Assembly: GCA_035551615.1 (NCBI GenBank) | Contig: DASZNC010000059.1 | Coordinates: 13,099 to 77,098 of the forward strand | Origin: Acidimicrobiales bacterium | GTDB taxonomy: Bacteria > Actinomycetota > Acidimicrobiia > Acidimicrobiales > Palsa-688 | Direction: 5' to 3' | DNA: 64,000 nucleotides | Shown here: piece by piece, positions 1 to 64,000 of the stretch | Layout of the letters: every line of letters begins with the position of its first letter | Position numbering within the stretch: position 1 is the stretch's first letter | Notes under the pieces: generated by a model | Seen by the model: the letters and a program-made list of their open reading frames with translations, nothing else | The model's database searches: none | What the model was told of the DNA's origin: nothing | Program-made: the position numbers and the translations under genes

Positions 1-619
1 GGGCAGGGAGGTGCTGCGGTACATCGAAGGCGACACGGTCGGTTGGGCCCTCCCCTGGCCGGACTGGTTGCGCACCGATCAACTGCTCGACGATGTCGGG
101 CGGGCGCTGGCCCGCTACCACAACGCAGCAGCCGGCTTCGCCGCCACCGGTGCCCGGTGGCAGAGCGGGCCACCGGCGACGATGAGCGGCACCCCGCTGA
201 TCGCCCACAACGACGTGGCCCCGTACAACATCGTGGCCGCCGGCGGACGGCTGGCCGGCCTCATCGACTGGGATCTGGCCGGACCGGGAACAGCCCGGGC
301 CGACCTGGCGTTCGCCGCCTGGCAGTGGGTGCCGCTGCACGGCCCGTTCGTGACGTCGCTCATGGGGTGGGACGGGTCGGACAGGCGGGAGCGGCTGCAT
401 CTGCTGCTCGAGACCTACGGGGCCGAAGCGGACGTCGACTGGGGCACGGCCGACCATTTCATCGACGCGGTCGTCGAACGGGTCGGCTACAACCGGTCGG
501 TCATGCTCGAGCGGGCGGCCGCCGGGGACCCGGCCTATCAGGCGCTGGTGGACCAGGGTCACATCGGCGGCATGGACGAGGCGCTCGGCTTCCTCGCCGG
601 CGAGGGCCGCTCGCTCTAA
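1..619 (+). CDS. aminoglycoside/antibiotic phosphotransferase (APH-like kinase) family protein, C-terminal part (5' end outside window)
   Basis: ORF 11..619 is open to the window edge. It has an HNDVAPYNI catalytic-loop-like motif and an IDWDLAG metal-binding-like motif typical of APH/choline-kinase fold. Confidence 0.55.
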   Translation, partial: GREVLRYIEGDTVGWALPWPDWLRTDQLLDDVGRALARYHNAAAGFAATGARWQSGPPATMSGTPLIAHNDVAPYNIVAAGGRLAGLIDWDLAGPGTARADLAFAAWQWVPLHGPFVTSLMGWDGSDRRERLHLLLETYGAEADVDWGTADHFIDAVVERVGYNRSVMLERAAAGDPAYQALVDQGHIGGMDEALGFLAGEGRSL

Positions 620-625
620 CCCTCG

Positions 626-691
626 TTCTGTGGTCGATTTTGCGGACTACACACGGAAAATCGACCACAGAACAACGGATCGACCACAGAA
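626..691. repeat. palindromic element copy A: TTCTGTGGTCGATTTT-15nt-AAAATCGACCACAGAA plus an adjacent third half-copy ATCGACCACAGAA; putative bidirectional terminator/REP-like element between convergent genes
   Basis: Perfect 16-nt inverted arms read directly in the sequence. The same core recurs at 49067..49117. It lies between a + gene ending at 619 and a - gene ending at 739. Confidence 0.5.
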
Positions 692-738
692 CGGTCCGGC
701 CCGCCTGCCCGCCTCGGGCCGCCGGCCGGCCGGGGGGC

Positions 739-942
739 TCAGGGCCGCGACACCGCCCGCCACAGCGACACCGGCAGCACCAGGGCGAAGAACACGGGCA
801 CCACCCACCACGCCGAGGTCCCGCTGCGGTGCACCAGCCAGGTGAGCGTCATGGCCAGCACCACGGCCACGGCGACGCGCCAGTCGTCACCGATGACGAA
901 GTCGTACCAGAAGGCCAGGAACCGGCGGACGGCATTGATCAT
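739..942 (-). CDS. small hydrophobic membrane protein (67 aa)
   Basis: Its ATG at 940-942 overlaps the stop of the upstream ORF (ATGA coupling). There are two predicted TM helices (WRVAVAVVLAMTLTWLV, WWVVPVFFALVLPVSLW). Confidence 0.4.
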   Translation of the reverse strand: MINAVRRFLAFWYDFVIGDDWRVAVAVVLAMTLTWLVHRSGTSAWWVVPVFFALVLPVSLWRAVSRP

Positions 943-1745
943 GTCGGCACCTCGACCGGGGCCACGCCCGTCCGGTCGTCCGCGTTGCGGCGCGTCCGCA
1001 GCACGGCGACGCACAGCAGGGCGTAGGCGGCCACGCCCGGCACGACCACCAACAGGGCGACGTCGTTGCCGGGCCACGTGGCGCCGGCCCCCTCGGCCCC
1101 CCAGAACATGCCGAACGATGTCAACATCACGCCCACCACGAACTTCATCGTGTTCTCCGGGACCCGGGCCAGCGGCGCCCGCACGGCAAACCCGGCGGCG
1201 GTCACCACCAGGACGGCCGACACGGCGGCCACTGCGGCCAGAGGGATGTCCTTCTGGTTGCTGCCGAAGGTGAGCGTGATGAAGACCACCTCGAGGCCCT
1301 CCAGCACCACCCCCTTGAACGACAGGGTGAACGCATACCAGTCGTCGACCACGCCCCGCTGCTGCCGGGCGGCCGTCTCCGCCGCCGCCACCTGCTTCAG
1401 GTAGATGGCCGCCTCGTCGTGCAGGGCCTTGTGGCCGCTGGCCCGCAGGATGGCCTTGCGCAGCCACTGGACCCCGAACACCAGCAACAGGCCACCCACG
1501 ATCAGCCGCAACCAGTGCAGGGGGATGGCCGAGACGCCCGGACCCAGGGCAGCCACGATCACGGCCAGCACCACCAACCCGGCGCCCACGCCGGCCAGGG
1601 CCGACCGCCACGATCTGGTGGTCCCGGCGGCCAGCACGATGGTCGTGGCCTCCACCGCCTCGACGGCGCAGGCCAGGAACACAGCGGCGAACAGTGCGCC
1701 CGCTCCTCCAGTCACGCCGGCCAGCCTAGTGACGGCCCCCGGCAT
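939..1745 (-). CDS. polytopic integral membrane protein of unknown function (internally duplicated halves)
   Basis: 268-aa ORF with about 8 hydrophobic helices. The two halves show similar patterns (LAAGTTRSW..VLAVIVAALG and LAAVAAVSAVLVVTAAGFAV). It is translationally coupled to 739..942. Confidence 0.55.
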   Translation of the reverse strand: MPGAVTRLAGVTGGAGALFAAVFLACAVEAVEATTIVLAAGTTRSWRSALAGVGAGLVVLAVIVAALGPGVSAIPLHWLRLIVGGLLLVFGVQWLRKAILRASGHKALHDEAAIYLKQVAAAETAARQQRGVVDDWYAFTLSFKGVVLEGLEVVFITLTFGSNQKDIPLAAVAAVSAVLVVTAAGFAVRAPLARVPENTMKFVVGVMLTSFGMFWGAEGAGATWPGNDVALLVVVPGVAAYALLCVAVLRTRRNADDRTGVAPVEVPT

Positions 1746-1778
1746 TCCTGAATCGGCCGCTGAGCCGGCGGCCCGGCC

Positions 1779-2546
1779 TCAGCGGCCGAGGATGTCGACG
1801 ACCGCATCAGCCGCCGCCGACGGTCGTCCCAACTCGGCCATCCGGCCCCCTCCCGCTCCGGCCAGCGCCCGGCAGGCATCCAGGGATTCGGCCTCCGGCG
1901 CCAACGCCAGGACGTGCAGAGGTACACCCATGGCCGCGGCGGCCGCGGCGATGGGCAAAGGGTCCCCGCCTTCATTGGCCATCCCGTCGCTCAGGAGTAC
2001 GACGTCGCGGCGGGCGACCGACGCTTCGGCCATCTGGGCCAGGGCGGCCCGCAGTCCGCCCTCCAGGTCGGTGGTGTCACCACCACGGAGGGCGAGGACC
2101 CGATCGACGGCGGTCGACACCGGCCCGACGTCGCGGATGTGACGCAGGACCACCGCCTTGGACCAGAACGCCACCACGGCCAGCTGGTCGCCCGGTCCGG
2201 TGCGGGCGGCCAACGCGGCGGCGGTGATCACGGCCGTGGCGAGGGGCGGGCCGGTGACCGATCCCGATGCGTCGACCACGAGCACCACGGCCCGGCCGGG
2301 CCGGCGCCAGCCCCTCCACCGCAGGTCCTCGGCCCGCAGTTCGGGGTGCTCGCCCAGGCGTTCAACGGTTGCGTCGATGTCGAGGTCCACGCCCCCGTCG
2401 CGGACCGGCCCCAAGCGGGCCGATCCACCGGGGCGGGACGGGCCGGCCCGCCGGGCGGCCGGGATCACGAGGGCGGCGGCCAGATCCCGGGCCTGGGCCC
2501 GCAACCGGGGATCGGTGGCCCGGGTCAGGTCGGCCAGGAGGGCCAC
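1779..2546 (-). CDS. VWA (von Willebrand factor A) domain protein, partner of MoxR ATPase
   Basis: MIDAS motif DASGS in VVLVVDASGSVTG plus downstream T and D residues. It sits downstream of the MoxR gene. The true start may be an alternative codon further upstream, up to about 2710. Confidence 0.7.
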   Translation of the reverse strand: MALLADLTRATDPRLRAQARDLAAALVIPAARRAGPSRPGGSARLGPVRDGGVDLDIDATVERLGEHPELRAEDLRWRGWRRPGRAVVLVVDASGSVTGPPLATAVITAAALAARTGPGDQLAVVAFWSKAVVLRHIRDVGPVSTAVDRVLALRGGDTTDLEGGLRAALAQMAEASVARRDVVLLSDGMANEGGDPLPIAAAAAAMGVPLHVLALAPEAESLDACRALAGAGGGRMAELGRPSAAADAVVDILGR

Positions 2547-2713
2547 GCCCTCGTCGAGGTCGTCGTCGAGGGCGCCGGCCAGGGCGGCGGCATCCAGGGC
2601 ACCGACCTCGGGCGAGACGTCCTCGAGTTGGGGGTGGGATCGCCGGATCTCGTCGCGCGAAAGGGTGCGCCGATTCTGCTGGCGGAGGAGTTCCTCGACC
2701 TCGCCGGGGTCGG

Positions 2714-3622
2714 TTACGGGCGATCCGGGCCGGTGCTGGTCCGGGCCGTCTCCGCCGGCGGGCGGGGGGCCGGACCGCTCACTTTTCCCGGCGGGTCCGG
2801 AGCCGCCGCTGCCCAGATCTCCTCGATCACCGCCTCTGCGCTACGGGTGACGCCCTCACGGACGGTGACCCGCCCCGACAGGGCGGTCAGAGCCGCATCG
2901 ATCCCGACGAGATCACGCTCGGCCCGCAGGGCGGCCAGCTCCGAGGCGACAGCCACCACGTCGATGGCCCCCCGCACCGACGAGCCGACCCGCAGGTCGG
3001 GATGGGTCCGGGTGAGCCGCACCGCCCGCACCGCCCGGGCCACCAGACCGGGCGGGCCCGGGGCGACGCGCGAGACGATGGCCGTCTCCTCCGCCTCCTC
3101 CTGGTAGCCGACCGCCACCCGGCAGGTGCGGTCGTAGAGGGCGGGTGTGATCCGGCCCGTCCCGATGGCGTCGAAGGGGTTCATGGCGGCGACCAGCCGG
3201 AAGGTGGGGGCGGCCACTACCTCGCCATAGCGGGGAACCTGCATGCGGCGCTCGGAGAGCACCCCGAGGAGCACGTTGAGCGTCTCTTCCGGGACCCGGT
3301 TCAGTTCCTCGACGTACAGGAGCGAGCCGGTCGTCATGGCCTGCATCAGAGGGCCGGGCATGAAGGTGTCGTTGCGGTAACCGTCGCTCAGCACCCGGGA
3401 CGGATCGTGGTGCCCGATGAGGCGGGCCGGCGACAGCTCGGCGTTGCCCTCGACGAGGAACAGGTCGACCCCGGCGCCGGTGGCCAGCGCCCGCAGGAGG
3501 GTCGTCTTCCCCGTTCCGGGCGGCCCTTCGAGCAGGACACTCCGCCCGGCGGCCAGCGCCGCGGCGACCACTTCGATGTCGCGCTGGCGCCCGACCAGGA
3601 CGTCCCGGGCGGCGGCCACCAT
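2714..3622 (-). CDS. MoxR-like AAA+ ATPase
   Basis: Walker A LLEGPPGTGKT, Walker B LLYVEELNR, VPRYGEVVAAPTFRLVAAMNP and the MoxR C-terminal region. ATG at 3620-3622 (the ORF track extends to a TTG at 3646). Confidence 0.85.
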   Translation of the reverse strand: MVAAARDVLVGRQRDIEVVAAALAAGRSVLLEGPPGTGKTTLLRALATGAGVDLFLVEGNAELSPARLIGHHDPSRVLSDGYRNDTFMPGPLMQAMTTGSLLYVEELNRVPEETLNVLLGVLSERRMQVPRYGEVVAAPTFRLVAAMNPFDAIGTGRITPALYDRTCRVAVGYQEEAEETAIVSRVAPGPPGLVARAVRAVRLTRTHPDLRVGSSVRGAIDVVAVASELAALRAERDLVGIDAALTALSGRVTVREGVTRSAEAVIEEIWAAAAPDPPGKVSGPAPRPPAETARTSTGPDRP

Positions 3623-3642
3623 GGCCGCCGCCGGCAGGACGC

Positions 3643-4764
3643 TCAATCGAAGAGGACGACGCCGCGGATGTTCTTTCCGGCGTGCATGTCCTCGTACCCC
3701 TGCGCAACCTGATCGAGGCGGTAGGTGTTGGTCACCAACTCGTCCAGCTTCAGCTTGCCGTCCCGGTACATCTGCGCCTGGCGCAGAATGTCGGAGCTCG
3801 GGTTGGATGCGCCGAACAGCGAGCCCTGGATCCGCTTCTGGAACAGTGTCAGCTCGCCCAGCGAGATGGGCAGGCCCACCTCCATCAGGTTGCCCAGGCC
3901 CGTGACCACCACCGTGCCCGCCTTACGGGTGGCGGCGAAAGCCTGGGCCACGTGATCTCCTTTGACCACACCTATCGTCACGATGACGGCGTCCGCCCCC
4001 TGACCGTTGGTGAAGCTCTTGGCCAGCTCGTCGGCCTCGGCGATGTCGGCGAAGGCGTGGGTGGCGCCCAGTTGCAGCGCCTTCTCCCGCTTCAGCTCGA
4101 CCGGATCGACGGCGATGACGTTGGTGGCGCCGGCCGCCGCCGCCCCCTGCACGGCATTGATGCCGATGCCACCTATGCCCATCACGATGACGGTGTCGCC
4201 AGGGCGCACGTCGGCCGAGTTGACCGCCGATCCCCAACCGGTGCCCACGCCGCAACCGAGCAGGCACACCTTGTCGAGCGGGAGGTCCTTGTCGACCTTG
4301 ACCGCTGACGCCAGGCTCACCACGGTGTGCTCGGCGAAGGTCGAGATACCGCACATCTGGCCGACCGGCTCACCGTCGACGGTGTGCATGCGGTAGCTGG
4401 TCGGGTCCTCCGGCCGGCCGCCGGACAGGAGACCGGCCCCCAGATCGCAGAGGTTCTGCATGCCGGCCGCACACCACCGGCAGCGACCGCACCCGGGCAG
4501 GAAGGAGAACACGACGTGGTCGCCGACCTCGAAGCCGCCGGTGTTCGGGCCGATCTTCTCGACCACGCCGGCGCCCTCGTGACCACCGCAGAACGGATAA
4601 ACCGCGACCGGGATGTCCCCCGTGGCGATGTGGTCGTCGGAGTGGCACAGCCCGGAGGCGGCCATCCGGATGAGCAACTCGCCCTGGCGGGGCTCGTCCA
4701 GTTCGATGTCTATGGTCTCGTAGCTGCCGGGCGCCGAGGCGATGACAGATCCGCGGGTACGCAT
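3643..4764 (-). CDS. zinc-dependent alcohol dehydrogenase, class III/NDMA-dependent ADH-like (MDR superfamily)
   Basis: GLCHSDDH catalytic zinc motif, CGRCRWC structural zinc Cys cluster and a GIGGIGINAVQGA Rossmann motif. 373 aa, typical length. Confidence 0.85.
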   Translation of the reverse strand: MRTRGSVIASAPGSYETIDIELDEPRQGELLIRMAASGLCHSDDHIATGDIPVAVYPFCGGHEGAGVVEKIGPNTGGFEVGDHVVFSFLPGCGRCRWCAAGMQNLCDLGAGLLSGGRPEDPTSYRMHTVDGEPVGQMCGISTFAEHTVVSLASAVKVDKDLPLDKVCLLGCGVGTGWGSAVNSADVRPGDTVIVMGIGGIGINAVQGAAAAGATNVIAVDPVELKREKALQLGATHAFADIAEADELAKSFTNGQGADAVIVTIGVVKGDHVAQAFAATRKAGTVVVTGLGNLMEVGLPISLGELTLFQKRIQGSLFGASNPSSDILRQAQMYRDGKLKLDELVTNTYRLDQVAQGYEDMHAGKNIRGVVLFD

Positions 4765-4861
4765 GGTGACTCCCCCTTGTCGGTTGGCGGTCTCCGGTCG
4801 ACTCTAGGCCCGTGTTATATCGCCTGCGCCAGACGGTCCGCCTCCAATACGGTGATCGGCC

Positions 4862-6484
4862 GTGTTGTCGGCCCGAGGAGTGACCATTCAAAGGGGCACC
4901 CAGGTGGTGCTCGATTCGGTCTCCCTGTCGGTCGACCGGGGCTCGCGCCTGGGCGTGGTCGGTCCCAACGGCGTGGGCAAGAGCACCCTGCTGCGGGTTC
5001 TCGCCGGCCAGCAGGTCCCCGACCAGGGTGTCATCGAGAAGGCGCCGGCGTCGCTGCGGATCGCCTTCCTGGCCCAGGAAACCGATGCCCTTCCGGGCGA
5101 GTACCTGCTCAATTACCTGGGCCGCCGGACCGGCGTGGCCGAGGCGTCGGCCGAACTGGACCGGCAGACCGAGCTGCTGGCCACCGACCCTTCTGCGGTT
5201 GACGCCTACTCGGACGCGCTCGATACGTTCATCGCCGCCGGTGGCGGGGATTTCGAGACCCGGGTGGGGACGGTGGCGGCCGAGGTGGGACTGCCCCCGG
5301 ACCGGCTCCAGGTCCCGGTGATCGATTACTCCGGAGGCCAGTCGGCCCGGGCCCGGCTGGCCGCCGTCCTGCTCACCCGCGCCGATGTGCTGCTGCTCGA
5401 CGAACCGACCAACGACCTCGACTTCGCCGGGCTGGACCTGCTCGAGTCGGCGGTCGGCCGCTTCGACGGGGCGGTGGTGATGGTGTCCCACGACCGGGCC
5501 TTCCTCGACCGGGCGGCCACGCGCGTGCTCGAGATCGAGGAGCACACCCACCGGTCCACCGAATACGCCGGGGCGTGGTCGGAATACGTCGAGCGGCGGG
5601 CCCTGGCCCGCTCGCAGGCCTCCGCTGCGTTCGCCGACTGGAAGGCGGAACGGGACCGGCTGCGGGCCCGTGTGCGCACCCAGCGCTCGTGGTCGGAGGA
5701 GGGCGTGCGCAAGGCGACCCGCAAGCCGAAGGACAACGACAAGGCGCAACGTGACTTCCGGATCAACCGCACCGAGAAGCAGGCCTCCAAGGTGCGCACC
5801 TCGGAACGGGTGCTCGACAAACTGGGCACGGTGGACAAGCCCTGGGAGGGCTGGGACCTGCACCTGGACCTGGCCCACGACGGGCGCAGCGGCGACCGCG
5901 TGGCCCGCCTGTCCGACGCCGTCGTCCGCCGGGGCGCCTGGCAACTGGGACCGGTGGACCTGGAGATCGGGTGGGCCGAACGCATCGTGGTCACCGGGCC
6001 GAACGGCGGTGGCAAGTCGACCCTGCTCGCCGCCCTGCTCGGCACCATCGCGCCGTCCTCCGGGGACCGGTGGGTGGGGCCGTCGGTCCGATTCGGCGAA
6101 CTGGATCAGCGGCGCAGCCGGGTCGACCCGGGAGTGTCGCTCGCTGATGCGTTCACAACCTCCACCGGGGTCACGACCGAAGAAGCCCGGTCGACGCTGG
6201 CCAAGTTCGGGCTCGGCGCCTCCCACGTCGGCCGCTCGGTCGGCCGCCTGTCGCCGGGCGAGCGGACCCGGGCCCAGCTGGCCGAACTGATGCTGCTCGG
6301 TACCAACTGCCTGGTGCTCGACGAGCCGACCAACCATCTCGACCTGCCGGCCATCGAACAGCTCGAGGAGGCCATGGAGTCCTTCGCCGGCACGCTGCTG
6401 GTCATCACCCACGACCGCTGGCTGCTCGACGGGCTGCGGGTGGACCGGGCCATCGAGGTGGCCGACGGGACGGTGCGCGGCTAG
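4862..6484 (+). CDS. ABC-F family ATPase (tandem ABC domains, no TMD; translation-factor/resistance-type)
   Basis: Two Walker A motifs ([18 protein letters not shown]), two LSGGQ-like signatures ([16 protein letters not shown]) and a charged inter-domain linker. Confidence 0.9.
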
Positions 6485-6544
6485 CCGGTCGGCGGCCGAC
6501 ATACGGCCCGGCGGCGGGCCAGCAGGCGGCGGCCCCGTGCGGGA

Positions 6545-7786
6545 CTAACCGGCCGGTGGGCGGACCGGCACTGTGAAATCGTCGAACACGGCCGGTGTGA
6601 TGGCCGTCGGAGCAACGCCGGGCGGGACCGACACCTGCACTGCCTGGACGTGTATGTCCTGGGCCGAGACCCGGATACGGGTGTAGCCGTAGTGGCCGCT
6701 GTCCACTGCTTGGATCGTCACGCCGGCCAGGCCGGGGAACGTGGCCGGCAGTTTCAGCGCGACGACGTCGGCGGCGATGGCGTGCAGGTTGTGGTAGCCG
6801 CCGTTGCCGGCGACGAGGTAGGTGAGTGAACCGGAGCCATCAACCAGGGACGCGTCGCGGGAGTGGCGCTGGTAGTCGTGCACATGCCCGGCGCAGATCA
6901 GGTCGGGGAGCCGCTTGGTCGCCTTCATGGCGTCGTCCAGCACCCCGATCATGTAGGCGCTGGAGCTGTGATAGGCGTCGGCCGAGATGGGCGGGTGGTG
7001 CATGGTCACGATGAGCGCCTTGCCGGCCGGTGCGGCGGTCAGTTCGGAATGCAGCCAGGCCACCTGGGTGGCGTCCATCTCGCCGTACTCGGGGACGTTG
7101 GTGTACAACCCGATGATCGTCGCCAATGGCGTATCCAGCGTCCAGTAGACGTTGGGCTGGGTCATGGTCGTCCGACCGGTGTCGCCGGCCGCCGGGTTGG
7201 TCGCCGGGGCGGTGGTGCAGAAGTTCTGGATGAAGCCGTCGAGCGTTGTCTGGCCGGCATTCAGTGGGTCGCCGTCGTGGTTGCCGGGCACTGCGAATAT
7301 CGGCGCCGTGTAGTGGACATACGGGTCGTAGAACTGGGGGTAGTACTGCGACTCCTGGCCGTTGAAGTAGACGCAGTCGCCCAGCACGTACAGGAAGCTG
7401 GGCACCCATCCGGCCGCCGGGGCGGTGATGTCGCGTTCCATGGCCTCGGCCACGTTCTGCTGCGGGAGCGGGTTGGCGATCCCCCCGGTGTCGCCGACCA
7501 TGTGGAACGTCATGGCACCGGCCTTCGTGATGGCGGCGACGGCGGCGTCGCCCAGGACCGACGCCAGATCCAGGTGAAAGGGCGACGGACCGACGGGAGG
7601 CGGCAGGGGCTGGAAGGCCTGACCGCTGGCCGGCGTGGACTGGGGCCCGTCGGCCGCCAGCAGCCGCCGGCGCCCGAACCGGTGACCGGTCGGTGACTGC
7701 GGATGGGGGGTATCGGAGCCGAGGGGCGTGTCGGGGCCGGGAGGGGTTGCGGGGCCGGGAGGGGTGTCGGGGCCAGGAGGGGTCAC
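6545..7786 (-). CDS. calcineurin-like metallophosphoesterase
   Basis: GDTGG, GNHD, HHPP and GHVHDYQR metallophos motifs. An N-terminal Pro-rich TPPGPD repeat and an RRRLLAA twin-Arg-like motif make the true start uncertain. Confidence 0.75.
   Translation of the reverse strand: MTPPGPDTPPGPATPPGPDTPLGSDTPHPQSPTGHRFGRRRLLAADGPQSTPASGQAFQPLPPPVGPSPFHLDLASVLGDAAVAAITKAGAMTFHMVGDTGGIANPLPQQNVAEAMERDITAPAAGWVPSFLYVLGDCVYFNGQESQYYPQFYDPYVHYTAPIFAVPGNHDGDPLNAGQTTLDGFIQNFCTTAPATNPAAGDTGRTTMTQPNVYWTLDTPLATIIGLYTNVPEYGEMDATQVAWLHSELTAAPAGKALIVTMHHPPISADAYHSSSAYMIGVLDDAMKATKRLPDLICAGHVHDYQRHSRDASLVDGSGSLTYLVAGNGGYHNLHAIAADVVALKLPATFPGLAGVTIQAVDSGHYGYTRIRVSAQDIHVQAVQVSVPPGVAPTAITPAVFDDFTVPVRPPAG
7711..7782. 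repeat. 18-nt GC-rich tandem repeat (GTCGGGGCCGGGAGGGGT-like, ~4 copies)
   Basis: Read directly in the sequence. It corresponds to the TPPGPD repeats at the annotated 5' end of the phosphoesterase ORF. Confidence 0.5.
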
Positions 7787-7811
7787 CGCCCGACCCTATG
7801 CCTCGGCCCGG

Positions 7812-8165
7812 CTACTGCTGGACGAGAGTGAGCGGGTTGCCTTCGGGGTCCTCGACGAACGCCATGGTCGGTCCGCCGGGCAGGTCGAACGGGTCGGATG
7901 TGACCTTCCCGCCCAGGTCGGCGGCCAGGGTCAGGCTGGCCCGGATGTCACGGACCTGCACGTACAGGACCACCCCGGAGGTCGATCCCTCGCGGATGTG
8001 ACCGGCCGGTCCCGGCTCGGGCCCCCCGAGTCCCGGGGTGATGAACCTGATGTCGCCGTCGGTGACGGTCCAGTTGAACAGCCGGCCATAGAAGGCAGCC
8101 TGGCGCTCGGCGTCGCGGGCGACGATCTCCCAGTGGACCACCGGACGGGCCCAGTCGTCGGCCAT
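7812..8165 (-). CDS. VOC (glyoxalase/bleomycin-resistance/dioxygenase) family protein
   Basis: 117-aa product from ATG 8163-8165. HWEIVARD ... GGPEPGPAGHI ... AFVEDPEGNPL single-domain glyoxalase pattern. Confidence 0.7.
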   Translation of the reverse strand: MADDWARPVVHWEIVARDAERQAAFYGRLFNWTVTDGDIRFITPGLGGPEPGPAGHIREGSTSGVVLYVQVRDIRASLTLAADLGGKVTSDPFDLPGGPTMAFVEDPEGNPLTLVQQ

Positions 8166-8166
8166 T

Positions 8167-8445
8167 TCAGTCCAGCTCCTCGAAGCGGGCGCTGCGTACG
8201 GTGGCCGCATCGACGAACGCCATGAACTCCTGAGCCACGGGATCGGTCTTCCACTTCTCGTCACAGGCGTCGGCTGCGTCCGCCGACTCCCACAGGTCGA
8301 GCACCAGCCACGATCCGCGCTCCGAACGGCCGGTGGTGCGCCGCAGCAGCCCCGGTTGCTGGTAGGCGAAGTCGGTCTGGACCCGCTTGTCGGCGGCGAT
8401 GAACCGGTCGACGTCGGCTCCTTCGATCAGGTCGAAGACGAGCAT
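8167..8445 (-). CDS. small alpha/beta protein, possibly ABM/Dabb-like (92 aa)
   Basis: ORF tail starting MLVFDLIEGADVDRFIAADKRV. It is tightly coupled: its stop at 8167 is 1 nt from the downstream gene start at 8165. Confidence 0.45.
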   Translation of the reverse strand: MLVFDLIEGADVDRFIAADKRVQTDFAYQQPGLLRRTTGRSERGSWLVLDLWESADAADACDEKWKTDPVAQEFMAFVDAATVRSARFEELD

Positions 8446-8450
8446 CTCGA

Positions 8451-9328
8451 TCACGGCTGGAGGGTAGCGCCGGCCTCGACCTGCCGGGCGAGAAATGGCA
8501 GGGCGGCCAGTGACCGCATGGTGTCGTTGAGATGGGTGCAGGTGCTCGGTCCGACGAACTCCCGCCGCACCCGGTCCCGCAGATCGGCCGGGTGGGTGCC
8601 GGCCAGGCGGCCGGCGCTGGCCACGGCGCCCGGGCACTCGACCCAGGGCAGGACACCGATCTCTGCGTGAATGGACCGGAAGACGCCGGTCCGGCGGTCG
8701 ATCATCGCTCTCACCAGGTACTCGTGCACCACCCACTCGTCACCCTCGGCGTCGATGTGAGAATCCCGGAAGAAGGCTTCGACCTCGAGGGACTCTTCGG
8801 CGGCGGCGGGCCACACATCGATGCGCCGGAGCCGCCGCATGGAGTGCGGTCCGGCCCCCGCAATCGGGTGCCACCCGTCGGGATCGGCCGACAGCACCGC
8901 GGGTGCGGGCGGGCCGGTCACCTCGGGCGGATAGCCCAGCTCCTCACCCTCCACCAGGATCGTCGCGCCGGTGGCCCAGCCGGCACAGACGTCCGCCTTG
9001 TCCCGGACGTGGAACTGGCCCTTCGGCGGGTGGATGCCCGCCGCCGCAATCGGGAACCCGGCCAACAGCCCGACCGTGCCGAAGTCGTCGAGCAGCTGAT
9101 ACCGGAGGGAGCGGGCCCGATCCTCAGCGTCCCGATCCTCACCGTCCCGATCCTCGTCGTGCTGGTCGTCGGCGCCGGCCAGGTCGGCCAGGCTGCGCCG
9201 GAAGCCGGATGAGACCGACCGGCCGACCAGACCGGCGAAGCGGTCGTCGCCCGGGGTCACGGTCAGCGACCTGAGGACACTGCCCTCTATCAGGCTGAAC
9301 TCGGCCTCGACGGACGCCTCGGCGATCA
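8451..9328 (-). CDS. DUF2889-like conserved hypothetical protein
   Basis: An ATG near 9326-9328 (MIAEASVEAEF...) gives about 290 aa. Conserved Cys motifs ADVCAGWATGA and WVECPGAV. The start coordinate is approximate. Confidence 0.55.
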
Positions 9329-9761
9329 TTCGGGTGGCGCCGGCTGCGGACGTCCACAAATCCCGGCCGGCACTGAGCACGTGCACCGGACCGAGCACCC
9401 CTTCGGGCCGCCGGGCGACCTGGCTGGTCGTACGCCGTACCGATGCCGGGCGCCGATCCGGCGTGCCGGCGTGCGGTTGATGAGGCCCCCGCTTGGGATG
9501 GAGGATGCGCTCGCCCACGACGGCCACCGTAGTGTCACCTGGTGCCAGCTTTCCCCGGCGCCGACCGGTTCCACCTGGCCCGACCCGGTCAGGATGGTCG
9601 CAGTCGCGGGTTCGGCGGGTCGGGCCGGCGGCCCGACCCGGCTCCAACGGGAGACAACACGTAATCGCGAATATCGCCCGGACCGACCGTTTCAGTACCC
9701 CGCCGGCGGGCGCCGGCGGGGCCCGCCGACACAGGGCGTCCGGAGTCCCTACGCTGCCGCA

Positions 9762-10700
9762 ATGGCCCACGCCCGCAAGTTCCGATTCGGTATCCAACTG
9801 GTAACCGCGCCTGACGGCCCGTCATGGGCGGAGACCGCCCGCAAGGTGGAGGACCTCGGGTTCTCGAGCCTGTTCCTCCCCGACCATTTCGGGGACCAAC
9901 TGTCGCCGGTGCCGGCGCTGATGGCGGCCGCTGATGCCACCACCACGCTGCGGGTCGGCGCCCTGGTGTGGGACAACGACTACAAGCATCCGGTCGTGCT
10001 GGCCAAGGAGGCCGCCACCATCGACGTCCTGTCGGGCGGCCGCCTCGAGTTCGGCATCGGCGCCGGCTGGATGAACACCGACTACGAGCAGGCCGGGATC
10101 CCCAAGGAACGGGACGGGGTCCGAATCGCCAAGCTGGCCGAGGCCATCGAGATCTACAGAGGCCTCTGGGGCCCGGACGAGTTCAGTTTCTCAGGCGAGC
10201 ACTACCAGATCGCCGGTCTCAACGGATTCCCCAAACCGGCTCAGCAGCCCCACCCGCCGCTCCTCATCGGTGGCGGCGGCCCGAAGATGCTGGCGTTGGC
10301 CGCCCGCCACGCCGACATCGTCGGGATCAACCCGGCCATCCCCAAGGGGTACATCGACGCGTCGGCCTCCGCCGAGGTCCGTCCCGACCGGCTGGACACC
10401 AAAGTGGGCTGGCTCCGCGACGCCGTCGGGGACCGCCTCGACGATCTCGAGCTGAACATCCTGGTTTTCGCCACTTCCATCGGTCCCGAGGCCGCCGCCC
10501 AGCGGGCCGGCATGGCCCAGATGTTCGGGGTCAGCGAGGACGACTTCGCCGCCTCGCCGTATGTGTGGTTCGGCGACGCCAAGGAAGTAGCCGACTCGTT
10601 GCGGGCGGCGCGCGAACGCTGGGGCACCAGCTACTTCGTGGTCCAGCCCGGCGCCCTCGATCAGGTGGCGCCCGTGATCGCCGAGCTGGCCGGGACGTAA
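9762..10700 (+). CDS. LLM-class F420-dependent oxidoreductase (luciferase-like monooxygenase family)
   Basis: MAHARKFRFGIQL start, LEFGIGAGW and FPKPAQQPHPPLLIGGGGPKMLALAARHADIVGI motifs typical of the TIGR03621-like F420 LLM family. Confidence 0.85.
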   Translation: MAHARKFRFGIQLVTAPDGPSWAETARKVEDLGFSSLFLPDHFGDQLSPVPALMAAADATTTLRVGALVWDNDYKHPVVLAKEAATIDVLSGGRLEFGIGAGWMNTDYEQAGIPKERDGVRIAKLAEAIEIYRGLWGPDEFSFSGEHYQIAGLNGFPKPAQQPHPPLLIGGGGPKMLALAARHADIVGINPAIPKGYIDASASAEVRPDRLDTKVGWLRDAVGDRLDDLELNILVFATSIGPEAAAQRAGMAQMFGVSEDDFAASPYVWFGDAKEVADSLRAARERWGTSYFVVQPGALDQVAPVIAELAGT

Positions 10701-10741
10701 ACGCTGCGGGGCCGTCCCGAGCGGGCGGCCGCCACGACGGT

Positions 10742-11026
10742 CTAGAAGGTCTGTTCCTCGGCGGTCGGTTCGGTGGAAACGGCGCCGCCGCCGTGCTCGG
10801 CCTCGATAGAGGTGATCTCGGCGACGAGCTTGTCGGCCACGGCCGGGTCGGCCCCCGGCTTGCCGGTCCGCTCGGCGTAGACAGCCGCGCCCAGGTCCCG
10901 GAACAGGGCGTCCACCTTGCGCTTGGCCTGGGCGTCTTCGATCTTCGCCTGCCCGGCCTTGCCGGCCTCCTGGGCCTTTTGCGCCGCCTGGCTGGCCGAT
11001 TCTTTGACCTTGTCGAGCAAACCCAT
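10742..11026 (-). CDS. small conserved hypothetical protein (94 aa, Lys/Ala-rich N-terminus, CsbD-like?)
   Basis: Clean ORF with MGLLDKVKESASQAAQKAQEAGKAGQAKIEDAQAKRKVDALFRDLGAAVYAERTGK and coding-like codon bias. Confidence 0.5.
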   Translation of the reverse strand: MGLLDKVKESASQAAQKAQEAGKAGQAKIEDAQAKRKVDALFRDLGAAVYAERTGKPGADPAVADKLVAEITSIEAEHGGGAVSTEPTAEEQTF

Positions 11027-11185
11027 GGCTGTCCCCTTCCGATCCGCGGTGTCGGCGGCGACGCTAATCCCGGTCGCTCCGGCCGCGTCGCCGAATTGGC
11101 CGGCCGATCAGGCAGCCGACTCCCCTGCTATCTCGATGGCCCGGCGGATGGCCGCCACCAGCTCGTCCTCGCTCACGGCTGCCGG

Positions 11186-11674
11186 CTAACGGCCACCGAC
11201 CAGCCGGGCCAGGTTCTCCAGGCTGGCCTCCATGTCGGGCCGCCACCGTTCGCCGCCCCGGAGTACCTTCTGCAGGTCCGCAGGGGAGCGGGAGCAGTCG
11301 AAGCACTCGGTGACGCGCGTACCTGCGCCGGCGATCGGCTCCAGCCGCCATCCCCATTGATGGCGGCCCGGATTACCGATGTCCCCTTTGAAGTCGTCCT
11401 TCTCGATCGCCTTCATCACCGGCTCCCAGGTGATGCGCCGGTCCGGTTCGAACTCGACCACGTGGTTCTCCATCACGTAGTCGCCCATGTCGTCGTTGAA
11501 CATGTTCATCACGAACACGTCGCCGACCTGAGAGATGACCTGGTCGGATTCGGTCGTCCGCAGCATGCCGGTGCCGTCGACCGACGGGTGGTCGGCCGGT
11601 CGGCACAGCAGGGCGAATATGGCCGACGCCGGGGCATCGATGTCGCGGCACACCGAGACGGCGAACTCAGGCAC
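11186..11674 (-). CDS. SRPBCC (START/Bet v1/AHSA1-like) family protein
   Basis: 162 aa with the pattern of polyketide cyclase/AHSA1 family (RITWEPVMKAIEKDDFKGDIG ... WGWRLEPIAGAGTRVT). Confidence 0.7.
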   Translation of the reverse strand: MPEFAVSVCRDIDAPASAIFALLCRPADHPSVDGTGMLRTTESDQVISQVGDVFVMNMFNDDMGDYVMENHVVEFEPDRRITWEPVMKAIEKDDFKGDIGNPGRHQWGWRLEPIAGAGTRVTECFDCSRSPADLQKVLRGGERWRPDMEASLENLARLVGGR

Positions 11675-12449
11675 CGACGTTCCTCAGTTTGAACTGGGCG
11701 CCGCACGGGTCGGCGGCACACGCCAACCGGCCGTAGGGCGTGGACTCCGGTCCGTGCACCAGGGATCCACCGAGCTTGTCGATCAACGCCAGCGTCTCGT
11801 CGACGTCGTCGACGGCCCAGTACACCGACCACTCGCCGCCCACACCGGGCGGCAGCCAGCCGCTCGCGTCCATGATGCCGATCAGGTCCTCGTCGCTACC
11901 GGCCGGACGCACCGTGGTGTAGCGGAACTCGTCGGTGTCGCCCACGGTGGTGGTCTCGTACCCGAACAGGCCCTGGTAGAACGACCGGGCCTGAGAATGG
12001 TCGGTGGTGTGCAGTTCGACCCAACTGGGCGAGCCGTGCTCACCGAGGACGGTGAAGCCGGGGAACGTGACCGGCTGCCAGAAGCCGATCACCGCGCCGG
12101 CCGGATCCGAGACGACGGCCTGGATCCCGAGGTCGTCCACCGCCATGGCTTCGCCCATGACCTTGGCGCCGGCCGCCTGCGCGGCCTGCAGGGTGGCGGC
12201 CATGTCCGGCGTGGCCAGGTAGGGCTTCCACCTGTTGTCGGCCTTCATGTCGCGGCCCACGTCCCCCATCCCGCCGGCCACGGGCACGCCGTCGCGGGTG
12301 AACATGAAGTAGCCGCCATGGCCGTCGTCGGGTGCCTGCGCCTCCCACCCGAACACCTCGCCGTAGAACTCGCCGGCGCCGGCCACATCGCTCGTCCACA
12401 GATCGGTCCAGCACGGGGCTCCCACCGGTGGTGTGCTCCTGGTCGTCAT
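11667..12449 (-). CDS. VOC family protein with tandem glyoxalase-like domains
   Basis: Two repeats of the G-x-FGWE / GG-xF motif (FYGEVFGWEAQ, FYQGLFGYETT). ATG at 12447-12449. Its stop overlaps the downstream SRPBCC gene by 8 nt. Confidence 0.75.
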   Translation of the reverse strand: MTTRSTPPVGAPCWTDLWTSDVAGAGEFYGEVFGWEAQAPDDGHGGYFMFTRDGVPVAGGMGDVGRDMKADNRWKPYLATPDMAATLQAAQAAGAKVMGEAMAVDDLGIQAVVSDPAGAVIGFWQPVTFPGFTVLGEHGSPSWVELHTTDHSQARSFYQGLFGYETTTVGDTDEFRYTTVRPAGSDEDLIGIMDASGWLPPGVGGEWSVYWAVDDVDETLALIDKLGGSLVHGPESTPYGRLACAADPCGAQFKLRNVGA

Positions 12450-12718
12450 GATCGAACTCCCTCTGTCGTCATCACCGGTGCAGACGAACCGCGAGGGCGC
12501 CATTCATCGGTGACCGATGAGTTCCAGCCGATATTCCCGTCCAACCGATTGTGGGTCGCTGGTGCCGCATAACGATCGTGTTGGAGGGACCGGATGCGCC
12601 CGACCTGTCGGCCGTCGACGAGCTGGCCCGGTGGCGCCTGCTGGCCGGCCGCCTGGGCGGCCACGTCGTCATCGATCAATTGTCACCTGAGATGACGGAA
12701 CTTTTGGAGTTGACCGGC

Positions 12719-13723
12719 CTAGGCGTCGAGATGCATCGGCAGCCCGAATGCCGGGAACAACCGCTCGGGATCCAGGAAGTCGAGGAAGAAGGCCATCTCG
12801 GCGATCTTTCCCCCTGAGATCTCGAGCACCTGGATGGCCCAGGGCGCCCAGCCCCCGGCCGGATCCGGCTTGTACTGACCGAAGGCCGGGCACCCGTTCG
12901 CCGTCGTCGCCAACAGCCGCGATCCCCGGCAGGCACTCGGCCCGGGCAGGACCATCCAGTCGACGATGTTCTGCGAGCCCTCCAGCCACAGCGCGAACGG
13001 CGGCATCGACTGTATGGCGTCGTCGTGTAGCAGCCCCACCAGAGCGTCGATGTCGTAGCGCTCGAAGGCATCCACGTAGCGCTCGAGCAACTCGGTGTGG
13101 TCGGCGTCGAGTGGGCGCGGCCTGGTGTGCGACGGCAGGCTGGCAAGGGTGGAGCGCGCCCTCTGGAGGGCGCTGTTGACCGCCGGCACCGAAGTGGCCA
13201 ATAGCTCGGCCGCGTCCACGACCGGCCAGCGCAGTACCTCGCACAGGACGAGGGCGGCCCGTTGCTTGGCCGGCAGGTGCGGGAGGGCGGTCACGAAGGC
13301 CAGCCGGATGGAGTCCCGCTGTTCGGCCACTTCGGCCGGGTCGCCCAGGTCCGAGATCACCGCGCCGTCGGCGATCGGCGTCACCCACAGGGCCTCCGGG
13401 TGCAGCGGGCCGAGCAGCGACTCGTCGGGCGGCGAGGACGGACCCATCTCCATCGGGCGGGCCCGCCTCTGGACCTGCCGGCCCATGTCGATGCAGACGT
13501 TGGTGGCGATCCGGTACAGCCAGGACCGGACGCTCGACCGGCCCTCGAACGAATCAGCCGCCCTCAGTGCCTTGATCATGGTCTCCTGCACCGCATCTTC
13601 GGCTTCGAAACCGGAACCCAGCATGCGGTAGCAGTAGCCGGTGAGCTCGCGCCGGTAGGGTTCGAGGTCCGCCGACACAAGTGGGGTCGTCACAGCCACG
13701 ACTTCGAGAGTACTCACGGACAA
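12719..13723 (-). CDS. ECF sigma factor with C-terminal SnoaL-like extension (ECF41/SigJ-like)
   Basis: Sigma-70 region 2 (YCYRMLGSGFEAEDAVQET), region 4 (LPHLPAKQRAALVLCEVLRWPVVDAAELLATSVPAVNSALQRAR) and a ~150-aa NTF2/SnoaL-like tail. Confidence 0.85.
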   Translation of the reverse strand: MSVSTLEVVAVTTPLVSADLEPYRRELTGYCYRMLGSGFEAEDAVQETMIKALRAADSFEGRSSVRSWLYRIATNVCIDMGRQVQRRARPMEMGPSSPPDESLLGPLHPEALWVTPIADGAVISDLGDPAEVAEQRDSIRLAFVTALPHLPAKQRAALVLCEVLRWPVVDAAELLATSVPAVNSALQRARSTLASLPSHTRPRPLDADHTELLERYVDAFERYDIDALVGLLHDDAIQSMPPFALWLEGSQNIVDWMVLPGPSACRGSRLLATTANGCPAFGQYKPDPAGGWAPWAIQVLEISGGKIAEMAFFLDFLDPERLFPAFGLPMHLDA

Positions 13724-14055
13724 AGGGACGGGCCGGACCGACGGAATTCATCGCTCACGCCCGCCCGCTGCGATGAGAACCGGTGCCCGCCGCCGTCAGC
13801 CTCGACCCCCTATCCGGGCGGGGCGGCCTATTGCGGAGCGGTTACCGGCTGCGGGTCCGCCTCGAGCAGGTCATCAGCCTCGGCCAGCCACCGGTCGAGT
13901 GCCTCCCGGCTCGACCGCAACCCGGGGCGCCGGCTGGATTCCGTGTTCTGTGTGGTCATGCGGAGACCCTCCTTCGCCTGGTCCCGTGGTCAACATACCC
14001 ACGGGCCGTCGCCCAACTGGGGGATTTATACCCCCGCCCCGAGCGCGGGCTCCGC

Positions 14056-14859
14056 TCAGTGCATGCGGGCGCTCGACCCGAGGCTCAACTCCATGACCGT
14101 CCCGGTCATGATCCCGGGGTCGGTCACCAGGTAGAGAACGGCCCGGCTGACGTCTTCGGACTGGATCATGGCCTGCGGGATCGGGTTGGCCCGGGCGAAG
14201 CGGCGGATCAGCTCATCGGGAACTTCGGCGTCCGGGTCGGGCTGCACCATCGGCGTCTGGACCGTCGTCGGGCACACCACGTTGATGGTGATGCCGTCGC
14301 GGGCGACCTCGAGCGCGACCGACTTGGCCAGGCCGATGACCCCCCACTTGGTGGCGTTGTAGGCGCCCAGCTCGGGGATCCCCATCCGGCCCCCCATCGA
14401 CGCAGTGACCACGATCCTCCCGTACTTCTGTTCCCGCATCACCGGGAGCGCGGCCCGCAAGGTGTGGAAGGCGCCGGTCAGGTTGGTGGCCACGAGGGTG
14501 TCCCAGACCTCGTCGGTCACGTCGGTGATGGGGCCGGTCGACACCACCCCGGCATTGGCCACCACGATGTCGAGCCGCCCGAACTGGTCGACGGTCCGGG
14601 CGACGGCGCCCTCCACGGCGGCGGCGTCGCGGACATCCACCGCTAGGCCTAGCGCTCGGCGGCCGGTCGCTTCGACCTGCTTCACCGACAGCTCCAGATC
14701 ACTGCGCCCGGCGAGGGGATAGGTGAGGACCGGCATCGCCGCCGGGACATCGCAGAGCACCACGTCGGCGCCCTCGGCGGCGAGGGCCAGACCGTGGGAC
14801 CGGCCCTGGCCCCGTGCTCCCCCGGTGATCAGCGCGACCCGTCCGTCCAGTGCTCCCAT
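14056..14859 (-). CDS. SDR-family oxidoreductase, mycofactocin-coupled/carveol-dehydrogenase-like subgroup
   Basis: ITGGARGQGRSHGLALAAEGADV N-terminal signature of mycofactocin-dependent SDRs, NAGV, S-x-YNATK catalytic triad region. Confidence 0.8.
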   Translation of the reverse strand: MGALDGRVALITGGARGQGRSHGLALAAEGADVVLCDVPAAMPVLTYPLAGRSDLELSVKQVEATGRRALGLAVDVRDAAAVEGAVARTVDQFGRLDIVVANAGVVSTGPITDVTDEVWDTLVATNLTGAFHTLRAALPVMREQKYGRIVVTASMGGRMGIPELGAYNATKWGVIGLAKSVALEVARDGITINVVCPTTVQTPMVQPDPDAEVPDELIRRFARANPIPQAMIQSEDVSRAVLYLVTDPGIMTGTVMELSLGSSARMH

Positions 14860-14894
14860 GCGGTCGAAGATACGGCAACGGCCGGGCCGGGGAC

Positions 14895-14932
14895 GTTACG
14901 ATCCGCCGAGGGGGAGTTACCATCCGAGTAAC
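14895..14932. promoter_or_regulatory. GTTAC direct repeat plus GTTAC-N8-GTAAC inverted repeat in divergent intergenic region
   Basis: acGTTACgatccgccgagggggaGTTACcatccgaGTAACag read between the SDR start (14859, -) and the repeat-protein start (14963, +). Confidence 0.3.
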
Positions 14933-14962
14933 AGCGGTCCATCAGGCAAGGAGCCACGGCGA

Positions 14963-15304
14963 GTGAGTACAGAAGGCAGGGGCGGAGGGTCCGACGGCGA
15001 GGAGGCCGAGCAGCCGCCGGCGTGGCCACTGCCTGACCCGCCCCTCTACTCACCGACCAACCCGGGCCAGGCCTACTCGTCGCCCAACCCGGCGCAGAGC
15101 TACTCGTCCGCCGACCCTGCCCACCGGTACTCGTCGGCCCACCCTGGTCAGAACTACTCGTCGCACCCGGGCCCGACCTATTCGTCCCACCCGGGCGGCC
15201 AGGACTACTCGTCGCATCCGGGTCAGGCGTACTCCTCCAATCCCAACCCGTCGAGCACCTACAGCCCCTCCGGTGGGGCCAGCCCCTCTTCGCCCTCGGA
15301 ATGA
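14963..15304 (+). CDS. Pro/Tyr/Ser-rich nonapeptide-repeat protein (x-H-P-G-Q-x-Y-S-S, ~9 copies), intrinsically disordered
   Basis: GTG start 9 nt after an AAGGAG RBS. Periodic YSS repeats with GC3-biased codons. Its stop overlaps the patatin start (ATGA at 15301-15304). Confidence 0.5.
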   Translation: MSTEGRGGGSDGEEAEQPPAWPLPDPPLYSPTNPGQAYSSPNPAQSYSSADPAHRYSSAHPGQNYSSHPGPTYSSHPGGQDYSSHPGQAYSSNPNPSSTYSPSGGASPSSPSE

Positions 15305-16161
15305 CCACGATGACCAGGGCACTGGTGCTGGCCGGCGGCGGGGTGGCCGGCATCGCCTGGGAGACCGGCGTGCTGAGGGGCATCGAAGAAGCCGATCCGC
15401 AGCTGGCCGCCTCGCTGCTCGCCGCCGACGTGATCATCGGCACCTCGGCCGGCGCGGCGGTGGCCGCCCAGGTCACGAGTGGCCGGTCGCTCGCCGATCT
15501 CTACGACGATCAGGTCAACGGGCCGTCGCCCGAGATCGATGTGCAGATGGAGATGGACGAACTGATCGGCCGGTTCATCCAGGCCGTCCAGGGCGCTGAT
15601 TCACGGACCGATGTGCTGAGGAGAATCGGCCGGATGGCCGCCGCCACCGAGACGGTGACCGAGGCCGAACGCCGGGCGGTGATCGAACGACGCCTGCCCA
15701 GTCACGATTGGCCCGACGGCGATGTGCGCATCGTCGCCGTCGAGATCGACGCCGGTGAACCGGTCGTGTTCGACCGCACGACCGGCGTGGCGCTGGTGGA
15801 CGCGGTCGCCGCCAGCTGCGCGGTGCCGGGTATCTGGCCGCCGGTGACCATCGGCGACCGGCGCTACATGGATGGTGGCGTGCGATCGACGTCGAACGTC
15901 GACCTGGCCGCTGGGTGCGACCGGATCGTCGTGTTGTCGCCGGCGGCCGCCGACCAGCCCGGGCTGGCCGGCCGGACGCTGGCCGAGGAGGTCGCGTCCT
16001 TTGACCAGATACCGGTCACCATCATCGATGCATCACCGGAGGCGGTCGCCGCCTTCGGGACCAATCCGCTGTCGGCCACGACCCGGAGGCCGGCCGCCAC
16101 CGCCGGGCGCCGTCAGGGGCTCGAGTGGGCTGGAAAGCTGGGCCCGACCTGGGCCGGTTAG
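15301..16161 (+). CDS. patatin-like phospholipase
   Basis: GGGVAG oxyanion motif, GTSAG nucleophile-Ser motif, DGG catalytic Asp motif (YMDGGV). 286 aa. Confidence 0.85.
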   Translation: MTTMTRALVLAGGGVAGIAWETGVLRGIEEADPQLAASLLAADVIIGTSAGAAVAAQVTSGRSLADLYDDQVNGPSPEIDVQMEMDELIGRFIQAVQGADSRTDVLRRIGRMAAATETVTEAERRAVIERRLPSHDWPDGDVRIVAVEIDAGEPVVFDRTTGVALVDAVAASCAVPGIWPPVTIGDRRYMDGGVRSTSNVDLAAGCDRIVVLSPAAADQPGLAGRTLAEEVASFDQIPVTIIDASPEAVAAFGTNPLSATTRRPAATAGRRQGLEWAGKLGPTWAG

Positions 16162-16171
16162 GGCGGGCGGC

Positions 16172-17128
16172 TCAGGAAGGCGTCGTGAAGATCGTGCCCA
16201 GGCCGACGCCGGTGTGGTCGTAGGCGCCCTCCGGGTTGGCCCGCACGCTGGCATCGAGCTGATGGGCGTCGTCGCCGACCAGAATCCGCCACTGGCCGGC
16301 CCGGACCCCCTCCAGGATGATGCGAGCGGCGCCCGCAGCATCGAGCGGTGCGGTGGTCCGGAAGCCCTCCTCGAGCATCTTGACCATCTCCCGCAGTTGG
16401 TCCGACGACAGGTCGTCGGCCGGGAAGCCCCGCTTCTGGACCTGCTCCCGGGTCGACGCCAGGTCCTCCTCGGTCAGGGCGTCGGGTTCGGGCCGACCGA
16501 AGTAGCGGCGGGAGTTGGCGACGATGTCGGTCCCGATGTGACCGGGCATGACGACCGAGACGCCGACGTGCGGGGCGTTGACCCGGAGATCCTCGATCAT
16601 GGCCTCGGAGAAGCCCTTCACCGCGAATTTGGCCGCGCTGTAGGCGGTGTGGGGGATGCCCGGGCCCAGTGAGGCCCAGAACCCGTTGACGCTGCTGGTA
16701 TTGACCAGCCGGGCTGACTCGGCGGCGATCAGGCGGGGCAGGAAGGCGCGGGTGCAGTAGTACACGCCCCACCAGTCGACCCCGAAGGTCCGTTCCCAGT
16801 CCTCCCGGGAGTCGGCGATGAAGCTGCCGCCGCCGCCGATGCCGGCGTTGTTGAACAGGTACTCGATCACGTCGCCGTGGGCGGCCACGACCTCGTCACG
16901 GAAATCCGTCACCTGGGCTTCGTTGGACACATCGCAGATATGGGTGGAGATCTTCGTCCCGGCCGGGGCGCCGGCTTCGGCCCGGGCCAGGGTCTCGGCC
17001 AGACCGACCGGGCTGACGTCGCACGTGGCCACGTGGCATCCCTCGGCCGTCAGCTGGATGACCAGCTCGCGACCCATACCCGAGCCACCGCCGGTGACCA
17101 CCGCCCGCTTGCCTGAGAACGTGTCCAC
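16172..17128 (-). CDS. SDR-family oxidoreductase
   Basis: GKRAVVTGGGSGMG cofactor motif, NNAG, Y-x3-K (YSAAK). Start taken as GTG at about 17128; the alternative ATG at 17179 would leave only an 18-nt gap to the upstream gene. Confidence 0.75.
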   Translation of the reverse strand: MDTFSGKRAVVTGGGSGMGRELVIQLTAEGCHVATCDVSPVGLAETLARAEAGAPAGTKISTHICDVSNEAQVTDFRDEVVAAHGDVIEYLFNNAGIGGGGSFIADSREDWERTFGVDWWGVYYCTRAFLPRLIAAESARLVNTSSVNGFWASLGPGIPHTAYSAAKFAVKGFSEAMIEDLRVNAPHVGVSVVMPGHIGTDIVANSRRYFGRPEPDALTEEDLASTREQVQKRGFPADDLSSDQLREMVKMLEEGFRTTAPLDAAGAARIILEGVRAGQWRILVGDDAHQLDASVRANPEGAYDHTGVGLGTIFTTPS

Positions 17129-17197
17129 AATCCCCCCTTGATCTGTCTCCCCAGACGGTACCTCCCGGGGCGGTGGCACGTCCGCCGGCGGCGGCGC

Positions 17198-18493
17198 TCA
17201 GGCGCCGATTCGGCTGGTGGCCGAACCCTCGTAGGGGGCGTTCCCGTAGTTGAACGCCCCGCCGTCGGCGGCGACCAACCAGTAGCCGCCATAGCTGCTG
17301 TCGGCGGCCAACCCGACCACCGGCGCGGCCAGCGTCGACCCACCCGCCGAGCCCAGGAACGGGGCGTGGAAACCGAAGACCCCGCCGTCGGCCGCCACCA
17401 GCCAGTAGCCACCGGTCGCCCGGTCGGCGGTGATCCCGACGACGGCGGCGCTGAGCGGAGCCGACCCGGCCGACCCATAGAAGGGGGCACCGCCGTAGGC
17501 GAACACCCCGCCGTCGGCGGCGGCCAGCCAGTAACCGTGCCCGCCCGGCGCGGCGGCGATGCCGACCACCGGTGCGGCGAGCGGATGGCCGGCAGCCGAA
17601 CCCTCGAAGCGGGCGTCCCCATAGGTGAACACCCCGCCGTCGGCGGCGACCAGGTAGTAGCCGCGCCCATCGGACGAGGCGGCAATACCGACCAGCGGTT
17701 GGGCCAGCCTGCGGCCGCCGGTCGACCCGTAGAACCGGGCCCCGTCGTAGCTGTACACCCCGCCGTCGGCGGTCACCATCCAGAACCCGCCGTTCGGATC
17801 GGAGGCCACCCCGACGAACGGGACATCGGATCCGTCACCCGCCTCGGTGACGGTGTTCGGCTCGGCGTAGACGACCCCGCTGGCCGTCGCTATCCGGAAG
17901 CCGCCCTGGGCGCCGGCCGGCGAACCCGACGACGGCCGGGCCGCCGGGCGGGCGGAAGAATCGCCGGTGACGCCGACGGCCGGGTCGGGCCGCAGCGCTT
18001 TGGCCGGCTGCACGACCGAATAGGTGCCCGGGCCCTGAGAGCAGGGCCGGCTGATACCGAGGGGGTACACCGCGCCTTGGCCGTCGCCGCTGATCCGGAG
18101 GAAAACCGACTGGGCGATGTCGGTGCAGTAGGCGGACCAGGCGACGGCGATGACCGGCGGGGCCATCTCATGGCCGGCGAACAGAAGGTCGACCGTCGCG
18201 TCCCCGCCGTCGGTTGCGATCCCGGCCGGGACGGCGCCGGCCGCATCGGTGATCTCGTCCGACAGCACCGGGGCGGTCGTGCAGCTCTGGCCCGGCCGGG
18301 CCGGTATCAACTGGATGGTCAGGACCTGGGTCCCGGCCGCGCCCTCGGTCGACTCCTGGCCGAAGGTGAAGTCGCACGGAGCCGGATGCGCCGGCAGCCG
18401 GGCTGCGGCCGGCGCGCCGCCGGCGATCGACCCGACGGCGATCAACAGTCCGGCCGCCGCGACCTTGGCTGCTGTCAGATGGAGTGACCTCAT
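17198..18493 (-). CDS. secreted protein: signal peptide + Cys-containing N-domain + 5-6 tandem ~38-aa propeller-like repeats (GYWLVAADGGVFxYGxAxFxGS)
   Basis: N-terminal signal peptide (AAGLLIAVGSIAGGAPAAA). The repeats are read directly; it is a paralog of 20146..21528. Confidence 0.75.
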   Translation of the reverse strand: MRSLHLTAAKVAAAGLLIAVGSIAGGAPAAARLPAHPAPCDFTFGQESTEGAAGTQVLTIQLIPARPGQSCTTAPVLSDEITDAAGAVPAGIATDGGDATVDLLFAGHEMAPPVIAVAWSAYCTDIAQSVFLRISGDGQGAVYPLGISRPCSQGPGTYSVVQPAKALRPDPAVGVTGDSSARPAARPSSGSPAGAQGGFRIATASGVVYAEPNTVTEAGDGSDVPFVGVASDPNGGFWMVTADGGVYSYDGARFYGSTGGRRLAQPLVGIAASSDGRGYYLVAADGGVFTYGDARFEGSAAGHPLAAPVVGIAAAPGGHGYWLAAADGGVFAYGGAPFYGSAGSAPLSAAVVGITADRATGGYWLVAADGGVFGFHAPFLGSAGGSTLAAPVVGLAADSSYGGYWLVAADGGAFNYGNAPYEGSATSRIGA

Positions 18494-18577
18494 TGCGACC
18501 TCCCCCGGAGCACCACTGCTCTTCCCGGATGATAGAAGGTGGCGGCCCCCGATCGACGGGGAAAAGCCGGGCCCTCC

Positions 18578-19090
18578 TCAGGCGGCGGCGATCGGGCGGC
18601 TCAGTTCGATGACGCCCCATGCCACGCCGGTCGTGCGGAAACCGTGGTGGTGGAGCAGGCGGCTGGCCACGACGTTCTCGTAGTCGGTGGTGGCGACCAG
18701 GTCGTGATAGCCCAGGCCGACCGCCTGCTCGATCAGGCGGTCGATCAGCACCGATCCGACGCCCCGGCCCTGCCAGCGGTCGTCGACGACCAGGGCCAGT
18801 TCGGCGCCGCCCACCGTCGGTTCGATCCGCCCGATGGCGACGATCGTCCCCTCCTCCGGCGACCACACCGCCAGCGCCTCCCGACCGTCGTGGCCGACGT
18901 CGAGGAAGTGGGCGATCTCGGCTTCGGTCAGCGGTCCTCTCCGGCCTCCGAACCGCAGTTCCCGGGTCCGGGGCGACAGCCGCCCAACGGCGCATTCATA
19001 GGCGCGGCGGTCGGCCGGCCGCAGGGGCCTTATCTCCAGATCGGCTCCGTCGATCGAGCGGACCGGATCCACCAGAGTCAGTTCTGTCAT
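18578..19090 (-). CDS. GNAT family N-acetyltransferase
   Basis: 171 aa from ATG 19088-19090. The acetyl-CoA motif region WQGRGVGSVLIDRLIEQAV matches the R/Q-x-x-G-x-G/A pattern. Confidence 0.75.
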   Translation of the reverse strand: MTELTLVDPVRSIDGADLEIRPLRPADRRAYECAVGRLSPRTRELRFGGRRGPLTEAEIAHFLDVGHDGREALAVWSPEEGTIVAIGRIEPTVGGAELALVVDDRWQGRGVGSVLIDRLIEQAVGLGYHDLVATTDYENVVASRLLHHHGFRTTGVAWGVIELSRPIAAA

Positions 19091-19117
19091 AGAACTAACT
19101 GTAAGACAGTCAGTTCT
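19091..19117. promoter_or_regulatory. operator-like inverted repeat AGAACTAACTGT-aag-ACAGTCAGTTCT between divergent GNAT and HxlR genes
   Basis: 12-bp arms with one mismatch. Additional CAGTTCTGT half-site copies on both flanks (19079-19087, 19111-19119). Confidence 0.45.
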
Positions 19118-19135
19118 GTGATGCGACCCTCTACA

Positions 19136-19636
19136 ATGGCGGCCATGCAGCGGAGCACCTTCGCGGACATGGCCTGTTCCGTGGCCCAGTGCCTGGAGAT
19201 CGTCGGCGAGTGGTGGACGCTGCTGATCGTCCGTGACGCGTTCATGGGTGTCCGCCGCTTCGATGACTTCCAAACCCGCCTCGGCGTCTCCCGCAACGTG
19301 CTCAACCAGCGACTGGTGCGACTGGTCGAACAGGGCGTATTCGAGAAGGTGCCGTACTCCGACCACCCTCCCCGATTCGAATACCGGCTGACCGACAAGG
19401 GCAAGGACCTGTGGGGCGTCATCACCACCATGCGCCAGTGGGGTGACCGGTGGGCCGCACCCGCCGGCCCCCCGATCGAACTCGTCCACAAGGATTGCGG
19501 ACGGGCCGGCGGCATCGATCTGACCTGTTCGGAATGCGGCGAAACCGTCGGCTACCGCGACATGAGGGCGACACCGGGCCCTGGCTACCGGGACGGACTG
19601 ATCCCCGAGCGGCGGGCCGCGGACCAGCGGGCCTGA
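19136..19636 (+). CDS. HxlR-family (MarR-like winged helix) transcriptional regulator with C-terminal Cys-rich extension
   Basis: CSVAQCLEIVGEWWTLLIVRDAF ... FDDFQTRLGVSRNVLNQRLVRLVEQGV HxlR signature. The tail carries C-x9-C-x2-C. Alternative starts at 19118 or 19121. Confidence 0.8.
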   Translation: MAAMQRSTFADMACSVAQCLEIVGEWWTLLIVRDAFMGVRRFDDFQTRLGVSRNVLNQRLVRLVEQGVFEKVPYSDHPPRFEYRLTDKGKDLWGVITTMRQWGDRWAAPAGPPIELVHKDCGRAGGIDLTCSECGETVGYRDMRATPGPGYRDGLIPERRAADQRA

Positions 19637-19864
19637 CCAGCCCTCCGCGAGGCGGCCGGCCCCGGTTGTCGTCGACGCAGCGCCGCGCCCGGCCTGCGGT
19701 TCGCGTCCTGGCCGATGCGGTCAAAGGAGTGGGCCTGCCCGCCCTCGCCCGGACGCCACTTGCGAGCCTCCGACCAGCTCGGCGGCCGACCTTGCCGAAC
19801 TCTCTGACCTGAGCCAGAAGTCAGCCTGAAAACTATCGAAACAACTTCATTATTATCCAAGTGT

Positions 19865-19897
19865 ATGCAAAGTTGCTGATATAGTCCGCAACTTTGC
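19865..19897. promoter_or_regulatory. perfect 11-bp inverted repeat TGCAAAGTTGC-N11-GCAACTTTGCA inside a ~40% GC island (19790-19905)
   Basis: Read directly in the sequence. The region is far more AT-rich than the flanks and lies about 250 nt upstream of the secreted repeat-protein gene. Confidence 0.4.
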
Positions 19898-20145
19898 ACA
19901 CATCCGCATGGAATCCCCTCCCGGGAGGGCCAGACCAGCCGGCCCCACCTGGGCCGAGATGCCAGCCCCGCCGGGCCGAGCCGGGCCGGGAGCCGTCGGG
20001 TGGGCATCCATCTGCTTCTTGATCCGGGCACCCTGGCCGATCGACGAAGGGCGCGGGCCGTGCGCTCAAGTCGCCACGATCCGGACGCCGATCCTTTCTG
20101 TAGCGGAGGCCGGCGGAGATCTCCGGCCTACGGAAAGTTCGACTG

Positions 20146-21528
20146 ATGACCCTACGACCCCGCACCCCCACCGCCGCCGCCGCCGCCGTCGCCGTACTGG
20201 CCGCCGCCGGTGCCGCCGGCCTGGGCACCCACCCGGCCGTCGCCCAGGAGGTCCACAGCACGACCACCCCGGCGCACGTGGCGGCCAGCACCTCGCAGGC
20301 CTACAGCCTGCTCACGCGCGACGGCCGCCTGGTGGGCTTCGGTGGCGCCTTCTCCGGGACGGTAGCTGCGCCCAGTTCCCCGGTGGTGGGCGTGGCGTCC
20401 ACCCCCGATGGCCACGGCGCTTACGCAGCCGAGGCCGACGGGGCGGTGATCGCCCTGGGCGACGCCGTCTACCGCGGCTCCATGGCCGGCACCCGCCTGG
20501 CCCAACCGATCGTCGGCATCGCCATCGACCCGGCCACGGGTGGGTACTGGCTGGTGGCGTCCGACGGCGGCATCTTCTCCTTCGGCGACGCCCCCTTCTA
20601 CGGCTCCACCGGCGGCATCCACCTGTCCGAACCGGTGGTCGGCATCTCGGCCATGCCCGACGGGGGCGGCTACCGCATGGTCGCCACCGACGGCGGCGTC
20701 TTCTCCTTCGGCGACGCCCGCTTCTACGGTTCGACCGGGGGCGTGCACCTCAGCCAGCCGGTGGTCGGCATGGCCACCACGTCGTCCGGCAACGGCTACT
20801 GGCTGGTCGCATCCGATGGTGGCCTGTTCAACTACGGCGACGCCCATTTCTACGGTTCCACCGGCAACGTCCACCTGGTGAAGCCGGTCATCGCCATCAG
20901 CCCGACGACCAACGGGCACGGTTACTGGATGGTTGCGTCCGACGGTGGCATCTTCACCTTCGGCAACGCCGCCTACTACGGCTCCGGTTCCGGCCTCGGC
21001 ACGGAGGTGGTCGGGATGGCGACCGGCGCCACCGGCAACTACGACGATCCCCTCCGGGCCGTCGCCGGCCTCACGCCGGAGCGGGTCGACGAGGGCGTGG
21101 ACTATGCCGGCTCCGGGCCCATATATGCGCTGGGCGACGGGGTGGTCACGTCGACGGCCGGCTCGTGGCCGGACGGCAACTACATCTCCTACCGGCTGAC
21201 CGACGGCCCGGCCGCCGGGAAGATGGTCTACGTCGCCGAGAATGTCACCCCGACGGTCACCGTCGGCCAGGTGGTCAACGTCAACACGGTGGTCGGGATC
21301 CTCCATGACTCGTACCCGGACATGGAGATCGGTTGGTCCGCCGACTCCTACGGCGACACCATGGCGGCTGTCTCCGGCCAGTGGACGTCGGCCAACGACA
21401 GCGATTCCGACCCGACGGCCTACGGTGCCAACTTCGATCAGCTGTTGATGTCGCTCGGCGCGCCGTCGGGGATCATGGAGCACCCGACGCCGCACGGCAC
21501 GCTGGCCGCCGGCTGGCCCACCTGGTAG
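20146..21528 (+). CDS. secreted protein: signal peptide + ~6 tandem 38-40-aa propeller-like repeats + unknown ~170-aa C-terminal domain
   Basis: MTLRPRTPTAAAAAVAVLAAAGAAGLGTHPAVAQE signal peptide. Repeats GYWLVASDGGIFSFGDAPFYGSTGGIHLSEPVVGIS x6. RBS-like GGAAAG before the ATG. Confidence 0.8.
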   Translation: MTLRPRTPTAAAAAVAVLAAAGAAGLGTHPAVAQEVHSTTTPAHVAASTSQAYSLLTRDGRLVGFGGAFSGTVAAPSSPVVGVASTPDGHGAYAAEADGAVIALGDAVYRGSMAGTRLAQPIVGIAIDPATGGYWLVASDGGIFSFGDAPFYGSTGGIHLSEPVVGISAMPDGGGYRMVATDGGVFSFGDARFYGSTGGVHLSQPVVGMATTSSGNGYWLVASDGGLFNYGDAHFYGSTGNVHLVKPVIAISPTTNGHGYWMVASDGGIFTFGNAAYYGSGSGLGTEVVGMATGATGNYDDPLRAVAGLTPERVDEGVDYAGSGPIYALGDGVVTSTAGSWPDGNYISYRLTDGPAAGKMVYVAENVTPTVTVGQVVNVNTVVGILHDSYPDMEIGWSADSYGDTMAAVSGQWTSANDSDSDPTAYGANFDQLLMSLGAPSGIMEHPTPHGTLAAGWPTW

Positions 21529-21532
21529 CCGG

Positions 21533-22183
21533 TCACCCCCAGGGGGCGAGCGACCAGTGCGCCGGTCGTTCCCCCCGCCCGGCGAGCCAGGCCAGAACCG
21601 CGGCCTGTTCGGCCGCGCCGGTTCGGGCCGCAGCCGTGGCCAGGAGGAGGGGCAGGTCCCGCGCCACGTAGGCGGCCGGCCAATCCGACGGCTCATAGCC
21701 CAGACCCATGTCGACGTGGTGCATCTCGACCTCCCGCAGCCGCCGCCACGGGCTCTCGGTGATGGTCCAGTGGTCGTTACCGAGGAGCTCACGATGGGGC
21801 CAGCCGGCGTCCTGATGGCGCCGCCAGACGTCTTCCAACCGCTGCTGGGCCGTCGTCAGATCGGCGGCCATCTCGGCCGCCGGCCGCCCGGCGCCCGACT
21901 CGATGTCGCGGTTGCGTTCCTCGTCGCCGCCGGGATAGCGGGCCAGATCCCGGCCCTCGAGCGCCCCCTCCAGCCGGCGGACGTGGCCGTCGGCGTTGCG
22001 GGCCAGGTGGGTGACGACGTGGCCGACCGTCCACCCGGGCAACCGGCTCGGCCGGCGGGCAGTGGCATCGTCGATCCGGTCGACGGCGCCCGCCAGCCGG
22101 GCGTGGGCGGCGACGGCCAGTTCGACGCCGGCGCCCGCACCATCCTGTTCGTCGGTCATCTGCGGCAACGGCTCGGTCGTCAC
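21533..22183 (-). CDS. mycothiol-dependent maleylpyruvate isomerase (MDMPI/DinB_2) family protein
   Basis: GWTVGHVVTHLARNADGHVRRLEG N-terminal metal-binding signature of TIGR03083-type proteins. Confidence 0.75.
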   Translation of the reverse strand: MTTEPLPQMTDEQDGAGAGVELAVAAHARLAGAVDRIDDATARRPSRLPGWTVGHVVTHLARNADGHVRRLEGALEGRDLARYPGGDEERNRDIESGAGRPAAEMAADLTTAQQRLEDVWRRHQDAGWPHRELLGNDHWTITESPWRRLREVEMHHVDMGLGYEPSDWPAAYVARDLPLLLATAAARTGAAEQAAVLAWLAGRGERPAHWSLAPWG

Positions 22184-22277
22184 GTCACCCTCCTCGAGTG
22201 CGGCCGGAGCTTACCCGTGACCGTAGGCCGCGGCGATGGTACGGTTCGACCGGAATGATCCGTTTTGGGGCGGGTTC

Positions 22278-22463
22278 ATGAAGCGTCGGGTGCTGTTCGG
22301 AATAGTTGCGGTGACAGGAGCACTGTCGGCTCTCGCGCTGGCCCCGGCGGCCCACGCCACGTCGGTCCCGCCCGCCTGCGTGGTCGTCCACGGGCCGAAC
22401 GGGTTGTCGCTGCAGGTCGGCTACTCCCCTACCGGGCCGTCCGGTTGTGGTCAGGTCCCCTGA
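22278..22463 (+). CDS. small secreted peptide (signal peptide + ~35-aa mature part with 2 Cys)
   Basis: MKRRVLFGIVAVTGALSALALAPAAHA-TSVPPACVVVHGPNGLSLQVGYSPTGPSGCGQVP. Low confidence because it is so short. Confidence 0.35.
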   Translation: MKRRVLFGIVAVTGALSALALAPAAHATSVPPACVVVHGPNGLSLQVGYSPTGPSGCGQVP

Positions 22464-22507
22464 CCTTTCTCGAACATACGTTCGCTCACCCGCGGTAGTC
22501 TGGCGGT

Positions 22508-23713
22508 GTGAGGGCCACGATCCTGCACGCCGATCTGGATGCGTTCTACGCGTCGGTCGAGCAGATGCTGGACCCGGCCCTGCGGGACCGGCCGATCGCC
22601 GTCGGCGGTGGTGTCGTCCTGGCCGCGTCGTACGAGGCCCGGCAGTTCGGTGTGCAGGCCGGGATGCCTGCCTGGCGGGCCCGGAGCCTGTGCCCGGACA
22701 TCCGGTTCGTGGGGGGCCACTACCGCCAGTACCAGCGGCTGGGCGACCAGGTGGTCGACGTCTTCTTCGACTTCACCCCGACCGTGGAGCGGATCTCGAT
22801 CGATGAGGCCTTTCTCGATGTCTCCGGGGCGGCCCGGTTGTTCGGAACGCCGACCGAGATAGCCACCGCCGTCCGGCAGCGGGTACTGGCCGAGATCGGC
22901 CTGCCCCTGTCGGTCGGGGTGGCCCGCACCAAGCACCTGGCCAAAGTGGCCTCGCAGGTGGCCAAACCGAATGGTCTGGTGGTGGTCGAGCCGGAACGGG
23001 AACGGGAGTTCCTCGACCCGCTGCCGGTCGGGCTGATCTGGGGGGTGGGCCCGGCCACCGAGGCCCGATTGCACCAATCCGGGATCCGCACCATCGGCCA
23101 GCTGGCCGCCACCGACAGCCCGATGCTGACCCACCTGCTGGGCTCGGTCAACGGGGCCAAGCTGGCCGCGCTGTCGGCCAACGTCGATCCGCGACCGGTC
23201 GAGGCCCCTCGGCGGGCCAGGTCGATGGGCGCCCAGGCCGCCCTCGGCCGGGAACGGGTGACCCGTCCGCTGATCCGCCGGACCCTCGGCTACCTGGCCG
23301 ACCGGGTCGCCGGCCGGCTGCGCCACGCCGGAGTGGCCGGCCGGACCGTCACGGTCCGGGTCCGCTTCCTACGCCTCCGGTCGGTCACCAGGTCGGTCAC
23401 GCTCGAGGTCCCGTTGTCGGCCACCCTGACCCTGACCGAGATCGCCGTGGAGCTGGCCGAGCAGGCCTGCGCCGACCATCCGGCGGAGCAGGAGATCACG
23501 CTTCTGGCCGTGAGTGTGTCGAACCTGCGGGCGCAGCACTCGGTGCAACTGTCGCTCGCCGGCCGCGACCTGCACGCGTCGAGGTGGGGGGTGGACCGGT
23601 CGGTGGACGCCGTCCGGGACAAGTTCGGGCGGACCGCGGTGGGCTACGCCGGAGTGGTGCTGTCCGGCGCCGACCGGGTCCCCGAGGAGTTCCGCGAGCT
23701 GGCCGAGCACTGA
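22508..23713 (+). CDS. dinB: DNA polymerase IV (Y-family translesion polymerase)
   Basis: ILHADLDAFYASVEQ catalytic motif, SIDEAFLD, and thumb/little-finger regions. 401 aa. Confidence 0.9.
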   Translation: MRATILHADLDAFYASVEQMLDPALRDRPIAVGGGVVLAASYEARQFGVQAGMPAWRARSLCPDIRFVGGHYRQYQRLGDQVVDVFFDFTPTVERISIDEAFLDVSGAARLFGTPTEIATAVRQRVLAEIGLPLSVGVARTKHLAKVASQVAKPNGLVVVEPEREREFLDPLPVGLIWGVGPATEARLHQSGIRTIGQLAATDSPMLTHLLGSVNGAKLAALSANVDPRPVEAPRRARSMGAQAALGRERVTRPLIRRTLGYLADRVAGRLRHAGVAGRTVTVRVRFLRLRSVTRSVTLEVPLSATLTLTEIAVELAEQACADHPAEQEITLLAVSVSNLRAQHSVQLSLAGRDLHASRWGVDRSVDAVRDKFGRTAVGYAGVVLSGADRVPEEFRELAEH

Positions 23714-24179
23714 CCAGACTCCACCCGGCGGTACCGGGTGGCGATTCGCATCCTGCTCGGAGGACGTGGTCAAAGGACCACGCTCTCGCTCGCCGCCCGC
23801 CACGCGGACGCCTGCAACCTGTTCGGCGATGCTGTGACCATCCGGACGAAGGTGGCGGCGCTGCCCTCACACTGCGAGCGGCACGGTCGTGAACCGGCCG
23901 CCGTCGAGGTGACCCATCTGTCCACGGCCGTCGCCGCCGCCACCCGGCGGGAACCGGCCGCCGACGTGGCCCGGTTGTCGGGCGATCCGGTTGTCGGGCG
24001 GGCCGGTGCCGCCTGAGCAGGCGGCCGAACGACTCAGCGCCGGAACCGTGGACGATCACATCGGCCGGTATCTGGCGCTGGCCGACGCCGGAGTGGAGAC
24101 GGCCATCGTGGCCCTGCCGGATGGCTGGACGCCGGGCGCTCTCGAGACCTTCGCCCGGGTGATCGCCGCCTTCGACTGA
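23714..24179 (+). pseudogene. remnant of an LLM-class F420-dependent oxidoreductase (N-terminal two-thirds missing, internal frameshift)
   Basis: In-frame LLM middle/C-terminal motifs (ILLGGRGQRTLSLAARHADACNLFGD) begin immediately after the dinB stop with no start codon. The LLM C-terminus (GRYLALADAGVETAIVALPDG) continues in another frame at 23991..24179. Confidence 0.5.
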
Positions 24180-24189
24180 CGCCACGGCG

Positions 24190-27100
24190 TCAGAACCGCT
24201 GGAGCTCGGCCGCTCTCCGGGCGACGGCCGCATATCCGCATTCCTCGCTGATGCTGAGCGCCCGGGCCAGGTGCTTCTCGGCCAGCACCATGTCGTCGGG
24301 CCCACCGCGCTTCAGGAGCATGGCCGACCATTCCACCAGCGTGCGGGCTTCGAAGAACCGGGCTCCGATGCGCTGGCACTGTTCCTCCGATTCGGCGAAG
24401 CGCCGGTCGGACTCGGCGACGTCGCCGAGCAGCGCCCCGAGAGACGCGATGTAGTGCAGCAGCGGCCCGGTGCAGGTGTTGCCGTCGAGGCCGATCTGCC
24501 CGGCCCACGGCCGCACCATGTCGTACAGCGGTTCGGCCGCCCGGCGATCGCCCAGCCGGATGGCCGTCTCGGCGAAGCACAGGACCCCGGTGAGGAATCC
24601 GGGGTCGGGTTTCAACAGGGTGAAGCGGGTGGCCGTCCCCTCGTCGAGGTAGCGGGCGGCCCGGTCGACGTCACCGGAGTCCGAGGCCAGCATGGCCACC
24701 CCGCCCTTGAGGGCGGGCACGCCGGGCAGTCCGTCGGCCATGGCCTCGGCCAGAGCCAGATCGAACTGGCGGCCCGACTGCCAGAACACGTTCATCATGC
24801 TCAGTTGGAAGAAGTTGAGCGCTTCCGGCTGCGAGCTCTCCTCACCGAACTTGAACGCCTCGACCGATATGGCCTCGGCCTCCATGTAGTTGCCGGCGAG
24901 GAAATGGCGGGTGGCGTTCGAGAAACCGGCGACCCACCGGTGCAACGGCTGCGCCAGGCGCTCGGCCAGCTCCAACTCGTTGTGCAGGCACCGGTCGGCG
25001 TCGTCGATCAGGCCGGCCTGGAGGAGGTTGATGTGGTGGCGGTGCTCGGCCCAGAACCGGGTACCGAGGTCCCCCACCTGCTGGGCCAGCTCTATGGACT
25101 CGGCCGACATGGCCAGGCGCTCGTGCAGGGTGTCGGGGTTCCAGAGGGCGTGGAAGACCAGGTTGTGCACCCGGTAGAGCAGTGCCGGATCACCGACAGC
25201 CCGGGCCAGCGACAGCGATTCGTCGACCATGGCCCGACGCCGCGGGTAGTCGCCGTCGTAAGCCAGCTCGTTGGCCAGCACGGCCAGGAGCTCGCTGCGG
25301 GTGCGCCGGTCGGCCGGATCCACCAGCCGGAGGGCGCCCTCGAGCAACTCCACCTTCTCGTCGTCGACCAGGCCGAAGGCGGTGAACATGCCCCGGTTGC
25401 TGGCCATCACCGCCTGCGCCGAACCGACCGCATCGCCGACCTGGCGGGCCAGGCGGGCGGCCTGGAGCAGCGTCTCCCGGTACTGGCTGGATCCGGCCTG
25501 GGCCTGGGCCACCCCCAGCTTGGTCAGGAGGGTCACACGGGTCGAGGAGTCGTCGCCGGCGATGATGCCGTGCAGCTCGAGCGCCTTCTCGTACCAGCGG
25601 GCCGCCTCGTCAGGCGCCAGCGCCTGGGCCGCTTTGGCCGCCGCCCGCTCGGCGTAGTCCCGGGCCCGCCCGGCATTCACCGTGTACACCGCCCGGCTCC
25701 AGTGGTGGGCCAGCTCGGCCTGGCGCGAGCCCGCGTCCGGTGCCTGCTCCAGAGCCATGGCGACCTGCTGGTGCAACCGGGCCCGCCGGGTGGCGCCCGC
25801 ACCCTGCAGCAGCGTGTGGGCGACCAGGGCGTGGGAGAAGGCGTAGGTCCCCAGGCGATCGGGTACCTCGCGCAGCAACGAGGCGGCCCGCGCCCGTTCC
25901 AGCACCTGCAGCACCTCGTTCGGGGCCTGGCGCGACGCCGACTCGAGCGTCTCCAGCTCGAACTGGTTGCCGATCACAGCGGCGACGGTCAGCACATCGG
26001 AGGCGCCCGGCCCCAGGCGGTTGATGCGGGCGCCGATCACCTCGCGGATGCTTTCGGGCAGCTCCAATGAGCCGTCCGCGGCCGACAGGCTGGGCGCCGG
26101 GCCCACCAACGGGACCAGGCGGCCGGTCTCGGCCAGATGGTCGAGGAGCTCGCACAGGTAGAACGGGTTGCCGGCGGTCTCGTCGGCCAGCTGGCGGGCG
26201 ACGGCGTCGCTCTGGACTCCGTCCAGGTTGCCCCCGGCCCGTTCCGACACCAGCTCCCGCACGTCTCCGGTGGCCAGACCGGTGAGCGGTAGTCGGGTGA
26301 CGCCCTCCAGCCGGCGCAGAGCGGCCAGTGTCTCGTGGAGCGGGTGGCCGGGCGAGACCTCCGAGTCGCGGAACGTGACCAGCACCACCATACGGGCGCC
26401 GACGGCATTGGCCGCCAGGTGGCGCAGGAAGGTCAACGTGCCGGCGTCAGCCCAGTGCAGATCCTCGAGCAGCAGCACGACCGGGCTGTCCTCACCGAGG
26501 CTGGCCAGTAGGTCGGCGGCGGCGGCGAAACCCAGGTACCTCTCGGTCTCCGGCTCGGCGCCGTGGGCCGGACCGGGCACGTCGACCCGCCCGGTCAGGG
26601 CCGGCACCAGATGGGCGGCGGCGGCGCCGTGGCGGGCCACGTGGGCGGCCAGGACGTGAGCCGGGGCATGACGGACCAGATGGTCGAGCGCCCCCGACAC
26701 CGGTGCGTACGGCATCGTCAGTTCCTCGTCGCAGTAACCGACCCCGACGCTCGCCCCCCCGGCGTGCCAGTTGCGGACGGCCTGCACCGAGATCGAGGTC
26801 TTGCCCATGCCCGGCTCGGCGTGGATCAGCACCACCCGGCGACCGCCACCGTTGGCCACCTCCCGGTAGACACCGTCGAGGAGCGACAGTTCCTCCTGGC
26901 GGCCGACAAAAATGCGCGACGACGCCAGGCGCGGGGGCAGGGGCGTCCGCGACTCGTCGGGCGGCTCCCAGGCGACCTCGACCACCTCGACCGGGTCGGG
27001 CATCCCCTTCAGGGTGATGTCACCGGCCGTCCGGAAGGGCCGACCGGCCAGCCCGCGCGACGTGACCCGGACGATGTCGGCGGCCAGGGTCTGGCCGCCG

Positions 27101-27483
27101 GAGGCAGCCGCACACAGCCGGGACGCCTCCGCCACCGGGGCGCCGAAGCAATCGCCGTCCTCGAAGCTCACATCCCCGCCCGAGATACCGACCCGGACCG
27201 ACAGGGGACCCATGGCCAGTCGCTGGTTCTGGCGGTGCACCGCCTGCTGGATGGCGATGGACGCGGTCACCGCGTCCGAGGCCGAGTCGAACGTGGCCAT
27301 GAAGCCGTCACCCAGTCGCTTGACGACGGTGCCCCGGTGGACGCCGATGACGTCGCTCAAGAGGCTGTCGTGCTGCTTACGGAGCACCTCGGCTTCGGCC
27401 GGGCCCAGTCGCGCGGCCGTCTCTACCGATCCCACCAGATCGGTGAAGAGCACCGTCGCTGTTCTGGTCGGCAATCCCCGCAC
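24190..27483 (-). CDS. multidomain signalling protein: class III adenylate/guanylate cyclase + STAND-type AAA ATPase + TPR-like repeats (no C-terminal LuxR HTH)
   Basis: ATVLFTDLVGS...RLGDGFMATF cyclase motifs, Walker A EPGMGKTS, Walker B VVLLLEDLHWAD and a long helical-repeat C-terminus. 1097 aa. Confidence 0.85.
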   Translation of the reverse strand: MRGLPTRTATVLFTDLVGSVETAARLGPAEAEVLRKQHDSLLSDVIGVHRGTVVKRLGDGFMATFDSASDAVTASIAIQQAVHRQNQRLAMGPLSVRVGISGGDVSFEDGDCFGAPVAEASRLCAAASGGQTLAADIVRVTSRGLAGRPFRTAGDITLKGMPDPVEVVEVAWEPPDESRTPLPPRLASSRIFVGRQEELSLLDGVYREVANGGGRRVVLIHAEPGMGKTSISVQAVRNWHAGGASVGVGYCDEELTMPYAPVSGALDHLVRHAPAHVLAAHVARHGAAAAHLVPALTGRVDVPGPAHGAEPETERYLGFAAAADLLASLGEDSPVVLLLEDLHWADAGTLTFLRHLAANAVGARMVVLVTFRDSEVSPGHPLHETLAALRRLEGVTRLPLTGLATGDVRELVSERAGGNLDGVQSDAVARQLADETAGNPFYLCELLDHLAETGRLVPLVGPAPSLSAADGSLELPESIREVIGARINRLGPGASDVLTVAAVIGNQFELETLESASRQAPNEVLQVLERARAASLLREVPDRLGTYAFSHALVAHTLLQGAGATRRARLHQQVAMALEQAPDAGSRQAELAHHWSRAVYTVNAGRARDYAERAAAKAAQALAPDEAARWYEKALELHGIIAGDDSSTRVTLLTKLGVAQAQAGSSQYRETLLQAARLARQVGDAVGSAQAVMASNRGMFTAFGLVDDEKVELLEGALRLVDPADRRTRSELLAVLANELAYDGDYPRRRAMVDESLSLARAVGDPALLYRVHNLVFHALWNPDTLHERLAMSAESIELAQQVGDLGTRFWAEHRHHINLLQAGLIDDADRCLHNELELAERLAQPLHRWVAGFSNATRHFLAGNYMEAEAISVEAFKFGEESSQPEALNFFQLSMMNVFWQSGRQFDLALAEAMADGLPGVPALKGGVAMLASDSGDVDRAARYLDEGTATRFTLLKPDPGFLTGVLCFAETAIRLGDRRAAEPLYDMVRPWAGQIGLDGNTCTGPLLHYIASLGALLGDVAESDRRFAESEEQCQRIGARFFEARTLVEWSAMLLKRGGPDDMVLAEKHLARALSISEECGYAAVARRAAELQRF

Positions 27484-27609
27484 TCGTCCTTCCGGCTATT
27501 TCGTCCAGTTTCTCACAATGGTTTTGGGCGGGCGACGTTCGCTGGCAGTCTAAGTGCCTGCACGGGCGGCGGTAACCGGCAGGCGACCGGGACCGACGTA
27601 GGTTGATGC

Positions 27610-28245
27610 ATGAGCAAGCTTCAGATCATCGTCGGCAGCACGCGGGAGACCCGGGCCGCCGACCGGGTCCTGCCGTGGGTGACCCGTCGGGCCGAGGCGC
27701 ACCCCGATTTCGATGTCGAGGTGCTCGACCTGCGGGACTGGCCTCTCCCGATGTTCGCCGAGCATCTCGGCACCATCGGTGACAGAAACGATCCCACCTA
27801 CTCCGATCCGATCGTGAAGCGGTGGAATCAGAAGATCAAGGAGGGCGACGCCTTCCTGGTCATCACCCCGGAGTACAACCACAGCGTTCCGGGCGTGTTG
27901 AAGAACGCCATCGACAACGTGTTCGTGTCCTTCGCGCTGCGCAACAAGCCCATCGCCGCCGTCGGCTACAGCGGGGGGTTGGCGGCCGCCATCCGGGCCA
28001 TCGAGCATCTGGCCCACATCGCCATCGAGGCCGACATGCACCCCCTGCGCAGCAGTGTGCTCATCCCGTTCGTCCAGACCGCCTTCGACGACGACGGCAG
28101 CCCCAAGGACCCGATGACCGAAACGGCCATGCAGATCGTCCTGGACGACCTGGCGTGGTGGTCGAAGCTGCTCGAGTCGGGACGGGCCGCCGGCGAGCTG
28201 CCGCCGGCCGTGTTCCGGCTCCGGGCCGGATCGCCTAAGACCTGA
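27610..28245 (+). CDS. NADPH-dependent FMN reductase family protein
   Basis: MSKLQIIVGSTRETRAADRV...ITPEYNHSVPGVLKNAIDNV flavodoxin-like FMN-reductase signature. Confidence 0.8.
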   Translation: MSKLQIIVGSTRETRAADRVLPWVTRRAEAHPDFDVEVLDLRDWPLPMFAEHLGTIGDRNDPTYSDPIVKRWNQKIKEGDAFLVITPEYNHSVPGVLKNAIDNVFVSFALRNKPIAAVGYSGGLAAAIRAIEHLAHIAIEADMHPLRSSVLIPFVQTAFDDDGSPKDPMTETAMQIVLDDLAWWSKLLESGRAAGELPPAVFRLRAGSPKT

Positions 28246-28325
28246 CCGGCGGACCGGAGACGGCGACGCCCTCCGGTCGTGACCGGCGGACGGGAGACGG
28301 AGCCGGGTGGACGGCTGACCGGCGG

Positions 28326-29114
28326 TCAGAACGCCGGTGGACGGCTCTTCGGGGCCGGCGGCCGGGGCAGTTGGACACCGTCGAGCACGATGTCGGTCCG
28401 CTCGTTGTAGAACGCGACCAGGCCGGCGATCGGCGCCAGTGCGGCGGTGGGCAGGTCGTAGCTCCAGGCCAGGTCCCGGTGCTCGACCCGCCCGACCCGG
28501 ACCGACCAGTACGAGCCGGTCCGGCCCTTGTACGGACACTCGGTGACGGTGTCGGTCGGCACCATCCGGGAGAAGTCGATATCGGTGCGGTTCAGGTAGT
28601 AGCGGGTCGGGAGGCCGGTTTCGAAGACGAGGACCGGTGACGTGGTCTCGGCCACGACGGCTCCCCCCAGTTTGATCACGACCGAGCGGGTGGACCGGAC
28701 GGCATCGACCCGGGAGTACGGGTTGCGCGGATGCACGTAGACGCGCTCGTCCTCCTCGAACCAGGCGTCGAACGCCGACCACCGGAAACGCACCGTCTCC
28801 TCCAGTCGCGGATCGGTGGCCTGTCGGACCACGTGGGCGGCGCCGGAGCGCAGCTCGGAACCGCAACGCAGCCCATGTAGGTGGGCCCACCCGAACGGGC
28901 CCGGCCGGCGCCCGTCCTCGGGGACCAGGGCCCGGCGCTCGACGTCGGAACGGGGGATGTAGAACTGCGGATAGCCGGCCCACTCCCAGACGTAGAAGGC
29001 GTTGACGGAATCGACGACGGCGCGCCGACCGATGAACGCCCGGATGCGCCGGGGCACCGGTTGGACGCGGTCCGGCGGCATCAGCGCCGCTGGGTACCGG
29101 ATCGGTGAGTCCAT
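28326..29114 (-). CDS. DUF427 domain protein (two DUF427 repeats)
   Basis: Two copies of the Y(I/L)PRxD(V/I) motif: QFYIPRSDVERR and TRYYLNRTDIDFSR. Confidence 0.6.
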   Translation of the reverse strand: MDSPIRYPAALMPPDRVQPVPRRIRAFIGRRAVVDSVNAFYVWEWAGYPQFYIPRSDVERRALVPEDGRRPGPFGWAHLHGLRCGSELRSGAAHVVRQATDPRLEETVRFRWSAFDAWFEEDERVYVHPRNPYSRVDAVRSTRSVVIKLGGAVVAETTSPVLVFETGLPTRYYLNRTDIDFSRMVPTDTVTECPYKGRTGSYWSVRVGRVEHRDLAWSYDLPTAALAPIAGLVAFYNERTDIVLDGVQLPRPPAPKSRPPAF

Positions 29115-29146
29115 CGCATCGAGTATGGCGGACGTAGCCTGCGCCG

Positions 29147-29608
29147 ATGCCTTTCGTGCCCGACGACTTCGACGTACCGACGGCGGCCGGCACCGACCGG
29201 TTCGTCCTGGAACCGCTCGACGTCATGCACAACGAGGCCGACCTGGCGGCGTGGTCGTCGAGCATCGACCACATCCGCGCCACCCCCGGATTCCCCGACG
29301 GGGACTGGCCGCCGCTCGCCGGCATGTCGAGCGATCGGAACCGGTCGGACCTGGCCCGCCACGCCGACGACTTCGCCCAGCGCAGGGGTTTCACCTACAC
29401 CGTTCTCGACCCGGCCGACGGGCGGGTGATCGGCTGCCTGTACATCTATCCGTCGAAGAAGGACGGCCACGAGGCCGAGGTCTCATCGTGGGTCAGCGCC
29501 GAACGGGCCGAGCTGGACGGGCCGCTTTACCGTTTCGTGTCCGACTGGCTCGACCGCGGCTGGCCGTTCACGAGCGTGGACTACGGGCCGCGACCAGCCG
29601 GCACATGA
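29147..29608 (+). CDS. putative GNAT-fold acetyltransferase-like protein
   Basis: 153 aa with a FTYTVLDPADGRVIGCLYIYP beta-strand pattern. The assignment is tentative. Confidence 0.45.
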   Translation: MPFVPDDFDVPTAAGTDRFVLEPLDVMHNEADLAAWSSSIDHIRATPGFPDGDWPPLAGMSSDRNRSDLARHADDFAQRRGFTYTVLDPADGRVIGCLYIYPSKKDGHEAEVSSWVSAERAELDGPLYRFVSDWLDRGWPFTSVDYGPRPAGT

Positions 29609-29688
29609 GACCGCCGGCCGGTCCCCGGCTGGTACGCTGATGGGTCCCCCCGAATCGGGCCCTGCGGCCCGCGGATACGGAGCCTTCC

Positions 29689-31170
29689 TTGTCTTCCCCC
29701 TCGTTCGCAGAGCTCGGCGTTGCCGCCGATGCCGTCCGCTATCTCCGCGCCCGCGGCATCGATAGTGCTTTCCCCATCCAGGCCCTGGCCATCCCGCCGG
29801 CCCTGGCCGGTCGCGACATATGCGGCCGGGCCCCGACCGGATCGGGGAAGACCATCGCCTTCGGCCTGCCGGTCGCCGCTCGCGTCCCCCGGGGTGGGCC
29901 CCGCCGGCCCACCGCCCTGATCCTGGCTCCCACCCGGGAGCTGGCCGCCCAGATCGAGAAGGAGATGGCCCTGCTGCTGGGTCGCGACGGCCATCGCCGA
30001 GTGGCCGCCTTCTACGGCGGAGTCGGATTCGGCCCCCAGCTGAAGGCTCTGAGTCGCGGCATCGATGTCGCTGTGGCCTGCCCGGGGCGGCTGAAGGACC
30101 TGATCGACCGAGGCGACATCTCCCTCGGCGACGTGCAGATCGTCGTCCTCGACGAGGCCGACCGGATGGCGGACATGGGCTTCCTGCCCGAGGTGCGCCG
30201 TCTGTTGAACCAGGTGCGTGACGACCGCCAGACCATGCTCTTCTCGGCCACGCTGGACGGCGACGTCGACACCCTGATCCGCAATTACCAGCGCGACCCG
30301 GTCCACGTGGCCGTCGAGGCGGAGGCATCGGCCGGGGCGACGACCACGCACAACTGGGTCGACGTGCCCCGCGAGGAGCGGGTGGCGTTGACCGCCGGCT
30401 ACATCGCCGACCACGGCTCCACCGTCGTCTTCTGCCGGACCAAGCACGGCGCCGACCGGCTGGCCCGACAGCTGTCGAACGCCGGCGTGTCGGCCGTGCC
30501 GATCCACGGCGACCGGTCCCAGGGCCAACGGGAGAAGGCGCTGGCCGCCTTCGCCGCCGGCCGGGCCCAGGCCCTGGTCGCCACGGACGTGGCCGCCCGG
30601 GGTATCCACGTGGACGACGTCCGCTGCGTGGTCCACTTCGATCTGCCGGCGACCGACAAGGACTACATGCACCGGTCGGGACGGACCGGTCGGGCCGGTG
30701 CCGACGGCACGGTGATCGCCTACGTCACGCCCAACACGCTGGACCTGGCCCGTGATCTGCGGCGCGCTCTGGTCGGTGTGGTCCCGGCCAAGAGCTCGGC
30801 CAGCCGCGACGTGGCCCGCCCGGCCGGCACCCCGGCGCCGACCACCCCGGCGACGCCCGCGGGCTCCGACCCGGCCCCGCCGCGTACCAATGGATCGGAC
30901 CCGTCGGGGCCGATTCCGATCGCTCGCGGCCAGGGTCGCCACCCGGGCCGGCGCGGCCAGGGTGGCCCCAAGCCGGCTGGCCAGAACGGCTCCCAGTCGC
31001 GAGGCCAGGGCGGCCAGAACGGCAGCCCGGCCCGGCCCAAGAACGGGGCCAAGGCCGGCGTCGGCCGCACCGGGGAACGCTGGACCGGCTCGAAGCCGGC
31101 GGCCAAGGGTGGAACCGCATCCGGGCCCGGCCCCCGCCGCGCCGCCCGTCCCCGCCGCCGGCCGGCCTGA
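29689..31170 (+). CDS. DEAD-box ATP-dependent RNA helicase with Arg/Gly/Pro-rich C-terminal tail
   Basis: Q motif F...PIQ, Walker A APTGSGKT, DEAD (LDEADRM), SAT, HGD, HRSGRTGRAG motifs. The C-terminus is low-complexity RG/PA-rich. Confidence 0.9.
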   Translation: MSSPSFAELGVAADAVRYLRARGIDSAFPIQALAIPPALAGRDICGRAPTGSGKTIAFGLPVAARVPRGGPRRPTALILAPTRELAAQIEKEMALLLGRDGHRRVAAFYGGVGFGPQLKALSRGIDVAVACPGRLKDLIDRGDISLGDVQIVVLDEADRMADMGFLPEVRRLLNQVRDDRQTMLFSATLDGDVDTLIRNYQRDPVHVAVEAEASAGATTTHNWVDVPREERVALTAGYIADHGSTVVFCRTKHGADRLARQLSNAGVSAVPIHGDRSQGQREKALAAFAAGRAQALVATDVAARGIHVDDVRCVVHFDLPATDKDYMHRSGRTGRAGADGTVIAYVTPNTLDLARDLRRALVGVVPAKSSASRDVARPAGTPAPTTPATPAGSDPAPPRTNGSDPSGPIPIARGQGRHPGRRGQGGPKPAGQNGSQSRGQGGQNGSPARPKNGAKAGVGRTGERWTGSKPAAKGGTASGPGPRRAARPRRRPA

Positions 31171-31231
31171 ACCGCCCCACTGCCCCCTATCGCCGACCCG
31201 CGGCTCCTTTGACCTGATCCGGCGCGGGGCC

Positions 31232-31261
31232 TTGACATGTGACTATTTAGTCACGTATTCT
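31232..31261 (+). promoter_or_regulatory. sigma-A-like promoter (TTGACA-18-TATTCT) with GTGACTA-tt-TAGTCAC palindrome in the spacer; predicted leaderless transcript
   Basis: Consensus -35, a 7-bp perfect inverted repeat at 31239-31254 and the -10 ending 6 nt before the GTG start of the ArsR-like gene. Confidence 0.45.
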
Positions 31262-31267
31262 GATCCA

Positions 31268-32020
31268 GTGGACGAGGTGTTCAGGGCGCTGGCCGATCCG
31301 ACCCGGAGGGGGCTGCTCGACGAGCTGTTCCGCCGGGACGGCCAGACCCTCACTGAGCTCGAGGAGCGGGTGCAGATGACCCGCTTCGGGGTGATGAAGC
31401 ACCTGAAGCAACTGGAGGAGGCCGGCTTGGTCGTCTCCCGCCGGCGGGGGCGGGAGAAACTGCATTTCCTCAACCCGGTGCCCATCCGGCTGGTCCACGA
31501 CAGATGGGTGAGCAAGTACGCCGAGCCCTGGGTCGCCGGGCTGGCCGAGATCAAGGAGAGGTTGGAACGAACCATGGAGAAGATCTACGAGATCTACATT
31601 CGGACCACGCCCGAGTTGCTGTGGGAGGCCATCACCGACCCGGAGATACGGGCCAAGTACCACTTCGGCACGGCCGCCTTCACCGACTGGAAGCCGGGGT
31701 CGGCCATCGAGGTCAAGAACCCGAAGGCCGGGTCGCTGCTCGGTGAGGGCGAGGTGCTCGAGGTCGATCCCCCCCATCGCCTGGTGCACACCATGACCGC
31801 CCTGTGGGGAGATGACGTGAGAGCCGAGGGGGCGTCGCGGGTCACATGGGAGATCGTCCCGGTGGGCGACTCTTGCCAGCTGACGGTCACCCACGACCAG
31901 ATGCGGGAGGGGGCCAACAACCAGCTGTACGGCGGCTGGCCGATGATCCTCTCCGGCCTGAAGACGTGGCTGGAGACGGGCGAGCTGCTGACCACGCCGG
32001 GATCGTTGATGTACACCTGA
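31268..32020 (+). CDS. ArsR/SmtB-family HTH regulator fused to SRPBCC/AHSA1-like domain
   Basis: ADPTRRGLLDELF...LEERVQMTRFGVMKHLKQLEEAGLV ArsR HTH followed by an ~150-aa activator-of-Hsp90-ATPase-like domain. Confidence 0.75.
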   Translation: MDEVFRALADPTRRGLLDELFRRDGQTLTELEERVQMTRFGVMKHLKQLEEAGLVVSRRRGREKLHFLNPVPIRLVHDRWVSKYAEPWVAGLAEIKERLERTMEKIYEIYIRTTPELLWEAITDPEIRAKYHFGTAAFTDWKPGSAIEVKNPKAGSLLGEGEVLEVDPPHRLVHTMTALWGDDVRAEGASRVTWEIVPVGDSCQLTVTHDQMREGANNQLYGGWPMILSGLKTWLETGELLTTPGSLMYT

Positions 32021-32124
32021 ACGGGCCGACGGTCAGGAGGTGCTCGAGGCCCTCGACGTCCGATCGCCACCGGCGCGCACATGATGAGGACCTGAGACCG
32101 GCCCACGTCATAACCTCCCCGCCC

Positions 32125-34299
32125 ATGACCCTGCCCCTCACCCTCGAGCAGAAGGCTGCCCTCCTGTCCGGCCAGGACTTCTGGTCGACACATCCGGTCG
32201 AGGAGATGGGCGTGCCGTCGGTCGTCATGACCGACGGTCCTCATGGGATCCGCCGCCAGGCCGGCTCGTTCGACCACATCGGACTGAACGCCAGCCTGCC
32301 GGCCACCTGCTTCCCGCCGGCGGTGGCGGTCGGTTGCAGTTGGGACCGGGAAGTGGCCCGCCGGGTGGGCGGTGCGGTGGGCGCCGAGGCCCGCGCCCTG
32401 GGCGTGCACATCGCGCTGGGCCCGGGGATCAACATCAAGCGGTCGCCGCTGTGTGGGCGGAACTTCGAGTACTACTCGGAGGATCCGTTGCTGGCCGGGG
32501 AGCTGGCCGCCGCCCACGTATCCGGCCAGCAGGAGGTGGGGGTCGGGGCCTCGCTCAAGCACTTCGCCGCCAACAACCAGGAAACCGACCGCATGCAGGT
32601 GAGCGCCGACATCGACGAGCGCACCCTCAGGGAGATCTATCTGACCGCCTTCGAGCGGGTGGTCACGACGGCGCGGCCGGCGACGGTGATGTGCTCTTAC
32701 AACCGGATCAACGGGGTGTACTCGTCCGAGAACCGCTGGCTGCTCACCGATCTGTTGCGGGGCGAGTGGGGTTTCTCCGGGCTGGTCGTGTCGGACTGGG
32801 GGGCGGTCCACGACCCGGTGGCCGCGGTGGCCGCCGGTCTCGACCTGGAGATGCCGGGCACGGGCGGGGCGAGCGCCCAGATGATCGTCGATGCCGTCCG
32901 GGCCGGACGCCTCGACGAGGCCGAGGTCGATGCCGCCGCCGAGCGGGTGCTGGCGCTGGCCGGGCTGGTGCAGGAACCGTCCCCCGGGTTCGATGTCGAG
33001 GGCCATCACCAACTGGCCCGCGATCTGGCGGCCGACTGCGCCGTCCTGCTCAAGAACGACCACGACGTGCTGCCGATATCCGGGGTCGGCGTGATCGCCG
33101 TGATCGGCGAGCTGGCCGACCACCTGCGTTTCCAGGGGGGCGGCAGCTCCCACATCAACGCCACCCGGGTAGACACACCCATAGACGCCATCCGGGCCGC
33201 CGCCGCCGGCCGCGGCATCGAGGTGCGCCACCACGGGGGCTACGAGATCGACCGGGTCCGGTCGGCGGCGACCGGCGCCGGCGTGGCCGTCGTGTTCGCC
33301 GGGCTGCGCGACCGTGAGGAGTCGGAGGGCTTCGACCGGACGTCGCTCTCGATCGCCGACGAGCAGATCGCCGCCATCCGGGACGCCGCCGATGCCGCCG
33401 GGCGCACGGTCGTCGTGCTGGCCAACGGCAGCGTGGTCTCGCTGGAGGGCTGGCACGACGACGCCGACGCCATCCTGGAGGGGTTCCTCCTGGGCCAGGC
33501 CGGCGGCGGCGCCATCGCCGACCTGTTGTTCGGCGATGCCAATCCGTCGGGGCGCCTGGCCGAAACCATCCCGCTCCGTCTCGAGGACACCCCGGCGTTC
33601 GTCAACTTCCCCGGCGAAGCGGGTCACGTTCGCTACGGCGAGGGGGTCATGGTCGGCTACCGCTGGTACGAGACGGTGGGTCGCGAGGTGCGCTACCCGT
33701 TCGGTTACGGGCTCAGCTACACGACTTTCGCCACGTCGGCGCTGACCGTCGAGGTCATCGGCGACGACACCGCCCGGGCCCGGGTGACGGTGACCAACAC
33801 CGGCCGGCGGGCGGGCAAGCACGTGGTGCAGCTGTACGTGGCCACCTCGTGCGGCCCGGTGCGACGGCCGCAGCGCGAGTTGCGGGCCTTCACCAAAGTG
33901 GCGCTCGAACCGGGTCAGTCCGAGGAGGTGACGTTCGAGCTGGACCGCCGGGCGTTCGCCTATTACGACCTGCCGCACCGCGAGTGGGTGGTCGGGCCCG
34001 GCGACTACACCATCCAGATCGCCGACGACGCCTCGACGGTGCGGGCCGAGACGACGATCCGCCTGGCCGGCCAGATCGTCATACCGATCCTCACCATCCA
34101 CTCCAGCCTGGGCGAGTGGCTCGGCCACCCGACCGCCGGGCCGCTGCTGAGCAAGGCGGTCGGTAGCTTCCTCGGCGACGACACCGAATCGGAGATGTTC
34201 CGCATGGCCGCCCAGATCCCGATCGCCACCCTGCTCAACATGTTCGCCGGCGCCCTGCCGACCGACCTGGTCGACGAGATCAGGAGGGTCGCGCAGTAG
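32125..34299 (+). CDS. glycoside hydrolase family 3 beta-glucosidase
   Basis: GH3 N-domain (HGIRRQ, KHFAANNQE), nucleophile region GFSGLVVSDWGA, C-terminal sandwich and fibronectin-like domain. About 724 aa from ATG 32125. Confidence 0.9.
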   Translation: MTLPLTLEQKAALLSGQDFWSTHPVEEMGVPSVVMTDGPHGIRRQAGSFDHIGLNASLPATCFPPAVAVGCSWDREVARRVGGAVGAEARALGVHIALGPGINIKRSPLCGRNFEYYSEDPLLAGELAAAHVSGQQEVGVGASLKHFAANNQETDRMQVSADIDERTLREIYLTAFERVVTTARPATVMCSYNRINGVYSSENRWLLTDLLRGEWGFSGLVVSDWGAVHDPVAAVAAGLDLEMPGTGGASAQMIVDAVRAGRLDEAEVDAAAERVLALAGLVQEPSPGFDVEGHHQLARDLAADCAVLLKNDHDVLPISGVGVIAVIGELADHLRFQGGGSSHINATRVDTPIDAIRAAAAGRGIEVRHHGGYEIDRVRSAATGAGVAVVFAGLRDREESEGFDRTSLSIADEQIAAIRDAADAAGRTVVVLANGSVVSLEGWHDDADAILEGFLLGQAGGGAIADLLFGDANPSGRLAETIPLRLEDTPAFVNFPGEAGHVRYGEGVMVGYRWYETVGREVRYPFGYGLSYTTFATSALTVEVIGDDTARARVTVTNTGRRAGKHVVQLYVATSCGPVRRPQRELRAFTKVALEPGQSEEVTFELDRRAFAYYDLPHREWVVGPGDYTIQIADDASTVRAETTIRLAGQIVIPILTIHSSLGEWLGHPTAGPLLSKAVGSFLGDDTESEMFRMAAQIPIATLLNMFAGALPTDLVDEIRRVAQ

Positions 34300-35110
34300 A
34301 CCTGGCCCGGTCCCAAACCATCCCGTCCGACGCCGGCTCCCGGTCGAGGAGGACCTGGGCCGGGCTCTGCTTGTCGATGTGGCCGATCAGGCTGTTGTAC
34401 ACGCCGTAGCCGACCATATCCCTGAGCCGGGCCGGCATCCGGGCCACCATCTCGACGGGCACACCCAGCTGCTGGTTCTCCTGCTGGCGGATGTAGCCGG
34501 CGCAGTAGTTCATGGCCACCCCGACCCGGCGCTCGCCGGTCGTGTTGGTGCCGCCGCCGTGCCACAGGCTGCCATGCCACACGAGCACGCTCCCCCGCCG
34601 CATGACGGCCGGCTCCGAGTCGTAGTGCCGGCCGTAGTCCGGGGACGAGTCGGCCAGGTGGGTGCCGCTGATGATCCGGGTGGCACCGTTGGCCTCGGTG
34701 AAGTCGGTCAGCGCCCACATGGTGTTGCAGACGGTCGGCGGGTGCGGCTTGGGAATGGGGATCAGCTGATCGTCGGCGTGGATGGGCTGGGCGCTCTCAC
34801 CCGGCCGGATGTCGATCGACGACAGGGAGGACACCAGGCAGCCCCGGTCGAGCACGCCTTCGACGACGGGCAGCACGGCCGGGTGCAACGGGACCTGCCA
34901 CCACAGCTCGCCGCGGGCCAGCAGGTTGTAGACCCGGTAGGTGCTGCGCCCTTCGAAAGAGTTGTCGGCCGGCTGCACCTCCAACTCGGCGACCAGCCGG
35001 TCCACGTCGGCGAGCAGCCCGTCGGCCCCCGCCGGGTCGATGGCGTCCTCGACCACGGTCCAACCCTGTTCGGCGATGCAGTCGATGTGGTCCTGGGCGG
35101 TCAGGGTCAC
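34280..35110 (-). CDS. phytanoyl-CoA dioxygenase (PhyH) family Fe(II)/2OG oxygenase
   Basis: HADDQ (H-x-D) and a later H (GSLWHGGG) facial-triad pattern. 276 aa. Confidence 0.8.
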   Translation of the reverse strand: MTLTAQDHIDCIAEQGWTVVEDAIDPAGADGLLADVDRLVAELEVQPADNSFEGRSTYRVYNLLARGELWWQVPLHPAVLPVVEGVLDRGCLVSSLSSIDIRPGESAQPIHADDQLIPIPKPHPPTVCNTMWALTDFTEANGATRIISGTHLADSSPDYGRHYDSEPAVMRRGSVLVWHGSLWHGGGTNTTGERRVGVAMNYCAGYIRQQENQQLGVPVEMVARMPARLRDMVGYGVYNSLIGHIDKQSPAQVLLDREPASDGMVWDRARSTARPS

Positions 35111-36495
35111 TCCGTGTGGTCACCTTCCACGAAGCCACCGTTCAGGGCGGCCGGCGCGCTCCCGTGGCCGTTGGCCAGCGGGGCGGCCTGACCCAGGCTG
35201 TGGCGCAGGGTCTCGAAGATGGTGAGGCCCTGGGCGGCCAGGCCGACGGCGACCTCACCGACGCCCTGGGAACCGTTGAGCACGGTCAGGTTCGACCCGG
35301 ATATGCCGCCGGCCGCAGCCTGCACCAGTGCGGGCAGCATCTCGACCAGCTTGTTGGCCGCGATCAGCGGCTGGTTGTCACCCGACAGGGCGGCCGCCCG
35401 GGCGTTGATGGCGTCAGCCTCGGCGGCGGCGGTGGTCCGCTGGGCGAACGCCTCGGCGTCGGCTTCGGCCTTACGGGCATCGGCCGCACCCTGGGCCGAC
35501 GCCCGCTGGGCATCGGCGTCGGCCTCGGCCAGCTGACGTTTCCGTGACGCCTCCGCCTCGGTCGTGAGCAGGGTGGTGTCGCGGTTGGCTTCGGCCATGG
35601 CCCGCTGGCGGAAGGCTTCGCCCTCGGTGTTGTGCTTCACGGCATCGCGGGCGGCCTCGGCCATCGTCCGCTGCTTGTACGCCTCGGCGTCGGCCGGCCG
35701 GCGCACGTCGGACTCGAGCCGCTTGTCGGTCAGCGCCGCCTGGCGCTCGGCCAGCATCGTCTGCTCGGAGATCACGTCCTGCTGCGCCTTGGCGTCGGCC
35801 AGCGGGCCGGCCTGGGCCGCCCTGGCCTCGGCGTCGTGGACCTCGGCCTGGATGGAGGCCTGCAGGATGGCCGTCTGCTGGGCGAACTGGGCCTTGGCCC
35901 GGGCCGCCGCCTGCTCCTTCTCGGACGCCTCCTGATCACGCTCGGCGGCGGCGATCCGGGCCTGCGACGCCACCGCTGCGGCGTGGGGCGCAGCCAGGTT
36001 GGCGATGTATCCGGTCGGGTCCTCTATCTCCTGGATCTGCAGGCCGTCGACGACGATGCCCAGTTTTTCCATCTCCGGATGGGAACCGTCCTTCACCTCC
36101 TGGGCGACCTTGTCGCGCTCCCGCACGATCTCCTCGACGGTCAGGCTGCCGACGATCGACCGGAGGTGGCCGGCGAAGATGCGCCCGCAGAGCTCCTCCA
36201 TCCGGTTCTGCTCGGCCAGGAAGCGGCGGGCGGCGTTGGCGATCGACGCCGGATCGTCGCCCACCTTGAACACGGCAACGGCCCGCACCCGCAGCGGGAT
36301 GCCCTGGGTGGTCACGCATTCCTCGAGCAGCTCGGCCTCTCTGAGGGCGAGGGAGAGGAGCCGGGCCTTCTGCTTCACCGGCAGGACGAAGGCGCCGTGG
36401 CCGGTCACTATCCGGAACTGCTGATTCCCGTCCTTGTGCTTGGACCCCGAGATGAGCAGCGCTTCGTCAGGAGCCGGGACATGCCAGAACAGCAT
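35107..36495 (-). CDS. flotillin-like SPFH/band-7 protein
   Basis: SPFH domain N-terminus and a long Ala/Glu/Arg-rich coiled-coil (AEAxxQR repeats). Its stop overlaps the PhyH start (35107-35110). Confidence 0.85.
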   Translation of the reverse strand: MLFWHVPAPDEALLISGSKHKDGNQQFRIVTGHGAFVLPVKQKARLLSLALREAELLEECVTTQGIPLRVRAVAVFKVGDDPASIANAARRFLAEQNRMEELCGRIFAGHLRSIVGSLTVEEIVRERDKVAQEVKDGSHPEMEKLGIVVDGLQIQEIEDPTGYIANLAAPHAAAVASQARIAAAERDQEASEKEQAAARAKAQFAQQTAILQASIQAEVHDAEARAAQAGPLADAKAQQDVISEQTMLAERQAALTDKRLESDVRRPADAEAYKQRTMAEAARDAVKHNTEGEAFRQRAMAEANRDTTLLTTEAEASRKRQLAEADADAQRASAQGAADARKAEADAEAFAQRTTAAAEADAINARAAALSGDNQPLIAANKLVEMLPALVQAAAGGISGSNLTVLNGSQGVGEVAVGLAAQGLTIFETLRHSLGQAAPLANGHGSAPAALNGGFVEGDHTE

Positions 36496-36502
36496 CGTTA
36501 CC

Positions 36503-36736
36503 TCACAGACCGTCGGCCTCAGGGAACGGGGTTACGTCCACTGTGCGGGCCGACCTTTCGTCGACGATGACCACGGGAGAATGCTTGGCGACCGGGACGT
36601 CGCAGTAGGCGGCATAGCGCTCGGTGCCCCCGCGTATGGACACGACGATCTCACCCGGCCGGCCGGCCGGGATGGGCACGGTGACCCGGCCCATCCGGCC
36701 CTTCAGCGCTTCGGGTTCGTCCTCGCCATCGTCCAT
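36503..36736 (-). CDS. NfeD-like short protein (OB-fold), flotillin partner
   Basis: 77-aa product GRVTVPIPAGRPGEIVVSIRGGTERYAAYCD...VVIVDERSARTVDVTP, a typical NfeD C-terminal beta-barrel. It ends 7 nt before the flotillin gene start. Confidence 0.65.
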   Translation of the reverse strand: MDDGEDEPEALKGRMGRVTVPIPAGRPGEIVVSIRGGTERYAAYCDVPVAKHSPVVIVDERSARTVDVTPFPEADGL

Positions 36737-36792
36737 CGAGATGGATAGTAGGCACGCCCGTCGGGAAACCGACCAGGGCGTCCTCCGCATTT

Positions 36793-36839
36793 CGCCATTG
36801 CGCCATCGGGCGGCATTGGGCCATTGCGCCATCGGGCGG
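36793..36839. repeat. 21-bp direct repeat GCCATTGCGCCATCGGGCGGC x2 (5-nt spacer)
   Basis: Read directly in the sequence. It lies in the 107-nt gap between the CHAT gene stop and the NfeD start. Confidence 0.45.
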
Positions 36840-36843
36840 CCGG

Positions 36844-39432
36844 TCAGCCGCCGCCGAAGCAGACGAAGCCGGCCGAGCTGGGCGAGGCGTAGGGTCCGCC
36901 CATCTGGCGGCGGGCCATGGCCAGCGCCGACGACGGCGGTACCCGGTCGGCCAGGGCCCGGTGGAGAGCGGTCATCAGCCCGACGGCCGAGCTGTCGGCG
37001 ACCGGGCTGACGCTGGCCAGGGCGGTACCGACGCCGGTCTGGGTCAGCACCTGGCCCAGACCGAGGCCGCTGCTGGTGTCGGCCATACCGGTGTCGCAGC
37101 ACGACAGGACGACGACCGCCGCCCGCTTCTCGGCGGTGGCCAGCTCGTAACCGGTCAGATGCCCGTCACTCAACCTGATCCCCGACAGCATCGGGTTGTC
37201 GCCGCGGTGGGTGCCGTGGGCGGCGACGTGGACCAGGTCGCTGTCGGTCAACTCGGCCAGCACCCGCTCTACGGTCGCCTCCCTACCCCGCAGCACGGTC
37301 ACATCCGGCCACAGCCGGCTGATCCGGTCGACCTCCTCGTCGGCATGCTGCAGGTCGGGCCCCGCCACCAGGAGCACCCGGGGACGGGCCGGCGGCCGCT
37401 GGCACTCGCGGTGGGCGTCCATCCAGGCCGTGGCCGACGAGGCGACGGTCACATCGGCGTCGACCAGGCCGGGCAGGAGAGCCCACGGCACCGAAGCCAG
37501 GGCCCCCTCCGGCACGATCACGTACCCGGACGCCGGCGGACGGTCGAACGCCGGCAACAGCAGGGCCCCGGCCGCCCGGGCCGCTGACCGCAGGGACCGG
37601 TCACCGGTACCGGACGAGATGGCCGCGCCGAGGGCCAGACGCAGGCCGGCCACCGCCCGGCGGGCCGCCGAGCGGTCGGCCATGTCGATGATTCGCCGGT
37701 CGTCACCGTCGGCCACGATGGCGAGCAGGCGGTCGCCGGTGACGGCGAAACTGACCAGTACCCGCCCGGCGAACGTCTCGGCGAAGGCGGCCCGGTCCAT
37801 GGGCCGCACCGCCAACCCCGTGTCGCCCGAATGGTGCCGGCTGTAGCGACGCACTATCTCCTCCACGGCGGCCTGCCGTTGGCGGAGCCGGGTGACCTGG
37901 GCCACGGTGCTGTCCTCCCGGTTGATCTCCTCGGTCACCCCCCTGAGCCGGTTCAGCAGCCGGGCGATCTCCGGGTCATCGGCCGGACGCATCTGGGCTC
38001 GGGTCGTCTGGCGGACCGCTTCGGTCCATCTGAGCGCGTCGTCGGGCCGGCCGGCGCGGGCGGCGATGCGCAGGCCGATCGACATCAGTTCATCGGCCCG
38101 ACCGCCGCCCCGGCTGCGCAGTTCCAACGAACCGAGGGTCGCCAGGAAGGCGCGCAGGGCGGCCAGGCCGTCGATGAGCGCCCGACGGGCGCCGGCCAGA
38201 TCACCCTCGGCCGACGACAGCTGGGCCTCGACCAGGTAGATCTGGAGGCGGCTCAGGGGCGTCTGCTCGCCGGCCGTCGCGGTCAGACGGTGGACCAGGT
38301 CATGGGCCCGGTCGTGCGCCGGCGATTCGATGAGCACGGCCGCCGCCCGGGTCTCGGCCTCGATGGCCGGGGCGAACCAACCGGCCCGTCTCAGATCGCC
38401 GGCCAGCTCTATGAGGGCGTCCGGCCGGTCGGCCGCCGTCACCCTCAACTCGGCCAGGCGGGCCAGCAGGCTCCAGCGGGGCCGGTGCTGCTGCTCGAAC
38501 CACTCCCCGGCCCGGGCCGCCCACCGGGCCGCCGCCCCCATGTCCCCGTCGAGCTCGCAGGACCGGGCCGCCAACAGAGCCGCCTCCGGCACGTCGGCGT
38601 CGAAGCCACCCTTCTGCAGCAGCTCGACCGCGGATTCCGACAGGGCCCGACCCTCGGCCACCAGACCGGCGTCGAGGGTCACCTGGACACGGTCGACGAG
38701 GGCCTGGGGGCGGAGCACACCCAAACGGCCGGCCCGGGCCTGGGCGGCGTCGAAGCGGGCCAGCGCCGTCGGCACGTCGCCGCGGAGGGCAGCTACGAAG
38801 CCCAGGTTGTGCTCCGCCTCCATGGCCCGGATGTCCTGACCCTCAGCGGCGAACACCTCCGCCGCCGCTTGCAGGTCGACCTCCGCCTGTTCGAAGTCGC
38901 CCCGGTAGGCCTGCACGATGCCGCGGTTCTGGCGGGCCACGCCGGCCTCGACGATCATCCCGGCCGCGGTGCAGGCGTCGGCCGCGGTGTTCCAGCAGTC
39001 GAGGGCGTCGATCTCGCGGCCGGATCGCTGGAGGGCCAGCCCTTTCTGTATGAGGGCGCGGGCCCGTTCCCGTTGGTTCAACCAGGGACCGGCCCGCTCG
39101 ATGAGCGCGATCGCCTCGTCGAACTGGCCGGCATCGATCCGCTCGAGGGCCAAGGCGACCGACGCCTCGGAGGCGCCGCGGGTGTCACCGGCCGATTCGA
39201 GCAGATCGACGGCGGCCCGCAGATCGGGCCCGGCTTCGCCCAGCCGGCCCAGCTGGCGGGCGGCCCGGCCCCGGGCCCAGGCCATCCGGCCGGCCAACCG
39301 GTCCTGGCCGGACCCCGGTTCGACCGTCGCCACCAGGTCGAGCGCCCGGCGGGGGTCGGATTCGGCCAGCCGGAGGGCTTCTTCGACCCGTGCCTCCTGG
39401 TCTCCGGTGACGCCGGAGCTGGTGTCCACCAA
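36844..39432 (-). CDS. TPR-repeat protein with C-terminal CHAT (caspase-like) protease domain
   Basis: About 550 aa of helical TPR-like repeats followed by a CHAT region with conserved His (LVHVAAHGTH) and Cys (VVVLSCCDTG) dyad. 862 aa. Confidence 0.85.
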   Translation of the reverse strand: MVDTSSGVTGDQEARVEEALRLAESDPRRALDLVATVEPGSGQDRLAGRMAWARGRAARQLGRLGEAGPDLRAAVDLLESAGDTRGASEASVALALERIDAGQFDEAIALIERAGPWLNQRERARALIQKGLALQRSGREIDALDCWNTAADACTAAGMIVEAGVARQNRGIVQAYRGDFEQAEVDLQAAAEVFAAEGQDIRAMEAEHNLGFVAALRGDVPTALARFDAAQARAGRLGVLRPQALVDRVQVTLDAGLVAEGRALSESAVELLQKGGFDADVPEAALLAARSCELDGDMGAAARWAARAGEWFEQQHRPRWSLLARLAELRVTAADRPDALIELAGDLRRAGWFAPAIEAETRAAAVLIESPAHDRAHDLVHRLTATAGEQTPLSRLQIYLVEAQLSSAEGDLAGARRALIDGLAALRAFLATLGSLELRSRGGGRADELMSIGLRIAARAGRPDDALRWTEAVRQTTRAQMRPADDPEIARLLNRLRGVTEEINREDSTVAQVTRLRQRQAAVEEIVRRYSRHHSGDTGLAVRPMDRAAFAETFAGRVLVSFAVTGDRLLAIVADGDDRRIIDMADRSAARRAVAGLRLALGAAISSGTGDRSLRSAARAAGALLLPAFDRPPASGYVIVPEGALASVPWALLPGLVDADVTVASSATAWMDAHRECQRPPARPRVLLVAGPDLQHADEEVDRISRLWPDVTVLRGREATVERVLAELTDSDLVHVAAHGTHRGDNPMLSGIRLSDGHLTGYELATAEKRAAVVVLSCCDTGMADTSSGLGLGQVLTQTGVGTALASVSPVADSSAVGLMTALHRALADRVPPSSALAMARRQMGGPYASPSSAGFVCFGGG

Positions 39433-39477
39433 CCCGGCTCTCGGATCAGCCCGGGCCGGAGATGCCGACCGGATCGG

Positions 39478-39948
39478 TCACACCGTCACCCACTCGGTCT
39501 GGAACCCGGGGACCTCCGGATCGGAGGGCACGGCCCGGATGCTGACGGCACCACGCGGCAGCTCCTCGAAGTAGAACTGCCCGAGTGCGTCGATCGGCCG
39601 GGTGACGTCGGCCCGTCCGGGGTGACGGAGGAGTACCGCCCCAGCGATCACCGGATCGAACCGGCCGGCGAGCCGGCGGCCGGCGTCGATGACGGTCAGC
39701 TCGGCGGTGCCGCTCGGCGCCCGGAAACGCAGCCGTCGCTCGGCCACGCCGGCGCGCACCCGGGCCAGATCGTCGTCGTCGACGGCCGAGTCGAACTCCA
39801 GGTCGGCGACGGCGGCCACCACACTCCGCCAGCCGAAAGCCGTCCGAGCCGCCGACGTGACGGCGGCCGGCACCGGCTCGGCCCGGCGCAGGACGGCGAC
39901 CGCCTCGGCCAGCAGGCTCTCCTCACCCGACCAGAAACTGTCGGTCAT
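39478..39948 (-). CDS. hypothetical soluble protein (157 aa), translationally coupled to ECF sigma factor; candidate sigma regulator
   Basis: Its ATG at 39946-39948 overlaps the sigma gene stop (ATGA). No TM segment or zinc anti-sigma motif was seen. Confidence 0.5.
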   Translation of the reverse strand: MTDSFWSGEESLLAEAVAVLRRAEPVPAAVTSAARTAFGWRSVVAAVADLEFDSAVDDDDLARVRAGVAERRLRFRAPSGTAELTVIDAGRRLAGRFDPVIAGAVLLRHPGRADVTRPIDALGQFYFEELPRGAVSIRAVPSDPEVPGFQTEWVTV

Positions 39949-40520
39949 TGCATCCTTTCGGTAACGGTGTCCTGCTGTTGTCCTTCTCGGAGCAGCCGTT
40001 CGAGTCTTTGGAGACAGCGTGATCGGGTGGGTCCGATGCTTCCCATCGGCACTCCCAGGTTCGAACTGAGGTCGGTGTACGACGCCGGCGGATCGGCGGA
40101 CAGCGCGATGAGCATGCGCCGGCAGCGATCGGGCAGAAGCGCTACCGCCATCTGGACGGCCAACTCCCGCTCGGTGGCGAGCACGGCCAGTTCCGGATCG
40201 TCCACCGCGTCGTCGGGCCGGTCGAGCCATTGCCAGGGATCGACGGGCACATGGCGCACCCCGAGTCGCGAGACCCGAATCGCCTCTCGCCGGGCGGTGG
40301 TGGCCAGCCAGGCCCCCACCCTCGAGGTGTCGTTCAACTGGTCGAGATGCTCGGCCAGGCGCATCCAGGTCGTCTGGCTGACGTCGGCGGCGTCGGCGTC
40401 GTCGAGGCCCACGGAGCGGGCCACCGACCACACCAGACCGGAGAACCGGTCGACCAGGAGTGACCACGCATGTTCGTCGTCGGCCGCCGCCCGGGTGACC
40501 AGCTCATCTACTTGGTCCAC
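39945..40520 (-). CDS. ECF-type RNA polymerase sigma factor
   Basis: Region 2 (FSGLVWSVARSVGLDDADAADVSQTTWMRL) and region 4 (LPDRCRRMLIALSADPPASYTDLSSNLGVPMGSIGPTRSRCLQRL). Confidence 0.85.
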   Translation of the reverse strand: MDQVDELVTRAAADDEHAWSLLVDRFSGLVWSVARSVGLDDADAADVSQTTWMRLAEHLDQLNDTSRVGAWLATTARREAIRVSRLGVRHVPVDPWQWLDRPDDAVDDPELAVLATERELAVQMAVALLPDRCRRMLIALSADPPASYTDLSSNLGVPMGSIGPTRSRCLQRLERLLREGQQQDTVTERMQ

Positions 40521-40593
40521 GCCCAGGAGATCCTAACCAGTCGGCTTCGGCAACGTCCGATCCGCGGCTATCGGGGGGCCCGGTCAGGCCGGC

Positions 40594-40635
40594 GGCATCA
40601 GCCACCACCCCATACCGGCATCAGCCACCACCCCA
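40594..40635. repeat. 19-bp direct repeat GGCATCAGCCACCACCCCA x2 (4-nt spacer) upstream of ECF sigma gene
   Basis: Read directly in the sequence, 74-115 nt upstream of the sigma start codon at 40520. Confidence 0.45.
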
Positions 40636-40796
40636 GATGGGAGCACCGCCGGCCACCCATACCGCGGCCAGGCTGGCCAGGACCATGCCGGCGTGGACCG
40701 CCCGGTTCATCATCACTCGACGCATCAGCGTCCTCCTCTCGGGGGCCGGGACGAGTTCCCTGCCCTCCGTCCAAAGAGAGTCCGATGCCTCCCGAA

Positions 40797-40870
40797 TTGA
40801 TACACCTGAAATTTTTCCTTTGACATGTATCAAACGGGGATCCGGGCGCCTCTTATGTGAGCGAGTCACA
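40797..40870. promoter_or_regulatory. two inverted repeats (TTGATACA-N21-TGTATCAA and TGTGA-N5-TCACA) in an AT-richer stretch upstream of the DUF5317 gene
   Basis: Read directly. The first spacer contains a TTTGACA -35-like hexamer. The GAGGAG RBS follows at 40880-40885. Confidence 0.35.
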
Positions 40871-40890
40871 GAAGTATGTGAGGAGTGCCA

Positions 40891-41499
40891 ATGCTCATAT
40901 TGCTCGTCGCGGTCGCAGCCGGTGTCCTGATCGGACTGGCTACCGGCGGCCGCCTGAGCGGCCTTGGTGACTTCCGCCTGCGCATGTGGCCCCTCCTCCT
41001 CGGAGCGGTGGCCGTGGAGTTGGTCGTCGGGGACCTACCGTCGGGTCCCCGCTGGGTTCTGGGGCTCGCCGCCTGCGTCGTCGCCGGAATCTGGTGCATG
41101 GTCAACCGACCCGTCGGGCGGCGGGTGGCGGGCCCCGAGCTCATCGGCGTCGGTGCCGCCCTCAATGCGGTCGTCATGGCCGCCGACTCGGGCATGCCGG
41201 TATCCCGATCGGCACTGGTTCAGGCCCATCTGGGTGGCATCCCGGATGTGACACGGGGCCACCTCTACAAGCACGTGGCCATGACCGGTCACACCGCCCT
41301 GCGGCCGCTGGGTGACGTCATCCCGGTGAGCCCGCTGCGCACGGTCGTCTCTGTGGGCGATGTCCTGATGCTCGCCGGCATCGTCGTCACCGTGGCCGTG
41401 GCCACCAGAACCCACCGGTCGGAGCCGAACGCCCCGGCCGGCACCGAGCCCGCCGATCGCCAACTCCTGCCCCGGCAGGAGCTCGCCAAAGGAACATGA
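40891..41499 (+). CDS. DUF5317-like integral membrane protein
   Basis: About 6 TM helices and a strong RBS. This family commonly neighbours c-di-GMP enzymes. Confidence 0.6.
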   Translation: MLILLVAVAAGVLIGLATGGRLSGLGDFRLRMWPLLLGAVAVELVVGDLPSGPRWVLGLAACVVAGIWCMVNRPVGRRVAGPELIGVGAALNAVVMAADSGMPVSRSALVQAHLGGIPDVTRGHLYKHVAMTGHTALRPLGDVIPVSPLRTVVSVGDVLMLAGIVVTVAVATRTHRSEPNAPAGTEPADRQLLPRQELAKGT

Positions 41500-41507
41500 C
41501 CAGAAGA

Positions 41508-41684
41508 TGGAATCCGGGCGCCCCGACGCCAACCCCTCACTCGAAGAGGTTCGCCGAGACCTGGACGCGCTGGCCGAGCGCCGTCTCAACGGACCCTGGA
41601 CGGAACGGGAGCTCCAACGATGGCACGAGTTGATCGCCATCGAAGAGGAACTGCTCGGACCGGACGAGCACCGGCGCCCTTGAG
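41508..41684 (+). CDS. small hypothetical protein (~58 aa, charged helical)
   Basis: An unlisted short ORF translated by eye (MESGRPDANPSLEEVRRDLDALAERRLNGPWTERELQRWHELIAIEEELLGPDEHRRP), coding-like, between the DUF5317 and EAL genes. Coordinates are approximate. Confidence 0.3.
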
Positions 41685-41724
41685 CCGTCCGCTCGAGGGC
41701 CGGTAGGGACGACTGAGAGAGTCG

Positions 41725-43020
41725 ATGGAGACTGGGGAATCTGGACCGAGACGATCAGCGGCGCCGGTGGCCGTGCTGGGTGAGGTCACCGACCCGCTGC
41801 AGGTGCTGCGCCGGATCGTGGACCAGGCCATGGTGCTGGTCTCCGGCGCCGAGGGCGCCGTCGTCGAGGTGCTGATCGACGACCAGCTGGATTATGTGTG
41901 CACCGCCGGCACCCTGGCGCCCTATGCCGGGCTGCGCCTGGCCGTGACCGGCAGCCTGTCCGGGATGGCGCTCAACACCGGGGAGATCCTCCGCTGCGAC
42001 GACTGCGAGTCCGACGGGCGCGTCGACCGGATCGCCTGCCGGGAGGTCGGCGCCGTGTCGATGCTGTGCGTGCCGCTGCGCAAGCCGCCGCACGACGTCG
42101 GCGTCCTGAAGGTCACCTCGACGCAGAAGTCGGCGTTCACCGAGCGGGACATGCGGGTCCTCAGCCAGCTCTCCGAGTTCATAACCAGTGCTGTCGCGGT
42201 GGCCGCCGATGCCTCACGGGTGCTCGGCGGCGACCACGAGTCGGACTCCCTCTCCGCCTTCGTCGCCAACGTCATAGAGCCCGGCCGCCACATCGAGCAC
42301 AACAGCCGGCGCCGGATCGAACAGGTCCTGGCCGATCGTCGCTACGAGAGCCTGTACCAACCGATCATCGACCTGACCACCAACCGGCTGTTCGGGGTCG
42401 AGGCCCTGACCCGCTTCGCCGACGTGCCCTACCGATCACCCGACCTCTGGTTCGCCGAGGCCGAAGCGGCCGGCCTCGGACTGGTGCTGGAGCTGGCTGC
42501 GGTGGAATCGGCCGTCCGTCTCCTACCGGCGCTGCCGGCCGGCATCCGCCTCAGCGTCAACGTCGGCCCCCGGACCATCGTCTCGGCCGAACTGGAGGCC
42601 ATGATCGAAGAGGCCGGACCGGACCGCATCGTCGTGGAGTTGACCGAGCACCTGCGGGTCGAGGACTACCCCGGGCTGAACCGGAACCTGCAGTCGTTAC
42701 GGGAGCGCCAGACCCTCCTGGCCATCGACGACACCGGCGCCGGGATCTCGAGCCTGACGCACATCCTGAAGCTGGCTCCCGACATCATCAAGCTGGACCG
42801 CGAGATCACGAGCGGCATCGACATCGACCCGGTGCGCCGGGCGCTGGCCGCCGCCCTCGGCACGTTCGCAGCCGAGTCGGGCAGCATCGTCGTCGCCGAG
42901 GGCATCGAGTCCGAGGCGGAACTGGCCGTCCTGCAGGACATGGGCGTCAGGTACGGGCAGGGCTTCCATCTGGGACGCCCGACCCGGGCGGCGGACGTCC
43001 TGACCCGGGCTCGGCGTTGA
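41725..43020 (+). CDS. GAF-EAL domain c-di-GMP phosphodiesterase
   Basis: N-terminal GAF domain. EAL motifs are intact: GVEALTRF, AIDDTGAGISSL, IKLDREIT, VVAEGIESEAE...GQGFHLGRP. Confidence 0.85.
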   Translation: METGESGPRRSAAPVAVLGEVTDPLQVLRRIVDQAMVLVSGAEGAVVEVLIDDQLDYVCTAGTLAPYAGLRLAVTGSLSGMALNTGEILRCDDCESDGRVDRIACREVGAVSMLCVPLRKPPHDVGVLKVTSTQKSAFTERDMRVLSQLSEFITSAVAVAADASRVLGGDHESDSLSAFVANVIEPGRHIEHNSRRRIEQVLADRRYESLYQPIIDLTTNRLFGVEALTRFADVPYRSPDLWFAEAEAAGLGLVLELAAVESAVRLLPALPAGIRLSVNVGPRTIVSAELEAMIEEAGPDRIVVELTEHLRVEDYPGLNRNLQSLRERQTLLAIDDTGAGISSLTHILKLAPDIIKLDREITSGIDIDPVRRALAAALGTFAAESGSIVVAEGIESEAELAVLQDMGVRYGQGFHLGRPTRAADVLTRARR

Positions 43021-44038
43021 CCTCGGCCACCAGGTCGATCAACCGGGCCAGACTGTCGAGCCGGCGCGCCGAACGACCCTCCAGGCCGGCGCGCAGGGTG
43101 TGTATGCCGGCCGCCCGGTAGGCGCGCAACCGATCCTTCACCATCTGGTCGGTGCCGATCAGGTTGGTGCCGAGACCGATGGCCAGCGGCACCCGCCGGC
43201 GGGCTGCGTCGCGGTCCCCGGCCCGCCAGAGGCGCTCGACCTCGCCCACGTCGTCCCCGAAGCCCTGGCGGGTGAAGGCGTCCTTGTAGAAGTTCCGGGT
43301 CGGCGATCCCATCGCCCCGAAAGTGAAGGCGTACCCGTCGGCATGGCGCCGGGCGGCCCGCTCGACGTCGTCGGTGAACTCGACGCCGACGGCGACGGTC
43401 AGCTCGATCCGGTCCGGGTCCCGCCCGGCTGCCAGGGCGCCCTGGCGAATCGGGTCGGTGAAGACCGACGCCGTCTCGGGGAGGAACGAATTGCCGATCC
43501 AACCGTCACCCAGCTCCCCGGTGAGCCGGAGGTTGGCCGGCCCGAGGGAGGCGACGAACACCGGGACCGGCATCGGCGGGACCGGGCTGCGGATGGCCCG
43601 GCCTTCCCCGCCCGGGCGGGGCAGCTGGTAGATACGGCCCCGGTGCTCCAGCCGTTCGCCGGCCGTGATCTGCCGGACGATCTCGATCGTCTCGCGGGTC
43701 CGGGCCAGCGGATGGTCGAAATCGATACCGTGCCACCCTTCCATGACCTGGGGCCCGCTGGTGCCGATGCCCAGCACGAACCGGCCCCCGGACAGCACCT
43801 GCATGGACTGGGCGGACATGGCCAGCAGGGCCGGGGTGCGGGCGCCGAGCTGGGCGATGGCCGTGGCCAGCCGGATCGTCGAGGTGGTGGCAGCCAGGTA
43901 GGCGAGCGGCGTCAGCGCGTCGAACGCCCAGAACTCGGGAACCCATACCGAGTCGGCACCCAACCGCTCCGCTTCCTGCACGAACGACGCCCCGTCGGGG
44001 CCGTCGAGGGTGGCGGTGATCCCGACCCTGAGGGTCAC
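42947..44038 (-). CDS. LLM-class F420-dependent oxidoreductase
   Basis: VTLRVGITATLDG start (GTG about 44038), FVLGIGTSGPQVMEGWHG and FVASLGPANLRLTGELGDGWIG motifs. Its 3' end converges on and overlaps the EAL gene. Confidence 0.8.
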   Translation of the reverse strand: MTLRVGITATLDGPDGASFVQEAERLGADSVWVPEFWAFDALTPLAYLAATTSTIRLATAIAQLGARTPALLAMSAQSMQVLSGGRFVLGIGTSGPQVMEGWHGIDFDHPLARTRETIEIVRQITAGERLEHRGRIYQLPRPGGEGRAIRSPVPPMPVPVFVASLGPANLRLTGELGDGWIGNSFLPETASVFTDPIRQGALAAGRDPDRIELTVAVGVEFTDDVERAARRHADGYAFTFGAMGSPTRNFYKDAFTRQGFGDDVGEVERLWRAGDRDAARRRVPLAIGLGTNLIGTDQMVKDRLRAYRAAGIHTLRAGLEGRSARRLDSLARLIDLVAEVNAEPGSGRPPPGSGVPDGSPART

Positions 44039-44547
44039 CGGCGGGACTCGACCCGGTCCCGGATGCCCGCCAGCGTCCTGGTCATGCTCGCCTCGTGCTG
44101 GCGGAGGCGCACGAAGACGATCTTCTGCTCCTTGTCGGGCATGGCCTCGATGGCAATGCTCAGACCGGACCAGCCGGGGCCGACCTGCACCCACTGGGTG
44201 AGCCGGGTGCCACCGGCGTCGGGGGTGAGGGTGAAGCGCCACACCGCGGCCGGTTCGGACGGGTCGCCCACCGCCCAGGCGAAGCGGCGCCCCGCTTCGC
44301 ACTCGACGATGGTCGAGACGGTGGTCCACTCCCCCATCGGCTCGTTGGCGTTGTGTCCCTCGAAGCGGCGGCCCACTGCGGCCGATTCGGCGCCGTCCAG
44401 CCAGACGACCGATTGGAGCTCGTCACTCCACTCGGGCATGGCCAGCGGGTCGGAGACCACCGGCCACACCTCGTCCGGCGGCGCGGCGATGACCGTGCCG
44501 ACCTCCACGGTCGGGCGGTCGGCGTAACGGGCCCCGGTCCATTCCAC
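44035..44547 (-). CDS. SRPBCC family protein (polyketide cyclase/START-like)
   Basis: 170-aa Bet v1-like pattern. Its stop overlaps the GTG start of the downstream LLM (GTGA). Confidence 0.7.
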   Translation of the reverse strand: MEWTGARYADRPTVEVGTVIAAPPDEVWPVVSDPLAMPEWSDELQSVVWLDGAESAAVGRRFEGHNANEPMGEWTTVSTIVECEAGRRFAWAVGDPSEPAAVWRFTLTPDAGGTRLTQWVQVGPGWSGLSIAIEAMPDKEQKIVFVRLRQHEASMTRTLAGIRDRVESRR

Positions 44548-44557
44548 CGGCCCGGCC

Positions 44558-45751
44558 TTACGCCGGCCGGCGGGTGGCGAGGAAAAGTCCGTTGTCGCGC
44601 ATCACCAACCGGCTCTCGTCCTCCGGGTAGTTGAAGTTGCGCAGGTCCTTGATGTAGGAGGACGGGTCGGCCAAACCCTCGGCGTGGGGGTAATCGGAGC
44701 CCATGATGATGTGCTCGGCGCCCAGCAGCTCGCGGAGACGGCCCAACTCGTCCTCGTAGAACGGCGAGATCCACACGTGCCGCTTGAACGTCTCGCGCGG
44801 GTCCTCCTGGTAGGCGTGGGGCGTCTGGCCGAAGGACTTGGTGAGCTTCTCGAACAGATGGAACACCCAGTCCGACCCGGTCTCGATGGAGGCCACCCGG
44901 AGGTTCGGGAAGCGGTGGAACAGGCCGTGGGCGAGCAGGTTGGCGATCGTGTCCTGGATGGCGTTGTACGAGGTCAGGCTCCCGAACGGGTTCTGGCGGA
45001 ACGATTCGGTGCCGCCCCTCTCGCCCCAGTCGACCAGGTAGTGCGAGTAGCGACTGTCGCCACCGTGGTAGCAGACGGTGACGCCGGACTCGTTGGCCAG
45101 CGCCCAGAACCGGTCGTACTGCGGATCGGCCGGCGAGTGGCCGACCCCGTTGACGACGATCGGACCACCGACCATCACGATGAAGCGGGCATCGTGATCG
45201 AGCGCCCACTGCAACTCGGTGACGGCCTGGTCGGGATCGATCAGCGTCATGTACGGCGCGGCGAAGATGCGGTCCTGGTAGGCGAAGCCCCAGTCCTCCT
45301 CCATCCAGCGGTTGAACGCCCGGAAGGCGGCCAGCAGGGCGGGCGGGTCGCCGAGCAGGGCCTGCTCCATGCCGACCCCGAGGGTCGGGAGGAAGATGGC
45401 CCCTTCCATGCCCTGGCTGTCCATCAGGGCCAGGCGGGCGTCACGGTTCTGGTACTCGGGCCGGTCGGCCAGCCGGTCGAGCTCGCCGAACAGCTCGGGG
45501 GTGTCGGCGCCCCGAGGGTTGCGGCCCCGGAAGTACTCGTCCAAGGCGCCCGGCTTGGAGACCGGGTCCCAGGTCGGGTTGGGGATGAACCGGTTGAGCT
45601 TGCCGCCCACGAGCAGCCGCTCCCTGCCGTCCATCTGGACCCACTGCATGCCCCGCTTGCGGAACGCCGGGTCGAGGTGGCGCGTGAAGGCGTCCTTGGC
45701 CTCGTAGAAGTGGTTGTCGCAGTCGAAGTAACGGAAATCGAGATCGGCCAT
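44558..45751 (-). CDS. amidohydrolase-2 (ACMSD-like metal-dependent TIM-barrel hydrolase) family protein
   Basis: DCDNHFYE (the His-x-His metal site is replaced by a DxH variant), GGDSRYSHYL ... SDYPHAEG motifs. ATG at 45749-45751. Confidence 0.8.
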   Translation of the reverse strand: MADLDFRYFDCDNHFYEAKDAFTRHLDPAFRKRGMQWVQMDGRERLLVGGKLNRFIPNPTWDPVSKPGALDEYFRGRNPRGADTPELFGELDRLADRPEYQNRDARLALMDSQGMEGAIFLPTLGVGMEQALLGDPPALLAAFRAFNRWMEEDWGFAYQDRIFAAPYMTLIDPDQAVTELQWALDHDARFIVMVGGPIVVNGVGHSPADPQYDRFWALANESGVTVCYHGGDSRYSHYLVDWGERGGTESFRQNPFGSLTSYNAIQDTIANLLAHGLFHRFPNLRVASIETGSDWVFHLFEKLTKSFGQTPHAYQEDPRETFKRHVWISPFYEDELGRLRELLGAEHIIMGSDYPHAEGLADPSSYIKDLRNFNYPEDESRLVMRDNGLFLATRRPA

Positions 45752-45800
45752 GACACATTCTACGATCGGGCGCCGGCCCGGGGCGGTTCGGGGAGGGGCG

Positions 45801-46628
45801 CTACCGGTCGGCGCTGTGCAGGGCGATGTCGACCGGGTGCTCCGAGTCGACCCGGGCGAACTCCGGCGGGCGACGCTCGGCAAAGGCGGCGAACGCCTCC
45901 AGATTGGCCGGACGGCCGAGCAGCCGGGCGAAGGCCCGGTCCTCGCGTCGGCGAGCCTCGACGATGGCGGCCCGGTGGCCGGCCGCGACGGTGCGCTTGA
46001 CCTCGATCAGGGAGGCCAACGGTTTGGTGGCCAGATGGGCGGCCACGGATGTCGCCTCTTCCATCAGGTCGTCAGGAGAGCACAGACGCCAGGCCAGGCC
46101 CATGTCGTGGCACTCCTCGGCCGAGAACCACTCCGAGCTCATCAGGAACCACATGGCGTTCTGACGGCCGAGCAGCAGGGGCATGAGGTAGCTGCTCGCC
46201 GCCTCCGGGGCCACCGCCAGGTCGGTGAATGGGCAGCGCAGCCGGGCGGCCGTCGACATGAGGACCAGATCGGCGTAGCCGAGGAGGGTGGCGCCGATGC
46301 CGAGCGCCAATCCGTTGACCGCGCATATGAGCGGCTTCGGGAACGCGGTCAATTGGTCGATCAGCCCGGGGAAGCCGTGCCGCCCCGGTGCGAAGTCCTT
46401 CGACGTGGTCCGCTCCGCCATCTCGACCACGTCGGTGCCGGCCGAGAAGGCGCGCCCACCGCCGGTCATCAGCACGACGGCCACATCAGGGTCGGCGGCG
46501 GCATCGATGAGAGCATCGGTGGTGGCGTCGTAGAGAGCCTCGTTGAATGCGTTGAGGGCGTCCGGACGGTTCAGCGTGAGGGTGCGGACCCGGGCGACGT
46601 CGGCGGTCAGGATCAGGGGTTCGGCCAC
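45801..46628 (-). CDS. enoyl-CoA hydratase/isomerase (crotonase) family protein
   Basis: LTLNRPDALNAF, GGGRAFSAGTDV, ICAVNGLALGIGATL oxyanion-hole motifs. Confidence 0.85.
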   Translation of the reverse strand: MAEPLILTADVARVRTLTLNRPDALNAFNEALYDATTDALIDAAADPDVAVVLMTGGGRAFSAGTDVVEMAERTTSKDFAPGRHGFPGLIDQLTAFPKPLICAVNGLALGIGATLLGYADLVLMSTAARLRCPFTDLAVAPEAASSYLMPLLLGRQNAMWFLMSSEWFSAEECHDMGLAWRLCSPDDLMEEATSVAAHLATKPLASLIEVKRTVAAGHRAAIVEARRREDRAFARLLGRPANLEAFAAFAERRPPEFARVDSEHPVDIALHSADR

Positions 46629-46760
46629 GCTCAGAGATGGTAGGGGCCGAGGAGCGGGCCGTCGCAGTGGTCGACGGGCGCGGGGCGGACCGGCTCCGAG
46701 CCGGGTCCGGAGCCATACGGTCGTAACCGAAGAGTATCTGCTTGTTCACAATAGGGACTT

Positions 46761-46788
46761 GACCTTTGACAAAACCCTTTCGTATAAT
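46761..46788 (+). promoter_or_regulatory. near-consensus sigma-A promoter TTGACC-18-TATAAT; predicted leaderless TetR transcript
   Basis: The -10 TATAAT at 46783-46788 lies 6 nt upstream of the GTG start at 46795, in the divergent intergenic region with the crotonase gene. Confidence 0.5.
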
Positions 46789-46794
46789 CACGAC

Positions 46795-47388
46795 GTGGCT
46801 ACGGAGACTCCCAAGCGGCGGCTGGACCGGGGTGCGGTCCTGTCTGCGGCCGAGGCGTTTCTGGACGAGCGGGGCGCAGAGGCGCTGAGCATGACGGCCC
46901 TGGCCGGCGTGCTCGGGGTCAAGGTGTCGTCGCTCTACAACCACGTACCCAGCCTGGAAGCACTCAAAGGCGAGCTGCAGAACCGCGCCATGCACGATCT
47001 CGGCGTCCTGCTGCGCAACCAGGCCATGGGCAAGACTGGGGAGCGGGGACTACGGGACCTGGCTCACACCCTTAGGGACTTCGCCCGCACCCATCCAGGC
47101 CGTTACAGCCTGGCCATGAGCGAACCCCACGATCAAGCGTCGTTCCTGGTAGCCAGCACCGACGCCACGGCGGCGTTCGGTGCGATCATCGCTTCGTACG
47201 GGATCGACGATGTGAGCCTGGACTTCCAGGTGAGCGCATTTGCCGCACTACACGGCGTCGTCGTGCTCGACAACGCCGGATTCTTGAACGCGCCACTCGA
47301 CGGTGACCGAGTTTTCGCCACCGTTCTGGACGTCGTGGTCGGGCTGCTGCGTGACGCCGCTCCCGGCCCCGAAGTCCTGGCCGGCTGA
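46795..47388 (+). CDS. TetR/AcrR family transcriptional regulator
   Basis: LSAAEAFLDERGAEALSMTALAGVLGVKVSSLYNHVPSLEAL HTH. 197 aa. Confidence 0.8.
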   Translation: MATETPKRRLDRGAVLSAAEAFLDERGAEALSMTALAGVLGVKVSSLYNHVPSLEALKGELQNRAMHDLGVLLRNQAMGKTGERGLRDLAHTLRDFARTHPGRYSLAMSEPHDQASFLVASTDATAAFGAIIASYGIDDVSLDFQVSAFAALHGVVVLDNAGFLNAPLDGDRVFATVLDVVVGLLRDAAPGPEVLAG

Positions 47389-47434
47389 CGTTTCATCTTT
47401 CCCCCCACTCCCTATTCAGGAGGCAGACCCTGTC

Positions 47435-48943
47435 ATGAAGCGACTCGGTGGTACCGACGCGCTGTTCCTCTCGCTCGAAACGCCGAGCTGGCATCAGCAC
47501 GTCGGCGGCCTGAGCATCATCGACCCCGAGGGTCGTGACATCTCGTATGACGATTTTGTCATCAAGGTGGGCGACCGCCTGCCCTACGCCCCGAAGTTCC
47601 GGTGGCGGTTGAAGGAGACACCGTTCGGGCTGGACCGCCCCATGTGGATCGACGACGCCGACTTCGACGTGCGCCGTCACGTCCGGCGCATCGGTGTCCC
47701 CTCGCCGGGCGGGGCCAAGGAGCTGGGCGAGGTGGTCGGCACCCTGATGAGCTCGCAGCTCGACCGGCGCCGCCCCCTGTGGGAGATGTGGTTCATCGAG
47801 GGCCTGGCCGGGGGCCGCATCGCCGTGTTCCTGAAGTACCACCACTGCCTGCTCGACGGCATGGCCGGCGCCAGCCTGGCCACTGTCCTGCTCGACCTGT
47901 CACCCGACGCAACGGCGCCCTTGGCCCCGCTGCCGTCGGCCGAGGAGCAGTCGGCCGGCTCCGAGCCGTCGGACCTCGAGGTCCTCGGGCGCCTGGCCCT
48001 CAACGCCCCCCGCCGGCCCCTCAACACCCTCCGCTACATGTCGGGGATCGTGGCCAAGGGGGCGGCCGCCGTGCAGAGCCTACGCGACCACGAGAACCGA
48101 GCCATCCTGCGGGCCCCGGTCACCCCGTTCAACGACGCCATCGGCCCACGCCGCGAGTTGGCGTTCGCATCGGTCTCGATGGCGGACGTGCACGGCCTCA
48201 AGGTGAAGCACGACGTGAAGGTCAACGACGTCGTGCTGGCCCTGACCGCCGGCGCCCTGCGCAAGTACCTCGAGAAGCACGACGCCCTGCCCGACACCGC
48301 CCTCGTGACTGCCGTCCCGGTATCGACCCGCCCCGAGGGCGACCGGTCCCACACCAACCAGATCAGCAACATGTTCGTGTCCCTGGCCACCGACATCGAC
48401 GACCCGGTGGAGCGGTTGGAGGCCATCAAGCGGTCGACCCAGAGCGCCAAGGCCATGCGCAACGCCATCGGGGCCAGGGAGATCCAGTCCCTCGGCGAGG
48501 TCGCATCCCCGCTCATCCTGAGCGGGGCGATCAAGACGATCTACCGGACGTCCCTGATGTCACGCATCCCGCTGCGCATCAACACCGTCGTCTCCAACGT
48601 GCCCGGGCCCAACATCCCCCTGTACATGTGCGGCGGCAAGGTCGTCGCCGTCTTCCCGAGCTCGGTGATCCTCGAGGGCATGGGTCTCAACGTCACCGTC
48701 TTCAGCTACCTCGACCGGGTCGACTTCGGCATCCACGTCGATCCCGATCTGGTGCCCGACGTGTGGGTGCTGGCCGATCAGGTGCCGGCTGCCCTGGCCG
48801 AGCTCATGGACGCCTCCGGGCTGGGCCGGCCCACACCGGTGGAGGCACCCCTCGAGGGTGAGGCCACCGTCACCAGCTCCTCGCCGGGCGGCCAGGCGGT
48901 CCGGGCCCGGCGGACGCCGGCCGGTCGGAGGGCCCGGGCGTAA
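47435..48943 (+). CDS. wax ester synthase/diacylglycerol acyltransferase (WS/DGAT)
   Basis: HHCLLDGMAG catalytic HHxxxDG motif. CAGGAGG RBS 11 nt upstream. 502 aa. Confidence 0.9.
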   Translation: MKRLGGTDALFLSLETPSWHQHVGGLSIIDPEGRDISYDDFVIKVGDRLPYAPKFRWRLKETPFGLDRPMWIDDADFDVRRHVRRIGVPSPGGAKELGEVVGTLMSSQLDRRRPLWEMWFIEGLAGGRIAVFLKYHHCLLDGMAGASLATVLLDLSPDATAPLAPLPSAEEQSAGSEPSDLEVLGRLALNAPRRPLNTLRYMSGIVAKGAAAVQSLRDHENRAILRAPVTPFNDAIGPRRELAFASVSMADVHGLKVKHDVKVNDVVLALTAGALRKYLEKHDALPDTALVTAVPVSTRPEGDRSHTNQISNMFVSLATDIDDPVERLEAIKRSTQSAKAMRNAIGAREIQSLGEVASPLILSGAIKTIYRTSLMSRIPLRINTVVSNVPGPNIPLYMCGGKVVAVFPSSVILEGMGLNVTVFSYLDRVDFGIHVDPDLVPDVWVLADQVPAALAELMDASGLGRPTPVEAPLEGEATVTSSSPGGQAVRARRTPAGRRARA

Positions 48944-48958
48944 CGCCGCCGGCGGCGG

Positions 48959-49048
48959 GTCGCCGTCCGGCGTGGCGCAGCTGACGCCGGGTCGCCGTCC
49001 GGCGTGGCGCAGCTGGCGCCGGCGGGCCGCTGCCCGGCGTGGCGCCGC
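48959..49048. repeat. 32-nt GC-rich tandem repeat (GTCGCCGTCCGGCGTGGCGCAGCTGRCGCCGG x2 + partial third)
   Basis: Read directly, 16 nt downstream of the WS/DGAT stop. Confidence 0.5.
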
Positions 49049-49066
49049 AATCTGTGTCCCAACCGG

Positions 49067-49117
49067 CTTTCTGTGGTCGAAATTGTTGGTTAGACCCACA
49101 AAATCGACCACAGAAAG
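49067..49117. repeat. palindromic element copy B: CTTTCTGTGGTCGA-N23-TCGACCACAGAAAG
   Basis: 14-nt perfect inverted arms sharing the TTCTGTGGTCGA core with copy A at 626..691. Confidence 0.5.
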
Positions 49118-49141
49118 GCGCCGGCCACCCCGGCCGGCGCC
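49117..49141 (+). terminator. GC hairpin GGCGCCGGCC-ACCCC-GGCCGGCGCC (10-bp stem) without a clear U-tract
   Basis: Read directly. It ends 4 nt before the ATG of the ClpP-like gene and may terminate WS/DGAT transcription or structure the next 5' end. Confidence 0.35.
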
Positions 49142-49145
49142 TTAG

Positions 49146-49727
49146 ATGGCCAAGCCCTCAGGGTCGCCGGCCGGGAGTAGCGTCAGGCGGGTGCAGCATC
49201 CGTCCGATCCATCGGCGTCGCTCCACCAGGCCCTGTTCGACCGGCGCATAGTGATGGTGAGCGGAGCCGTCGATGGCGACAAGGCCGGGCAGGTCGCCTC
49301 GGCGCTCATCTCCCTGGACGCGATGGGCGACGACCCGATCGAGCTGCGGCTGTCGGCCGAATCGGACTCGCTCGACGTGGCCTTCTCCCTCATGGACATC
49401 ATCAGGACGCTGGACGCCCCGGTCAACGCGACCGTCGCCGGCTCCGTCGGGGGCACCATGGTCGGCGTGCTCGCCGTCTGCCGGCGGCGGCGGATCGGGG
49501 GGTTCGGGCAGCTCCACCTGCGGGAGCCTCGGGCCGAGCTGACCGGCGTCGCCGCCGAGCTGGAACGGCAGGCCACCGACATGACCAACCGGGTCGAGCT
49601 GTTCGCCCGCCGGATGGCGGAGGCGACCGGCCGGCCGTTCGAGCACGTCGAGGCGGATCTGCGCACCGGTCGCCACCTGGATGCGGCCGCCGCCCTGGCC
49701 TACGGCATCGTGGACGAGGTCCAGTGA
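49146..49727 (+). CDS. ClpP-like (S14 peptidase fold) protein, probably catalytically inactive paralog
   Basis: ClpP-like RIVMVSG...DP...L.L..ESDS core, but the catalytic-Ser position (GxAASMG) reads AGSVGGTM. His (LHLREP) and Asp (ATDMTN) are present. Confidence 0.65.
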   Translation: MAKPSGSPAGSSVRRVQHPSDPSASLHQALFDRRIVMVSGAVDGDKAGQVASALISLDAMGDDPIELRLSAESDSLDVAFSLMDIIRTLDAPVNATVAGSVGGTMVGVLAVCRRRRIGGFGQLHLREPRAELTGVAAELERQATDMTNRVELFARRMAEATGRPFEHVEADLRTGRHLDAAAALAYGIVDEVQ

Positions 49728-50419
49728 CCTCGGCTCTGCTGTTCGACGTGTTCGGCACGGTGGTCGACTGGCGGTCCTCGGTCATCGCCGCCGGTTCGGC
49801 GGTGGCCGCCGATGTGGACTGGCCCGGCTGCGCCGATCAGTGGCGCCGGCAGGGCTACCTGGAGCCGATCGGCCGGATGGTGAGGGGCGAGGAGCCATGG
49901 GCCCCCATCGACGGGGTGATGCGGGCCCAGCTGGACGTGCTGGCCGACAGGTTCGGTTTTGCGTCGGTCGGCGCCGATGCTCTCGACGATCTGGCGCTCG
50001 TATGGGAGCGGCTCGACCCCTGGCCGGATGTGCAGCCCGGGCTGGCCCGGTTGAAGTCCCGCTACCCGATCGGCCCCCTGTCGAACGGCAGCTTCGGGGG
50101 CCTGACCCGGATGGGCCGCTACGGCGGGCTGGGCTGGGACTTCATCATCTCCACCGAGCTGTTCCAGTCGTACAAACCGGATCCGAAGACCTACCTGGGG
50201 GCGGCCGCCCTCCTCGGCCTGGAACCGTCCGAGGTGATGCTGGTCGCCGCCCACCCGCTCGACCTCCAGGCCGCGGCCGGTTGCGGGCTGGGCACCGCGT
50301 ATGTGCCCCGCCCGCAGGAATGGGGTCCCGGTGGCCAGGTGGCCCCGGGCAGGTTCGACGTGGTCGCCTCCGACTTCATCGACCTGGCCGCCCGCCTGGG
50401 GATCACAGAATCCTCATAA
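49724..50419 (+). CDS. HAD-superfamily hydrolase, haloacid dehalogenase type II-like
   Basis: LLFDVFGTVVDW motif I (DxxGT), SNGS motif II, K...D motif III. ATGA overlap with the upstream gene. Confidence 0.8.
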   Translation: MTSALLFDVFGTVVDWRSSVIAAGSAVAADVDWPGCADQWRRQGYLEPIGRMVRGEEPWAPIDGVMRAQLDVLADRFGFASVGADALDDLALVWERLDPWPDVQPGLARLKSRYPIGPLSNGSFGGLTRMGRYGGLGWDFIISTELFQSYKPDPKTYLGAAALLGLEPSEVMLVAAHPLDLQAAAGCGLGTAYVPRPQEWGPGGQVAPGRFDVVASDFIDLAARLGITESS

Positions 50420-50461
50420 GTTGACCGCCGGTGGTTCACATCGGCGGGCCAGGCTGAAGGA

Positions 50462-50911
50462 ATGAGATCGCTCACCAGGAAGACAGCGTTCGGCGCCGTC
50501 GGCGTGCTGGCCGCCATCGGCGTCACCGGCACGGCGTGGGCGGAGACCGGTTCCGGCTCCTCCCCGACCTCCACCCCGGCGGCGAGCACGAACCCGACCG
50601 CCACCCCCTCGGCGACCAAGCCGGCCAAGCACCGGGCCCGGGGCCTGCTCGAGCGGGCCGACCACGCCAATGCCGAGATCAAGGTCAAGGGTCAATGGGT
50701 CACCTACACCCTCGACCGGGGCACGGTGACCGCCGTCAGCCCGTCGTCCATCACGCTGTCGCGCCCCGACGGCCAGAGTGTCACCGATTCCATCAGCGCC
50801 CAGACCAAGTTCAAGGGGGTGGCCTCGGCATCGGCCGTCAGAGTGGGGCAGCCGGCCCAGATCGTCTCGGACAACGGCGCCGCCCTGCGGGTCCGGCAGA
50901 AGGCGGCCTGA
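50462..50911 (+). CDS. secreted hypothetical protein (signal peptide, Thr/Pro/Ser-rich linker)
   Basis: MRSLTRKTAFGAVGVLAAIGVTGTAWA signal peptide. 149 aa. Confidence 0.6.
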   Translation: MRSLTRKTAFGAVGVLAAIGVTGTAWAETGSGSSPTSTPAASTNPTATPSATKPAKHRARGLLERADHANAEIKVKGQWVTYTLDRGTVTAVSPSSITLSRPDGQSVTDSISAQTKFKGVASASAVRVGQPAQIVSDNGAALRVRQKAA

Positions 50912-50957
50912 TAATCGGGTGTCACCGGACCCCGTGTAGGCAATAATCGAGGTCTCG

Positions 50958-51608
50958 ATGGAGGAGATCCTCGAGGAACAGCAGGCGTACTACCGGGCCC
51001 GCGCACCTGAGTACGACGCTTGGTGGCAGCGAACCGGCCGGTACGACCGGGGCGAGCAGGAAGCCGAAGAGTGGCAACGGTCCGTGGCCGCCGCCGAGGA
51101 CGCCCTGCGCGGGTTCAGCCCGACCGGCGACGTACTCGAACTGGCCGGCGGCACCGGTTGGTGGACAGCCCGCCTGGCCACCACCGCCGAGCGGCTCACC
51201 GTGGTCGATTCTTCAGCAGAAGTGCTGGACCTCAACCGGGCCCGCGTCGGCCGGCCCGACATCGACTACCGGCAGTCCGACATCTTCTCCTGGACGCCAC
51301 CCAGGCGCTACGACACGGTGTTCTTCTCCTTCTGGCTCTCGCACGTGCCCGAAAACCGGTTCGCCGAGTTCTGGGACCTGGTCGGGCGCTGTCTGGCTCC
51401 CGGTGGCCGGGCGTTCCTCATTGACAGCCACGATGCCAAGATCGCCGATGACGTCGACGTGCGCCAGCTGAGCGACGGCTCCCGGTTCCGGGTGGTCAAG
51501 ATCATGTACTCGCCAGCCGAGCTCGAATCGGCGTTGAGCGGGCTCGGTTGGACGGCCCGGATACGGGCGGACGGGCTGATCCTCTACGGGTCGGCGGTGC
51601 CCGGTTAG
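50958..51608 (+). CDS. class I SAM-dependent methyltransferase
   Basis: VLELAGGTGWWT motif I, VVDSS acidic motif II, DTVFFSFWLSHV motif. Confidence 0.8.
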   Translation: MEEILEEQQAYYRARAPEYDAWWQRTGRYDRGEQEAEEWQRSVAAAEDALRGFSPTGDVLELAGGTGWWTARLATTAERLTVVDSSAEVLDLNRARVGRPDIDYRQSDIFSWTPPRRYDTVFFSFWLSHVPENRFAEFWDLVGRCLAPGGRAFLIDSHDAKIADDVDVRQLSDGSRFRVVKIMYSPAELESALSGLGWTARIRADGLILYGSAVPG

Positions 51609-51925
51609 AGCCGGCGGACCCGCACGGCCGTGCCGTAGGCGCAGATCTCGGTCCAGTTGCCACCCATCTCCGAGGTGTCGAAGCGCATGGCCAGGATGGC
51701 ATCGGCGCCCTTGATCTCAGCCTCCTCGACCATCCGCTGGGTGACTTCCTGGCGGCTGGCCACCAGGTTCTTGGTCATCCCCTTCAGCTCGCCTCCGGCG
51801 AGGGACTTGAACGAGGCACCTATCTGCGAGCCGATGTTCCGGCTGCGCACGGTCAGCCCGAACACCTCGCCCAGCACCTCGGTGATTTCGTACCCCGGTA
51901 GGTCGTTCATCGTCGAGATCAGCAT
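51605..51925 (-). CDS. YbjQ/UPF0145 family protein
   Basis: 106-aa GYEITEVLGEVFGLTVRSRNIG...GADAILAMRFDTSEM family signature. Confidence 0.8.
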   Translation of the reverse strand: MLISTMNDLPGYEITEVLGEVFGLTVRSRNIGSQIGASFKSLAGGELKGMTKNLVASRQEVTQRMVEEAEIKGADAILAMRFDTSEMGGNWTEICAYGTAVRVRRL

Positions 51926-51962
51926 GAGCTCAACCTAACGCCGCGGCGCCGATGCGGTCGCC

Positions 51963-52406
51963 CTACAGCTCCTTCTCGAACGCCAGTGCCTCCTCGTAGT
52001 GGCCGTAGTAGGCGACGCGGGCGTAACCGGTCCGCTCGTACAGCGCCGCCGCCTCCGGCTGGCGGGGCCCGGTCTCGAGGATCACCTTGCCGTACCCGGC
52101 CCGAGCCGCGTCCTCCTCCAGCGCAGCCAGCACCACGGCGGCCAGACCGCGCCGGCGGTAGCGGCCGTCGGTCCACATCCGTTTGACCTCGCACACCCCT
52201 TCGGTGTGGTGGCGGTAACCGCCGCCGGCCACCACTCGGCCGGCTTCCACGACGACCATGAACGCGCCCGCCGGCGGATCGAATTCCTCGGCCGACGCCC
52301 GGGACATCTCCTCGTTGGCGCCGTACCGCTCGTCGTACTCGGCCGTCAGTCCGTCGATCAGAGGGCCGACCACCTCGTCGCTGAAGCGCACCTTCCGCAC
52401 ATCCAC
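51963..52406 (-). CDS. GNAT family N-acetyltransferase
   Basis: RRRGLAAVVLAALEEDAARAGY acetyl-CoA motif. GTG start near 52406 (alternatives 52400 or upstream). Confidence 0.7.
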   Translation of the reverse strand: MDVRKVRFSDEVVGPLIDGLTAEYDERYGANEEMSRASAEEFDPPAGAFMVVVEAGRVVAGGGYRHHTEGVCEVKRMWTDGRYRRRGLAAVVLAALEEDAARAGYGKVILETGPRQPEAAALYERTGYARVAYYGHYEEALAFEKEL

Positions 52407-52417
52407 GGCGGAGCAGG

Positions 52418-53023
52418 CTAGAGAGACGGGAGGAGCACCGCTCCTTCTTTCTCGTCGCCGACCGACGACCACCGGCCGTCGAGGGCGAACAGCCCGGTCA
52501 ATGCGCACAACGCGGCATCGACCCGGTCCTGGTTGGGCAACCCGTCGCTGATGCCGGCCAGCTGCAGCACCGATCGGCGGAACACCCCCTTACTCTCGTC
52601 CGCCCGGCGGGCCCGGCCGGCGATCAACCGGGCGCTCGCCTCGGGGAACACCTCGGCCGCCTTGCCGGCCGGCTCGAAGCCGCCGAAGAGCGGGTACGAC
52701 GGGGCGATGGCATCGAACAGGGACATGCCGGCCCGGGCCCACCGGTAGAACGGGTGGTCCCCCGGATCGGCGCCTGTCGGGAAGGTCGATATGCCCATAG
52801 CGGCCAGTTCCCGCTCGCCGCTCCGCCGCCGGCCGTCGACCGCCCAGCCGGACGGGGAGTCGATGCAGACGATGGTCGGCCGGACCAACTCGACGATGAG
52901 CTCCACCGCCTCCATCACCGAAAGGCCGCCGAGGGACAGCGACACCCGACGGCTCCCGTCGAGAGCCACCAGGTCCAGACCCTTGCGCTCCTCGGCCACA
53001 TCCACGCCGACCGCCAATACCAC
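52418..53023 (-). CDS. DUF429 family protein (predicted RNase H-like fold)
   Basis: VGVDVAEERKGLDLVALDG ... CIDSPSGW pattern typical of DUF429. 201 aa. The GNAT gene follows 11 nt downstream. Confidence 0.65.
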   Translation of the reverse strand: MVLAVGVDVAEERKGLDLVALDGSRRVSLSLGGLSVMEAVELIVELVRPTIVCIDSPSGWAVDGRRRSGERELAAMGISTFPTGADPGDHPFYRWARAGMSLFDAIAPSYPLFGGFEPAGKAAEVFPEASARLIAGRARRADESKGVFRRSVLQLAGISDGLPNQDRVDAALCALTGLFALDGRWSSVGDEKEGAVLLPSL

Positions 53024-53047
53024 CGACTCCTAGTTTAGGGAGTTGCA

Positions 53048-53100
53048 GCTTGTCAGGGAATCCTTGACAAGGCGCGACCCTGTCAGGTACAACTTGACAG
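53048..53100. promoter_or_regulatory. two tandem operator-like inverted repeats: CTTGTCAGG-N5-CCTTGACAAG and CCTGTCAGG-N5-CTTGACAGG
   Basis: Read directly in the divergent intergenic region between the DUF429 gene and the HTH gene. Each contains a TTGACA hexamer. Confidence 0.45.
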
Positions 53101-53421
53101 GTGGCCCCCGACCCCAACCGACTCCGAGAGGCTTTCGACCGGGTGATGGACATCGACGATCCGTTGACCGCCCTGCAGGCGGGGCGGGAGACCAGAGAGC
53201 TGATGCCGGCGTGGGAGAGCCATCTGGCCCGCCAGGCTCTGGCCAACGGGGCCACATGGGAAGCCATCGGCGCCGCCCTCGGCATCAGCCGTCAGGCGGC
53301 GTGGGAGCGTCTCCGGCCGGCGATCGCCAAGGAGATCCAGGCCGACCGGACCCGGATCGAATCAGAGAAGACCAGGTTGAGACAGGAGAGAGCGAAGCGA
53401 TGGCCGACGAAGAAGAGCTGA
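53101..53421 (+). CDS. small helix-turn-helix DNA-binding protein (sigma-70 region-4-like HTH)
   Basis: ARQALANGATWEAIGAALGISRQAAWERL HTH. The start is GTG 53101 or ATG about 53146. It overlaps the next gene by 22 nt. Confidence 0.55.
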   Translation: MAPDPNRLREAFDRVMDIDDPLTALQAGRETRELMPAWESHLARQALANGATWEAIGAALGISRQAAWERLRPAIAKEIQADRTRIESEKTRLRQERAKRWPTKKS

Positions 53422-54446
53422 GCCGAAGCGAGGCGTTGGCCAAGCGGGCCATGGAGTTGGCCGCCCGGGCCGAGGACCTGGCCCGCCACGCCCACGAAGT
53501 GGCGGGCGTCGACGAGCAGCTGGCCAGCCTCGAAGCCGAGCTCGACGCCCTGGCCGCCGAAGAGGACGCTCTGGCCGCCGAGGAGGACGGGCTCGCCGAG
53601 GGCGCCCGTACCGGGCCCGGACCAGCGCCCGACGATGAGCCCTCCGGGTTCGGCGGCCATGACGATTGGGTCAACTGGGCCGAGACCTTCAGTGACCGAC
53701 TCGAAGCGCTCGGAGCCCGGATCGGCGATCTGGTCGCCGGGTCCGTCGATTCCGCGCTGGCCGGCGCCCAGACCGGCACCGGCGAGCCGGGCGCAGTGCG
53801 GTTCACCCGGGAGGGCGAAGCGGAATGGCCGGCGCCCGGTCCGGTCCCGGTGCAGATCCGAAGTCATGGCGGCAGCGTCGAGGTTCGCGGCAGCGACCAG
53901 GACGGCATCCGGGTGACCTGGAGGGCCCGCAGCTGGGGCGGCCGCTATGCCGACCAGCAACCGGTGACGATCAGCGAGCGGGGCGGGACGGTCGTGATCG
54001 AGTACCAGGGCCGGCGGGGTTGGCGGGCGGCCGGCGTGTCGGTCGAGGTGGAGCTGCCCCGCCACTCCCCGATCGAGGTGACGACCGGCGGGGGCTCCAT
54101 CCAGATCGAAGGCACCGATGCTGCGGTCAGCTGCCGCACCGGCGGCGGGTCCATCACCGTGACGGAGGTCGACGGCGAGGTGCGGGCCAGCACCGGCGGC
54201 GGAGGCATCCGGGTCGAAGGCCGCATCTCGGGTGACTCCCAGATCCAGACCGGGGGTGGGTCGATCGATGTCATCGTCGAAGCCGGCACCCAGGTGGACG
54301 TGGACGTCAGCGGCACGAAGGCGTCGGTCGACGTACCCAGCCTGAAGGTCGAGGGCTACCACGTGGTCGGCCCCATCGACGGAGGCGGCGGGGGCCGCCT
54401 CCGGGTCCGCACCGGCGGCGGCTCGGCGCGTATCCGCCAGCGCTGA
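53400..54446 (+). CDS. DUF4097 (putative adhesin-type beta-strand repeat) protein with N-terminal coiled coil
   Basis: N-terminal Ala/Glu coiled coil followed by repeated TGGGSI.V beta-strand units (TTGGGSIQIEG, RTGGGSITVTE, STGGGGIRVEG, QTGGGSIDVIV, RTGGGSARI). Confidence 0.75.
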   Translation: MADEEELSRSEALAKRAMELAARAEDLARHAHEVAGVDEQLASLEAELDALAAEEDALAAEEDGLAEGARTGPGPAPDDEPSGFGGHDDWVNWAETFSDRLEALGARIGDLVAGSVDSALAGAQTGTGEPGAVRFTREGEAEWPAPGPVPVQIRSHGGSVEVRGSDQDGIRVTWRARSWGGRYADQQPVTISERGGTVVIEYQGRRGWRAAGVSVEVELPRHSPIEVTTGGGSIQIEGTDAAVSCRTGGGSITVTEVDGEVRASTGGGGIRVEGRISGDSQIQTGGGSIDVIVEAGTQVDVDVSGTKASVDVPSLKVEGYHVVGPIDGGGGGRLRVRTGGGSARIRQR

Positions 54447-54518
54447 GCCGACCCCGGCGCCTCTCCCCCATTACGGTGGCAGGCGTACATGGTGGAAGCC
54501 GACCAGGGGGAATGACCA

Positions 54519-55634
54519 GTGCGTTTCGGGATCTTCTTCGAGATGTCGACGCCGCGCCCGTTCTCCAGCGAGACCGATCACCTCGTGTACCACAACTCGC
54601 TGGAGCAGGCCCGGCTGGCCGACGAGCTCGGCTTCGACTGGGTGTGGTGCGTCGAGCACCACTTTCTCGAGGAGTACTCCCACTCCTCGGCCCCCGAGGT
54701 GACGCTGGCCGCAGTGGCGGCGCAGACCGAACGCATCCGGGTGGGCCACGGTGCCGTCGTCTGCGTGCCCGAGATGAACCATCCCATCCGGGTGGCCGAG
54801 CGGGCCGCCGTTCTCGACATCATCTCCAACGGCCGCCTCGAATTCGGCACCGCCCGGTCGTCGACGTGGACCGAGCTCGGCGGGTTCAATGTCGACCCGG
54901 ATGACACCAAGAAGACGTGGGACGAGTTCGTGCGGGTGCTGCCCCGGATGTGGGCGGACGGGCCGGTCGCCCACGACGGCCGCTGCTTCTCGATGCCGGA
55001 GCGCAACGTGCTGCCCAAGCCGATCCAGAAACCGCACCCGCCCATGTGGGTCACGGTCACCTCTCCCGGTACCGAGCTCGACGCCGCCGATCGGGGCCTG
55101 GGCTGCCTCGGGGTGGCATCGACGACCTACCAGGAGCAGGAGCGGCGCACCCAGGAGTACCACCGGCGCATCCGCAACTGCGACCCGGTCAGCAGCGTGG
55201 TCAACGATCAGGTCACGACCCTCAACTTCCTCTACTGCCACGAAGACGCCGATGTGGCGGCGGCCGGCGGCATGCGCATGGTGGGCCTGTTCGGGTTGAA
55301 CAACGCCCATCTCCTCTGGACCCGGGAGGCCTACCCGACCCGGGCCTACCAGTCGTTGGGCAACCTGGCCCCCGGCGGCGGCGCCGACCGGTCGTCGCCC
55401 GGTGATCCGCGAGGCATCCCCGAAGGGATCGGTGTCGGCGATCCGGACCGGTTGATCCGGGTCATCCAGCGATGGGAGGACATCGGCGTGACCGGTATCA
55501 ACTTCCTCCTGAACGCCTCCGAGACGATCCCTCAGGCCGACGTGCTGGCCAGCATGCGGTTGTTCGCATCCGAGGTTATGCCCAAGTTCATGGACAAAGG
55601 AGCGGCCTCCACGGCGGCCGGCGCCCCATGCTGA
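54519..55634 (+). CDS. LLM-class flavin/F420-dependent oxidoreductase
   Basis: VRFGIFFEMS...WVWCVEHHF...RLEFGTARS luciferase-like monooxygenase motifs. GTG start. Confidence 0.85.
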   Translation: MRFGIFFEMSTPRPFSSETDHLVYHNSLEQARLADELGFDWVWCVEHHFLEEYSHSSAPEVTLAAVAAQTERIRVGHGAVVCVPEMNHPIRVAERAAVLDIISNGRLEFGTARSSTWTELGGFNVDPDDTKKTWDEFVRVLPRMWADGPVAHDGRCFSMPERNVLPKPIQKPHPPMWVTVTSPGTELDAADRGLGCLGVASTTYQEQERRTQEYHRRIRNCDPVSSVVNDQVTTLNFLYCHEDADVAAAGGMRMVGLFGLNNAHLLWTREAYPTRAYQSLGNLAPGGGADRSSPGDPRGIPEGIGVGDPDRLIRVIQRWEDIGVTGINFLLNASETIPQADVLASMRLFASEVMPKFMDKGAASTAAGAPC

Positions 55635-56350
55635 GCGGCGCTGCGTCGTTGGACGAGCTGGCCCAGGCGGCGCCGACCATGCCTTCGCTCGACACCGGGG
55701 CGGTGACCCTGGTCCAGGCCGAGGTCCTGCAGGCGTCGTTCGAGATGGCCTACGCCAGCCGGGAGATCACGCTCCCGCCCGGGCTGCACCCGACCACCCC
55801 GCCGCTCATGGTCGTGCTGGCCTGGTCGATGGCCGACAGCCCCTGGGGATCGTTCGCCATGGCCCAGACCCGGGTCTCATGCCGCAGCGGCGTGCGGCCC
55901 CGGGGTTTCGTCACCGGCTGTGTCACCACAACGGAGGCCGCCGCCACCGCCCTATCGGAGCGGTGGGGCCTGCCCGCTCGCGTCGGCCGGGTCAGCCTGG
56001 TCCGCCGCTTCGACGCCGTCGAACTGTCGGTGGGCGACAGCCTGGCGCTGACCGGGCTGGACCCCGACCCGCTCGGTGCCGGCGACGTGCAGTACACGGT
56101 GACGGCGACGCTGGCCCACACCCCCAAGGGTCTGCGGCTGGTGCAGGTCGAGCCGGATTACGAACTTCGACGGGTGGAGAGGGTCAGACCCCGCCTGGAC
56201 CGATTCGATGCCGGGGCATGGGGCAGCCCCGACCTAACCCCGCGCCATCCGGTGACGGCGACCATCGCCGTCGGTGACATCACCGTGCCGGCGCTGAGGT
56301 TCTTGTCCCGACCCGATGTGATGGCCTTCGAAGGAACGGAGACGGTGTGA
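55628..56350 (+). CDS. hypothetical protein, possibly acetoacetate-decarboxylase-like fold
   Basis: Its ATG overlaps the LLM stop (ATGCTGA). LPPGLHPTTPPLMVVLAW and later beta-rich segments resemble the ADC-like family. Tentative. Confidence 0.5.
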   Translation: MLSGAASLDELAQAAPTMPSLDTGAVTLVQAEVLQASFEMAYASREITLPPGLHPTTPPLMVVLAWSMADSPWGSFAMAQTRVSCRSGVRPRGFVTGCVTTTEAAATALSERWGLPARVGRVSLVRRFDAVELSVGDSLALTGLDPDPLGAGDVQYTVTATLAHTPKGLRLVQVEPDYELRRVERVRPRLDRFDAGAWGSPDLTPRHPVTATIAVGDITVPALRFLSRPDVMAFEGTETV

Positions 56351-57093
56351 TGGATCGATTGAACGGCAAGGTCGCCCTGGTGACCGGAGGGGCATCGGGG
56401 ATCGGCCTGGCCTGCAGCCAGCGGTTCGCCTCGGAAGGGGCCACGGTCACCGCCCTCGACCTCGAGGGCGGTGACTACAAGGTCGACGTGCGCGACGAGC
56501 AGGCCGTGGCTGCGGCGGTGGATGCGGTGGTCGCCGCCCACGGGCGCATCGACATTCTCGTCAACTCAGCCGGCATCGCCGGCGGTGGGCCGGTGCACAT
56601 GGTCGATGCCGCCGACTGGCAGAAGGTGATCGATGTCAACCTGACGGGCACGTTCCTGGTCTCCAAGCACGCACTGCGTCATATGGTCACGCAACGATCG
56701 GGCAGCATCGTCAACATCTCCAGCATCGAGGGCATCCAGGGCACCGAGGGAGGCAGTTCCTACAACGCGTCGAAGGGGGGCGTAGTGATGCTCACCAAGA
56801 ACATGGCCATCGACTACGGGCGGGCCGGCATCCGGGTCAACTGCATCTGCCCCGGGTTCATCGACACCCCCCTGCTGAACGCGGTGATGGGCCAGGAAGC
56901 CATGTCCAAGGTGCGCGACCACTACGAGGATCTGCACGTCCTGGGTCGGTTCGGCCGGCCCGAGGAGATCGCCTCGGCCGCCGCCTTCCTGGCGTCCGAC
57001 GATGCGTCGTTCGTCACCGGCCACCCCTTGGTCGTCGATGGCGGGTTCACCGCCGGCACCCGATCCTTCCTGAGCGACTTCATGGGCATCTGA
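56347..57093 (+). CDS. SDR-family oxidoreductase (3-oxoacyl-ACP reductase-like)
   Basis: GKVALVTGGASGIGLA, NSAGI, S-x12-YNASK catalytic residues. Its start overlaps the upstream stop. Confidence 0.85.
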   Translation: MMDRLNGKVALVTGGASGIGLACSQRFASEGATVTALDLEGGDYKVDVRDEQAVAAAVDAVVAAHGRIDILVNSAGIAGGGPVHMVDAADWQKVIDVNLTGTFLVSKHALRHMVTQRSGSIVNISSIEGIQGTEGGSSYNASKGGVVMLTKNMAIDYGRAGIRVNCICPGFIDTPLLNAVMGQEAMSKVRDHYEDLHVLGRFGRPEEIASAAAFLASDDASFVTGHPLVVDGGFTAGTRSFLSDFMGI

Positions 57094-57116
57094 TCGTCTG
57101 GACCGATGCCCGCCAC

Positions 57117-57848
57117 TCAGGCCGGCACGTGGGCCAGGAGCCACTCCCGGGTCTGCTCGGTGGCGGACGCAATCAGTTCGGGCGAGTCCTTCCACGGGTC
57201 GATCAGATCGGCGTGGGGGGCCAGCCGGGCCACCTCGCGACCGGCGTCGCCGGGGTGGAAATCGTCGATGCCGGGCAGCACCAGCATCGGTACCGGGCAA
57301 CCGGCGATGGCGTCCCGGTCGACGCTGACCACGAAGTCGTCGCGCCACATGGCGGCCAGGAAGGCGTCCACATCCGGACGGGTCAGGTCGTCGCGGGCGG
57401 CGACCAGCTCATCGGCCCATGACGTCTGCAGCCCCTTGAACAGGTGGGCGTTGTCCCCGGTCACACCGATCGGCTGCTCCAGAACGGCGGCCACCACGCG
57501 CTCGGGCGCCCGCTCGGCCAGCTTCAGGATGAACGAACCGCCGATGCAGCAACCGAGGACCAGGAAACGGTCGATGCCCAGGTGGTCGAGCAGGGCCAAC
57601 TGGTCGTCGGCGTAGGCCCCCCATGGGTCGCCGGCGTCGAGCGGACCACGGGACGACCCGGCGTTGCGCTGATCCATGGCCACCATCCGGAAGGCGGCCT
57701 CGTACGACACCCACGGGTTCAGCGCTGCGTGTTGCCAGAACTCGACGGTCGAGCGCATGCCACCGGGTGCGAGAAGCAGGAGGGGGAATCCATCACCCCG
57801 TTCCTCGTAGTAGATGATGGTGGTGTCGTCGCGCACGAAGGTCGGCAT
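57117..57848 (-). CDS. alpha/beta hydrolase fold protein
   Basis: HG-like N-terminus and a GCCIGG nucleophile-elbow variant (GxSxG with Cys/Ser position). 243 aa. Confidence 0.75.
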   Translation of the reverse strand: MPTFVRDDTTIIYYEERGDGFPLLLLAPGGMRSTVEFWQHAALNPWVSYEAAFRMVAMDQRNAGSSRGPLDAGDPWGAYADDQLALLDHLGIDRFLVLGCCIGGSFILKLAERAPERVVAAVLEQPIGVTGDNAHLFKGLQTSWADELVAARDDLTRPDVDAFLAAMWRDDFVVSVDRDAIAGCPVPMLVLPGIDDFHPGDAGREVARLAPHADLIDPWKDSPELIASATEQTREWLLAHVPA

Positions 57849-57919
57849 CGGCTGGAACCTACCTGACCGCGGCCATCACGGCCCTGATCGCTACGGCACG
57901 CAGCAGTACGTTCGTAGCG

Positions 57920-58816
57920 GTGAGGATCTTCCGCTTCGACCACGAGGTGTCCCGCCCGGTGACGGCGTTCGGATCCGACTTCCGGATCGGACCGCTCGTC
58001 GACGCCGATCAAGCCTGTATCAGGGTCATCCACCTCGGGCCGGGCGGCCGCATCGGCCGTCACCCGGCCGCGACCAGGCAGCTGCTAGCCCTGCTGGCCG
58101 GCGAGGGCTGGGTCGCCGGGCCGGACGGGACCAGGCGGACAGTGATGGCCGGCCACGCCGCCGAATGGCCGGCCGGCGAGGAGCACGAAGCCGGTTCGGA
58201 CACCGGGTTCACGGCGGTCTGTGTGGAGGGGCAGTTCACGACCACGTCCATGGCGGTGACCCGGGAGATCGTGGTGAGCGACTACGACCCGGCGTGGCCG
58301 GAATGGTTCGAAACGGTGCGGGCCCAGGTCTGGCCGGCGGTGGCCGAACTGGCCATCCGCATCGACCACGTGGGCTCCACTTCGGTGCCCGGGCTGGCCG
58401 CCAAGCCGATCATCGACATGGACATCGTCGTCGCCGACCGGAGCCGGGTCCGGCCGGTGATCGAGGCCCTGGCCGGGCTCGGCTACGAGTGGCGCGGTGA
58501 TCTCGGGGTGGTCGGGCGCGAGGCCTTCCTGCCGCCCACCGGCGCCCATCTACCCGCCCACCACCTGTATCTGGTGGTCGAGGACTCGAAGCCGCACCTG
58601 GAGCACTGGCTCCTGCGCGATCTGCTGCGCGCCGACGGAGCGTCCCGGCAGGCCTACGCCGACCTGAAGCGCCACAACGCCGAAGCGTCGGCCGGCGACA
58701 TCGACTACTACGTCGCGGCCAAGGCGGCGTTGGTCGCCGATCTGCTCACCCGGGCCCGGGCCGAGCGGGGTCTGCCGGCGGCCCTCTACTGGGATCCGGA
58801 GCTGCCCCGCGGATAG
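57920..58816 (+). CDS. cupin domain fused to GrpB (UPF0157, nucleotidyltransferase-like) domain
   Basis: N-terminal ~120-aa cupin-like beta region. C-terminal IDHVGSTSVPGLAAKPIIDMDIVV GrpB signature. Confidence 0.7.
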   Translation: MRIFRFDHEVSRPVTAFGSDFRIGPLVDADQACIRVIHLGPGGRIGRHPAATRQLLALLAGEGWVAGPDGTRRTVMAGHAAEWPAGEEHEAGSDTGFTAVCVEGQFTTTSMAVTREIVVSDYDPAWPEWFETVRAQVWPAVAELAIRIDHVGSTSVPGLAAKPIIDMDIVVADRSRVRPVIEALAGLGYEWRGDLGVVGREAFLPPTGAHLPAHHLYLVVEDSKPHLEHWLLRDLLRADGASRQAYADLKRHNAEASAGDIDYYVAAKAALVADLLTRARAERGLPAALYWDPELPRG

Positions 58817-58946
58817 GCGGACCGCGGCCTCAGCCGGGCCGAGCGGGTCTGCGGGCGGCCGTCTACCGGGATACGGAACTGTCCCGCAGATAGGCGGCTC
58901 CGCTCCGGCCCGGCCTGGTACGCGTGCGCCGGGGTAGCGTTCGGGC

Positions 58947-59732
58947 ATGGCCGACCAGCTACTGACCGAGCGCAACGGCGCGGTGACCGTCATCACGCTC
59001 AACCGACCGGACCGGATGAACACCATCAGCGGGACGATGCTCAGCGAACTGAGCACCGCCCTCCTCGAAGCCGACCGCAACCCCGAGGTGCGGGCCGTCG
59101 TCCTGACCGGAGCCGGCCGGGCCTTCTGCGCCGGGCTCGATCTGGAGGAGCAATCGAGCGGTTCCGGCCTCGACATCGGCGGCCGATCGGGCGAGTTCGA
59201 CCTGCGCGATGCGCCGCCCATCGTGCTGCACGAGATCGACGTGCCCACCATCTGCGCTCTCAACGGCGGGGCCGCCGGCTACGGCATGGACCTGGCCCTG
59301 GGCTGCGACATCCGCATCGCCGCCGAGAACGCCAAGATGGCGCCGGCTTTCACTAAGCGCGGCGTACTGCCCGAATCGGGCGGCACCTGGCTCCTGCCCC
59401 GCCTGGTCGGGGCATCCGTCGCCGCCGAGATCTTCTTCACCGGCGAGACGCTCGGGTCGGACCGGCTGCTGGAGCTCGGTCTGGTCAGCCGGGTGGTCCC
59501 GGCCGGCGACCTGATGGGAGCGGCCATGGACGTGGCCAACCGGGTCGCGGCCAACGCCCCGCTCGCCGTGCGGGCGGCCAAGCGGATGCTCCGCTACGGC
59601 GCCGAGGAGGGCTTCTCGGCGCACGTGCAGCGGGTGTACCTCACCCTGCTGCCACTGTTCCGGACCAAGGACTTCCGGGAGGGCATGATGTCCTTCCTCG
59701 AGAAGCGACCGGCCGACTTCCAGGGCCAGTAA
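58947..59732 (+). CDS. enoyl-CoA hydratase/isomerase (crotonase) family protein
   Basis: ITLNRPDRMN, GAGRAFCAGLDL, ICALNGGAAGYGMDLAL motifs. Confidence 0.85.
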   Translation: MADQLLTERNGAVTVITLNRPDRMNTISGTMLSELSTALLEADRNPEVRAVVLTGAGRAFCAGLDLEEQSSGSGLDIGGRSGEFDLRDAPPIVLHEIDVPTICALNGGAAGYGMDLALGCDIRIAAENAKMAPAFTKRGVLPESGGTWLLPRLVGASVAAEIFFTGETLGSDRLLELGLVSRVVPAGDLMGAAMDVANRVAANAPLAVRAAKRMLRYGAEEGFSAHVQRVYLTLLPLFRTKDFREGMMSFLEKRPADFQGQ

Positions 59733-59765
59733 GGGAATTTCGGCGTGGCGCAGCTGGGGGCGACC

Positions 59766-60779
59766 ATGCCGGCGGCGGTGTACAAGGGCCGCCGCACGGT
59801 GCAGGTCGAAGAGGTGCCGGTCCCGAACGTCGGCCCCGGCCAGGTACTGATGGAGGTCAGTCACTGCGGCATCTGCGGCAGCGACCTCCACATGATCATG
59901 GAGGACTGGGGCACCCCGGGATCGATCAGTGGGCACGAGTATTCGGGCGTACTGGTCGAGATCGGCGAGGGCACCTCAGGGTGGTCAGCCGGCGACCGGG
60001 CCATCGGCGGCCCCAGCCGGGGCTGCGGCCGCTGCGAGTGGTGCCGGTCGGGGCGGACCAACCTGTGTGCCAACAAACCGAAATTCGGGATCGACCCGTT
60101 CGTCGGCGCCTTCGCCAGGTACAAGCTGATCGACGCCGACTGCCTCTACCGGGTCCCCGACGGCCTGGAACTCCGGTCAGCGGCGCTGACAGAACCGCTG
60201 GCGGTGGCGCTCAGAGGCGTCCGCCGGGCCGGTCCGTCGGCCGGGCGTCCGGTGCTGGTCACCGGGGGTGGCCCGATCGGCCAGCTCACCGTCGCCGTGC
60301 TGATCGCCGACGGCGTCACCGACATCACGGTGAGCGAGCCGTCCGAGGTGCGCCAGGACCTGGTGCGGAGGATCGGCGCATCGCGCGTGATCCGGCCCGA
60401 CGAGCTGCACAGCCCGCCACTGCCCATGGACGTGGCCGACGGTGCCTACGCCGCCGCCTTCGAGTGTTCGGGTCGGCCGGAGGCCATGGAGGTGGCCCTC
60501 GACAACCTGGACCGGGCCGGGATGCTGGTGCTGTCCGGCACCGGGATGAAGCGGCCCCGATTCGACTCGAACCGGATCATCCTCAACGAACTCGTGATCA
60601 CCGGCACGGTCGAGTACACCCCGGCCGATTACGACGCAGCCATAGATTTGCTGGCGTCGGGACGGCTGCCGGTCGACGCCCTGGTGGAGGCCGAGGACCA
60701 GCCCCTCGACCGGGTCCAGTGGGCGATGGAGCAACTGAGCCGGGGCGACCTGGCCGGAAAGGTGATGGTGGCCCCGTAA
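59766..60779 (+). CDS. zinc-dependent alcohol dehydrogenase (MDR; sorbitol/threonine dehydrogenase-like)
   Basis: GICGSDLH, GHEYSG, CGRCEWC structural zinc, VTGGGPIGQL Rossmann. The ATG at 59766 is preferred over the ORF-track GTG at 59745. Confidence 0.85.
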   Translation: MPAAVYKGRRTVQVEEVPVPNVGPGQVLMEVSHCGICGSDLHMIMEDWGTPGSISGHEYSGVLVEIGEGTSGWSAGDRAIGGPSRGCGRCEWCRSGRTNLCANKPKFGIDPFVGAFARYKLIDADCLYRVPDGLELRSAALTEPLAVALRGVRRAGPSAGRPVLVTGGGPIGQLTVAVLIADGVTDITVSEPSEVRQDLVRRIGASRVIRPDELHSPPLPMDVADGAYAAAFECSGRPEAMEVALDNLDRAGMLVLSGTGMKRPRFDSNRIILNELVITGTVEYTPADYDAAIDLLASGRLPVDALVEAEDQPLDRVQWAMEQLSRGDLAGKVMVAP

Positions 60780-61222
60780 TGCCCAAGCCCGGCACGCCCC
60801 GGTTCAACCACGTGGCCATGAGCGTCCCCGCCGATCTCCTGGATGAGGGGGGGCGGCGTGAGATCGTCTCCTTTTACCGCGAGGTCTTCGGATGGCAGGA
60901 ACTCCCGACCGAGACGGTCAACCGCGAGAAGCTGATCCTCAGCGCCTACTCCTACGACCAGTTCGTGTTCCTCATCGCCGAGGAGAAGCCGATGATGGCG
61001 CCCCGGCTGGACCATTTCGGGATGGGCGTCGCCAGCATCGAGGAGCTCGACGACTTCTACGGGCGGGCCCTCGCCTACCGGGACAAGGACGACCGGGTCG
61101 ACATCATCGACAAGCAGGTCGAGCACCATCCGGGCCTGGACCTGACCAGCTTCTACGTCGGGTACCTCCTGCCGTTGATGGTGGAGGTCCAACATTTCGC
61201 CTTCCAAATCCCGTCCGAATAG
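60779..61222 (+). CDS. VOC/glyoxalase-fold family protein
   Basis: Its ATG overlaps the upstream stop (TAATG). 147 aa: FNHVAMSVPADL ... REVFGWQELP ... DHFGMGVASIEEL. Confidence 0.6.
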   Translation: MPKPGTPRFNHVAMSVPADLLDEGGRREIVSFYREVFGWQELPTETVNREKLILSAYSYDQFVFLIAEEKPMMAPRLDHFGMGVASIEELDDFYGRALAYRDKDDRVDIIDKQVEHHPGLDLTSFYVGYLLPLMVEVQHFAFQIPSE

Positions 61223-61227
61223 AATAA

Positions 61228-61385
61228 TATTCGGGTGACGGCGCGATTCCGTCCTGAGCGGTAACAGCCCGCAGATCCCGCCGCCGGCGGGATGGTCCGG
61301 TGCGAGCCCGGAGCCAACGGTGACAGTCCGAGCAGACCAACTGGTTGGCGCCCGCCCGGCGCCTCGGATGTGAACGTCGGAGAAT
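61228..61385 (+). ncRNA. putative FMN riboswitch (RFN element) with GGCGCC-loop-GGCGCC expression-platform hairpin
   Basis: UUCGGGUGAcGG...AUUCCgucCugaGCGGUAacAGCCCGC and AGCCaACgGUGAcAGUCCGagcAGA resemble the conserved FMN-aptamer segments. It sits directly upstream of a riboflavin-biosynthesis gene, with a GGAGAA RBS just before the ATG. Confidence 0.55.
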
Positions 61386-61388
61386 CGC

Positions 61389-62621
61389 ATGTACAACGGA
61401 AGAATCACTGAAATCGGCATCATCACTGCCACTACTGTAGGCCGGCGGCGATCGATCGTCGTCGCCGCGAACAAGACCGCCGGCCTGGTCGCCCCCGGAG
61501 GTTCGGTGGCCGTTAACGGCACCTGCCTGTCGGTGACCGGCGTGGGCGACGACTGGTTCGAAGCCGACTTATCGGAGGAGACGGCGGCCCGCACCACGCT
61601 CGACGAATGGCCGGCCGGCCACGCCGTCAACCTGGAGGTCCCGCTCCGGGTCGGCGATCCGCTCGACGGGCACCTGGTGCAGGGCCACGTGGATGGCGTC
61701 GGCAAGGTGACCCATGTCGAGGTGGACGAGCTGGGTGGGCGGCGGGTGTGGATCCGTCCGCCCAAACGGTTGATGGACGATGTCGTCGGCAAGGGGTCGG
61801 TGGCGGTCGACGGCGTCAGCCTGACCGTCGCCGAGCGGCTGGCCGACAGATTCTCGGTGGCCCTCATCCCGGTCACCCAACGGGAGACGACGCTCGGCTC
61901 GGTCGCCGACGGCCAAAGGGTCAACCTGGAATCCGACCTGTTCGCCAAGTCGGCCGGCGAGTTGCACGCCGCCGCCCGCCTGGTCGCGGCTCGGACGCTG
62001 GCCGCGCTGCCGTGGGCCGGCGAGCTGCGGGGCCGGGCCGGCGTCGACAAATGCGCCGCCCATCTGGCCACCGGTGGCGGGGTGCTGATCTACGACCCCG
62101 ACCGCGAGGCGGAGGCCGACATCGTCTTCGCCGGCGCCGGGTTCCGGCCGGAGTCGATGGCGTTCCTCCTGACCCACGCCTGCGGGCACACGACCGTCCC
62201 GTGCGACCGGGCCCGCCTGGACCGGCTCGAGATCGAGGCCCTGCCCGGGCCCGGGGACCGCCACGGGACGGCACCGCACGTTCCGGTCGACCTGGCGGCT
62301 GGTACCGGTACCGGCGTGTCAGCCTTCGACCGGGCGGCCACCATCCGCCGGCTGGCCCACCCCGACGCCGTCCCATCCGACTTCCTGCGGCCCGGGCACG
62401 TCTTCCCCCTGGGCGCTCGACCCGGCGGGTTAGCCGAGCGGCGGGGTCACACCGAAGCGTCGCTGGCTCTCTGCCAGGTCGCCGGCCGGCCGACGGTAGC
62501 GGTCATATGCGAGGTGATGGGGCCGGACGGCCGGATGTTGAACGGCTCCGCCGTGGAGCGGTTCGCCCTGCGCTGGTCCCTGCCCATGATCAGCGTGGAC
62601 GACCTGGCTGGCGTCGCCTGA
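61389..62621 (+). CDS. bifunctional riboflavin synthase (alpha chain) / 3,4-dihydroxy-2-butanone-4-phosphate synthase fusion
   Basis: N-terminal tandem lumazine-binding repeats (MYNGRITEIG..., GHLVQGHVDGVGKV..., VALIPVTQRETTLG). C-terminal DHBP synthase motifs (DREAEADIVFAG, RPGHVFPL, RRGHTEASL). Confidence 0.85.
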   Translation: MYNGRITEIGIITATTVGRRRSIVVAANKTAGLVAPGGSVAVNGTCLSVTGVGDDWFEADLSEETAARTTLDEWPAGHAVNLEVPLRVGDPLDGHLVQGHVDGVGKVTHVEVDELGGRRVWIRPPKRLMDDVVGKGSVAVDGVSLTVAERLADRFSVALIPVTQRETTLGSVADGQRVNLESDLFAKSAGELHAAARLVAARTLAALPWAGELRGRAGVDKCAAHLATGGGVLIYDPDREAEADIVFAGAGFRPESMAFLLTHACGHTTVPCDRARLDRLEIEALPGPGDRHGTAPHVPVDLAAGTGTGVSAFDRAATIRRLAHPDAVPSDFLRPGHVFPLGARPGGLAERRGHTEASLALCQVAGRPTVAVICEVMGPDGRMLNGSAVERFALRWSLPMISVDDLAGVA

Positions 62622-62740
62622 CGGCGTGGCCGGCGTCGCCTGACGGGGTGGCCGGCGGCGGCGCCGGTCGCGGGGGCGCCGGTCGGGGCCGGCCGCGTCG
62701 CCTGACGGCGTGGGCAGCCGGCTGCTCGTCGCCTGGCGCC
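62610..62740. repeat. 22-nt GC-rich tandem repeat GGCGTCGCCTGACGGCGTGGCC (3 good + 2 degenerate copies) overlapping the 3' end and stop codon of the rib fusion gene
   Basis: Read directly. The first unit contains the gene's TGA stop and is then reiterated downstream. Confidence 0.5.
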
Positions 62741-62762
62741 GGCCGATCTCGGAATCTTGTCG

Positions 62763-63758
62763 CTATTGGCCGGCGGCGAGAAGGGCGGCCTGCTCACGGG
62801 CGGCCGAGTAACCGACTCTGCCCTCCTCCAGGCTGGGCGGGTCGCCCTCCGTCTCGAGCCACCGCCAGGTGGACTCGACCGTGTCGGCGATCGGCCGGCA
62901 GACCATGCCCGCCTTGTGCACCTTGTTGGTATTGCCGGCATGCAGGCCGGCCGCCTCCCCTTCGGGCGGCAGCCAGATCGGCAGCTCGGTCCAGGGGGAT
63001 ATGCCCTGGGCCTCGACCAGATCGGGTGTCACCCAGACCAGTTCGGCCCGCCCGCCGGTCACCCGGTTGGCGGTCTCGAGCAGTGCACCCATCGTCGTGT
63101 GGCCGGCCCGGCTGACCGTGTCGAACACGCCACCCCGACCGGCGGCCGCCATATCCAACATCCATGAGGCCAGATCCCGGCCGTCGATGTACTGCAGCGC
63201 CCGCCCGGGCGGACCTGGGCACAGCACCGGCCCACCGCGTTCTAGCCGGCGCAGCCACCACGGCAACCGCCCTATCAACTCATACGGCCCCAATATCAAA
63301 CCAGCCCGCGCCACCAGGGCCCGGTCACCGAAGGCCTCCAGGGCGGCCAGCTCCCCGCCCCGCTTGGCCGAGGCGTAATCCCCGGATTCGGTCGACGACG
63401 GGTCGCCGGCCACCACCGGTCCGGTCTCGTCCAGCCCGGCAGCGATCGGCCACTCGTACACCGAGCGACTCGACACGTATCCGAAGTGCCGGGCCCGGCC
63501 GGCCAGCAGCTGGGCCGCGTCACGAACCGGGGCCGGGGCGGCGCTCCAGGTGTCGACCACTGCGTCCCACTTCCCGTCGCCCAGGACCTCCTCGAGCTGC
63601 CCGGGAGCCAGCCGATCTGCGATCAGCAGTTCGGTGCCTGGCGTCCGATGGCCACTCGTCCCGCGGTTGACCATCGTCACCAGCCACCCCCGTGCCACCG
63701 CCTCCTCGACGATGCACCGGCCGACATGATGGGTCCCGCCCAGCACCAGTAGGTCCAT
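62763..63758 (-). CDS. NAD-dependent epimerase/dehydratase family protein (atypical SDR)
   Basis: MDLLVLGGTHHVGRCIV (GxxGxxG), Y-x3-K (YASAK). 331 aa. Confidence 0.8.
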   Translation of the reverse strand: MDLLVLGGTHHVGRCIVEEAVARGWLVTMVNRGTSGHRTPGTELLIADRLAPGQLEEVLGDGKWDAVVDTWSAAPAPVRDAAQLLAGRARHFGYVSSRSVYEWPIAAGLDETGPVVAGDPSSTESGDYASAKRGGELAALEAFGDRALVARAGLILGPYELIGRLPWWLRRLERGGPVLCPGPPGRALQYIDGRDLASWMLDMAAAGRGGVFDTVSRAGHTTMGALLETANRVTGGRAELVWVTPDLVEAQGISPWTELPIWLPPEGEAAGLHAGNTNKVHKAGMVCRPIADTVESTWRWLETEGDPPSLEEGRVGYSAAREQAALLAAGQ

Positions 63759-64000
63759 AGCGCGTAACTATATGCAACTGTCTGGTTGCAGATCGGGTTC
63801 GTGCTCCCCGATGAGCCCGTCGATCTACTCGGCGGTCAAAGGACCAGTCCGATCCGGGCCACCGCCCCTCGGCCGAGATCGAGCGCCCGGCGCGCCCGGC
63901 GGGGGTGGGCGACGGCCGGGCCCCGAACGGGAGCTCTACGCGTCAGCGCGCGCGTGGCCGCCAGCTGGGTTGACGCGCAGATAGCCCGAATTGGAGTTCT

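Follow-up and report, generated by a model that had tools for sequence, protein, structure and literature searches.

Immediately upstream of a patatin-like phospholipase gene in the 64-kb window (the whole stretch of DNA analysed here) lies a short open reading frame (ORF) composed largely of tandem repeats, which raises the question of whether this frame is a gene in its own right and, if so, how it relates to the lipase. The reading that best accommodates the evidence, to which we give a probability of about 0.5, is that the repeat ORF is a lineage-specific leader cistron encoding a disordered polypeptide, which would have arisen by in-frame repeat expansion and would be coupled to the patatin gene by termination and reinitiation.

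Organization of the repeat ORF

The case presented here rests on one contig, on which the repeat ORF occupies positions 14963 to 15304 of the forward strand, beginning with GTG, ending with TGA and specifying 113 amino acids. Direct reading of the sequence places a Shine-Dalgarno (SD) element, AAGGAG (14948 to 14953, forward strand), 9 nt 5′ of GTG 14963, and this codon is the sole ATG, GTG or TTG in the frame downstream of the neighboring SDR gene. The latter (14056 to 14859, reverse strand; mycofactocin-coupled according to the sources) is divergent from the repeat ORF and separated from it by a spacer of 103 nt. A longer form of the ORF, starting at GTG 14723 and encoding 193 aa, was rejected: it overlaps the opposite-strand SDR gene, and its GC content by codon position is 0.60/0.79/0.75. 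No Rfam RNA was detected in the leader.

Most of the ORF is taken up by an array (15026 to 15268, forward strand) of nine Y-S-[S/P] units of 24–30 nt each, all in frame, with the consensus (H/N)PGQxYSS. In order, units 1–5 read PLPDPPLYSP, TNPGQAYSS, PNPAQSYSS, ADPAHRYSS and AHPGQNYSS, and units 6–9 read HPGPTYSS, HPGGQDYSS, HPGQAYSS and NPNPSSTYSP. The corresponding lengths (30/27/27/27/27/24/27/24/30 nt) are each a multiple of 3, so that a unit comprises 8–10 residues. Seven units are good representatives of the pattern (H/N/D)P(G/A)(Q/H/P)xYSS, units 1 and 9 being degenerate; the sequence YSP is confined to these two terminal units, and YSPS to the last. Tandem Repeats Finder recovers the array with periods of 27 and 24 nt and scores of 82–98, as does a second repeat finder, and no further copy of the unit exists in the 64-kb window outside the array. 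The tyrosine and the first serine are invariant across units and are specified by synonymously varying codons (TAC/TAT; TCG/TCA/TCC/AGC), the tyrosines are regularly spaced, and His-Pro-Gly is found in five units. Differences between units are distributed evenly over the three codon positions (28/26/31). The strong ribosome-binding site, the GTG start, the length of about 113 aa and the roughly nine imperfect nonapeptide repeats given in the preliminary description are all borne out by these features.

Serine (26 residues, 23%) and proline (21, 19%) dominate the predicted product, followed by glycine (13, 12%), tyrosine (9, 8%) and alanine (9), and S, P, G, Q and N together account for 63% of residues. 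Aliphatic residues are nearly absent (L 2, V 1), there are one tryptophan, two arginines and no lysine, the tyrosines recur every 8–10 residues, and proline content is high and Q/N content low. Single-sequence AlphaFold2 modeling yields a mean pLDDT of 52.8 and a pTM of 0.14, with neither secondary structure nor a folded domain in the model. The expectation that the polypeptide would have no hydrophobic core is in keeping with this prediction, which suggests intrinsic disorder. The final stretch of the ORF, beyond the array, has an S/G/A/P make-up that agrees with the remainder of the peptide.

Coding potential of the repeat ORF

Window DNA is 70% GC and open frames are common in it; two minus-strand frames are also open across the repeat stretch. 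The GC content of the repeat ORF by codon position is 0.59/0.68/0.84, and its codon adaptation index is 0.61 when 34 long window genes serve as the reference; real genes range over 0.55–0.77, and the highest value among 138 spurious-looking ORFs is 0.53. Relative to the off-frames, the repeats have a codon log-likelihood ratio of +20, and the 20 codons of the non-repeat N-terminus one of +7.5. Because every copy in a tandem repeat reproduces the codon signature of one unit, the value of +20 is not equivalent to 81 independent codons, and the 20-codon N-terminus constitutes the sole independent codon support. The two minus-strand frames, evaluated as candidate genes, were discarded, as their codon statistics carry no gene signature. 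The JGI gene caller also predicts an ORF at 14963 to 15304 (contig Ga0376674_0000459, 77 kb, JGI metagenome 3300036800). The repeat ORF is real and coding-like; we favor the view that it is more than a chance open frame, and from these sequence features we infer that it is translated.

The downstream patatin gene

The patatin-like phospholipase gene extends to position 16161 on the forward strand and encodes 286 aa if it begins at ATG 15301 (15301 to 16161) or 283 aa if it begins at ATG 15310. The protein matches Pfam PF01734 with 94.9 bits against a cut-off of 27.7 (E 9.1e-27), over positions 1–190 of the 191 in the model. The motifs that the preliminary description had singled out as intact are indeed all present, as GGGVAG, GTSAG (S49) and DGG (D191), and neither S49 nor D191 varies in an alignment of 31 sequences. 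Relatives are abundant, with 7,993 of 8,000 scored candidates reaching E <= 1e-20, and the nearest non-self patatin is only 66–67% identical. The only relative of solved structure found by sequence is PlpD (E 9e-7). Judging by these matches, the downstream gene is a genuine patatin-family member of the ordinary actinobacterial type.

Some patatin enzymes act as toxins or defense effectors, and assignment of the present protein to such a type was considered and rejected. It scores 30.8 bits against the NCBIfam model CBASS_lipase (cut-off 200) and 26.6 bits against DS2_1_antiphage, an NCBIfam anti-phage lipase (cut-off 400), and its matches to PADLOC effectors are weak only. The neighboring genes, which comprise two SDR genes, an ECF sigma factor, GNAT and HxlR, are metabolic or regulatory in character, and none among them is a cyclase, secretion, signaling or defense partner gene.

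The junction between the two reading frames

The repeat ORF and the patatin gene meet in an ATGA sequence at 15301 to 15304, in which ATG 15301 overlaps the TGA stop codon (15302 to 15304) on the same strand. A second candidate start, ATG 15310, lies 5 nt after this stop, such that the junction is tight with either start. ATG 15310 is the likelier of the two, because homologues begin with M/V-x-x-ALVLAGGG, which matches this position, and the NCBI model of 283 aa begins there as well. The overlap of the stop with the patatin ATG described previously thus exists as a sequence feature, but the more probable start is situated just past the stop.

Neither ATG is preceded by an SD element, the adjacent sequence (...ctcggaatgaccacgATG) being devoid of a GGAGG-like site, and no consensus promoter or terminator is found between the repeat ORF and the patatin gene. 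The nearest patatin relatives, by comparison, carry GGGAGG, GGAAGG or GGGGAGG 6–9 nt before their starts. The stop/start geometry and the SD-less patatin ATG both fit the translational coupling that had been claimed for this pair, and the coupling itself is read from that geometry. The repeat ORF probably hands ribosomes on to the patatin gene, and we infer that the two are coupled by reinitiation.

The segment that leads into the junction (15268 to 15300, forward strand) is unusual with respect to frame. It starts on the last base of a C4 run (15265 to 15268), contains two further homopolymer runs, G4 (15275 to 15278) and C4 (15283 to 15286), and reads SGGASPSSPSE in the ORF frame and LRWGQPLFALG in the patatin frame. 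Codon usage fits the latter, in which the codons are CTC CGG TGG GGC CAG CCC CTC TTC GCC CTC GGA: over the last 11 codons before ATG 15301, the log-likelihood ratio is +4.5 for the patatin frame versus −4.3 for the ORF frame, and so strong a frame shift is seen in just 0.24% of 8,829 windows of 11 codons drawn from 20 real genes. When third-position GC is followed in sliding windows, the frame in which it is highest flips from that of the ORF to that of the patatin gene at about 15255 to 15275, 30–45 nt before the ATG. There is no start codon in the patatin frame upstream of 15301, and so a single additional base in a G4 or C4 run would be the simplest way to bring the junction codons into use. 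It may be, then, that the repeats form, or formed until recently, an N-terminal tail of the lipase that has been split off by a 1-nt indel.

Distribution of the repeat ORF among patatin loci

A word-indexed homology search returned no homologues of the repeat ORF, and searches of Pfam, NCBIfam and PADLOC likewise gave nothing. An exhaustive phmmer comparison with 1.84 billion representative proteins produced two matches, both to the repeat part alone: an abalone zinc-finger protein with GGPGQDLSS units, and an uncharacterized metagenomic protein kinase (P0122; E 1.2e-6) with about 13 N-terminal DGPGQTYSS units. As the similarity is limited to the repeats, these were judged to be convergent and were not accepted as relatives. 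The exact 113-aa protein, with either V or M as its first residue, is absent from a collection of 15 billion proteins. In metagenomes, a scan with the patatin protein confirmed nothing, and a degenerate DNA pattern for YSSHPG..YSS gave two matches on AT-rich contigs that were dismissed as chance; both scans also missed the source contig and are accordingly weak negatives. As far as sequence comparison extends, the repeat ORF is an orphan that is found on this contig only.

Conservation of the small ORF upstream of patatin orthologs, which the preliminary description had put forward as a check on its proposal, is not observed. Among 86 other patatin loci (48–67% identity), none has a repeat or low-complexity ORF ending near the patatin start. 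This set includes the contigs of the four nearest relatives, together with 80 genome loci from Mycobacterium, Micromonospora, Acidimicrobiales MAGs and others, and its closest patatins are 66–67% identical to that of the window. The genes upstream of patatin vary by locus; among them are an ABM monooxygenase, a malate synthase in divergent orientation and a variety of ORFs without an assigned identity. Of the 87 other loci scanned, 6 have some kind of tandem repeat in the 500 nt that precede patatin. A full-text literature search for a described patatin with such an upstream ORF yielded nothing relevant, which is a limited negative.

One related locus shows a repeat of a different sort. A patatin that is 60% identical to that of the window (P0011, on contig L088) has three in-frame N-terminal copies of the heptapeptide (P/S)EAPTS(H/P), specified by a 21-nt tandem repeat. 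These heptads join ALVLAGGG directly, and since the usual start position holds no start codon, translation has to include the extension. N-terminal extensions of other patatin homologues were examined as possible parallels and set aside, since each of these retains a Met or Val (possibly GTG) at or close to the usual start, so that most are probably over-extended gene calls. On the sequence record, then, the repeat peptide is not a conserved partner of the patatin family, and any link between the two would be either cis-acting, at the level of translation, or very recent.

Flanking genes and the nearest relative

The patatin gene is followed by a second SDR gene (16172 to 17128, reverse strand), which is convergent with it across a 10-nt gap. 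In the nearest relative of this genome, represented by Logan contig L091, homologues of both flanking SDR genes are present at 87% identity, with the homologue of the second lying directly upstream of that of the first on the same strand, 54 nt away, and with neither patatin nor repeat ORF between them. The region absent from L091 corresponds to a block of about 1.27 kb (approximately 14905 to 16165) that holds the SD element, the repeat ORF and the patatin gene. The window and L091 can still be aligned over some 40 nt in front of the SDR start, and no terminal direct or inverted repeats or mobile-element ends were found at the block edges. More distant SDR relatives (73–74% identity) are in other contexts, and the block may either have been inserted here or have been deleted in L091.

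Alternative explanations

The main competitor to a two-cistron arrangement, though we consider it unlikely, is that the locus contains one gene, in which the repeats are a disordered N-terminal extension of a lipase of about 399 aa starting at GTG 14963, a base being missing near 15250 to 15300 either through an assembly error at a G4/C4 run or through a very recent, real frameshift. A single added base would join both frames, the 33 nt before ATG 15301 bear codons typical of the patatin frame (+4.5 versus −4.3), and the patatin start has no SD element. There are also parallels, since the heptapeptides of P0011 are fused in frame to the N-terminus of a patatin and the roughly 13 DGPGQTYSS units of P0122 are likewise N-terminal to an enzyme domain, that of a protein kinase. 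However, 11 codons are a small sample, and the frames do differ in the assembly, the remainder of which is dense with long intact ORFs within the window, so that indel errors appear rare. Moreover, Met 15310 aligns exactly with the start of homologues, the S/G/A/P-rich tail in the ORF frame is consistent with the composition of the peptide, and the stop falls exactly on an ATG, as is typical of coupled pairs. A different objection to the leader cistron is that the array might be a non-functional 27-bp minisatellite in the patatin 5′ leader, open by chance, whose peptide is unmade or irrelevant. The prevalence of long open frames, including the two on the minus strand, the presence of tandem repeats within 500 nt upstream of 6 of 87 other patatin loci, the orphan status of the ORF and the even spread of unit differences over codon positions (28/26/31) are all compatible with this idea. 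It is nonetheless quite improbable given the strong SD element at ideal spacing from the only possible start, the genome-like codon usage, which extends to the non-repeat N-terminus, and the restriction of all unit-length changes to in-frame events; other open frames here show no codon signature, and the SD-less patatin gene needs ribosomes to be delivered to it.

The remaining alternatives ascribe a function to the peptide itself. It had been suggested that the Tyr/Ser-rich product is a dedicated partner of the lipase, serving as an inhibitor or immunity protein, a tether or a phospho-substrate, to which activation and localization of the patatin can be added. The repeat ORF and the patatin gene are tightly linked and are jointly present or absent as a block relative to L091, and the spaced tyrosines and five His-Pro-Gly units could conceivably permit multivalent or metal-dependent binding. 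Against this, the ORF is without a counterpart in the 86 other loci and without homologues, L091 lacks the block, and patatins of the clade stand alone in varied neighborhoods; in addition, the patatin is not of the toxin or defense type, and no folded domain is predicted for the peptide. The partner proposal is thus very unlikely and, in the form offered originally, finds no backing in the comparative data. More speculative still, and in our estimation a long shot, is the idea that the ORF specifies a newly arisen bacterial protein of low complexity, in which tyrosines act as “stickers” and His-Pro-Gly forms turns, and which is made stoichiometrically with the lipase and controls it. Such control would be exerted through condensate-like tethering to membranes or lipid bodies, a Tyr/Ser phospho-switch or a metal-binding switch, and a lipase-regulator pairing of this kind, if true, is not known to have been described.

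A model for expression of the locus

Under the favored leader-cistron reading, in-frame expansion of a 27-bp unit would have generated the repeat ORF. Ribosomes would load at the AAGGAG element and GTG start, read 113 codons and terminate at the TGA codon (15302 to 15304), after which, to judge by the geometry of the junction, they would reinitiate at ATG 15301 or ATG 15310 of the SD-less patatin gene. Lipase synthesis would in this way be made dependent on translation of the repeat ORF. The product of the first cistron would be an intrinsically disordered polypeptide rich in Tyr, Ser, Pro, Gly and Gln, encoded at the 5′ end of the patatin cassette.

If this two-cistron arrangement is correct, the locus would represent a young orphan gene that emerged from in-frame minisatellite expansion and became wired to the expression of an enzyme, and it would be of use in the study of gene birth and of reinitiation in high-GC Actinomycetota. 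If the repeats instead belong to a single fused gene, the locus together with P0011 would indicate that disordered repeat tails have been added to the N-terminus more than once in this patatin clade. Neither outcome alters what is known of patatin toxins or defense systems.

Comparison with known systems

Short, repetitive segments of comparable composition are found in several well-known proteins, such as the nonapeptides of Sup35 (PQGGYQQYN), the [G/S]Y[G/S] domain of FUS, the octarepeats of PrP (PHGGGWGQ) and the C-terminal domain (CTD) of RNA polymerase II (YSPTSPS). Like these, the repeat ORF encodes short units rich in P, G, Q and S, with one aromatic residue in every 8–10 positions; charged and aliphatic side chains are scarce, and disorder is predicted. 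It has no sequence homology to any of them, however, and its Q/N content falls short of what is usual in a prion-like domain. The resemblance to the RNA polymerase II CTD that was remarked upon in the preliminary description proves to be compositional only, the period being 8–10 rather than 7 and the unit HPGQxYSS rather than YSPTSPS. The composition of the repeat ORF is also reminiscent of elastomeric P-G-turn repeats. The closest likeness to the unit itself is in the kinase P0122, which has a near-identical nonapeptide (GPGQxYSS) and in which the repeats also adjoin an enzyme. There, the repeats are fused to the enzyme and the sequence resembles that of an AT-rich organism, and convergence is likely.

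Patatin enzymes that operate with partner genes include the toxin ExoU, with its chaperone SpcU, and the CapV lipases of CBASS. The window shares with these systems the juxtaposition of a patatin enzyme and a small gene. Their partners are folded and conserved and their lipases serve as toxins or effectors, whereas the ORF considered here is predicted to be disordered and is not conserved. A more fitting reference group is that of the actinobacterial patatin-like phospholipases (PF01734; “NTE family protein” in the sources), of which the window patatin, at about 283 aa, is a full member. Its relatives in Actinomycetota stand alone; they have start signals of their own and are not preceded by a repeat ORF, and in these respects the window patatin is unlike them. 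P0011, from the same patatin clade (60% identity), also carries a tandem repeat in frame at the 5′ end of its gene, but its unit is 21 nt, it has three copies only, and these are fused in frame with no separate ORF.

With regard to expression, the most pertinent precedents are coupled upstream cistrons. In E. coli, a short upstream ORF controls iraD by translational coupling (PMC5574718), and reinitiation has been documented in dicistronic constructs that lack an SD element (PMC9955659, PMC2268962). With 113 codons, the repeat ORF exceeds the usual size of a regulatory upstream ORF, it is built of tandem repeats, and its coupling is putative. Nevertheless, it has in common with such coupled upstream cistrons an SD element of its own and a stop codon that overlaps, or lies no more than 5 nt from, an SD-less downstream start.

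Genomic context of the repeat ORF and patatin gene

Two SDR genes, both on the minus strand, flank the repeat ORF and the patatin gene: SDR gene 1 (14056-14859), which is named mycofactocin-coupled by the sources, and SDR gene 2 (16172-17128). On L091, a contig of the nearest genome relative, homologues of both reside on the same strand and are separated by only 54 nt (2811-4622). The SDR pair is a probable operon, and in the window the ORF and patatin block, on the opposite strand, separates its two genes. Two genes from the block is an ECF-type sigma factor gene (12719-13723, minus strand), whose product matches Sigma70_r2 and Sigma70_r4_2 and also carries a SnoaL_2 match.

Beyond SDR gene 2, on the minus strand, an ORF of 431 aa with gene-like codon usage (17198-18493) begins with an apparent signal sequence and contains at least six internal repeats, each of about 40 aa and of the form GGYWLVAADGGVFxYGxAxFxGS. 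Comparison with Pfam returned no significant family, the top match (DUF5818, E 0.0027) falling below the cut-off, and the ORF possibly encodes a propeller-like repeat protein of an uncharacterised type. A gene-like ORF of 460 aa (20146-21528, plus strand) likewise matched no significant Pfam family, with Peptidase_M23 appearing only below threshold (E 0.031). The mechanical ORF list also has pairs of long ORFs, gene-like in their codon statistics, that share 175-419 nt: 8451-9797 (minus) with 9381-10700 (plus), and neighbours among 29689-31170, 30752-32020 and 31846-34299 (all plus); these overlaps probably reflect over-extended starts.

Tandem repeats in other proteins

The contig encoding P0011, a patatin 60% identical to that of the window, contains two distinct tandem repeats, both coding. 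A 15-nt repeat (L088 140-330, minus strand) specifies an N-terminal (GSGPG)n tract in a divergent gene upstream of the patatin, and a 21-nt repeat (410-500, plus strand) specifies three (P/S)EAPTS(H/P) heptads fused to the P0011 N-terminus. These lineages seem prone to acquiring low-complexity repeats at protein N-termini.

The metagenomic protein P0122, from an ENA contig of 267,607 nt, is identified as a protein kinase by its Pkinase match in Pfam (E 3.6e-8), and about 13 near-perfect DGPGQTYSS nonapeptides precede the kinase, at residues about 70-190; these could form a Tyr/Ser-rich region that serves as a substrate or for docking. Its unit is nearly identical to that of the window ORF, but the P0122 sequence resembles one from an AT-rich organism, and the likeness between the two units probably arose by convergence.

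Follow-up and report, generated by a model that had tools for sequence, protein, structure and literature searches.

In a 64,000-nucleotide stretch of genomic DNA (hereafter the window), we identified two genes, A and B, whose predicted secreted products share a module of six short repeats and carry different additional domains. Judging from the domain architecture of this protein family, the module, which is modelled as a beta-propeller, probably serves to bind the cell envelope in a non-covalent manner, with A and B being independent family members that bring different cargo to it. Its ligand would be peptidoglycan or a polymer associated with the wall; binding is probably multivalent, via six equivalent blades, and would keep the fused domain attached to the wall. 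The cargo of B is a divergent M23/LytM-like domain, and B is therefore probably a hydrolase that remodels the wall; a LytM-type protein without catalytic activity, acting in wall binding or regulation, is less probable. The cargo of A is modelled as an orphan beta-sandwich stabilised by disulfides. The features of the two genes are as follows:

17198..18493, minus strand: gene A, 431 aa, with signal peptide, orphan Cys-containing beta-sandwich domain and six-repeat propeller (ORF and public gene call)
18401..18493, minus strand: predicted Sec signal peptide of A, aa 1-31, cleavage between AAA and RL (sequence features)
17999..18397, minus strand: N-terminal all-beta domain of A, aa 33-165 (13 orthologues aligned; model pLDDT about 60-86)
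17222..17986, minus strand: propeller of A, aa 170-424, six 42-aa repeats
20146..21528, plus strand: gene B, 460 aa, with signal peptide, six-repeat propeller and M23-like carboxylate-variant C-terminal domain (ORF and gene call)
20146..20244, plus strand: predicted Sec signal peptide of B, aa 1-33, cleavage between AVA and QE (sequence features)
20293..21033, plus strand: propeller of B, aa 50-296, six 42-aa repeats
21034..21525, plus strand: C-terminal domain of B, aa 297-460, M23/LytM-like, with D315, D319, E365 and E394

The public annotation of the source contig has gene calls that match both open reading frames, and gene A is identical (100%) to NCBI VG435_06765 (P0121) from an Acidimicrobiales MAG. 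The host is a soil Acidimicrobiales bacterium. Each of the two N-termini combines basic residues with a hydrophobic core of 15 aa (mean Kyte-Doolittle about 2.1) and an AxA site; neither a lipobox nor a twin-arginine motif was present. We infer that both proteins are secreted. Residues 1-48 of B had pLDDT below 50 in an AF2 model with an overall pLDDT of 86.4, and aa 4-22 of A, within the signal peptide, were modelled as a low-confidence helix.

The Asp residue of a DGG motif recurs at aa 243, 285, 327, 369 and 410 of A (with a degenerate copy near 204) and at aa 98, 140, 182, 224 and 266 of B (with a degenerate copy near 59). Based on this spacing, the repeat period is 42 aa; a preliminary description of this DNA had recognised the repeat itself but gave about 38 aa and 5-6 copies in A, whereas each protein contains six units, in register. 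Alignment of A with B covered the repeats only (51-54% identity, E 8e-55), and the additional alignments were shifted by whole repeats. The repeats of A were on average 45% identical to one another and those of B 49%; for repeats of A compared with repeats of B, the mean was 45%. Six repeats were detected in 137 and five in 79 of 239 fetched family members. Searches of A, B and their orthologues (46 for B, alignment A1; 13 for A, alignment A2) against Pfam and NCBIfam, which had been proposed as a check, matched no model for the repeat. In the AF2 models, DSSP assigned three strands to each 42-aa repeat with pLDDT above 90, and the modelled propeller has six blades and can be superposed on solved six-bladed NHL and YWTD propellers. 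The first repeat of A is degenerate and bears an insertion; in the model of B, the first strand of the first repeat is missing, and a trailing strand (aa 288-295) comes after the sixth repeat. Thus, by structure prediction the repeat folds as a six-bladed propeller, and the repeats, N-termini and models all agree with the earlier view that both proteins are secreted, contain propeller repeats and differ in their accessory domains.

The repeat is shared by a protein family that comprises at least 8000 clusters and is centred on Acidimicrobiales; its members often occur in several copies per genome and are often clustered (12 of 86 loci); A and B are the only two repeat genes in the window. It had been suggested that A and B arose as a duplicated pair. 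However, their propellers (51-54% identity) are no closer to each other than the propeller of B is to those of unrelated proteins from other genomes (53-64%). By sequence comparison, A and B are not a special duplicated pair but belong independently to an unnamed family of very large size.

The domains to which the repeat is fused give an indication of function; the census covered the 240 relatives listed, from a family of over 8000. A Pfam partner was found in 81 of the 120 best relatives of A, and in 43 of these 81 it is a peptidoglycan enzyme or a PG-binding domain. The partners in this set are Amidase_3 (13 cases), YkuD (8), Beta-lactamase2 (6) and CHAP (4), together with NlpC/P60, M23, Amidase_2, SpoIID, GH25, S11/S13 DD-peptidases and transglycosylase-like domains. 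Depending on the protein, the module lies on the N-terminal or on the C-terminal side of the catalytic domain. In four Amidase_2 proteins on prophage-like contigs from IMG/VR (L092, L094, L098 and L104), the C-terminus consists of one to three repeats, and the corresponding genes directly follow tape-measure and minor-tail genes; in L098 an integrase comes next. By gene order these genes hold the endolysin position, and the repeat stands where a wall-binding domain sits. A phage GH25 protein with distant copies of the repeat was also found.

In view of its fusion to many wall-cutting enzymes and of its place in phage lysins, which is that of the wall-binding domain, the repeat is probably a new cell-wall-binding module. 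Its use resembles that of CWB2 (Clostridium difficile Cwp proteins), SLH, LysM, SH3b and choline-binding repeats in several respects: many secreted proteins of a genome have the module in common, either of its ends can carry the fused domain (amidases, L,D-transpeptidases, NlpC/P60, CHAP, M23, GH25, beta-lactamase-like and CAP domains), and phage endolysins reuse it as their C-terminal domain. On the other hand, it is a beta-propeller with no sequence or fold kinship to these modules, and its wall binding is deduced from architecture. In A, B and the B orthologues, there was no Pfam match to catalogued wall-binding domains such as LysM, SH3b, SLH, CWB1/2, PGB and SPOR. A review of wall hydrolases lists the same catalytic domains with known wall-binding modules and never mentions a propeller (PMC6403190). 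The surface-interaction or lectin-like role suggested previously is still the best reading, now with fusion partners that point to the cell wall; both this hint and the M23-like nature of the C-terminal domain of B, as judged from sequence, had been missed.

The two cargo domains are different. The N-terminal domain of A was correctly noted to have four Cys residues (Cys39, Cys70, Cys122 and Cys150, invariant in the 13 orthologues of alignment A2), but its size is about 135 aa, not about 170. This domain had no Pfam or PDB match and no relatives detected beyond A orthologues; in the model it is an orphan four-cysteine beta-sandwich.

The C-terminal domain of B (164 aa) was modelled as beta-rich (pLDDT about 87-96) and matched Pfam M23 (PF01551) with 14.9 bits (E 0.031), below the gathering score of 28.7 bits. 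Sub-threshold M23 matches were also found for 37 of the 46 B orthologues (best 2.9e-5), and the best viral relative of the domain reached 27.9 bits. Comparison with a genuine M23 domain by hhalign gave E 1e-4, and PDB matches of the domain profile included an M23 peptidase (0.011), zoocin A (0.1) and a lipoyl (hybrid-barrel) domain (0.68). The domain forms a family of its own, separate from the repeat family, with 1717 representative clusters. In 104 representatives, the co-occurring domains were Phage_lysozyme2 (7), SLT/SLT_2/SLT_3 (8), Glucosaminidase (2), LysM (2), PG_binding_1 and LGFP, and an endolysin-like protein on a viral contig (L099) combines the B-type domain with PG_binding_1. The consistent sub-threshold matches and the lysozyme, SLT, LysM and PG_binding_1 partners are all reminiscent of M23/LytM proteins (lysostaphin, zoocin A, ShyA). 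Unlike M23, however, the domain has DxGxD in place of HxxxD and Glu (AE) in place of the catalytic His, has lost HxH with an invariant ExGW nearby, and ends in a helical extension of about 60 aa that terminates with GWPxW. The M23-aligned positions in B are D315-x-G-x-D319, E365 (AE) and P-D-M-E394 (ExGW), with a register that is ambiguous by two residues near the lost HxH. Among 146 representatives, DxGxD was present in all, ExGW in 143, HxH in one and HxGxD in none. Since the carboxylates are invariant across such divergent sequences, they are likely to mark a conserved functional site, and a divergent M23-like domain in which the zinc His residues have given way to invariant Asp/Glu makes B a probable wall-remodelling hydrolase.

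The hydrolase assignment is weakened by the loss of every canonical M23 zinc ligand and by the Pfam M23 score under threshold. Both features would be expected if the domain were a degenerate, non-catalytic LytM-type domain (EnvC/NlpD-like) that binds peptidoglycan or activates an amidase, and LytM factors lacking metal ligands are amidase activators. We consider this somewhat unlikely. The substitute residues are invariant carboxylates, which is not the case for EnvC and NlpD, the domain takes the catalytic-domain position next to PG_binding_1 in L099, and, like genuine M23 domains, it is found together with lysozyme and SLT domains. It is more probable that B carries a wall hydrolase domain.

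With respect to the propeller, a difficulty for wall binding is that about half of the partner domains are something other than peptidoglycan enzymes (TIG, GH43, S8, CAP and other propellers). Because of this, a lectin or carbohydrate-binding module of a general kind would also fit; it would be directed at external substrates or surfaces (polysaccharide of plants, fungi or prey cells) and used in nutrient acquisition or adhesion instead of anchoring to the wall of the producer, a role that we regard as unlikely. RSL/AAL-type fucose lectins are six-bladed propellers too, RSL being a trimer of two-blade subunits, but the repeat has no sequence similarity to them. Other six-bladed propellers, such as NHL (e.g. 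the extracellular sensor of Mycobacterium tuberculosis PknD, 1rwi) and YWTD, resemble the models in blade number; they differ in having four strands per blade instead of the three modelled here, and the repeat module is joined to wall enzymes and not to kinases or receptors. Neither NHL (PF01436) nor YWTD/Ldl_recept_b (PF00058) gave a Pfam match in A, B or orthologues, and sequence searches of the PDB up to E 10 retrieved no NHL or YWTD chain.

The closest relative in sequence is BLIP-II of Streptomyces exfoliatus, the only significant match among 177,635 PDB sequences (phmmer of B, E 8e-6). The A1 profile also retrieved BLIP-II (3.4e-4), followed by the RCC1-like domain of HERC2 at an only suggestive 0.085, and hhalign against BLIP-II gave E 1.6e-4 (0.36-0.72 for shuffled or reversed controls). 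The similarity to BLIP-II is weak and has high compositional bias. Pfam RCC1 (PF00415), RCC1_2 (PF13540) and WD40_RLD gave nothing at E≤1 in A and B, and RCC1-type models nothing at E≤0.1 in the 46 B and 13 A orthologues; a viral family member (L093) had sub-threshold hits to WD40_RLD (2.2e-4) and RCC1_2 (2.9e-3). By these comparisons, the propeller is distantly related to the BLIP-II/RCC1 lineage. The preliminary description was right that the repeat does not fit NHL, but its exclusion of RCC1 was too strong, considering that BLIP-II and an RCC1-like domain are the PDB matches. As with the BLIP-II blade, which has about 40 aa and three antiparallel strands (PMC6121496), the repeat is short with three modelled strands; the pattern of hydrophobic strand, DG turn, hydrophobic strand and aromatic-G is also common to both, and BLIP-II is a secreted actinobacterial protein, as predicted for A and B.

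BLIP-II, however, binds protein and not wall polymer. This raises the alternative that the propeller binds, inhibits or regulates PBPs, beta-lactamases or wall hydrolases instead of the wall. The fusions to Beta-lactamase2 and S11/S13 DD-peptidase domains are in line with it, as is a second repeat gene that adjoins a stand-alone Beta-lactamase2 gene at the locus of an A orthologue (L005). Three observations make this alternative quite unlikely: the models have six blades and not the seven of the BLIP-II/RCC1 type, the repeat has more than 40 unrelated partner families, many without a PBP-like fold, and in phage endolysins it occupies the C-terminal position of a wall-binding domain.

Between A and B lie an acetyltransferase gene, a regulator gene and an inverted repeat:

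18578..19090, minus strand: GNAT acetyltransferase, 170 aa, 84 bp upstream of A (Pfam Acetyltransf_1/3/7; gene call)
19136..19636, plus strand: HxlR-family regulator, 166 aa, divergent from GNAT (Pfam HxlR, E 1e-22; gene call)
19866..19898: inverted repeat with perfect 11-bp arms, TGCAAAGTTGC-N11-GCAACTTTGCA, within a patch of AT-rich DNA some 250 bp upstream of B

The inverted repeat was present in 0 of 100 shuffles and is possibly an operator or promoter region. The arrangement in which A and B flank an HxlR/GNAT pair does exist here, but it is not conserved: none of HxlR, GNAT or the partner propeller gene was found near orthologues in four contexts (P0013 and P0009 for B, P0128 and P0127 for A). 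A co-regulated cassette, with for example HxlR sensing a signal and regulating A and B, and GNAT modifying the propellers or their substrate, would suit the divergent layout (on the minus strand A follows GNAT after a gap of 84 bp, on the plus strand B follows HxlR), but is very improbable given these contexts, the clustering of repeat genes by chance or tandem spread, and a GNAT-HxlR intergenic repeat (AGTCAGTTCTGT, two copies) that differs from the palindrome upstream of B. We regard HxlR and GNAT as an unrelated regulator-target pair.

Tentatively, the repeat may represent an unrecognised kind of cell-wall-binding domain, a six-bladed BLIP-II-related propeller that could be the main non-covalent surface anchor of Acidimicrobiales exoproteins and would have been borrowed by their phages as an endolysin wall-binding domain of one to three blades. 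The C-terminal domain of B might likewise form a new branch of the M23 fold, all-carboxylate (DxGxD/AE/ExGW) and using a catalytic chemistry or metal of its own. If this is true, the phage endolysin versions, with only one to three blades, must oligomerise into a full propeller.

The open reading frames of the two repeat proteins, here called A and B, and of the two genes between them agree with the public gene calls:

17198..18493, minus strand: gene A, repeat protein with a Cys-rich N-terminal domain, 431 aa
18578..19090, minus strand: GNAT acetyltransferase, 170 aa
19136..19636, plus strand: HxlR regulator, 166 aa
20146..21528, plus strand: gene B, repeat protein with an M23-like C-terminal domain, 460 aa

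An NCBI protein of an Acidimicrobiales MAG (VG435_06765) shows 100% identity to the product of gene A, and the window sequence (G+C ~71%) was matched in JGI metagenome 3300036800. Based on tblastn, A and B are the only repeat genes in the window. Both N-termini contain one or two basic residues and a hydrophobic core of 15 residues, together with an AxA site, a pattern compatible with Sec signal peptides; lipoprotein or Tat export was rejected, as lipobox and twin arginine are both absent. Alignment of A with B is confined to the repeats (51-54% identity, E 8e-55), and further alignments are shifted by whole repeats. The preliminary description of two secreted repeat proteins with different accessory domains holds. 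The repeat itself was likewise confirmed, with a period of 42 aa instead of the ~38 aa given there, and the blade count could be set at six: DGG anchors are located at aa 243, 285, 327, 369 and 410 of A (with a degenerate unit at ~204) and at aa 98, 140, 182, 224 and 266 of B (with a degenerate unit at ~59 and one additional strand, 288-295). Repeat identity is 45-49% inside each protein and 45% between A and B. PHROGs and PADLOC searches with both proteins gave nothing meaningful, and weak Pfam matches of the repeat beta-hairpin to Ribosomal_L24e, DUF5818, SH3_YKFC_2nd, BPL_C and CSD_RNase_II were rejected as spurious. The JGI label 'ribosomal protein L24E' on three relatives (P0158, P0172 and P0217) is equally spurious and arises because the GYWLVASDGG-IFSFG hairpin weakly matches Ribosomal_L24e.

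Each full-length query retrieved at least 8000 candidate relatives at E≤1e-5, and a highly specific peptide pattern was found at more than 596 loci of species-representative genomes. Almost all of these loci belong to Acidimicrobiales/Acidimicrobiaceae MAGs, and others were found in Acidithrix ferrooxidans, Acidiferrimicrobium sp. IK and some Dormibacterota. More than one locus came from several of the genomes, and two or three separate repeat genes occurred within ~7 kb in 12 of 86 loci. The propeller of B is no closer to that of A than to those of unrelated proteins encoded in other genomes, which argues against the earlier view of a special duplicated pair. The initial interpretation is partly supported. 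A and B are therefore chance neighbours and ordinary members of a large unnamed family. No description was found in literature searches on the repeat motif, on propeller wall-binding domains in Acidimicrobiia or on endolysin propeller domains.

To what the propeller is fused is informative about the family. A Pfam partner domain is present in 81 of the 120 best relatives of A, and in 43 of these 81 it is a peptidoglycan enzyme or peptidoglycan-binding domain. The most frequent of these wall-related partners are Amidase_3 (13), YkuD (8), Beta-lactamase2 (6) and CHAP (4), and further ones include NlpC/P60, M23, Amidase_2, SpoIID, GH25, S11/S13 DD-peptidases, transglycosylase-like domains, polysaccharide deacetylase and PG_binding_1. 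Typical domains of surface or secreted proteins (TIG, GH43, S8, CAP and other propellers) make up the rest. Amidase_3, YkuD, beta-lactamase-like, S11 and M23 domains have the six-repeat block on their N-terminal side, whereas CHAP, GH25, NlpC/P60, SpoIID and GH43 domains have it on their C-terminal side, as would be expected of a mobile targeting module. A comprehensive review of wall hydrolases describes the same catalytic domains paired with LysM, SH3, SLH, CWB1/2, PGB and SPOR and does not mention a propeller (PMC6403190). In one locus (L005 3796-5383, the context of the A orthologue P0127), a second repeat gene (277 aa, with no other domain) lies directly upstream of a stand-alone Beta-lactamase2 gene, a neighbour worth recording because the nearest sequence relative of the repeat is the beta-lactamase inhibitor BLIP-II.

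Viral contigs provide a second, independent line of evidence. In IMG/VR we identified Amidase_2 proteins of 220-320 aa with one to three repeats at the C-terminus (contigs L092, L094, L098 and L104, and the related L095), whose genes immediately follow those for tape-measure and minor-tail proteins; in L098, an integrase gene comes next. The location is that of the endolysin in a temperate siphovirus, and the repeat stands where the wall-binding domain is expected. Endolysin-like proteins with one, two or three C-terminal repeats also occur on L105 and L088. Several of these contigs come from metagenomes 3300036771, 3300036846 and 3300036851, whose numbers are near that of the metagenome matching the window, which hints at the same habitat. 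Since one to three blades are too few for a closed propeller, oligomerisation would be needed, and such tails might assemble a six-bladed ring as 6×1, 3×2 or 2×3; RSL likewise oligomerises. Two further viral contigs (L087 5248-8313 and L089 5197-8328) encode proteins of ~1030 aa with 12 repeats, that is, two tandem six-bladed propellers, between unannotated regions of ~250 aa (N-terminal) and ~270 aa (C-terminal); these may be tail or receptor-binding proteins. Among 50,697 deposited phages, the propeller had one match, a GH25 protein of a metagenomic phage (30% identity), and the C-terminal domain of B had no tblastn match.

It is most likely, on architectural and phage evidence, that the family is a new kind of cell-wall-binding propeller, and we regard binding of the wall by the propeller itself as reasonably probable. 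The parts of A and B (propeller repeat, wall-binding module and M23-like domain) belong to known kinds, and are not a categorically new system.

The 164-aa C-terminal domain of B showed sub-threshold matches to Pfam M23 in 37 of 46 B orthologues. When aligned by hhalign with the genuine M23 domain of the relative P0224, it gave an E-value of 1e-4, with FHAGTDF paired with VDEGVDY, and in PDB profile searches the top match was an M23 peptidase (0.11; 0.011 with a broader profile), ahead of zoocin A. When 1.84 billion representatives were searched exhaustively by HMM, this gave 1717 clusters with this domain (1267 at ≤1e-10 and 413 at ≤1e-30). Only four of its 148 top relatives contain the propeller, so it is an independent mobile domain; its relatives carry Phage_lysozyme2, SLT, Glucosaminidase, LysM, LGFP and PG_binding_1, and on viral contigs it occurs together with PG_binding_1 as well as within proteins of 740-1490 aa. 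Compared with M23, the ligand His is replaced by D315, the ligand Asp corresponds to D319 and the catalytic His is replaced by E365, whereas the HxH region reads P-D-M-E394-I-G-W, in a register that is ambiguous by two residues. Among 146 representatives, DxGxD was present in 146, HxGxD in none, ExGW in 143 and HxH in one; the residues D, G, D, E, G and W do not vary, and the AE motif hardly does. B appears to combine the propeller with a new, carboxylate-bearing variant of the M23 fold. Because the carboxylates are invariant, a functional site is favoured over a degenerate LytM domain; catalysis is predicted, and a non-catalytic domain is the less likely alternative.

The N-terminal domain of A (aa 33-165) is confined to A orthologues among the 387 fetched proteins and contains four Cys that are invariant across 13 orthologues, compatible with two disulfides in an exported protein. 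Databases contain a 100% identical protein (P0121) as well as orthologues with 55-60% identity. The domain is modelled as a beta-sandwich with moderate confidence. No credible relative was found in Pfam (E≤10) or PDB profile searches, and a likeness to DUF4232 is accordingly unsupported.

The HxlR and GNAT genes were judged unrelated to A and B, a functional link being rejected for lack of synteny: neither they nor a partner propeller gene are present in the contexts of two B orthologues (P0013 and P0009) and two A orthologues (P0128 and P0127). In addition, the 45-bp spacer of the divergent GNAT/HxlR genes (window 19077-19121) has its own repeat, distinct from the palindrome that precedes B. 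Such a repeat is commonly seen with HxlR regulators that have a divergent target. The spacer contains two copies of the direct repeat AGTCAGTTCTGT with internal ACAG/CTGT symmetry, likely the HxlR operator. The palindrome, a perfect 11-bp inverted repeat (TGCAAAGTTGC-N11-GCAACTTTGCA, 19866-19898) about 250 bp upstream of B, lies within an AT-rich patch (19820-19900) of this 71% G+C genome and overlaps a -10-like hexamer (TATAGT). It occurs once in the window and appeared in 0 of 100 shuffles. It could be an operator/promoter for B; alternatively, a long leader RNA could form a hairpin there. Rfam had no match in the whole window (gathering score) or in 18400-20300 (E≤1), so that no riboswitch, for c-di-AMP or otherwise, was detected ahead of B; a promoter scan found no sigma-70 consensus and only one weak terminator-like site. 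The B orthologue P0009 divergently adjoins the mraZ-rsmH-ftsI-murE end of a dcw cluster (L004 1-7413), a single case that is absent from the other contexts. Elsewhere in the window, a called gene of 113 aa (14963-15304, plus strand) overlaps the start of a patatin gene (15301..16161) by 4 bp and encodes about eight tandem Pro/Gly-x-x-Tyr-Ser-Ser units (…PGQAYSSPNPAQSYSSADPAHRYSSAHPGQNYSS…).

For the window alone the significance is modest: two ordinary family members beside an unrelated regulator and acetyltransferase. The M23 carboxylate variant, whose ~1700 clusters all lie outside Pfam coverage, would make a new candidate family of peptidoglycan hydrolases with a different metal or acid-base chemistry. 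The endolysin tails with one to three repeats would represent a natural propeller built from fragments. Should the propeller prove to be a wall anchor, the few bacterial cell-wall-binding modules would gain a new structural class, and engineered lysins a targeting domain. Acidimicrobiales are an abundant, little-studied lineage of soil and peat, and such an anchor would also give a functional handle for thousands of their 'hypothetical proteins'.

Follow-up and report, generated by a model that had tools for sequence, protein, structure and literature searches.

Some ECF sigma factors are controlled by a C-terminal regulatory extension. The CalpL-CalpT-CalpS cascade consists of a soluble protease of the SAVED-Lon type, an anti-sigma factor and an ECF sigma factor. 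For ECF54 sigma factors, a review reports a conserved neighbourhood of carboxypeptidase, subtilase and CHAT domain genes and proposes control by proteolysis (PMC8999054, citing Huang 2015 and Casas-Pastor 2021). The group is described in the literature as having no anti-sigma factor, and its neighbourhood includes a 4Fe-4S protein (Casas-Pastor et al.). In Craspase, Csx29 cleaves Csx30, which is reported to relieve the inhibition of the ECF sigma factor CASP-sigma; this sigma factor autoregulates the locus (PMC10028731). DdvA of Myxococcus xanthus is the TPR-CHAT anti-sigma factor of DdvS, with catalytic residues H862 and C907 (PMC11506125; PDB 8ROT). In DdvA, one transmembrane polypeptide combines an N-terminal zinc-binding anti-sigma domain with a TPR-CHAT region in the periplasm, the latter proposed to gate release of the ECF sigma factor by proteolysis; according to the authors, DdvA-like proteins are limited to Myxococcota and one Comamonas (PMC11506125).

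Here, we describe a gene module found in a 64-kb stretch of DNA from an Acidimicrobiales bacterium (the “window”), for which DdvA and Craspase (Csx29/Csx30/CASP-sigma) are the mechanistic precedents. An earlier note on this DNA knew of no established function for a sigma-linked TPR-CHAT protein, a statement made outdated by the ECF54 review and by the DdvA-DdvS and Csx29-Csx30-CASP-sigma studies cited above. The association of sigma and CHAT genes is already in the literature for the ECF54 group. On the evidence of sequence comparison, the sigma factor, a small soluble partner and a predicted cytoplasmic TPR-CHAT caspase-like protease form a genuine conserved actinobacterial gene module.

Gene content and conservation of the module

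Three minus-strand ORFs lie where they had been placed in the earlier note, with overlapping or tight spacing. The first, with a GTG start (39945..40520, minus strand), encodes an ECF sigma factor of 191 aa, as previously proposed. The protein matches Pfam Sigma70_r2 (5e-12) and TIGR02937 (59.1 bits against a cutoff of 42.9, aa 17–176), and residues 3–177 align to the solved ECF sigma factors SigH, SigL, RpoE, SigW and SigK as full-length matches. With only sigma2 and sigma4 regions, a length of ~190 aa and scores above the cutoffs, it belongs to the ECF (group IV) sigma-70 factors. Both sigma domains fold in an AF2 model of a fused homologue (see below). The ATG of the next gene (39478..39948, minus strand) overlaps the sigma TGA as ATGA, as described before; it encodes a soluble partner of 156 aa rather than the 157 aa first given.

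After a 45-nt gap, also as described, comes an ORF with a TTG start and an alternative GTG 3 nt downstream (36844..39432, minus strand). It encodes an 862-aa protein, predicted from Pfam CHAT and TPR matches to be a cytoplasmic TPR-CHAT caspase-like protease. A profile search bears out the CHAT domain that had been read from the letters alone (PF12770; 3e-31, 109 bits against a cutoff of 24, aa 629–845). TPR families were matched within aa ~50–230; of the ~550 aa of TPR-like repeats previously claimed, profiles recover only the N-terminal ~230 aa. The HVAAHG (735–740) and LSCCDTG (776–782) motifs hold a putative dyad, H739/C779, that is invariant in 12 orthologues with 28–50% identity. In alignments, these residues correspond to the catalytic pair H862/C907 in DdvA (8rot_B, E 2.7e-7) and to the HG and AC residues at chain positions 585/627 of Csx29 (7x8a_D), so the earlier observation of an intact dyad stands. 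With a His-Cys dyad that lines up with those of characterised proteins, the predicted protease falls among the CHAT clan CD peptidases. No TM-like segment and no ZAS match were found in the 862-aa protein.

The module is kept in 25 related loci, with synteny far above chance expectation, and gene order is the same in 12/12 loci of the window's clade. Sigma orthologues are present in 24 of the 25 loci, and in as many the partner directly follows the sigma gene; at least nine loci, including the window, have the 4-nt stop/start overlap. The CHAT gene is a few genes away at most in all loci with enough flank. Because it is always near, while its order and orientation relative to the sigma-partner pair vary, the association has the signature of a functional, not merely operonic, link. 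One locus (L025) has the partner, a Peptidase_S8 subtilase and CHAT without an adjacent sigma gene; beside it lie another CHAT gene and a TIR/ubiquitin-like gene. Subtilase genes are found in other clades (L012–L019 and L021–L025), and none was detected in the 64-kb window or in L001–L011 by tblastn with six module subtilases as queries. The window's Acidimicrobiales clade is, by its predicted gene content, a variant without subtilase, in which a conserved micro-ORF for a 34-aa membrane peptide and a divergently oriented DUF5317 gene are present in addition.

Tight spacing, the absence of any terminator-like site within the cluster on the coding strand and the shared order in all 12 clade loci support the sigma, partner and CHAT genes as one predicted functional unit. 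To this extent the original idea of a single, putatively co-transcribed unit is supported; the unit is larger, however, since it includes the micro-ORF and is flanked by the divergent DUF5317 gene. Other neighbours in the window include GH3, PhyH, flotillin, DEAD helicase, WS/DGAT and similar genes. Base composition is even across the window, with no compositional anomaly, and neither a CRISPR-like array nor any cas or other defence genes were found within its 64 kb.

The sigma partner and its relation to known systems

From its N-terminus, the partner consists of two helices, a linker that is invariant yet disordered, and a C-terminal Ig-like or CarboxypepD_reg-like beta-sandwich. In the AF2 model (pLDDT 80), the helices span model residues 6–24 and 29–49 (model numbering +1), and confidence is <55 in the linker and >90 in the sandwich. 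The linker, LEFDSAVDDDDLARVR (aa 50–65), is acidic and disordered, with the pattern L-x-F/Y-D-S ... V-R, and has residues that are invariant family-wide. This combination in the model, i.e., an invariant sequence that nevertheless has low pLDDT, beside a confident beta-sandwich, typifies motifs for docking or cleavage.

The partner family is unnamed and includes 1,105 representatives of 50%-identity clusters at E<=1e-10. PF13620 is matched weakly by 33 of 52 members (best 3.7e-5), with the window's copy below threshold; the 52 members have no other family match, and the window's partner has no Pfam or NCBIfam match. One family member carries the NCBI name “carboxypeptidase-like regulatory domain-containing protein”. 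Natural in-frame fusions of sigma factor and partner occur in three proteins (P0141, P0343 and P0344), with 78% and 39% identity to one another, two of them in an S8/TPR-CHAT context. The AF2 model of a natural fusion has a pTM of 0.39, with low confidence at partner helix 2 and the linker, and therefore defines no packing between sigma factor and partner. Given the PF13620 matches, the protein that had been called merely hypothetical is, as far as sequence can indicate, the carboxypeptidase-regulatory-like component of the ECF54 neighbourhood. By gene position and fusion, the partner also appears as the module component most tightly tied to the sigma factor, rather than an incidental one.

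It had been noted from the start that this protein lacks a ZAS motif and a TM segment. Indeed, it has no TM-like segment, no zf-HC2 or RskA match and no Cys, and hence no HxxxCxxC motif. A class I or ZAS anti-sigma factor was ruled out on the lack of a family match, the two predicted helices (versus three to four) and the missing Cys. The partner is a candidate non-canonical anti-sigma factor and protease substrate.

The likeness to ECF54 loci described here is one of gene neighbourhood. As in that group, an actinobacterial ECF sigma factor has no ZAS or transmembrane anti-sigma neighbour and does have carboxypeptidase(-regulatory)-like and CHAT neighbours, and the triad of carboxypeptidase-like, subtilase and CHAT genes is recovered in the 25-locus survey. 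By contrast, the window has no subtilase neighbour, with the micro-ORF and DUF5317 gene under a common motif instead, and no 4Fe-4S protein was seen at the module. With Craspase, the module shares a cytoplasmic TPR-CHAT protein, a soluble non-ZAS protein that putatively binds sigma, an ECF sigma factor and aligned CHAT dyads. However, the CHAT protein resembles Csx29 only weakly (E ~1e-3) and solely in its catalytic core, and the partner resembles no solved chain, its profile finding just four unrelated chains in the PDB at E<=10. Because there is no Cas7-11, crRNA or CRISPR array at the module, its activation cannot be RNA-guided. Membership of type III-E Craspase was rejected on the lack of a CRISPR-like array, the metabolic neighbours and the lack of a Csx30-like substrate match.

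DdvA has the closest solved CHAT domain to that of the module (E 2.7e-7), but here the 156-aa protein, encoded separately, would be the sigma-binding part, and the CHAT protein has neither a TM segment nor an anti-sigma domain. A DdvA-type TPR-CHAT anti-sigma factor was rejected, as there is no ZAS match or TM-like segment and the resemblance does not extend beyond the CHAT core. The natural fusions are like ECF sigma factors with C-terminal extensions, whereas the window's partner is a separate gene. Unlike in the CalpL-CalpT-CalpS cascade, the protease fold is CHAT and no cyclic-oligoadenylate machinery lies nearby. Borvo, an anti-phage system, was also considered: the CHAT protein matches the PADLOC model for BovA (1.7e-6, ~25 bits, aa 738–826 versus model 512–598 of 720), a partial match that reflects CHAT-core similarity only, and Borvo was rejected. 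The PADLOC “subtilase” model is also matched, weakly, by part of the CHAT domain; the sigma factor, partner and DUF5317 protein have no PADLOC match.

Promoter-like motif, micro-ORF and DUF5317

The micro-ORF and the divergent DUF5317 gene, the latter with the same promoter-like motif as the unit, were missed in the earlier note. The micro-ORF (40621..40725, minus strand) encodes 34 aa, MRRVMMNRAVHAGMVLASLAAVWVAGGAPIWGGG, and is conserved upstream of the sigma gene in the same orientation, opening the unit in the window's clade. Its product combines a basic N-terminus with a single hydrophobic helix, with a TM-like segment at residues 9–27. Length and register are identical in 12/12 Acidimicrobiales-clade loci. 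Variable columns number 16/20/30 by codon position, and synonymous:nonsynonymous codon differences are 568:848 in frame versus 89:1242 and 198:1170 out of frame. The stretch 6–14 nt 5' of the ATG is purine-rich, reading GAGAGGAGG in the window and GAAAGGGG in most relatives.

Motif conservation points to a candidate ECF-type promoter for the micro-ORF/sigma/partner/CHAT unit, GTATC-N18-CTCT (40777..40803, minus strand). A second copy (40827..40853, plus strand) faces the DUF5317 gene, 31 nt before its start. These are the two matches to the strict motif in the 64-kb window, versus 0.39 expected, and both are located within the 160 nt between the divergent genes. The unit-side copy is at the same place in relatives, and the paired divergent copy is present in 9/12 clade loci; across 20 loci, the relaxed motif has 33 matches versus 5.0+/-2.1 expected. 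A promoter-like motif of the form GTAYC-N17/18-CTCT stands before the sigma or partner gene and before putative output genes nearby. In L012, L016, L018 and L020 it lies within the 3' end of the sigma gene, ahead of the partner, and in the sigma-less L025 it is directly 5' of the partner. Only a variant motif is present in L005, L006, L017 and L018, and the strict motif is absent in L009, L010, L021 and L022. We infer from these sequences that the module's sigma factor recognises GTAYC-N17/18-CTCT.

The DUF5317 gene (40885..41499, plus strand; Pfam DUF5317, 6.5e-19) encodes an integral membrane protein of 204 aa with at least three TM-like segments. It is divergent from the sigma gene in 10/11 clade loci and, in L009, is still adjacent after rearrangement. 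It is probably a sigma-dependent output gene in the window's clade.

A possible protease-gated sigma switch

Regulated proteolysis that activates the ECF sigma factor, as suggested in the earlier note, is the favoured reading. More specifically, the module may be an ECF54-type, wholly cytoplasmic, protease-gated sigma switch in which CHAT cleaves the partner and so frees the sigma factor, a tentative proposal to which we give somewhat less than an even chance. The two N-terminal helices of the partner would keep the sigma factor inactive. The TPR-CHAT protein would be produced independently of the sigma factor in most lineages and would sense a cytoplasmic cue through its TPR array, and CHAT would then cut the partner in the acidic linker between helices and beta-sandwich, both site and substrate being guesses. 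Loss of the partner remnant would leave the sigma factor free to transcribe its own unit, providing positive feedback together with a fresh supply of inhibitor. It would also transcribe adjoining output genes: DUF5317, perhaps with a GAF-EAL gene, in the window's clade, and a subtilase, mostly without signal peptide, in others.

The position of CHAT upstream of the sigma factor in this scheme fits the absence of the motif 5' of separate CHAT genes: none was found within 160 nt upstream of those transcribed separately in L013, L014/15, L016, L017, L019, L023 and L025. Where CHAT is downstream of the sigma gene in one unit, as in the window's clade and L018, it would be sigma-induced, and an output role fits equally. 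CHAT, and the subtilase elsewhere, could then be the sigma factor's output or effector rather than its activator, the sigma-partner pair being switched by another cue; the induced proteases would remodel or destroy cytoplasmic proteins, e.g., in a stress, developmental or abortive-infection-like response. CHAT lies directly 3' of the sigma-partner pair in those loci, with no promoter or terminator detected between, and S8 genes bear the sigma-type motif in L019 and L025. Free-standing CHAT proteins serve as defence effectors or activators, and there are the weak BovA and “subtilase” matches. We nonetheless consider this reading unlikely, as at least seven loci have a separately transcribed, motif-less CHAT gene, the PADLOC matches are partial, no defence genes are nearby and base composition is uniform.

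It is similarly improbable that there is no anti-sigma factor at all, such that CHAT or S8 degrades or processes the sigma factor itself and the partner is an adaptor, chaperone, decoy or co-regulated output. This is close to the literature proposal for ECF54, and it would account for a partner unlike known anti-sigma domains in Pfam, NCBIfam and the PDB, for the fusion model without confident packing, and for L025, with its partner, S8 and CHAT but no adjacent sigma gene. However, translational coupling and recurring fusions at the C-terminal end of the sigma factor recall known regulatory extensions and anti-sigma pairs, a sigma-type promoter right before the partner is classic anti-sigma negative-feedback wiring, and the invariant disordered linker belongs to the partner, not to the sigma factor. 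Least probable, and by some way, is an anti-phage cascade of protease, anti-sigma and sigma factor, like Craspase or CalpL/T/S without CRISPR and with a phage cue read by the TPR array: every protease/ECF-sigma cascade with a CHAT or SAVED-Lon protease that has been studied by experiment is linked to defence, L025 has its second CHAT and TIR/ubiquitin-like genes, and there are the weak PADLOC matches, but the window has no CRISPR array, cas or other defence genes and no compositional anomaly, DUF5317 synteny is stable and vertical-looking across an order, and PADLOC matches none of the sigma factor, partner and DUF5317.

If proteolytic release of the sigma factor from its partner is indeed how the module works, a broader and more doubtful picture is possible. 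The module would then be a free-standing, CRISPR-independent switch of caspase-like protease and soluble inhibitor, in which the partner proteins form a two-helix/beta-sandwich anti-sigma family not recognised before and CHAT docks at or cuts their invariant disordered linker, with the TPR array as cytoplasmic sensor and, in the window's clade, a membrane-directed output (the micro-peptide, DUF5317 and possibly c-di-GMP turnover). Such a switch would be widespread in Actinomycetota, where “widespread” refers to the >1,100 partner-protein clusters at 50% identity.

Gene structure and the catalytic dyad

The module comprises three minus-strand ORFs lying where the earlier note placed them, including an ATGA overlap and a 45-nt gap. 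The first, which starts with GTG, encodes a 191-aa ECF sigma factor (39945..40520, −). The middle ORF (39478..39948, −) encodes what we call the partner, and its ATG overlaps the sigma TGA as ATGA; these limits give a protein of 156 aa, one residue shorter than the earlier count of 157. After the 45-nt gap comes the ORF for the TPR-CHAT protein (36844..39432, −; 862 aa), which begins at a TTG, with GTG as a possible alternative start 3 nt further on. The G+C content is ~71% across the window, and the composition is unbroken at the module locus. Scans of the 36–41.5 kb region for Rfam families, terminators and sigma-70 promoters yielded nothing relevant. The best sequence match, database protein P0001, is 100% identical and originates from an Acidimicrobiales metagenome-assembled genome.

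The sigma factor matches Sigma70_r2 (5e-12) and TIGR02937 (59.1 bits; cutoff 42.9), and residues 3–177 can be aligned to solved ECF sigma factors. The 862-aa protein matches Pfam CHAT over aa 629–845 (3e-31), bearing out a domain that had been proposed from the sequence by eye. TPR families match within aa ~50–230, i.e., TPR is demonstrable in only the first ~230 of the N-terminal 600 aa. Searches of Pfam and NCBIfam with the partner gave no match. The partner has zero cysteines, and therefore no ZAS motif, and zero hydrophobic segments; it was correctly described as lacking both a ZAS motif and a transmembrane segment.

The CHAT protein carries HVAAHG at residues 735–740 and LSCCDTG at residues 776–782, and H735, H739, C779 and G782 are invariant among 12 orthologues that are 28–50% identical. 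When the full-length protein was compared with the PDB, phmmer found no match, and the matches to a full-length profile were dominated by TPR proteins. With a profile of the CHAT domain only, the best match was 8rot_B (E 2.7e-7), the 991-aa chain of Myxococcus DdvA, a membrane-spanning anti-sigma factor whose TPR-CHAT region is periplasmic (PMC11506125). In this alignment, H739 and C779 pair with H862 and C907, which are named as the catalytic dyad of DdvA (PMC11506125). The Csx29 chain 7x8a_D has HG and AC residues in the same columns, at its chain positions 585/627. As judged by these alignments, the proposed His/Cys dyad coincides with known catalytic residues and is intact in the window protein.

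The partner family and its genomic context

Profile searches indicate that the middle protein is no orphan. An HMM built from 56 close homologues matched 2,558 representatives of 50%-identity clusters, of which 1,105 reach E<=1e-10, and nearly all are 145–170 aa long. Pfam CarboxypepD_reg (PF13620) is weakly matched by 33 of 52 diverse members, and one member is named “carboxypeptidase-like regulatory domain-containing protein” by NCBI. An AF2 model of the partner, made from 56 sequences and numbered one residue ahead of the 156-aa protein, has a mean pLDDT of 80. It consists of helices at residues 6–24 and 29–49, a linker stretch at residues 50–70 with pLDDT <55, and an Ig-like sandwich at residues 72–157 with pLDDT >90.

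Searching genomes with the middle protein yielded 12 loci. In 11 of these, all in Acidimicrobiales-type genomes, sigma, partner and CHAT genes occur in unchanged order. A wider survey covered the very contigs that encode 12 distant members of the partner family, 32–41% identical. The sigma gene is directly upstream of the partner gene in 11 of the 12; the L024 copy carries a frameshift, and L025 lacks the gene. All 12 have a TPR-CHAT gene a few genes away, which may be upstream, downstream, divergent or convergent. The synteny expected in related genomes is found, as a fixed order in the 11 loci and as proximity of the module genes in the distant ones. A Peptidase_S8 (S8) subtilase gene adjoins the module in essentially all distant loci, including L016, where an unannotated 471-aa ORF also encodes one; only L020 departs from this, its assembly being fragmentary and error-prone and no S8 gene clearly callable in it. 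Most of these subtilases lack a signal peptide. Neither the 64-kb window nor loci L001–L011 yielded a subtilase.

The triad recovered independently here is exactly the published context of the ECF54 group, i.e., conserved proteins whose domains are carboxypeptidase, subtilase and CHAT; proteolytic control has been proposed on these grounds, with an example from Geodermatophilus (PMC8999054, drawing on Huang et al. 2015 and Casas-Pastor et al. 2021). Therefore, the association of a sigma factor with a TPR-CHAT protein, for which the earlier note knew no precedent, had already been published, from comparative genomics only. We provisionally place the sigma factor in ECF54, by gene context rather than by sequence classification. 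In the literature on CHAT proteins with ECF or anti-sigma factors, we found only papers on Craspase, DdvA and CalpL, and no experimental work on a free-standing actinobacterial module; so far as this literature shows, ECF54-type sigma factors are known from genome context only. DdvA and Craspase are both experimentally studied systems in which a TPR-CHAT protein is tied to an ECF sigma factor. In Craspase, Csx29 cleaves Csx30, with reported relief of CASP-sigma inhibition (PMC10028731). Given the documented ECF54 association and these mechanistic precedents, the module is not categorically new.

Three database proteins of 301–304 aa (P0141, P0343 and P0344; mutual identity 78% and 39%) are natural fusions of sigma factor and partner. 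In all three, the last sigma4 helix is continuous with partner helix 1, and two of the three lie with a divergent S8 gene on one side and TPR/CHAT genes downstream. Such Rosetta-stone fusions argue that sigma factor and partner act as a single physical unit. An apparent fusion of partner and CHAT protein (L008:5962-9102) was rejected: compared with the near-identical L007, a frameshift near the partner C-terminus joins the two into a single ORF, and this shift is probably an error of long-read assembly.

The candidate promoter motif and the Acidimicrobiales variant

Alignment of the 330 nt upstream of the sigma gene in 12 loci exposed a motif, GTAYC-N18-CTCT, ~50 nt before a conserved small ORF, with a mirror copy facing a gene for a DUF5317 membrane protein. 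The two copies in the window (40803..40777, −; 40827..40853, +) lie in a 160-nt divergent region, and the divergent pair is present in 9 of the 12 clade loci, i.e., Acidimicrobiales loci of the window's kind. The strict motif occurs exactly twice in the 64-kb window (0.39 expected), a count reached by 3 of 100 shuffles. Across 244 kb of related loci, a slightly relaxed form of the motif occurs 33 times, versus 5.0+/-2.1 in Markov-1 random sequence.

In the distant loci, the motif precedes the sigma gene in L013, L014/15, L019, L023 and L024; where sigma and partner genes do not overlap (L012, L016, L018 and L020), it lies within the sigma 3′ end, just ahead of the partner gene; and in L025, which has no adjacent sigma gene, it is directly ahead of the partner gene. 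The motif also precedes the S8 gene in L019 and L025, with variants in L013 and L017, and two small genes in L014/15. This distribution suggests that the motif is the sigma factor's own promoter, in which case the sigma factor would regulate itself and drive the partner gene and an adjacent output gene. A sigma factor that drives the gene for its own inhibitor is the classic form of anti-sigma feedback.

Two genes under the motif in the window had been overlooked. The first encodes a 34-aa peptide, MRRVMMNRAVHAGMVLASLAAVWVAGGAPIWGGG (40725..40621, −), upstream of the sigma gene, its ATG shortly preceded by the purine-rich sequence GAGAGGAGG. This micro-ORF is present at constant length in 12/12 clade loci and was not found in loci of other clades. 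Its variable columns number 16/20/30 by codon position, highest at the third, and synonymous and nonsynonymous codon differences number 568:848 in frame versus 89:1242 and 198:1170 in the other frames. The peptide has a basic N-terminus, a single hydrophobic helix and a conserved GGAPxWGG tail; it may act as a membrane micro-protein or as a regulatory leader peptide. The second gene encodes the DUF5317 protein (40885..41499, +). It is divergent and upstream in 10 of the 11 Acidimicrobiales-type loci; in L009, it has moved to the opposite side of the CHAT gene and is still adjacent. With the micro-ORF and DUF5317 gene under the motif and no S8 gene, the window's clade looks like a subtilase-less variant with membrane-protein outputs.

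The leader region has two further features. A conserved GC-rich hairpin (GGCCGG...CCGGCC; 40744..40764, −) lies in the micro-ORF 5′ UTR, 3′ of the candidate −10 element and 5′ of the ribosome-binding site; it shows a few compensatory changes, but has a weak covariation term (−0.57 kcal/mol) and no Rfam match. The spacer that separates the micro-ORF stop from the sigma start contains a ~22-nt tandem duplication (40580..40640, −), GGGGTGGTGGCTGATGCC, in two copies, which extends it to 100 nt, compared with ~20–30 nt in most relatives.

A proposed circuit, its alternatives and the surroundings

The finding is real and well delimited; gene structure, conservation, intact dyad, fusions and motif distribution are directly established. 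New here are the recognition of the partner family with its invariant linker, the sigma-partner fusions, the promoter motif with the wiring that it implies, and the S8-less clade variant with micro-ORF and DUF5317. We tentatively favor, at a little short of an even chance, a model in which the partner is an inhibitor that sequesters the sigma factor. The TPR-CHAT protein would sense a cytoplasmic cue and cut the invariant linker of the partner; the sigma factor, thus set free, would transcribe its own unit and the neighboring output gene. We infer the sigma-partner binding, the cleavage and its site, the cue, and which sigma factor uses the motif.

Alternatively, CHAT and S8 proteins could be outputs of the sigma factor. 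In favor of this, the CHAT gene is in a seemingly co-operonic position with the sigma gene in the window's clade. However, no motif was found within 160 nt upstream of separately transcribed CHAT genes (L013, L014/15, L016, L017, L019, L023 and L025), which suggests that CHAT acts upstream of the sigma factor and speaks against the output reading, which we consider unlikely. CHAT would then usually be expressed independently of the sigma factor, as expected of an upstream sensor. Equally doubtful is a reading in which the proteases act directly on the sigma factor, with the partner as adaptor. It is favored by the wording of the ECF54 literature, which describes the group as lacking an anti-sigma factor, and by L025, where partner, S8 and CHAT genes occur without an adjacent sigma gene. 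An AF2 model of the natural fusion P0141 also leaves room for it: folded domains are obtained for sigma2, sigma4 and the sandwich, whereas pLDDT is <50 in the linker and in partner helix 2 and the overall pTM is 0.39, so the model speaks neither for nor against an anti-sigma-like embrace. That the module is a defense system is very improbable, given its vertical-looking synteny, a metabolic neighborhood in which no CRISPR or cas genes were found, and the lack of PADLOC matches for sigma, partner and DUF5317; for the window, we rejected the reading as a defense island in view of the neighborhood. The surroundings of L025 are defense-like in flavor, unlike the window: partner, S8 and CHAT genes are followed there by another CHAT gene and by a TIR plus ubiquitin-like gene (L025:12358-15865).

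The analysis turns a vague remark about nearby proteases into a testable circuit: a family of partner proteins bearing a candidate motif for cleavage or docking, fusions to the sigma factor, a candidate promoter motif that delimits a mini-regulon, and a wiring argument for CHAT acting upstream. If the partner-inhibitor model is true, caspase-like control of sigma factors would be common cytoplasmic signaling in Actinomycetota rather than a curiosity of CRISPR or defense, and the partner would supply a new anti-sigma fold. If it fails, the locus remains a well-delimited member of a known, uncharacterized ECF group.

Several neighboring features deserve mention. Of 25 loci, 7 (the window, L003, L007, L008, L011, L021 and L022) have genes for c-di-GMP turnover on the side of the divergent unit. 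In the window, this is a GAF-EAL gene (41725..43020, +), 225 nt 3′ of the DUF5317 gene; in the fusion loci L021 and L022, it is a GGDEF-EAL gene that directly adjoins or overlaps the S8 gene; and in four clade loci, a GGDEF-EAL gene is 2–3 kb distant. Such genes are common, and the co-location may be due to chance. A 26-nt tandem repeat (36787..36840) lies just past the CHAT stop. Directly 3′ of the CHAT gene, on the same strand (35107..36811, −), are an SPFH/flotillin gene (Band_7 2.7e-21; FloT-like) and a small ORF (within 36503..36811, −) that looks NfeD-like by eye in its C-terminal part but has no Pfam or NCBIfam match. These two are probably a separate unit, because other loci do not keep them alongside the module. 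Further away, a 1,097-aa protein (24190..27483, −) combines an adenylate/guanylate cyclase domain at its N-terminus with a subsequent AAA_16 ATPase domain, and our guess is that it is a large STAND-type cyclase regulator; a similar Guanylate_cyc+AAA_16 gene is near the module in L024. Lastly, two arrays of ~126-nt tandem repeats (17252..17783 and 20545..20985), with 3.3–3.5 copies and 71–73% matches, presumably encode 42-residue protein repeats.
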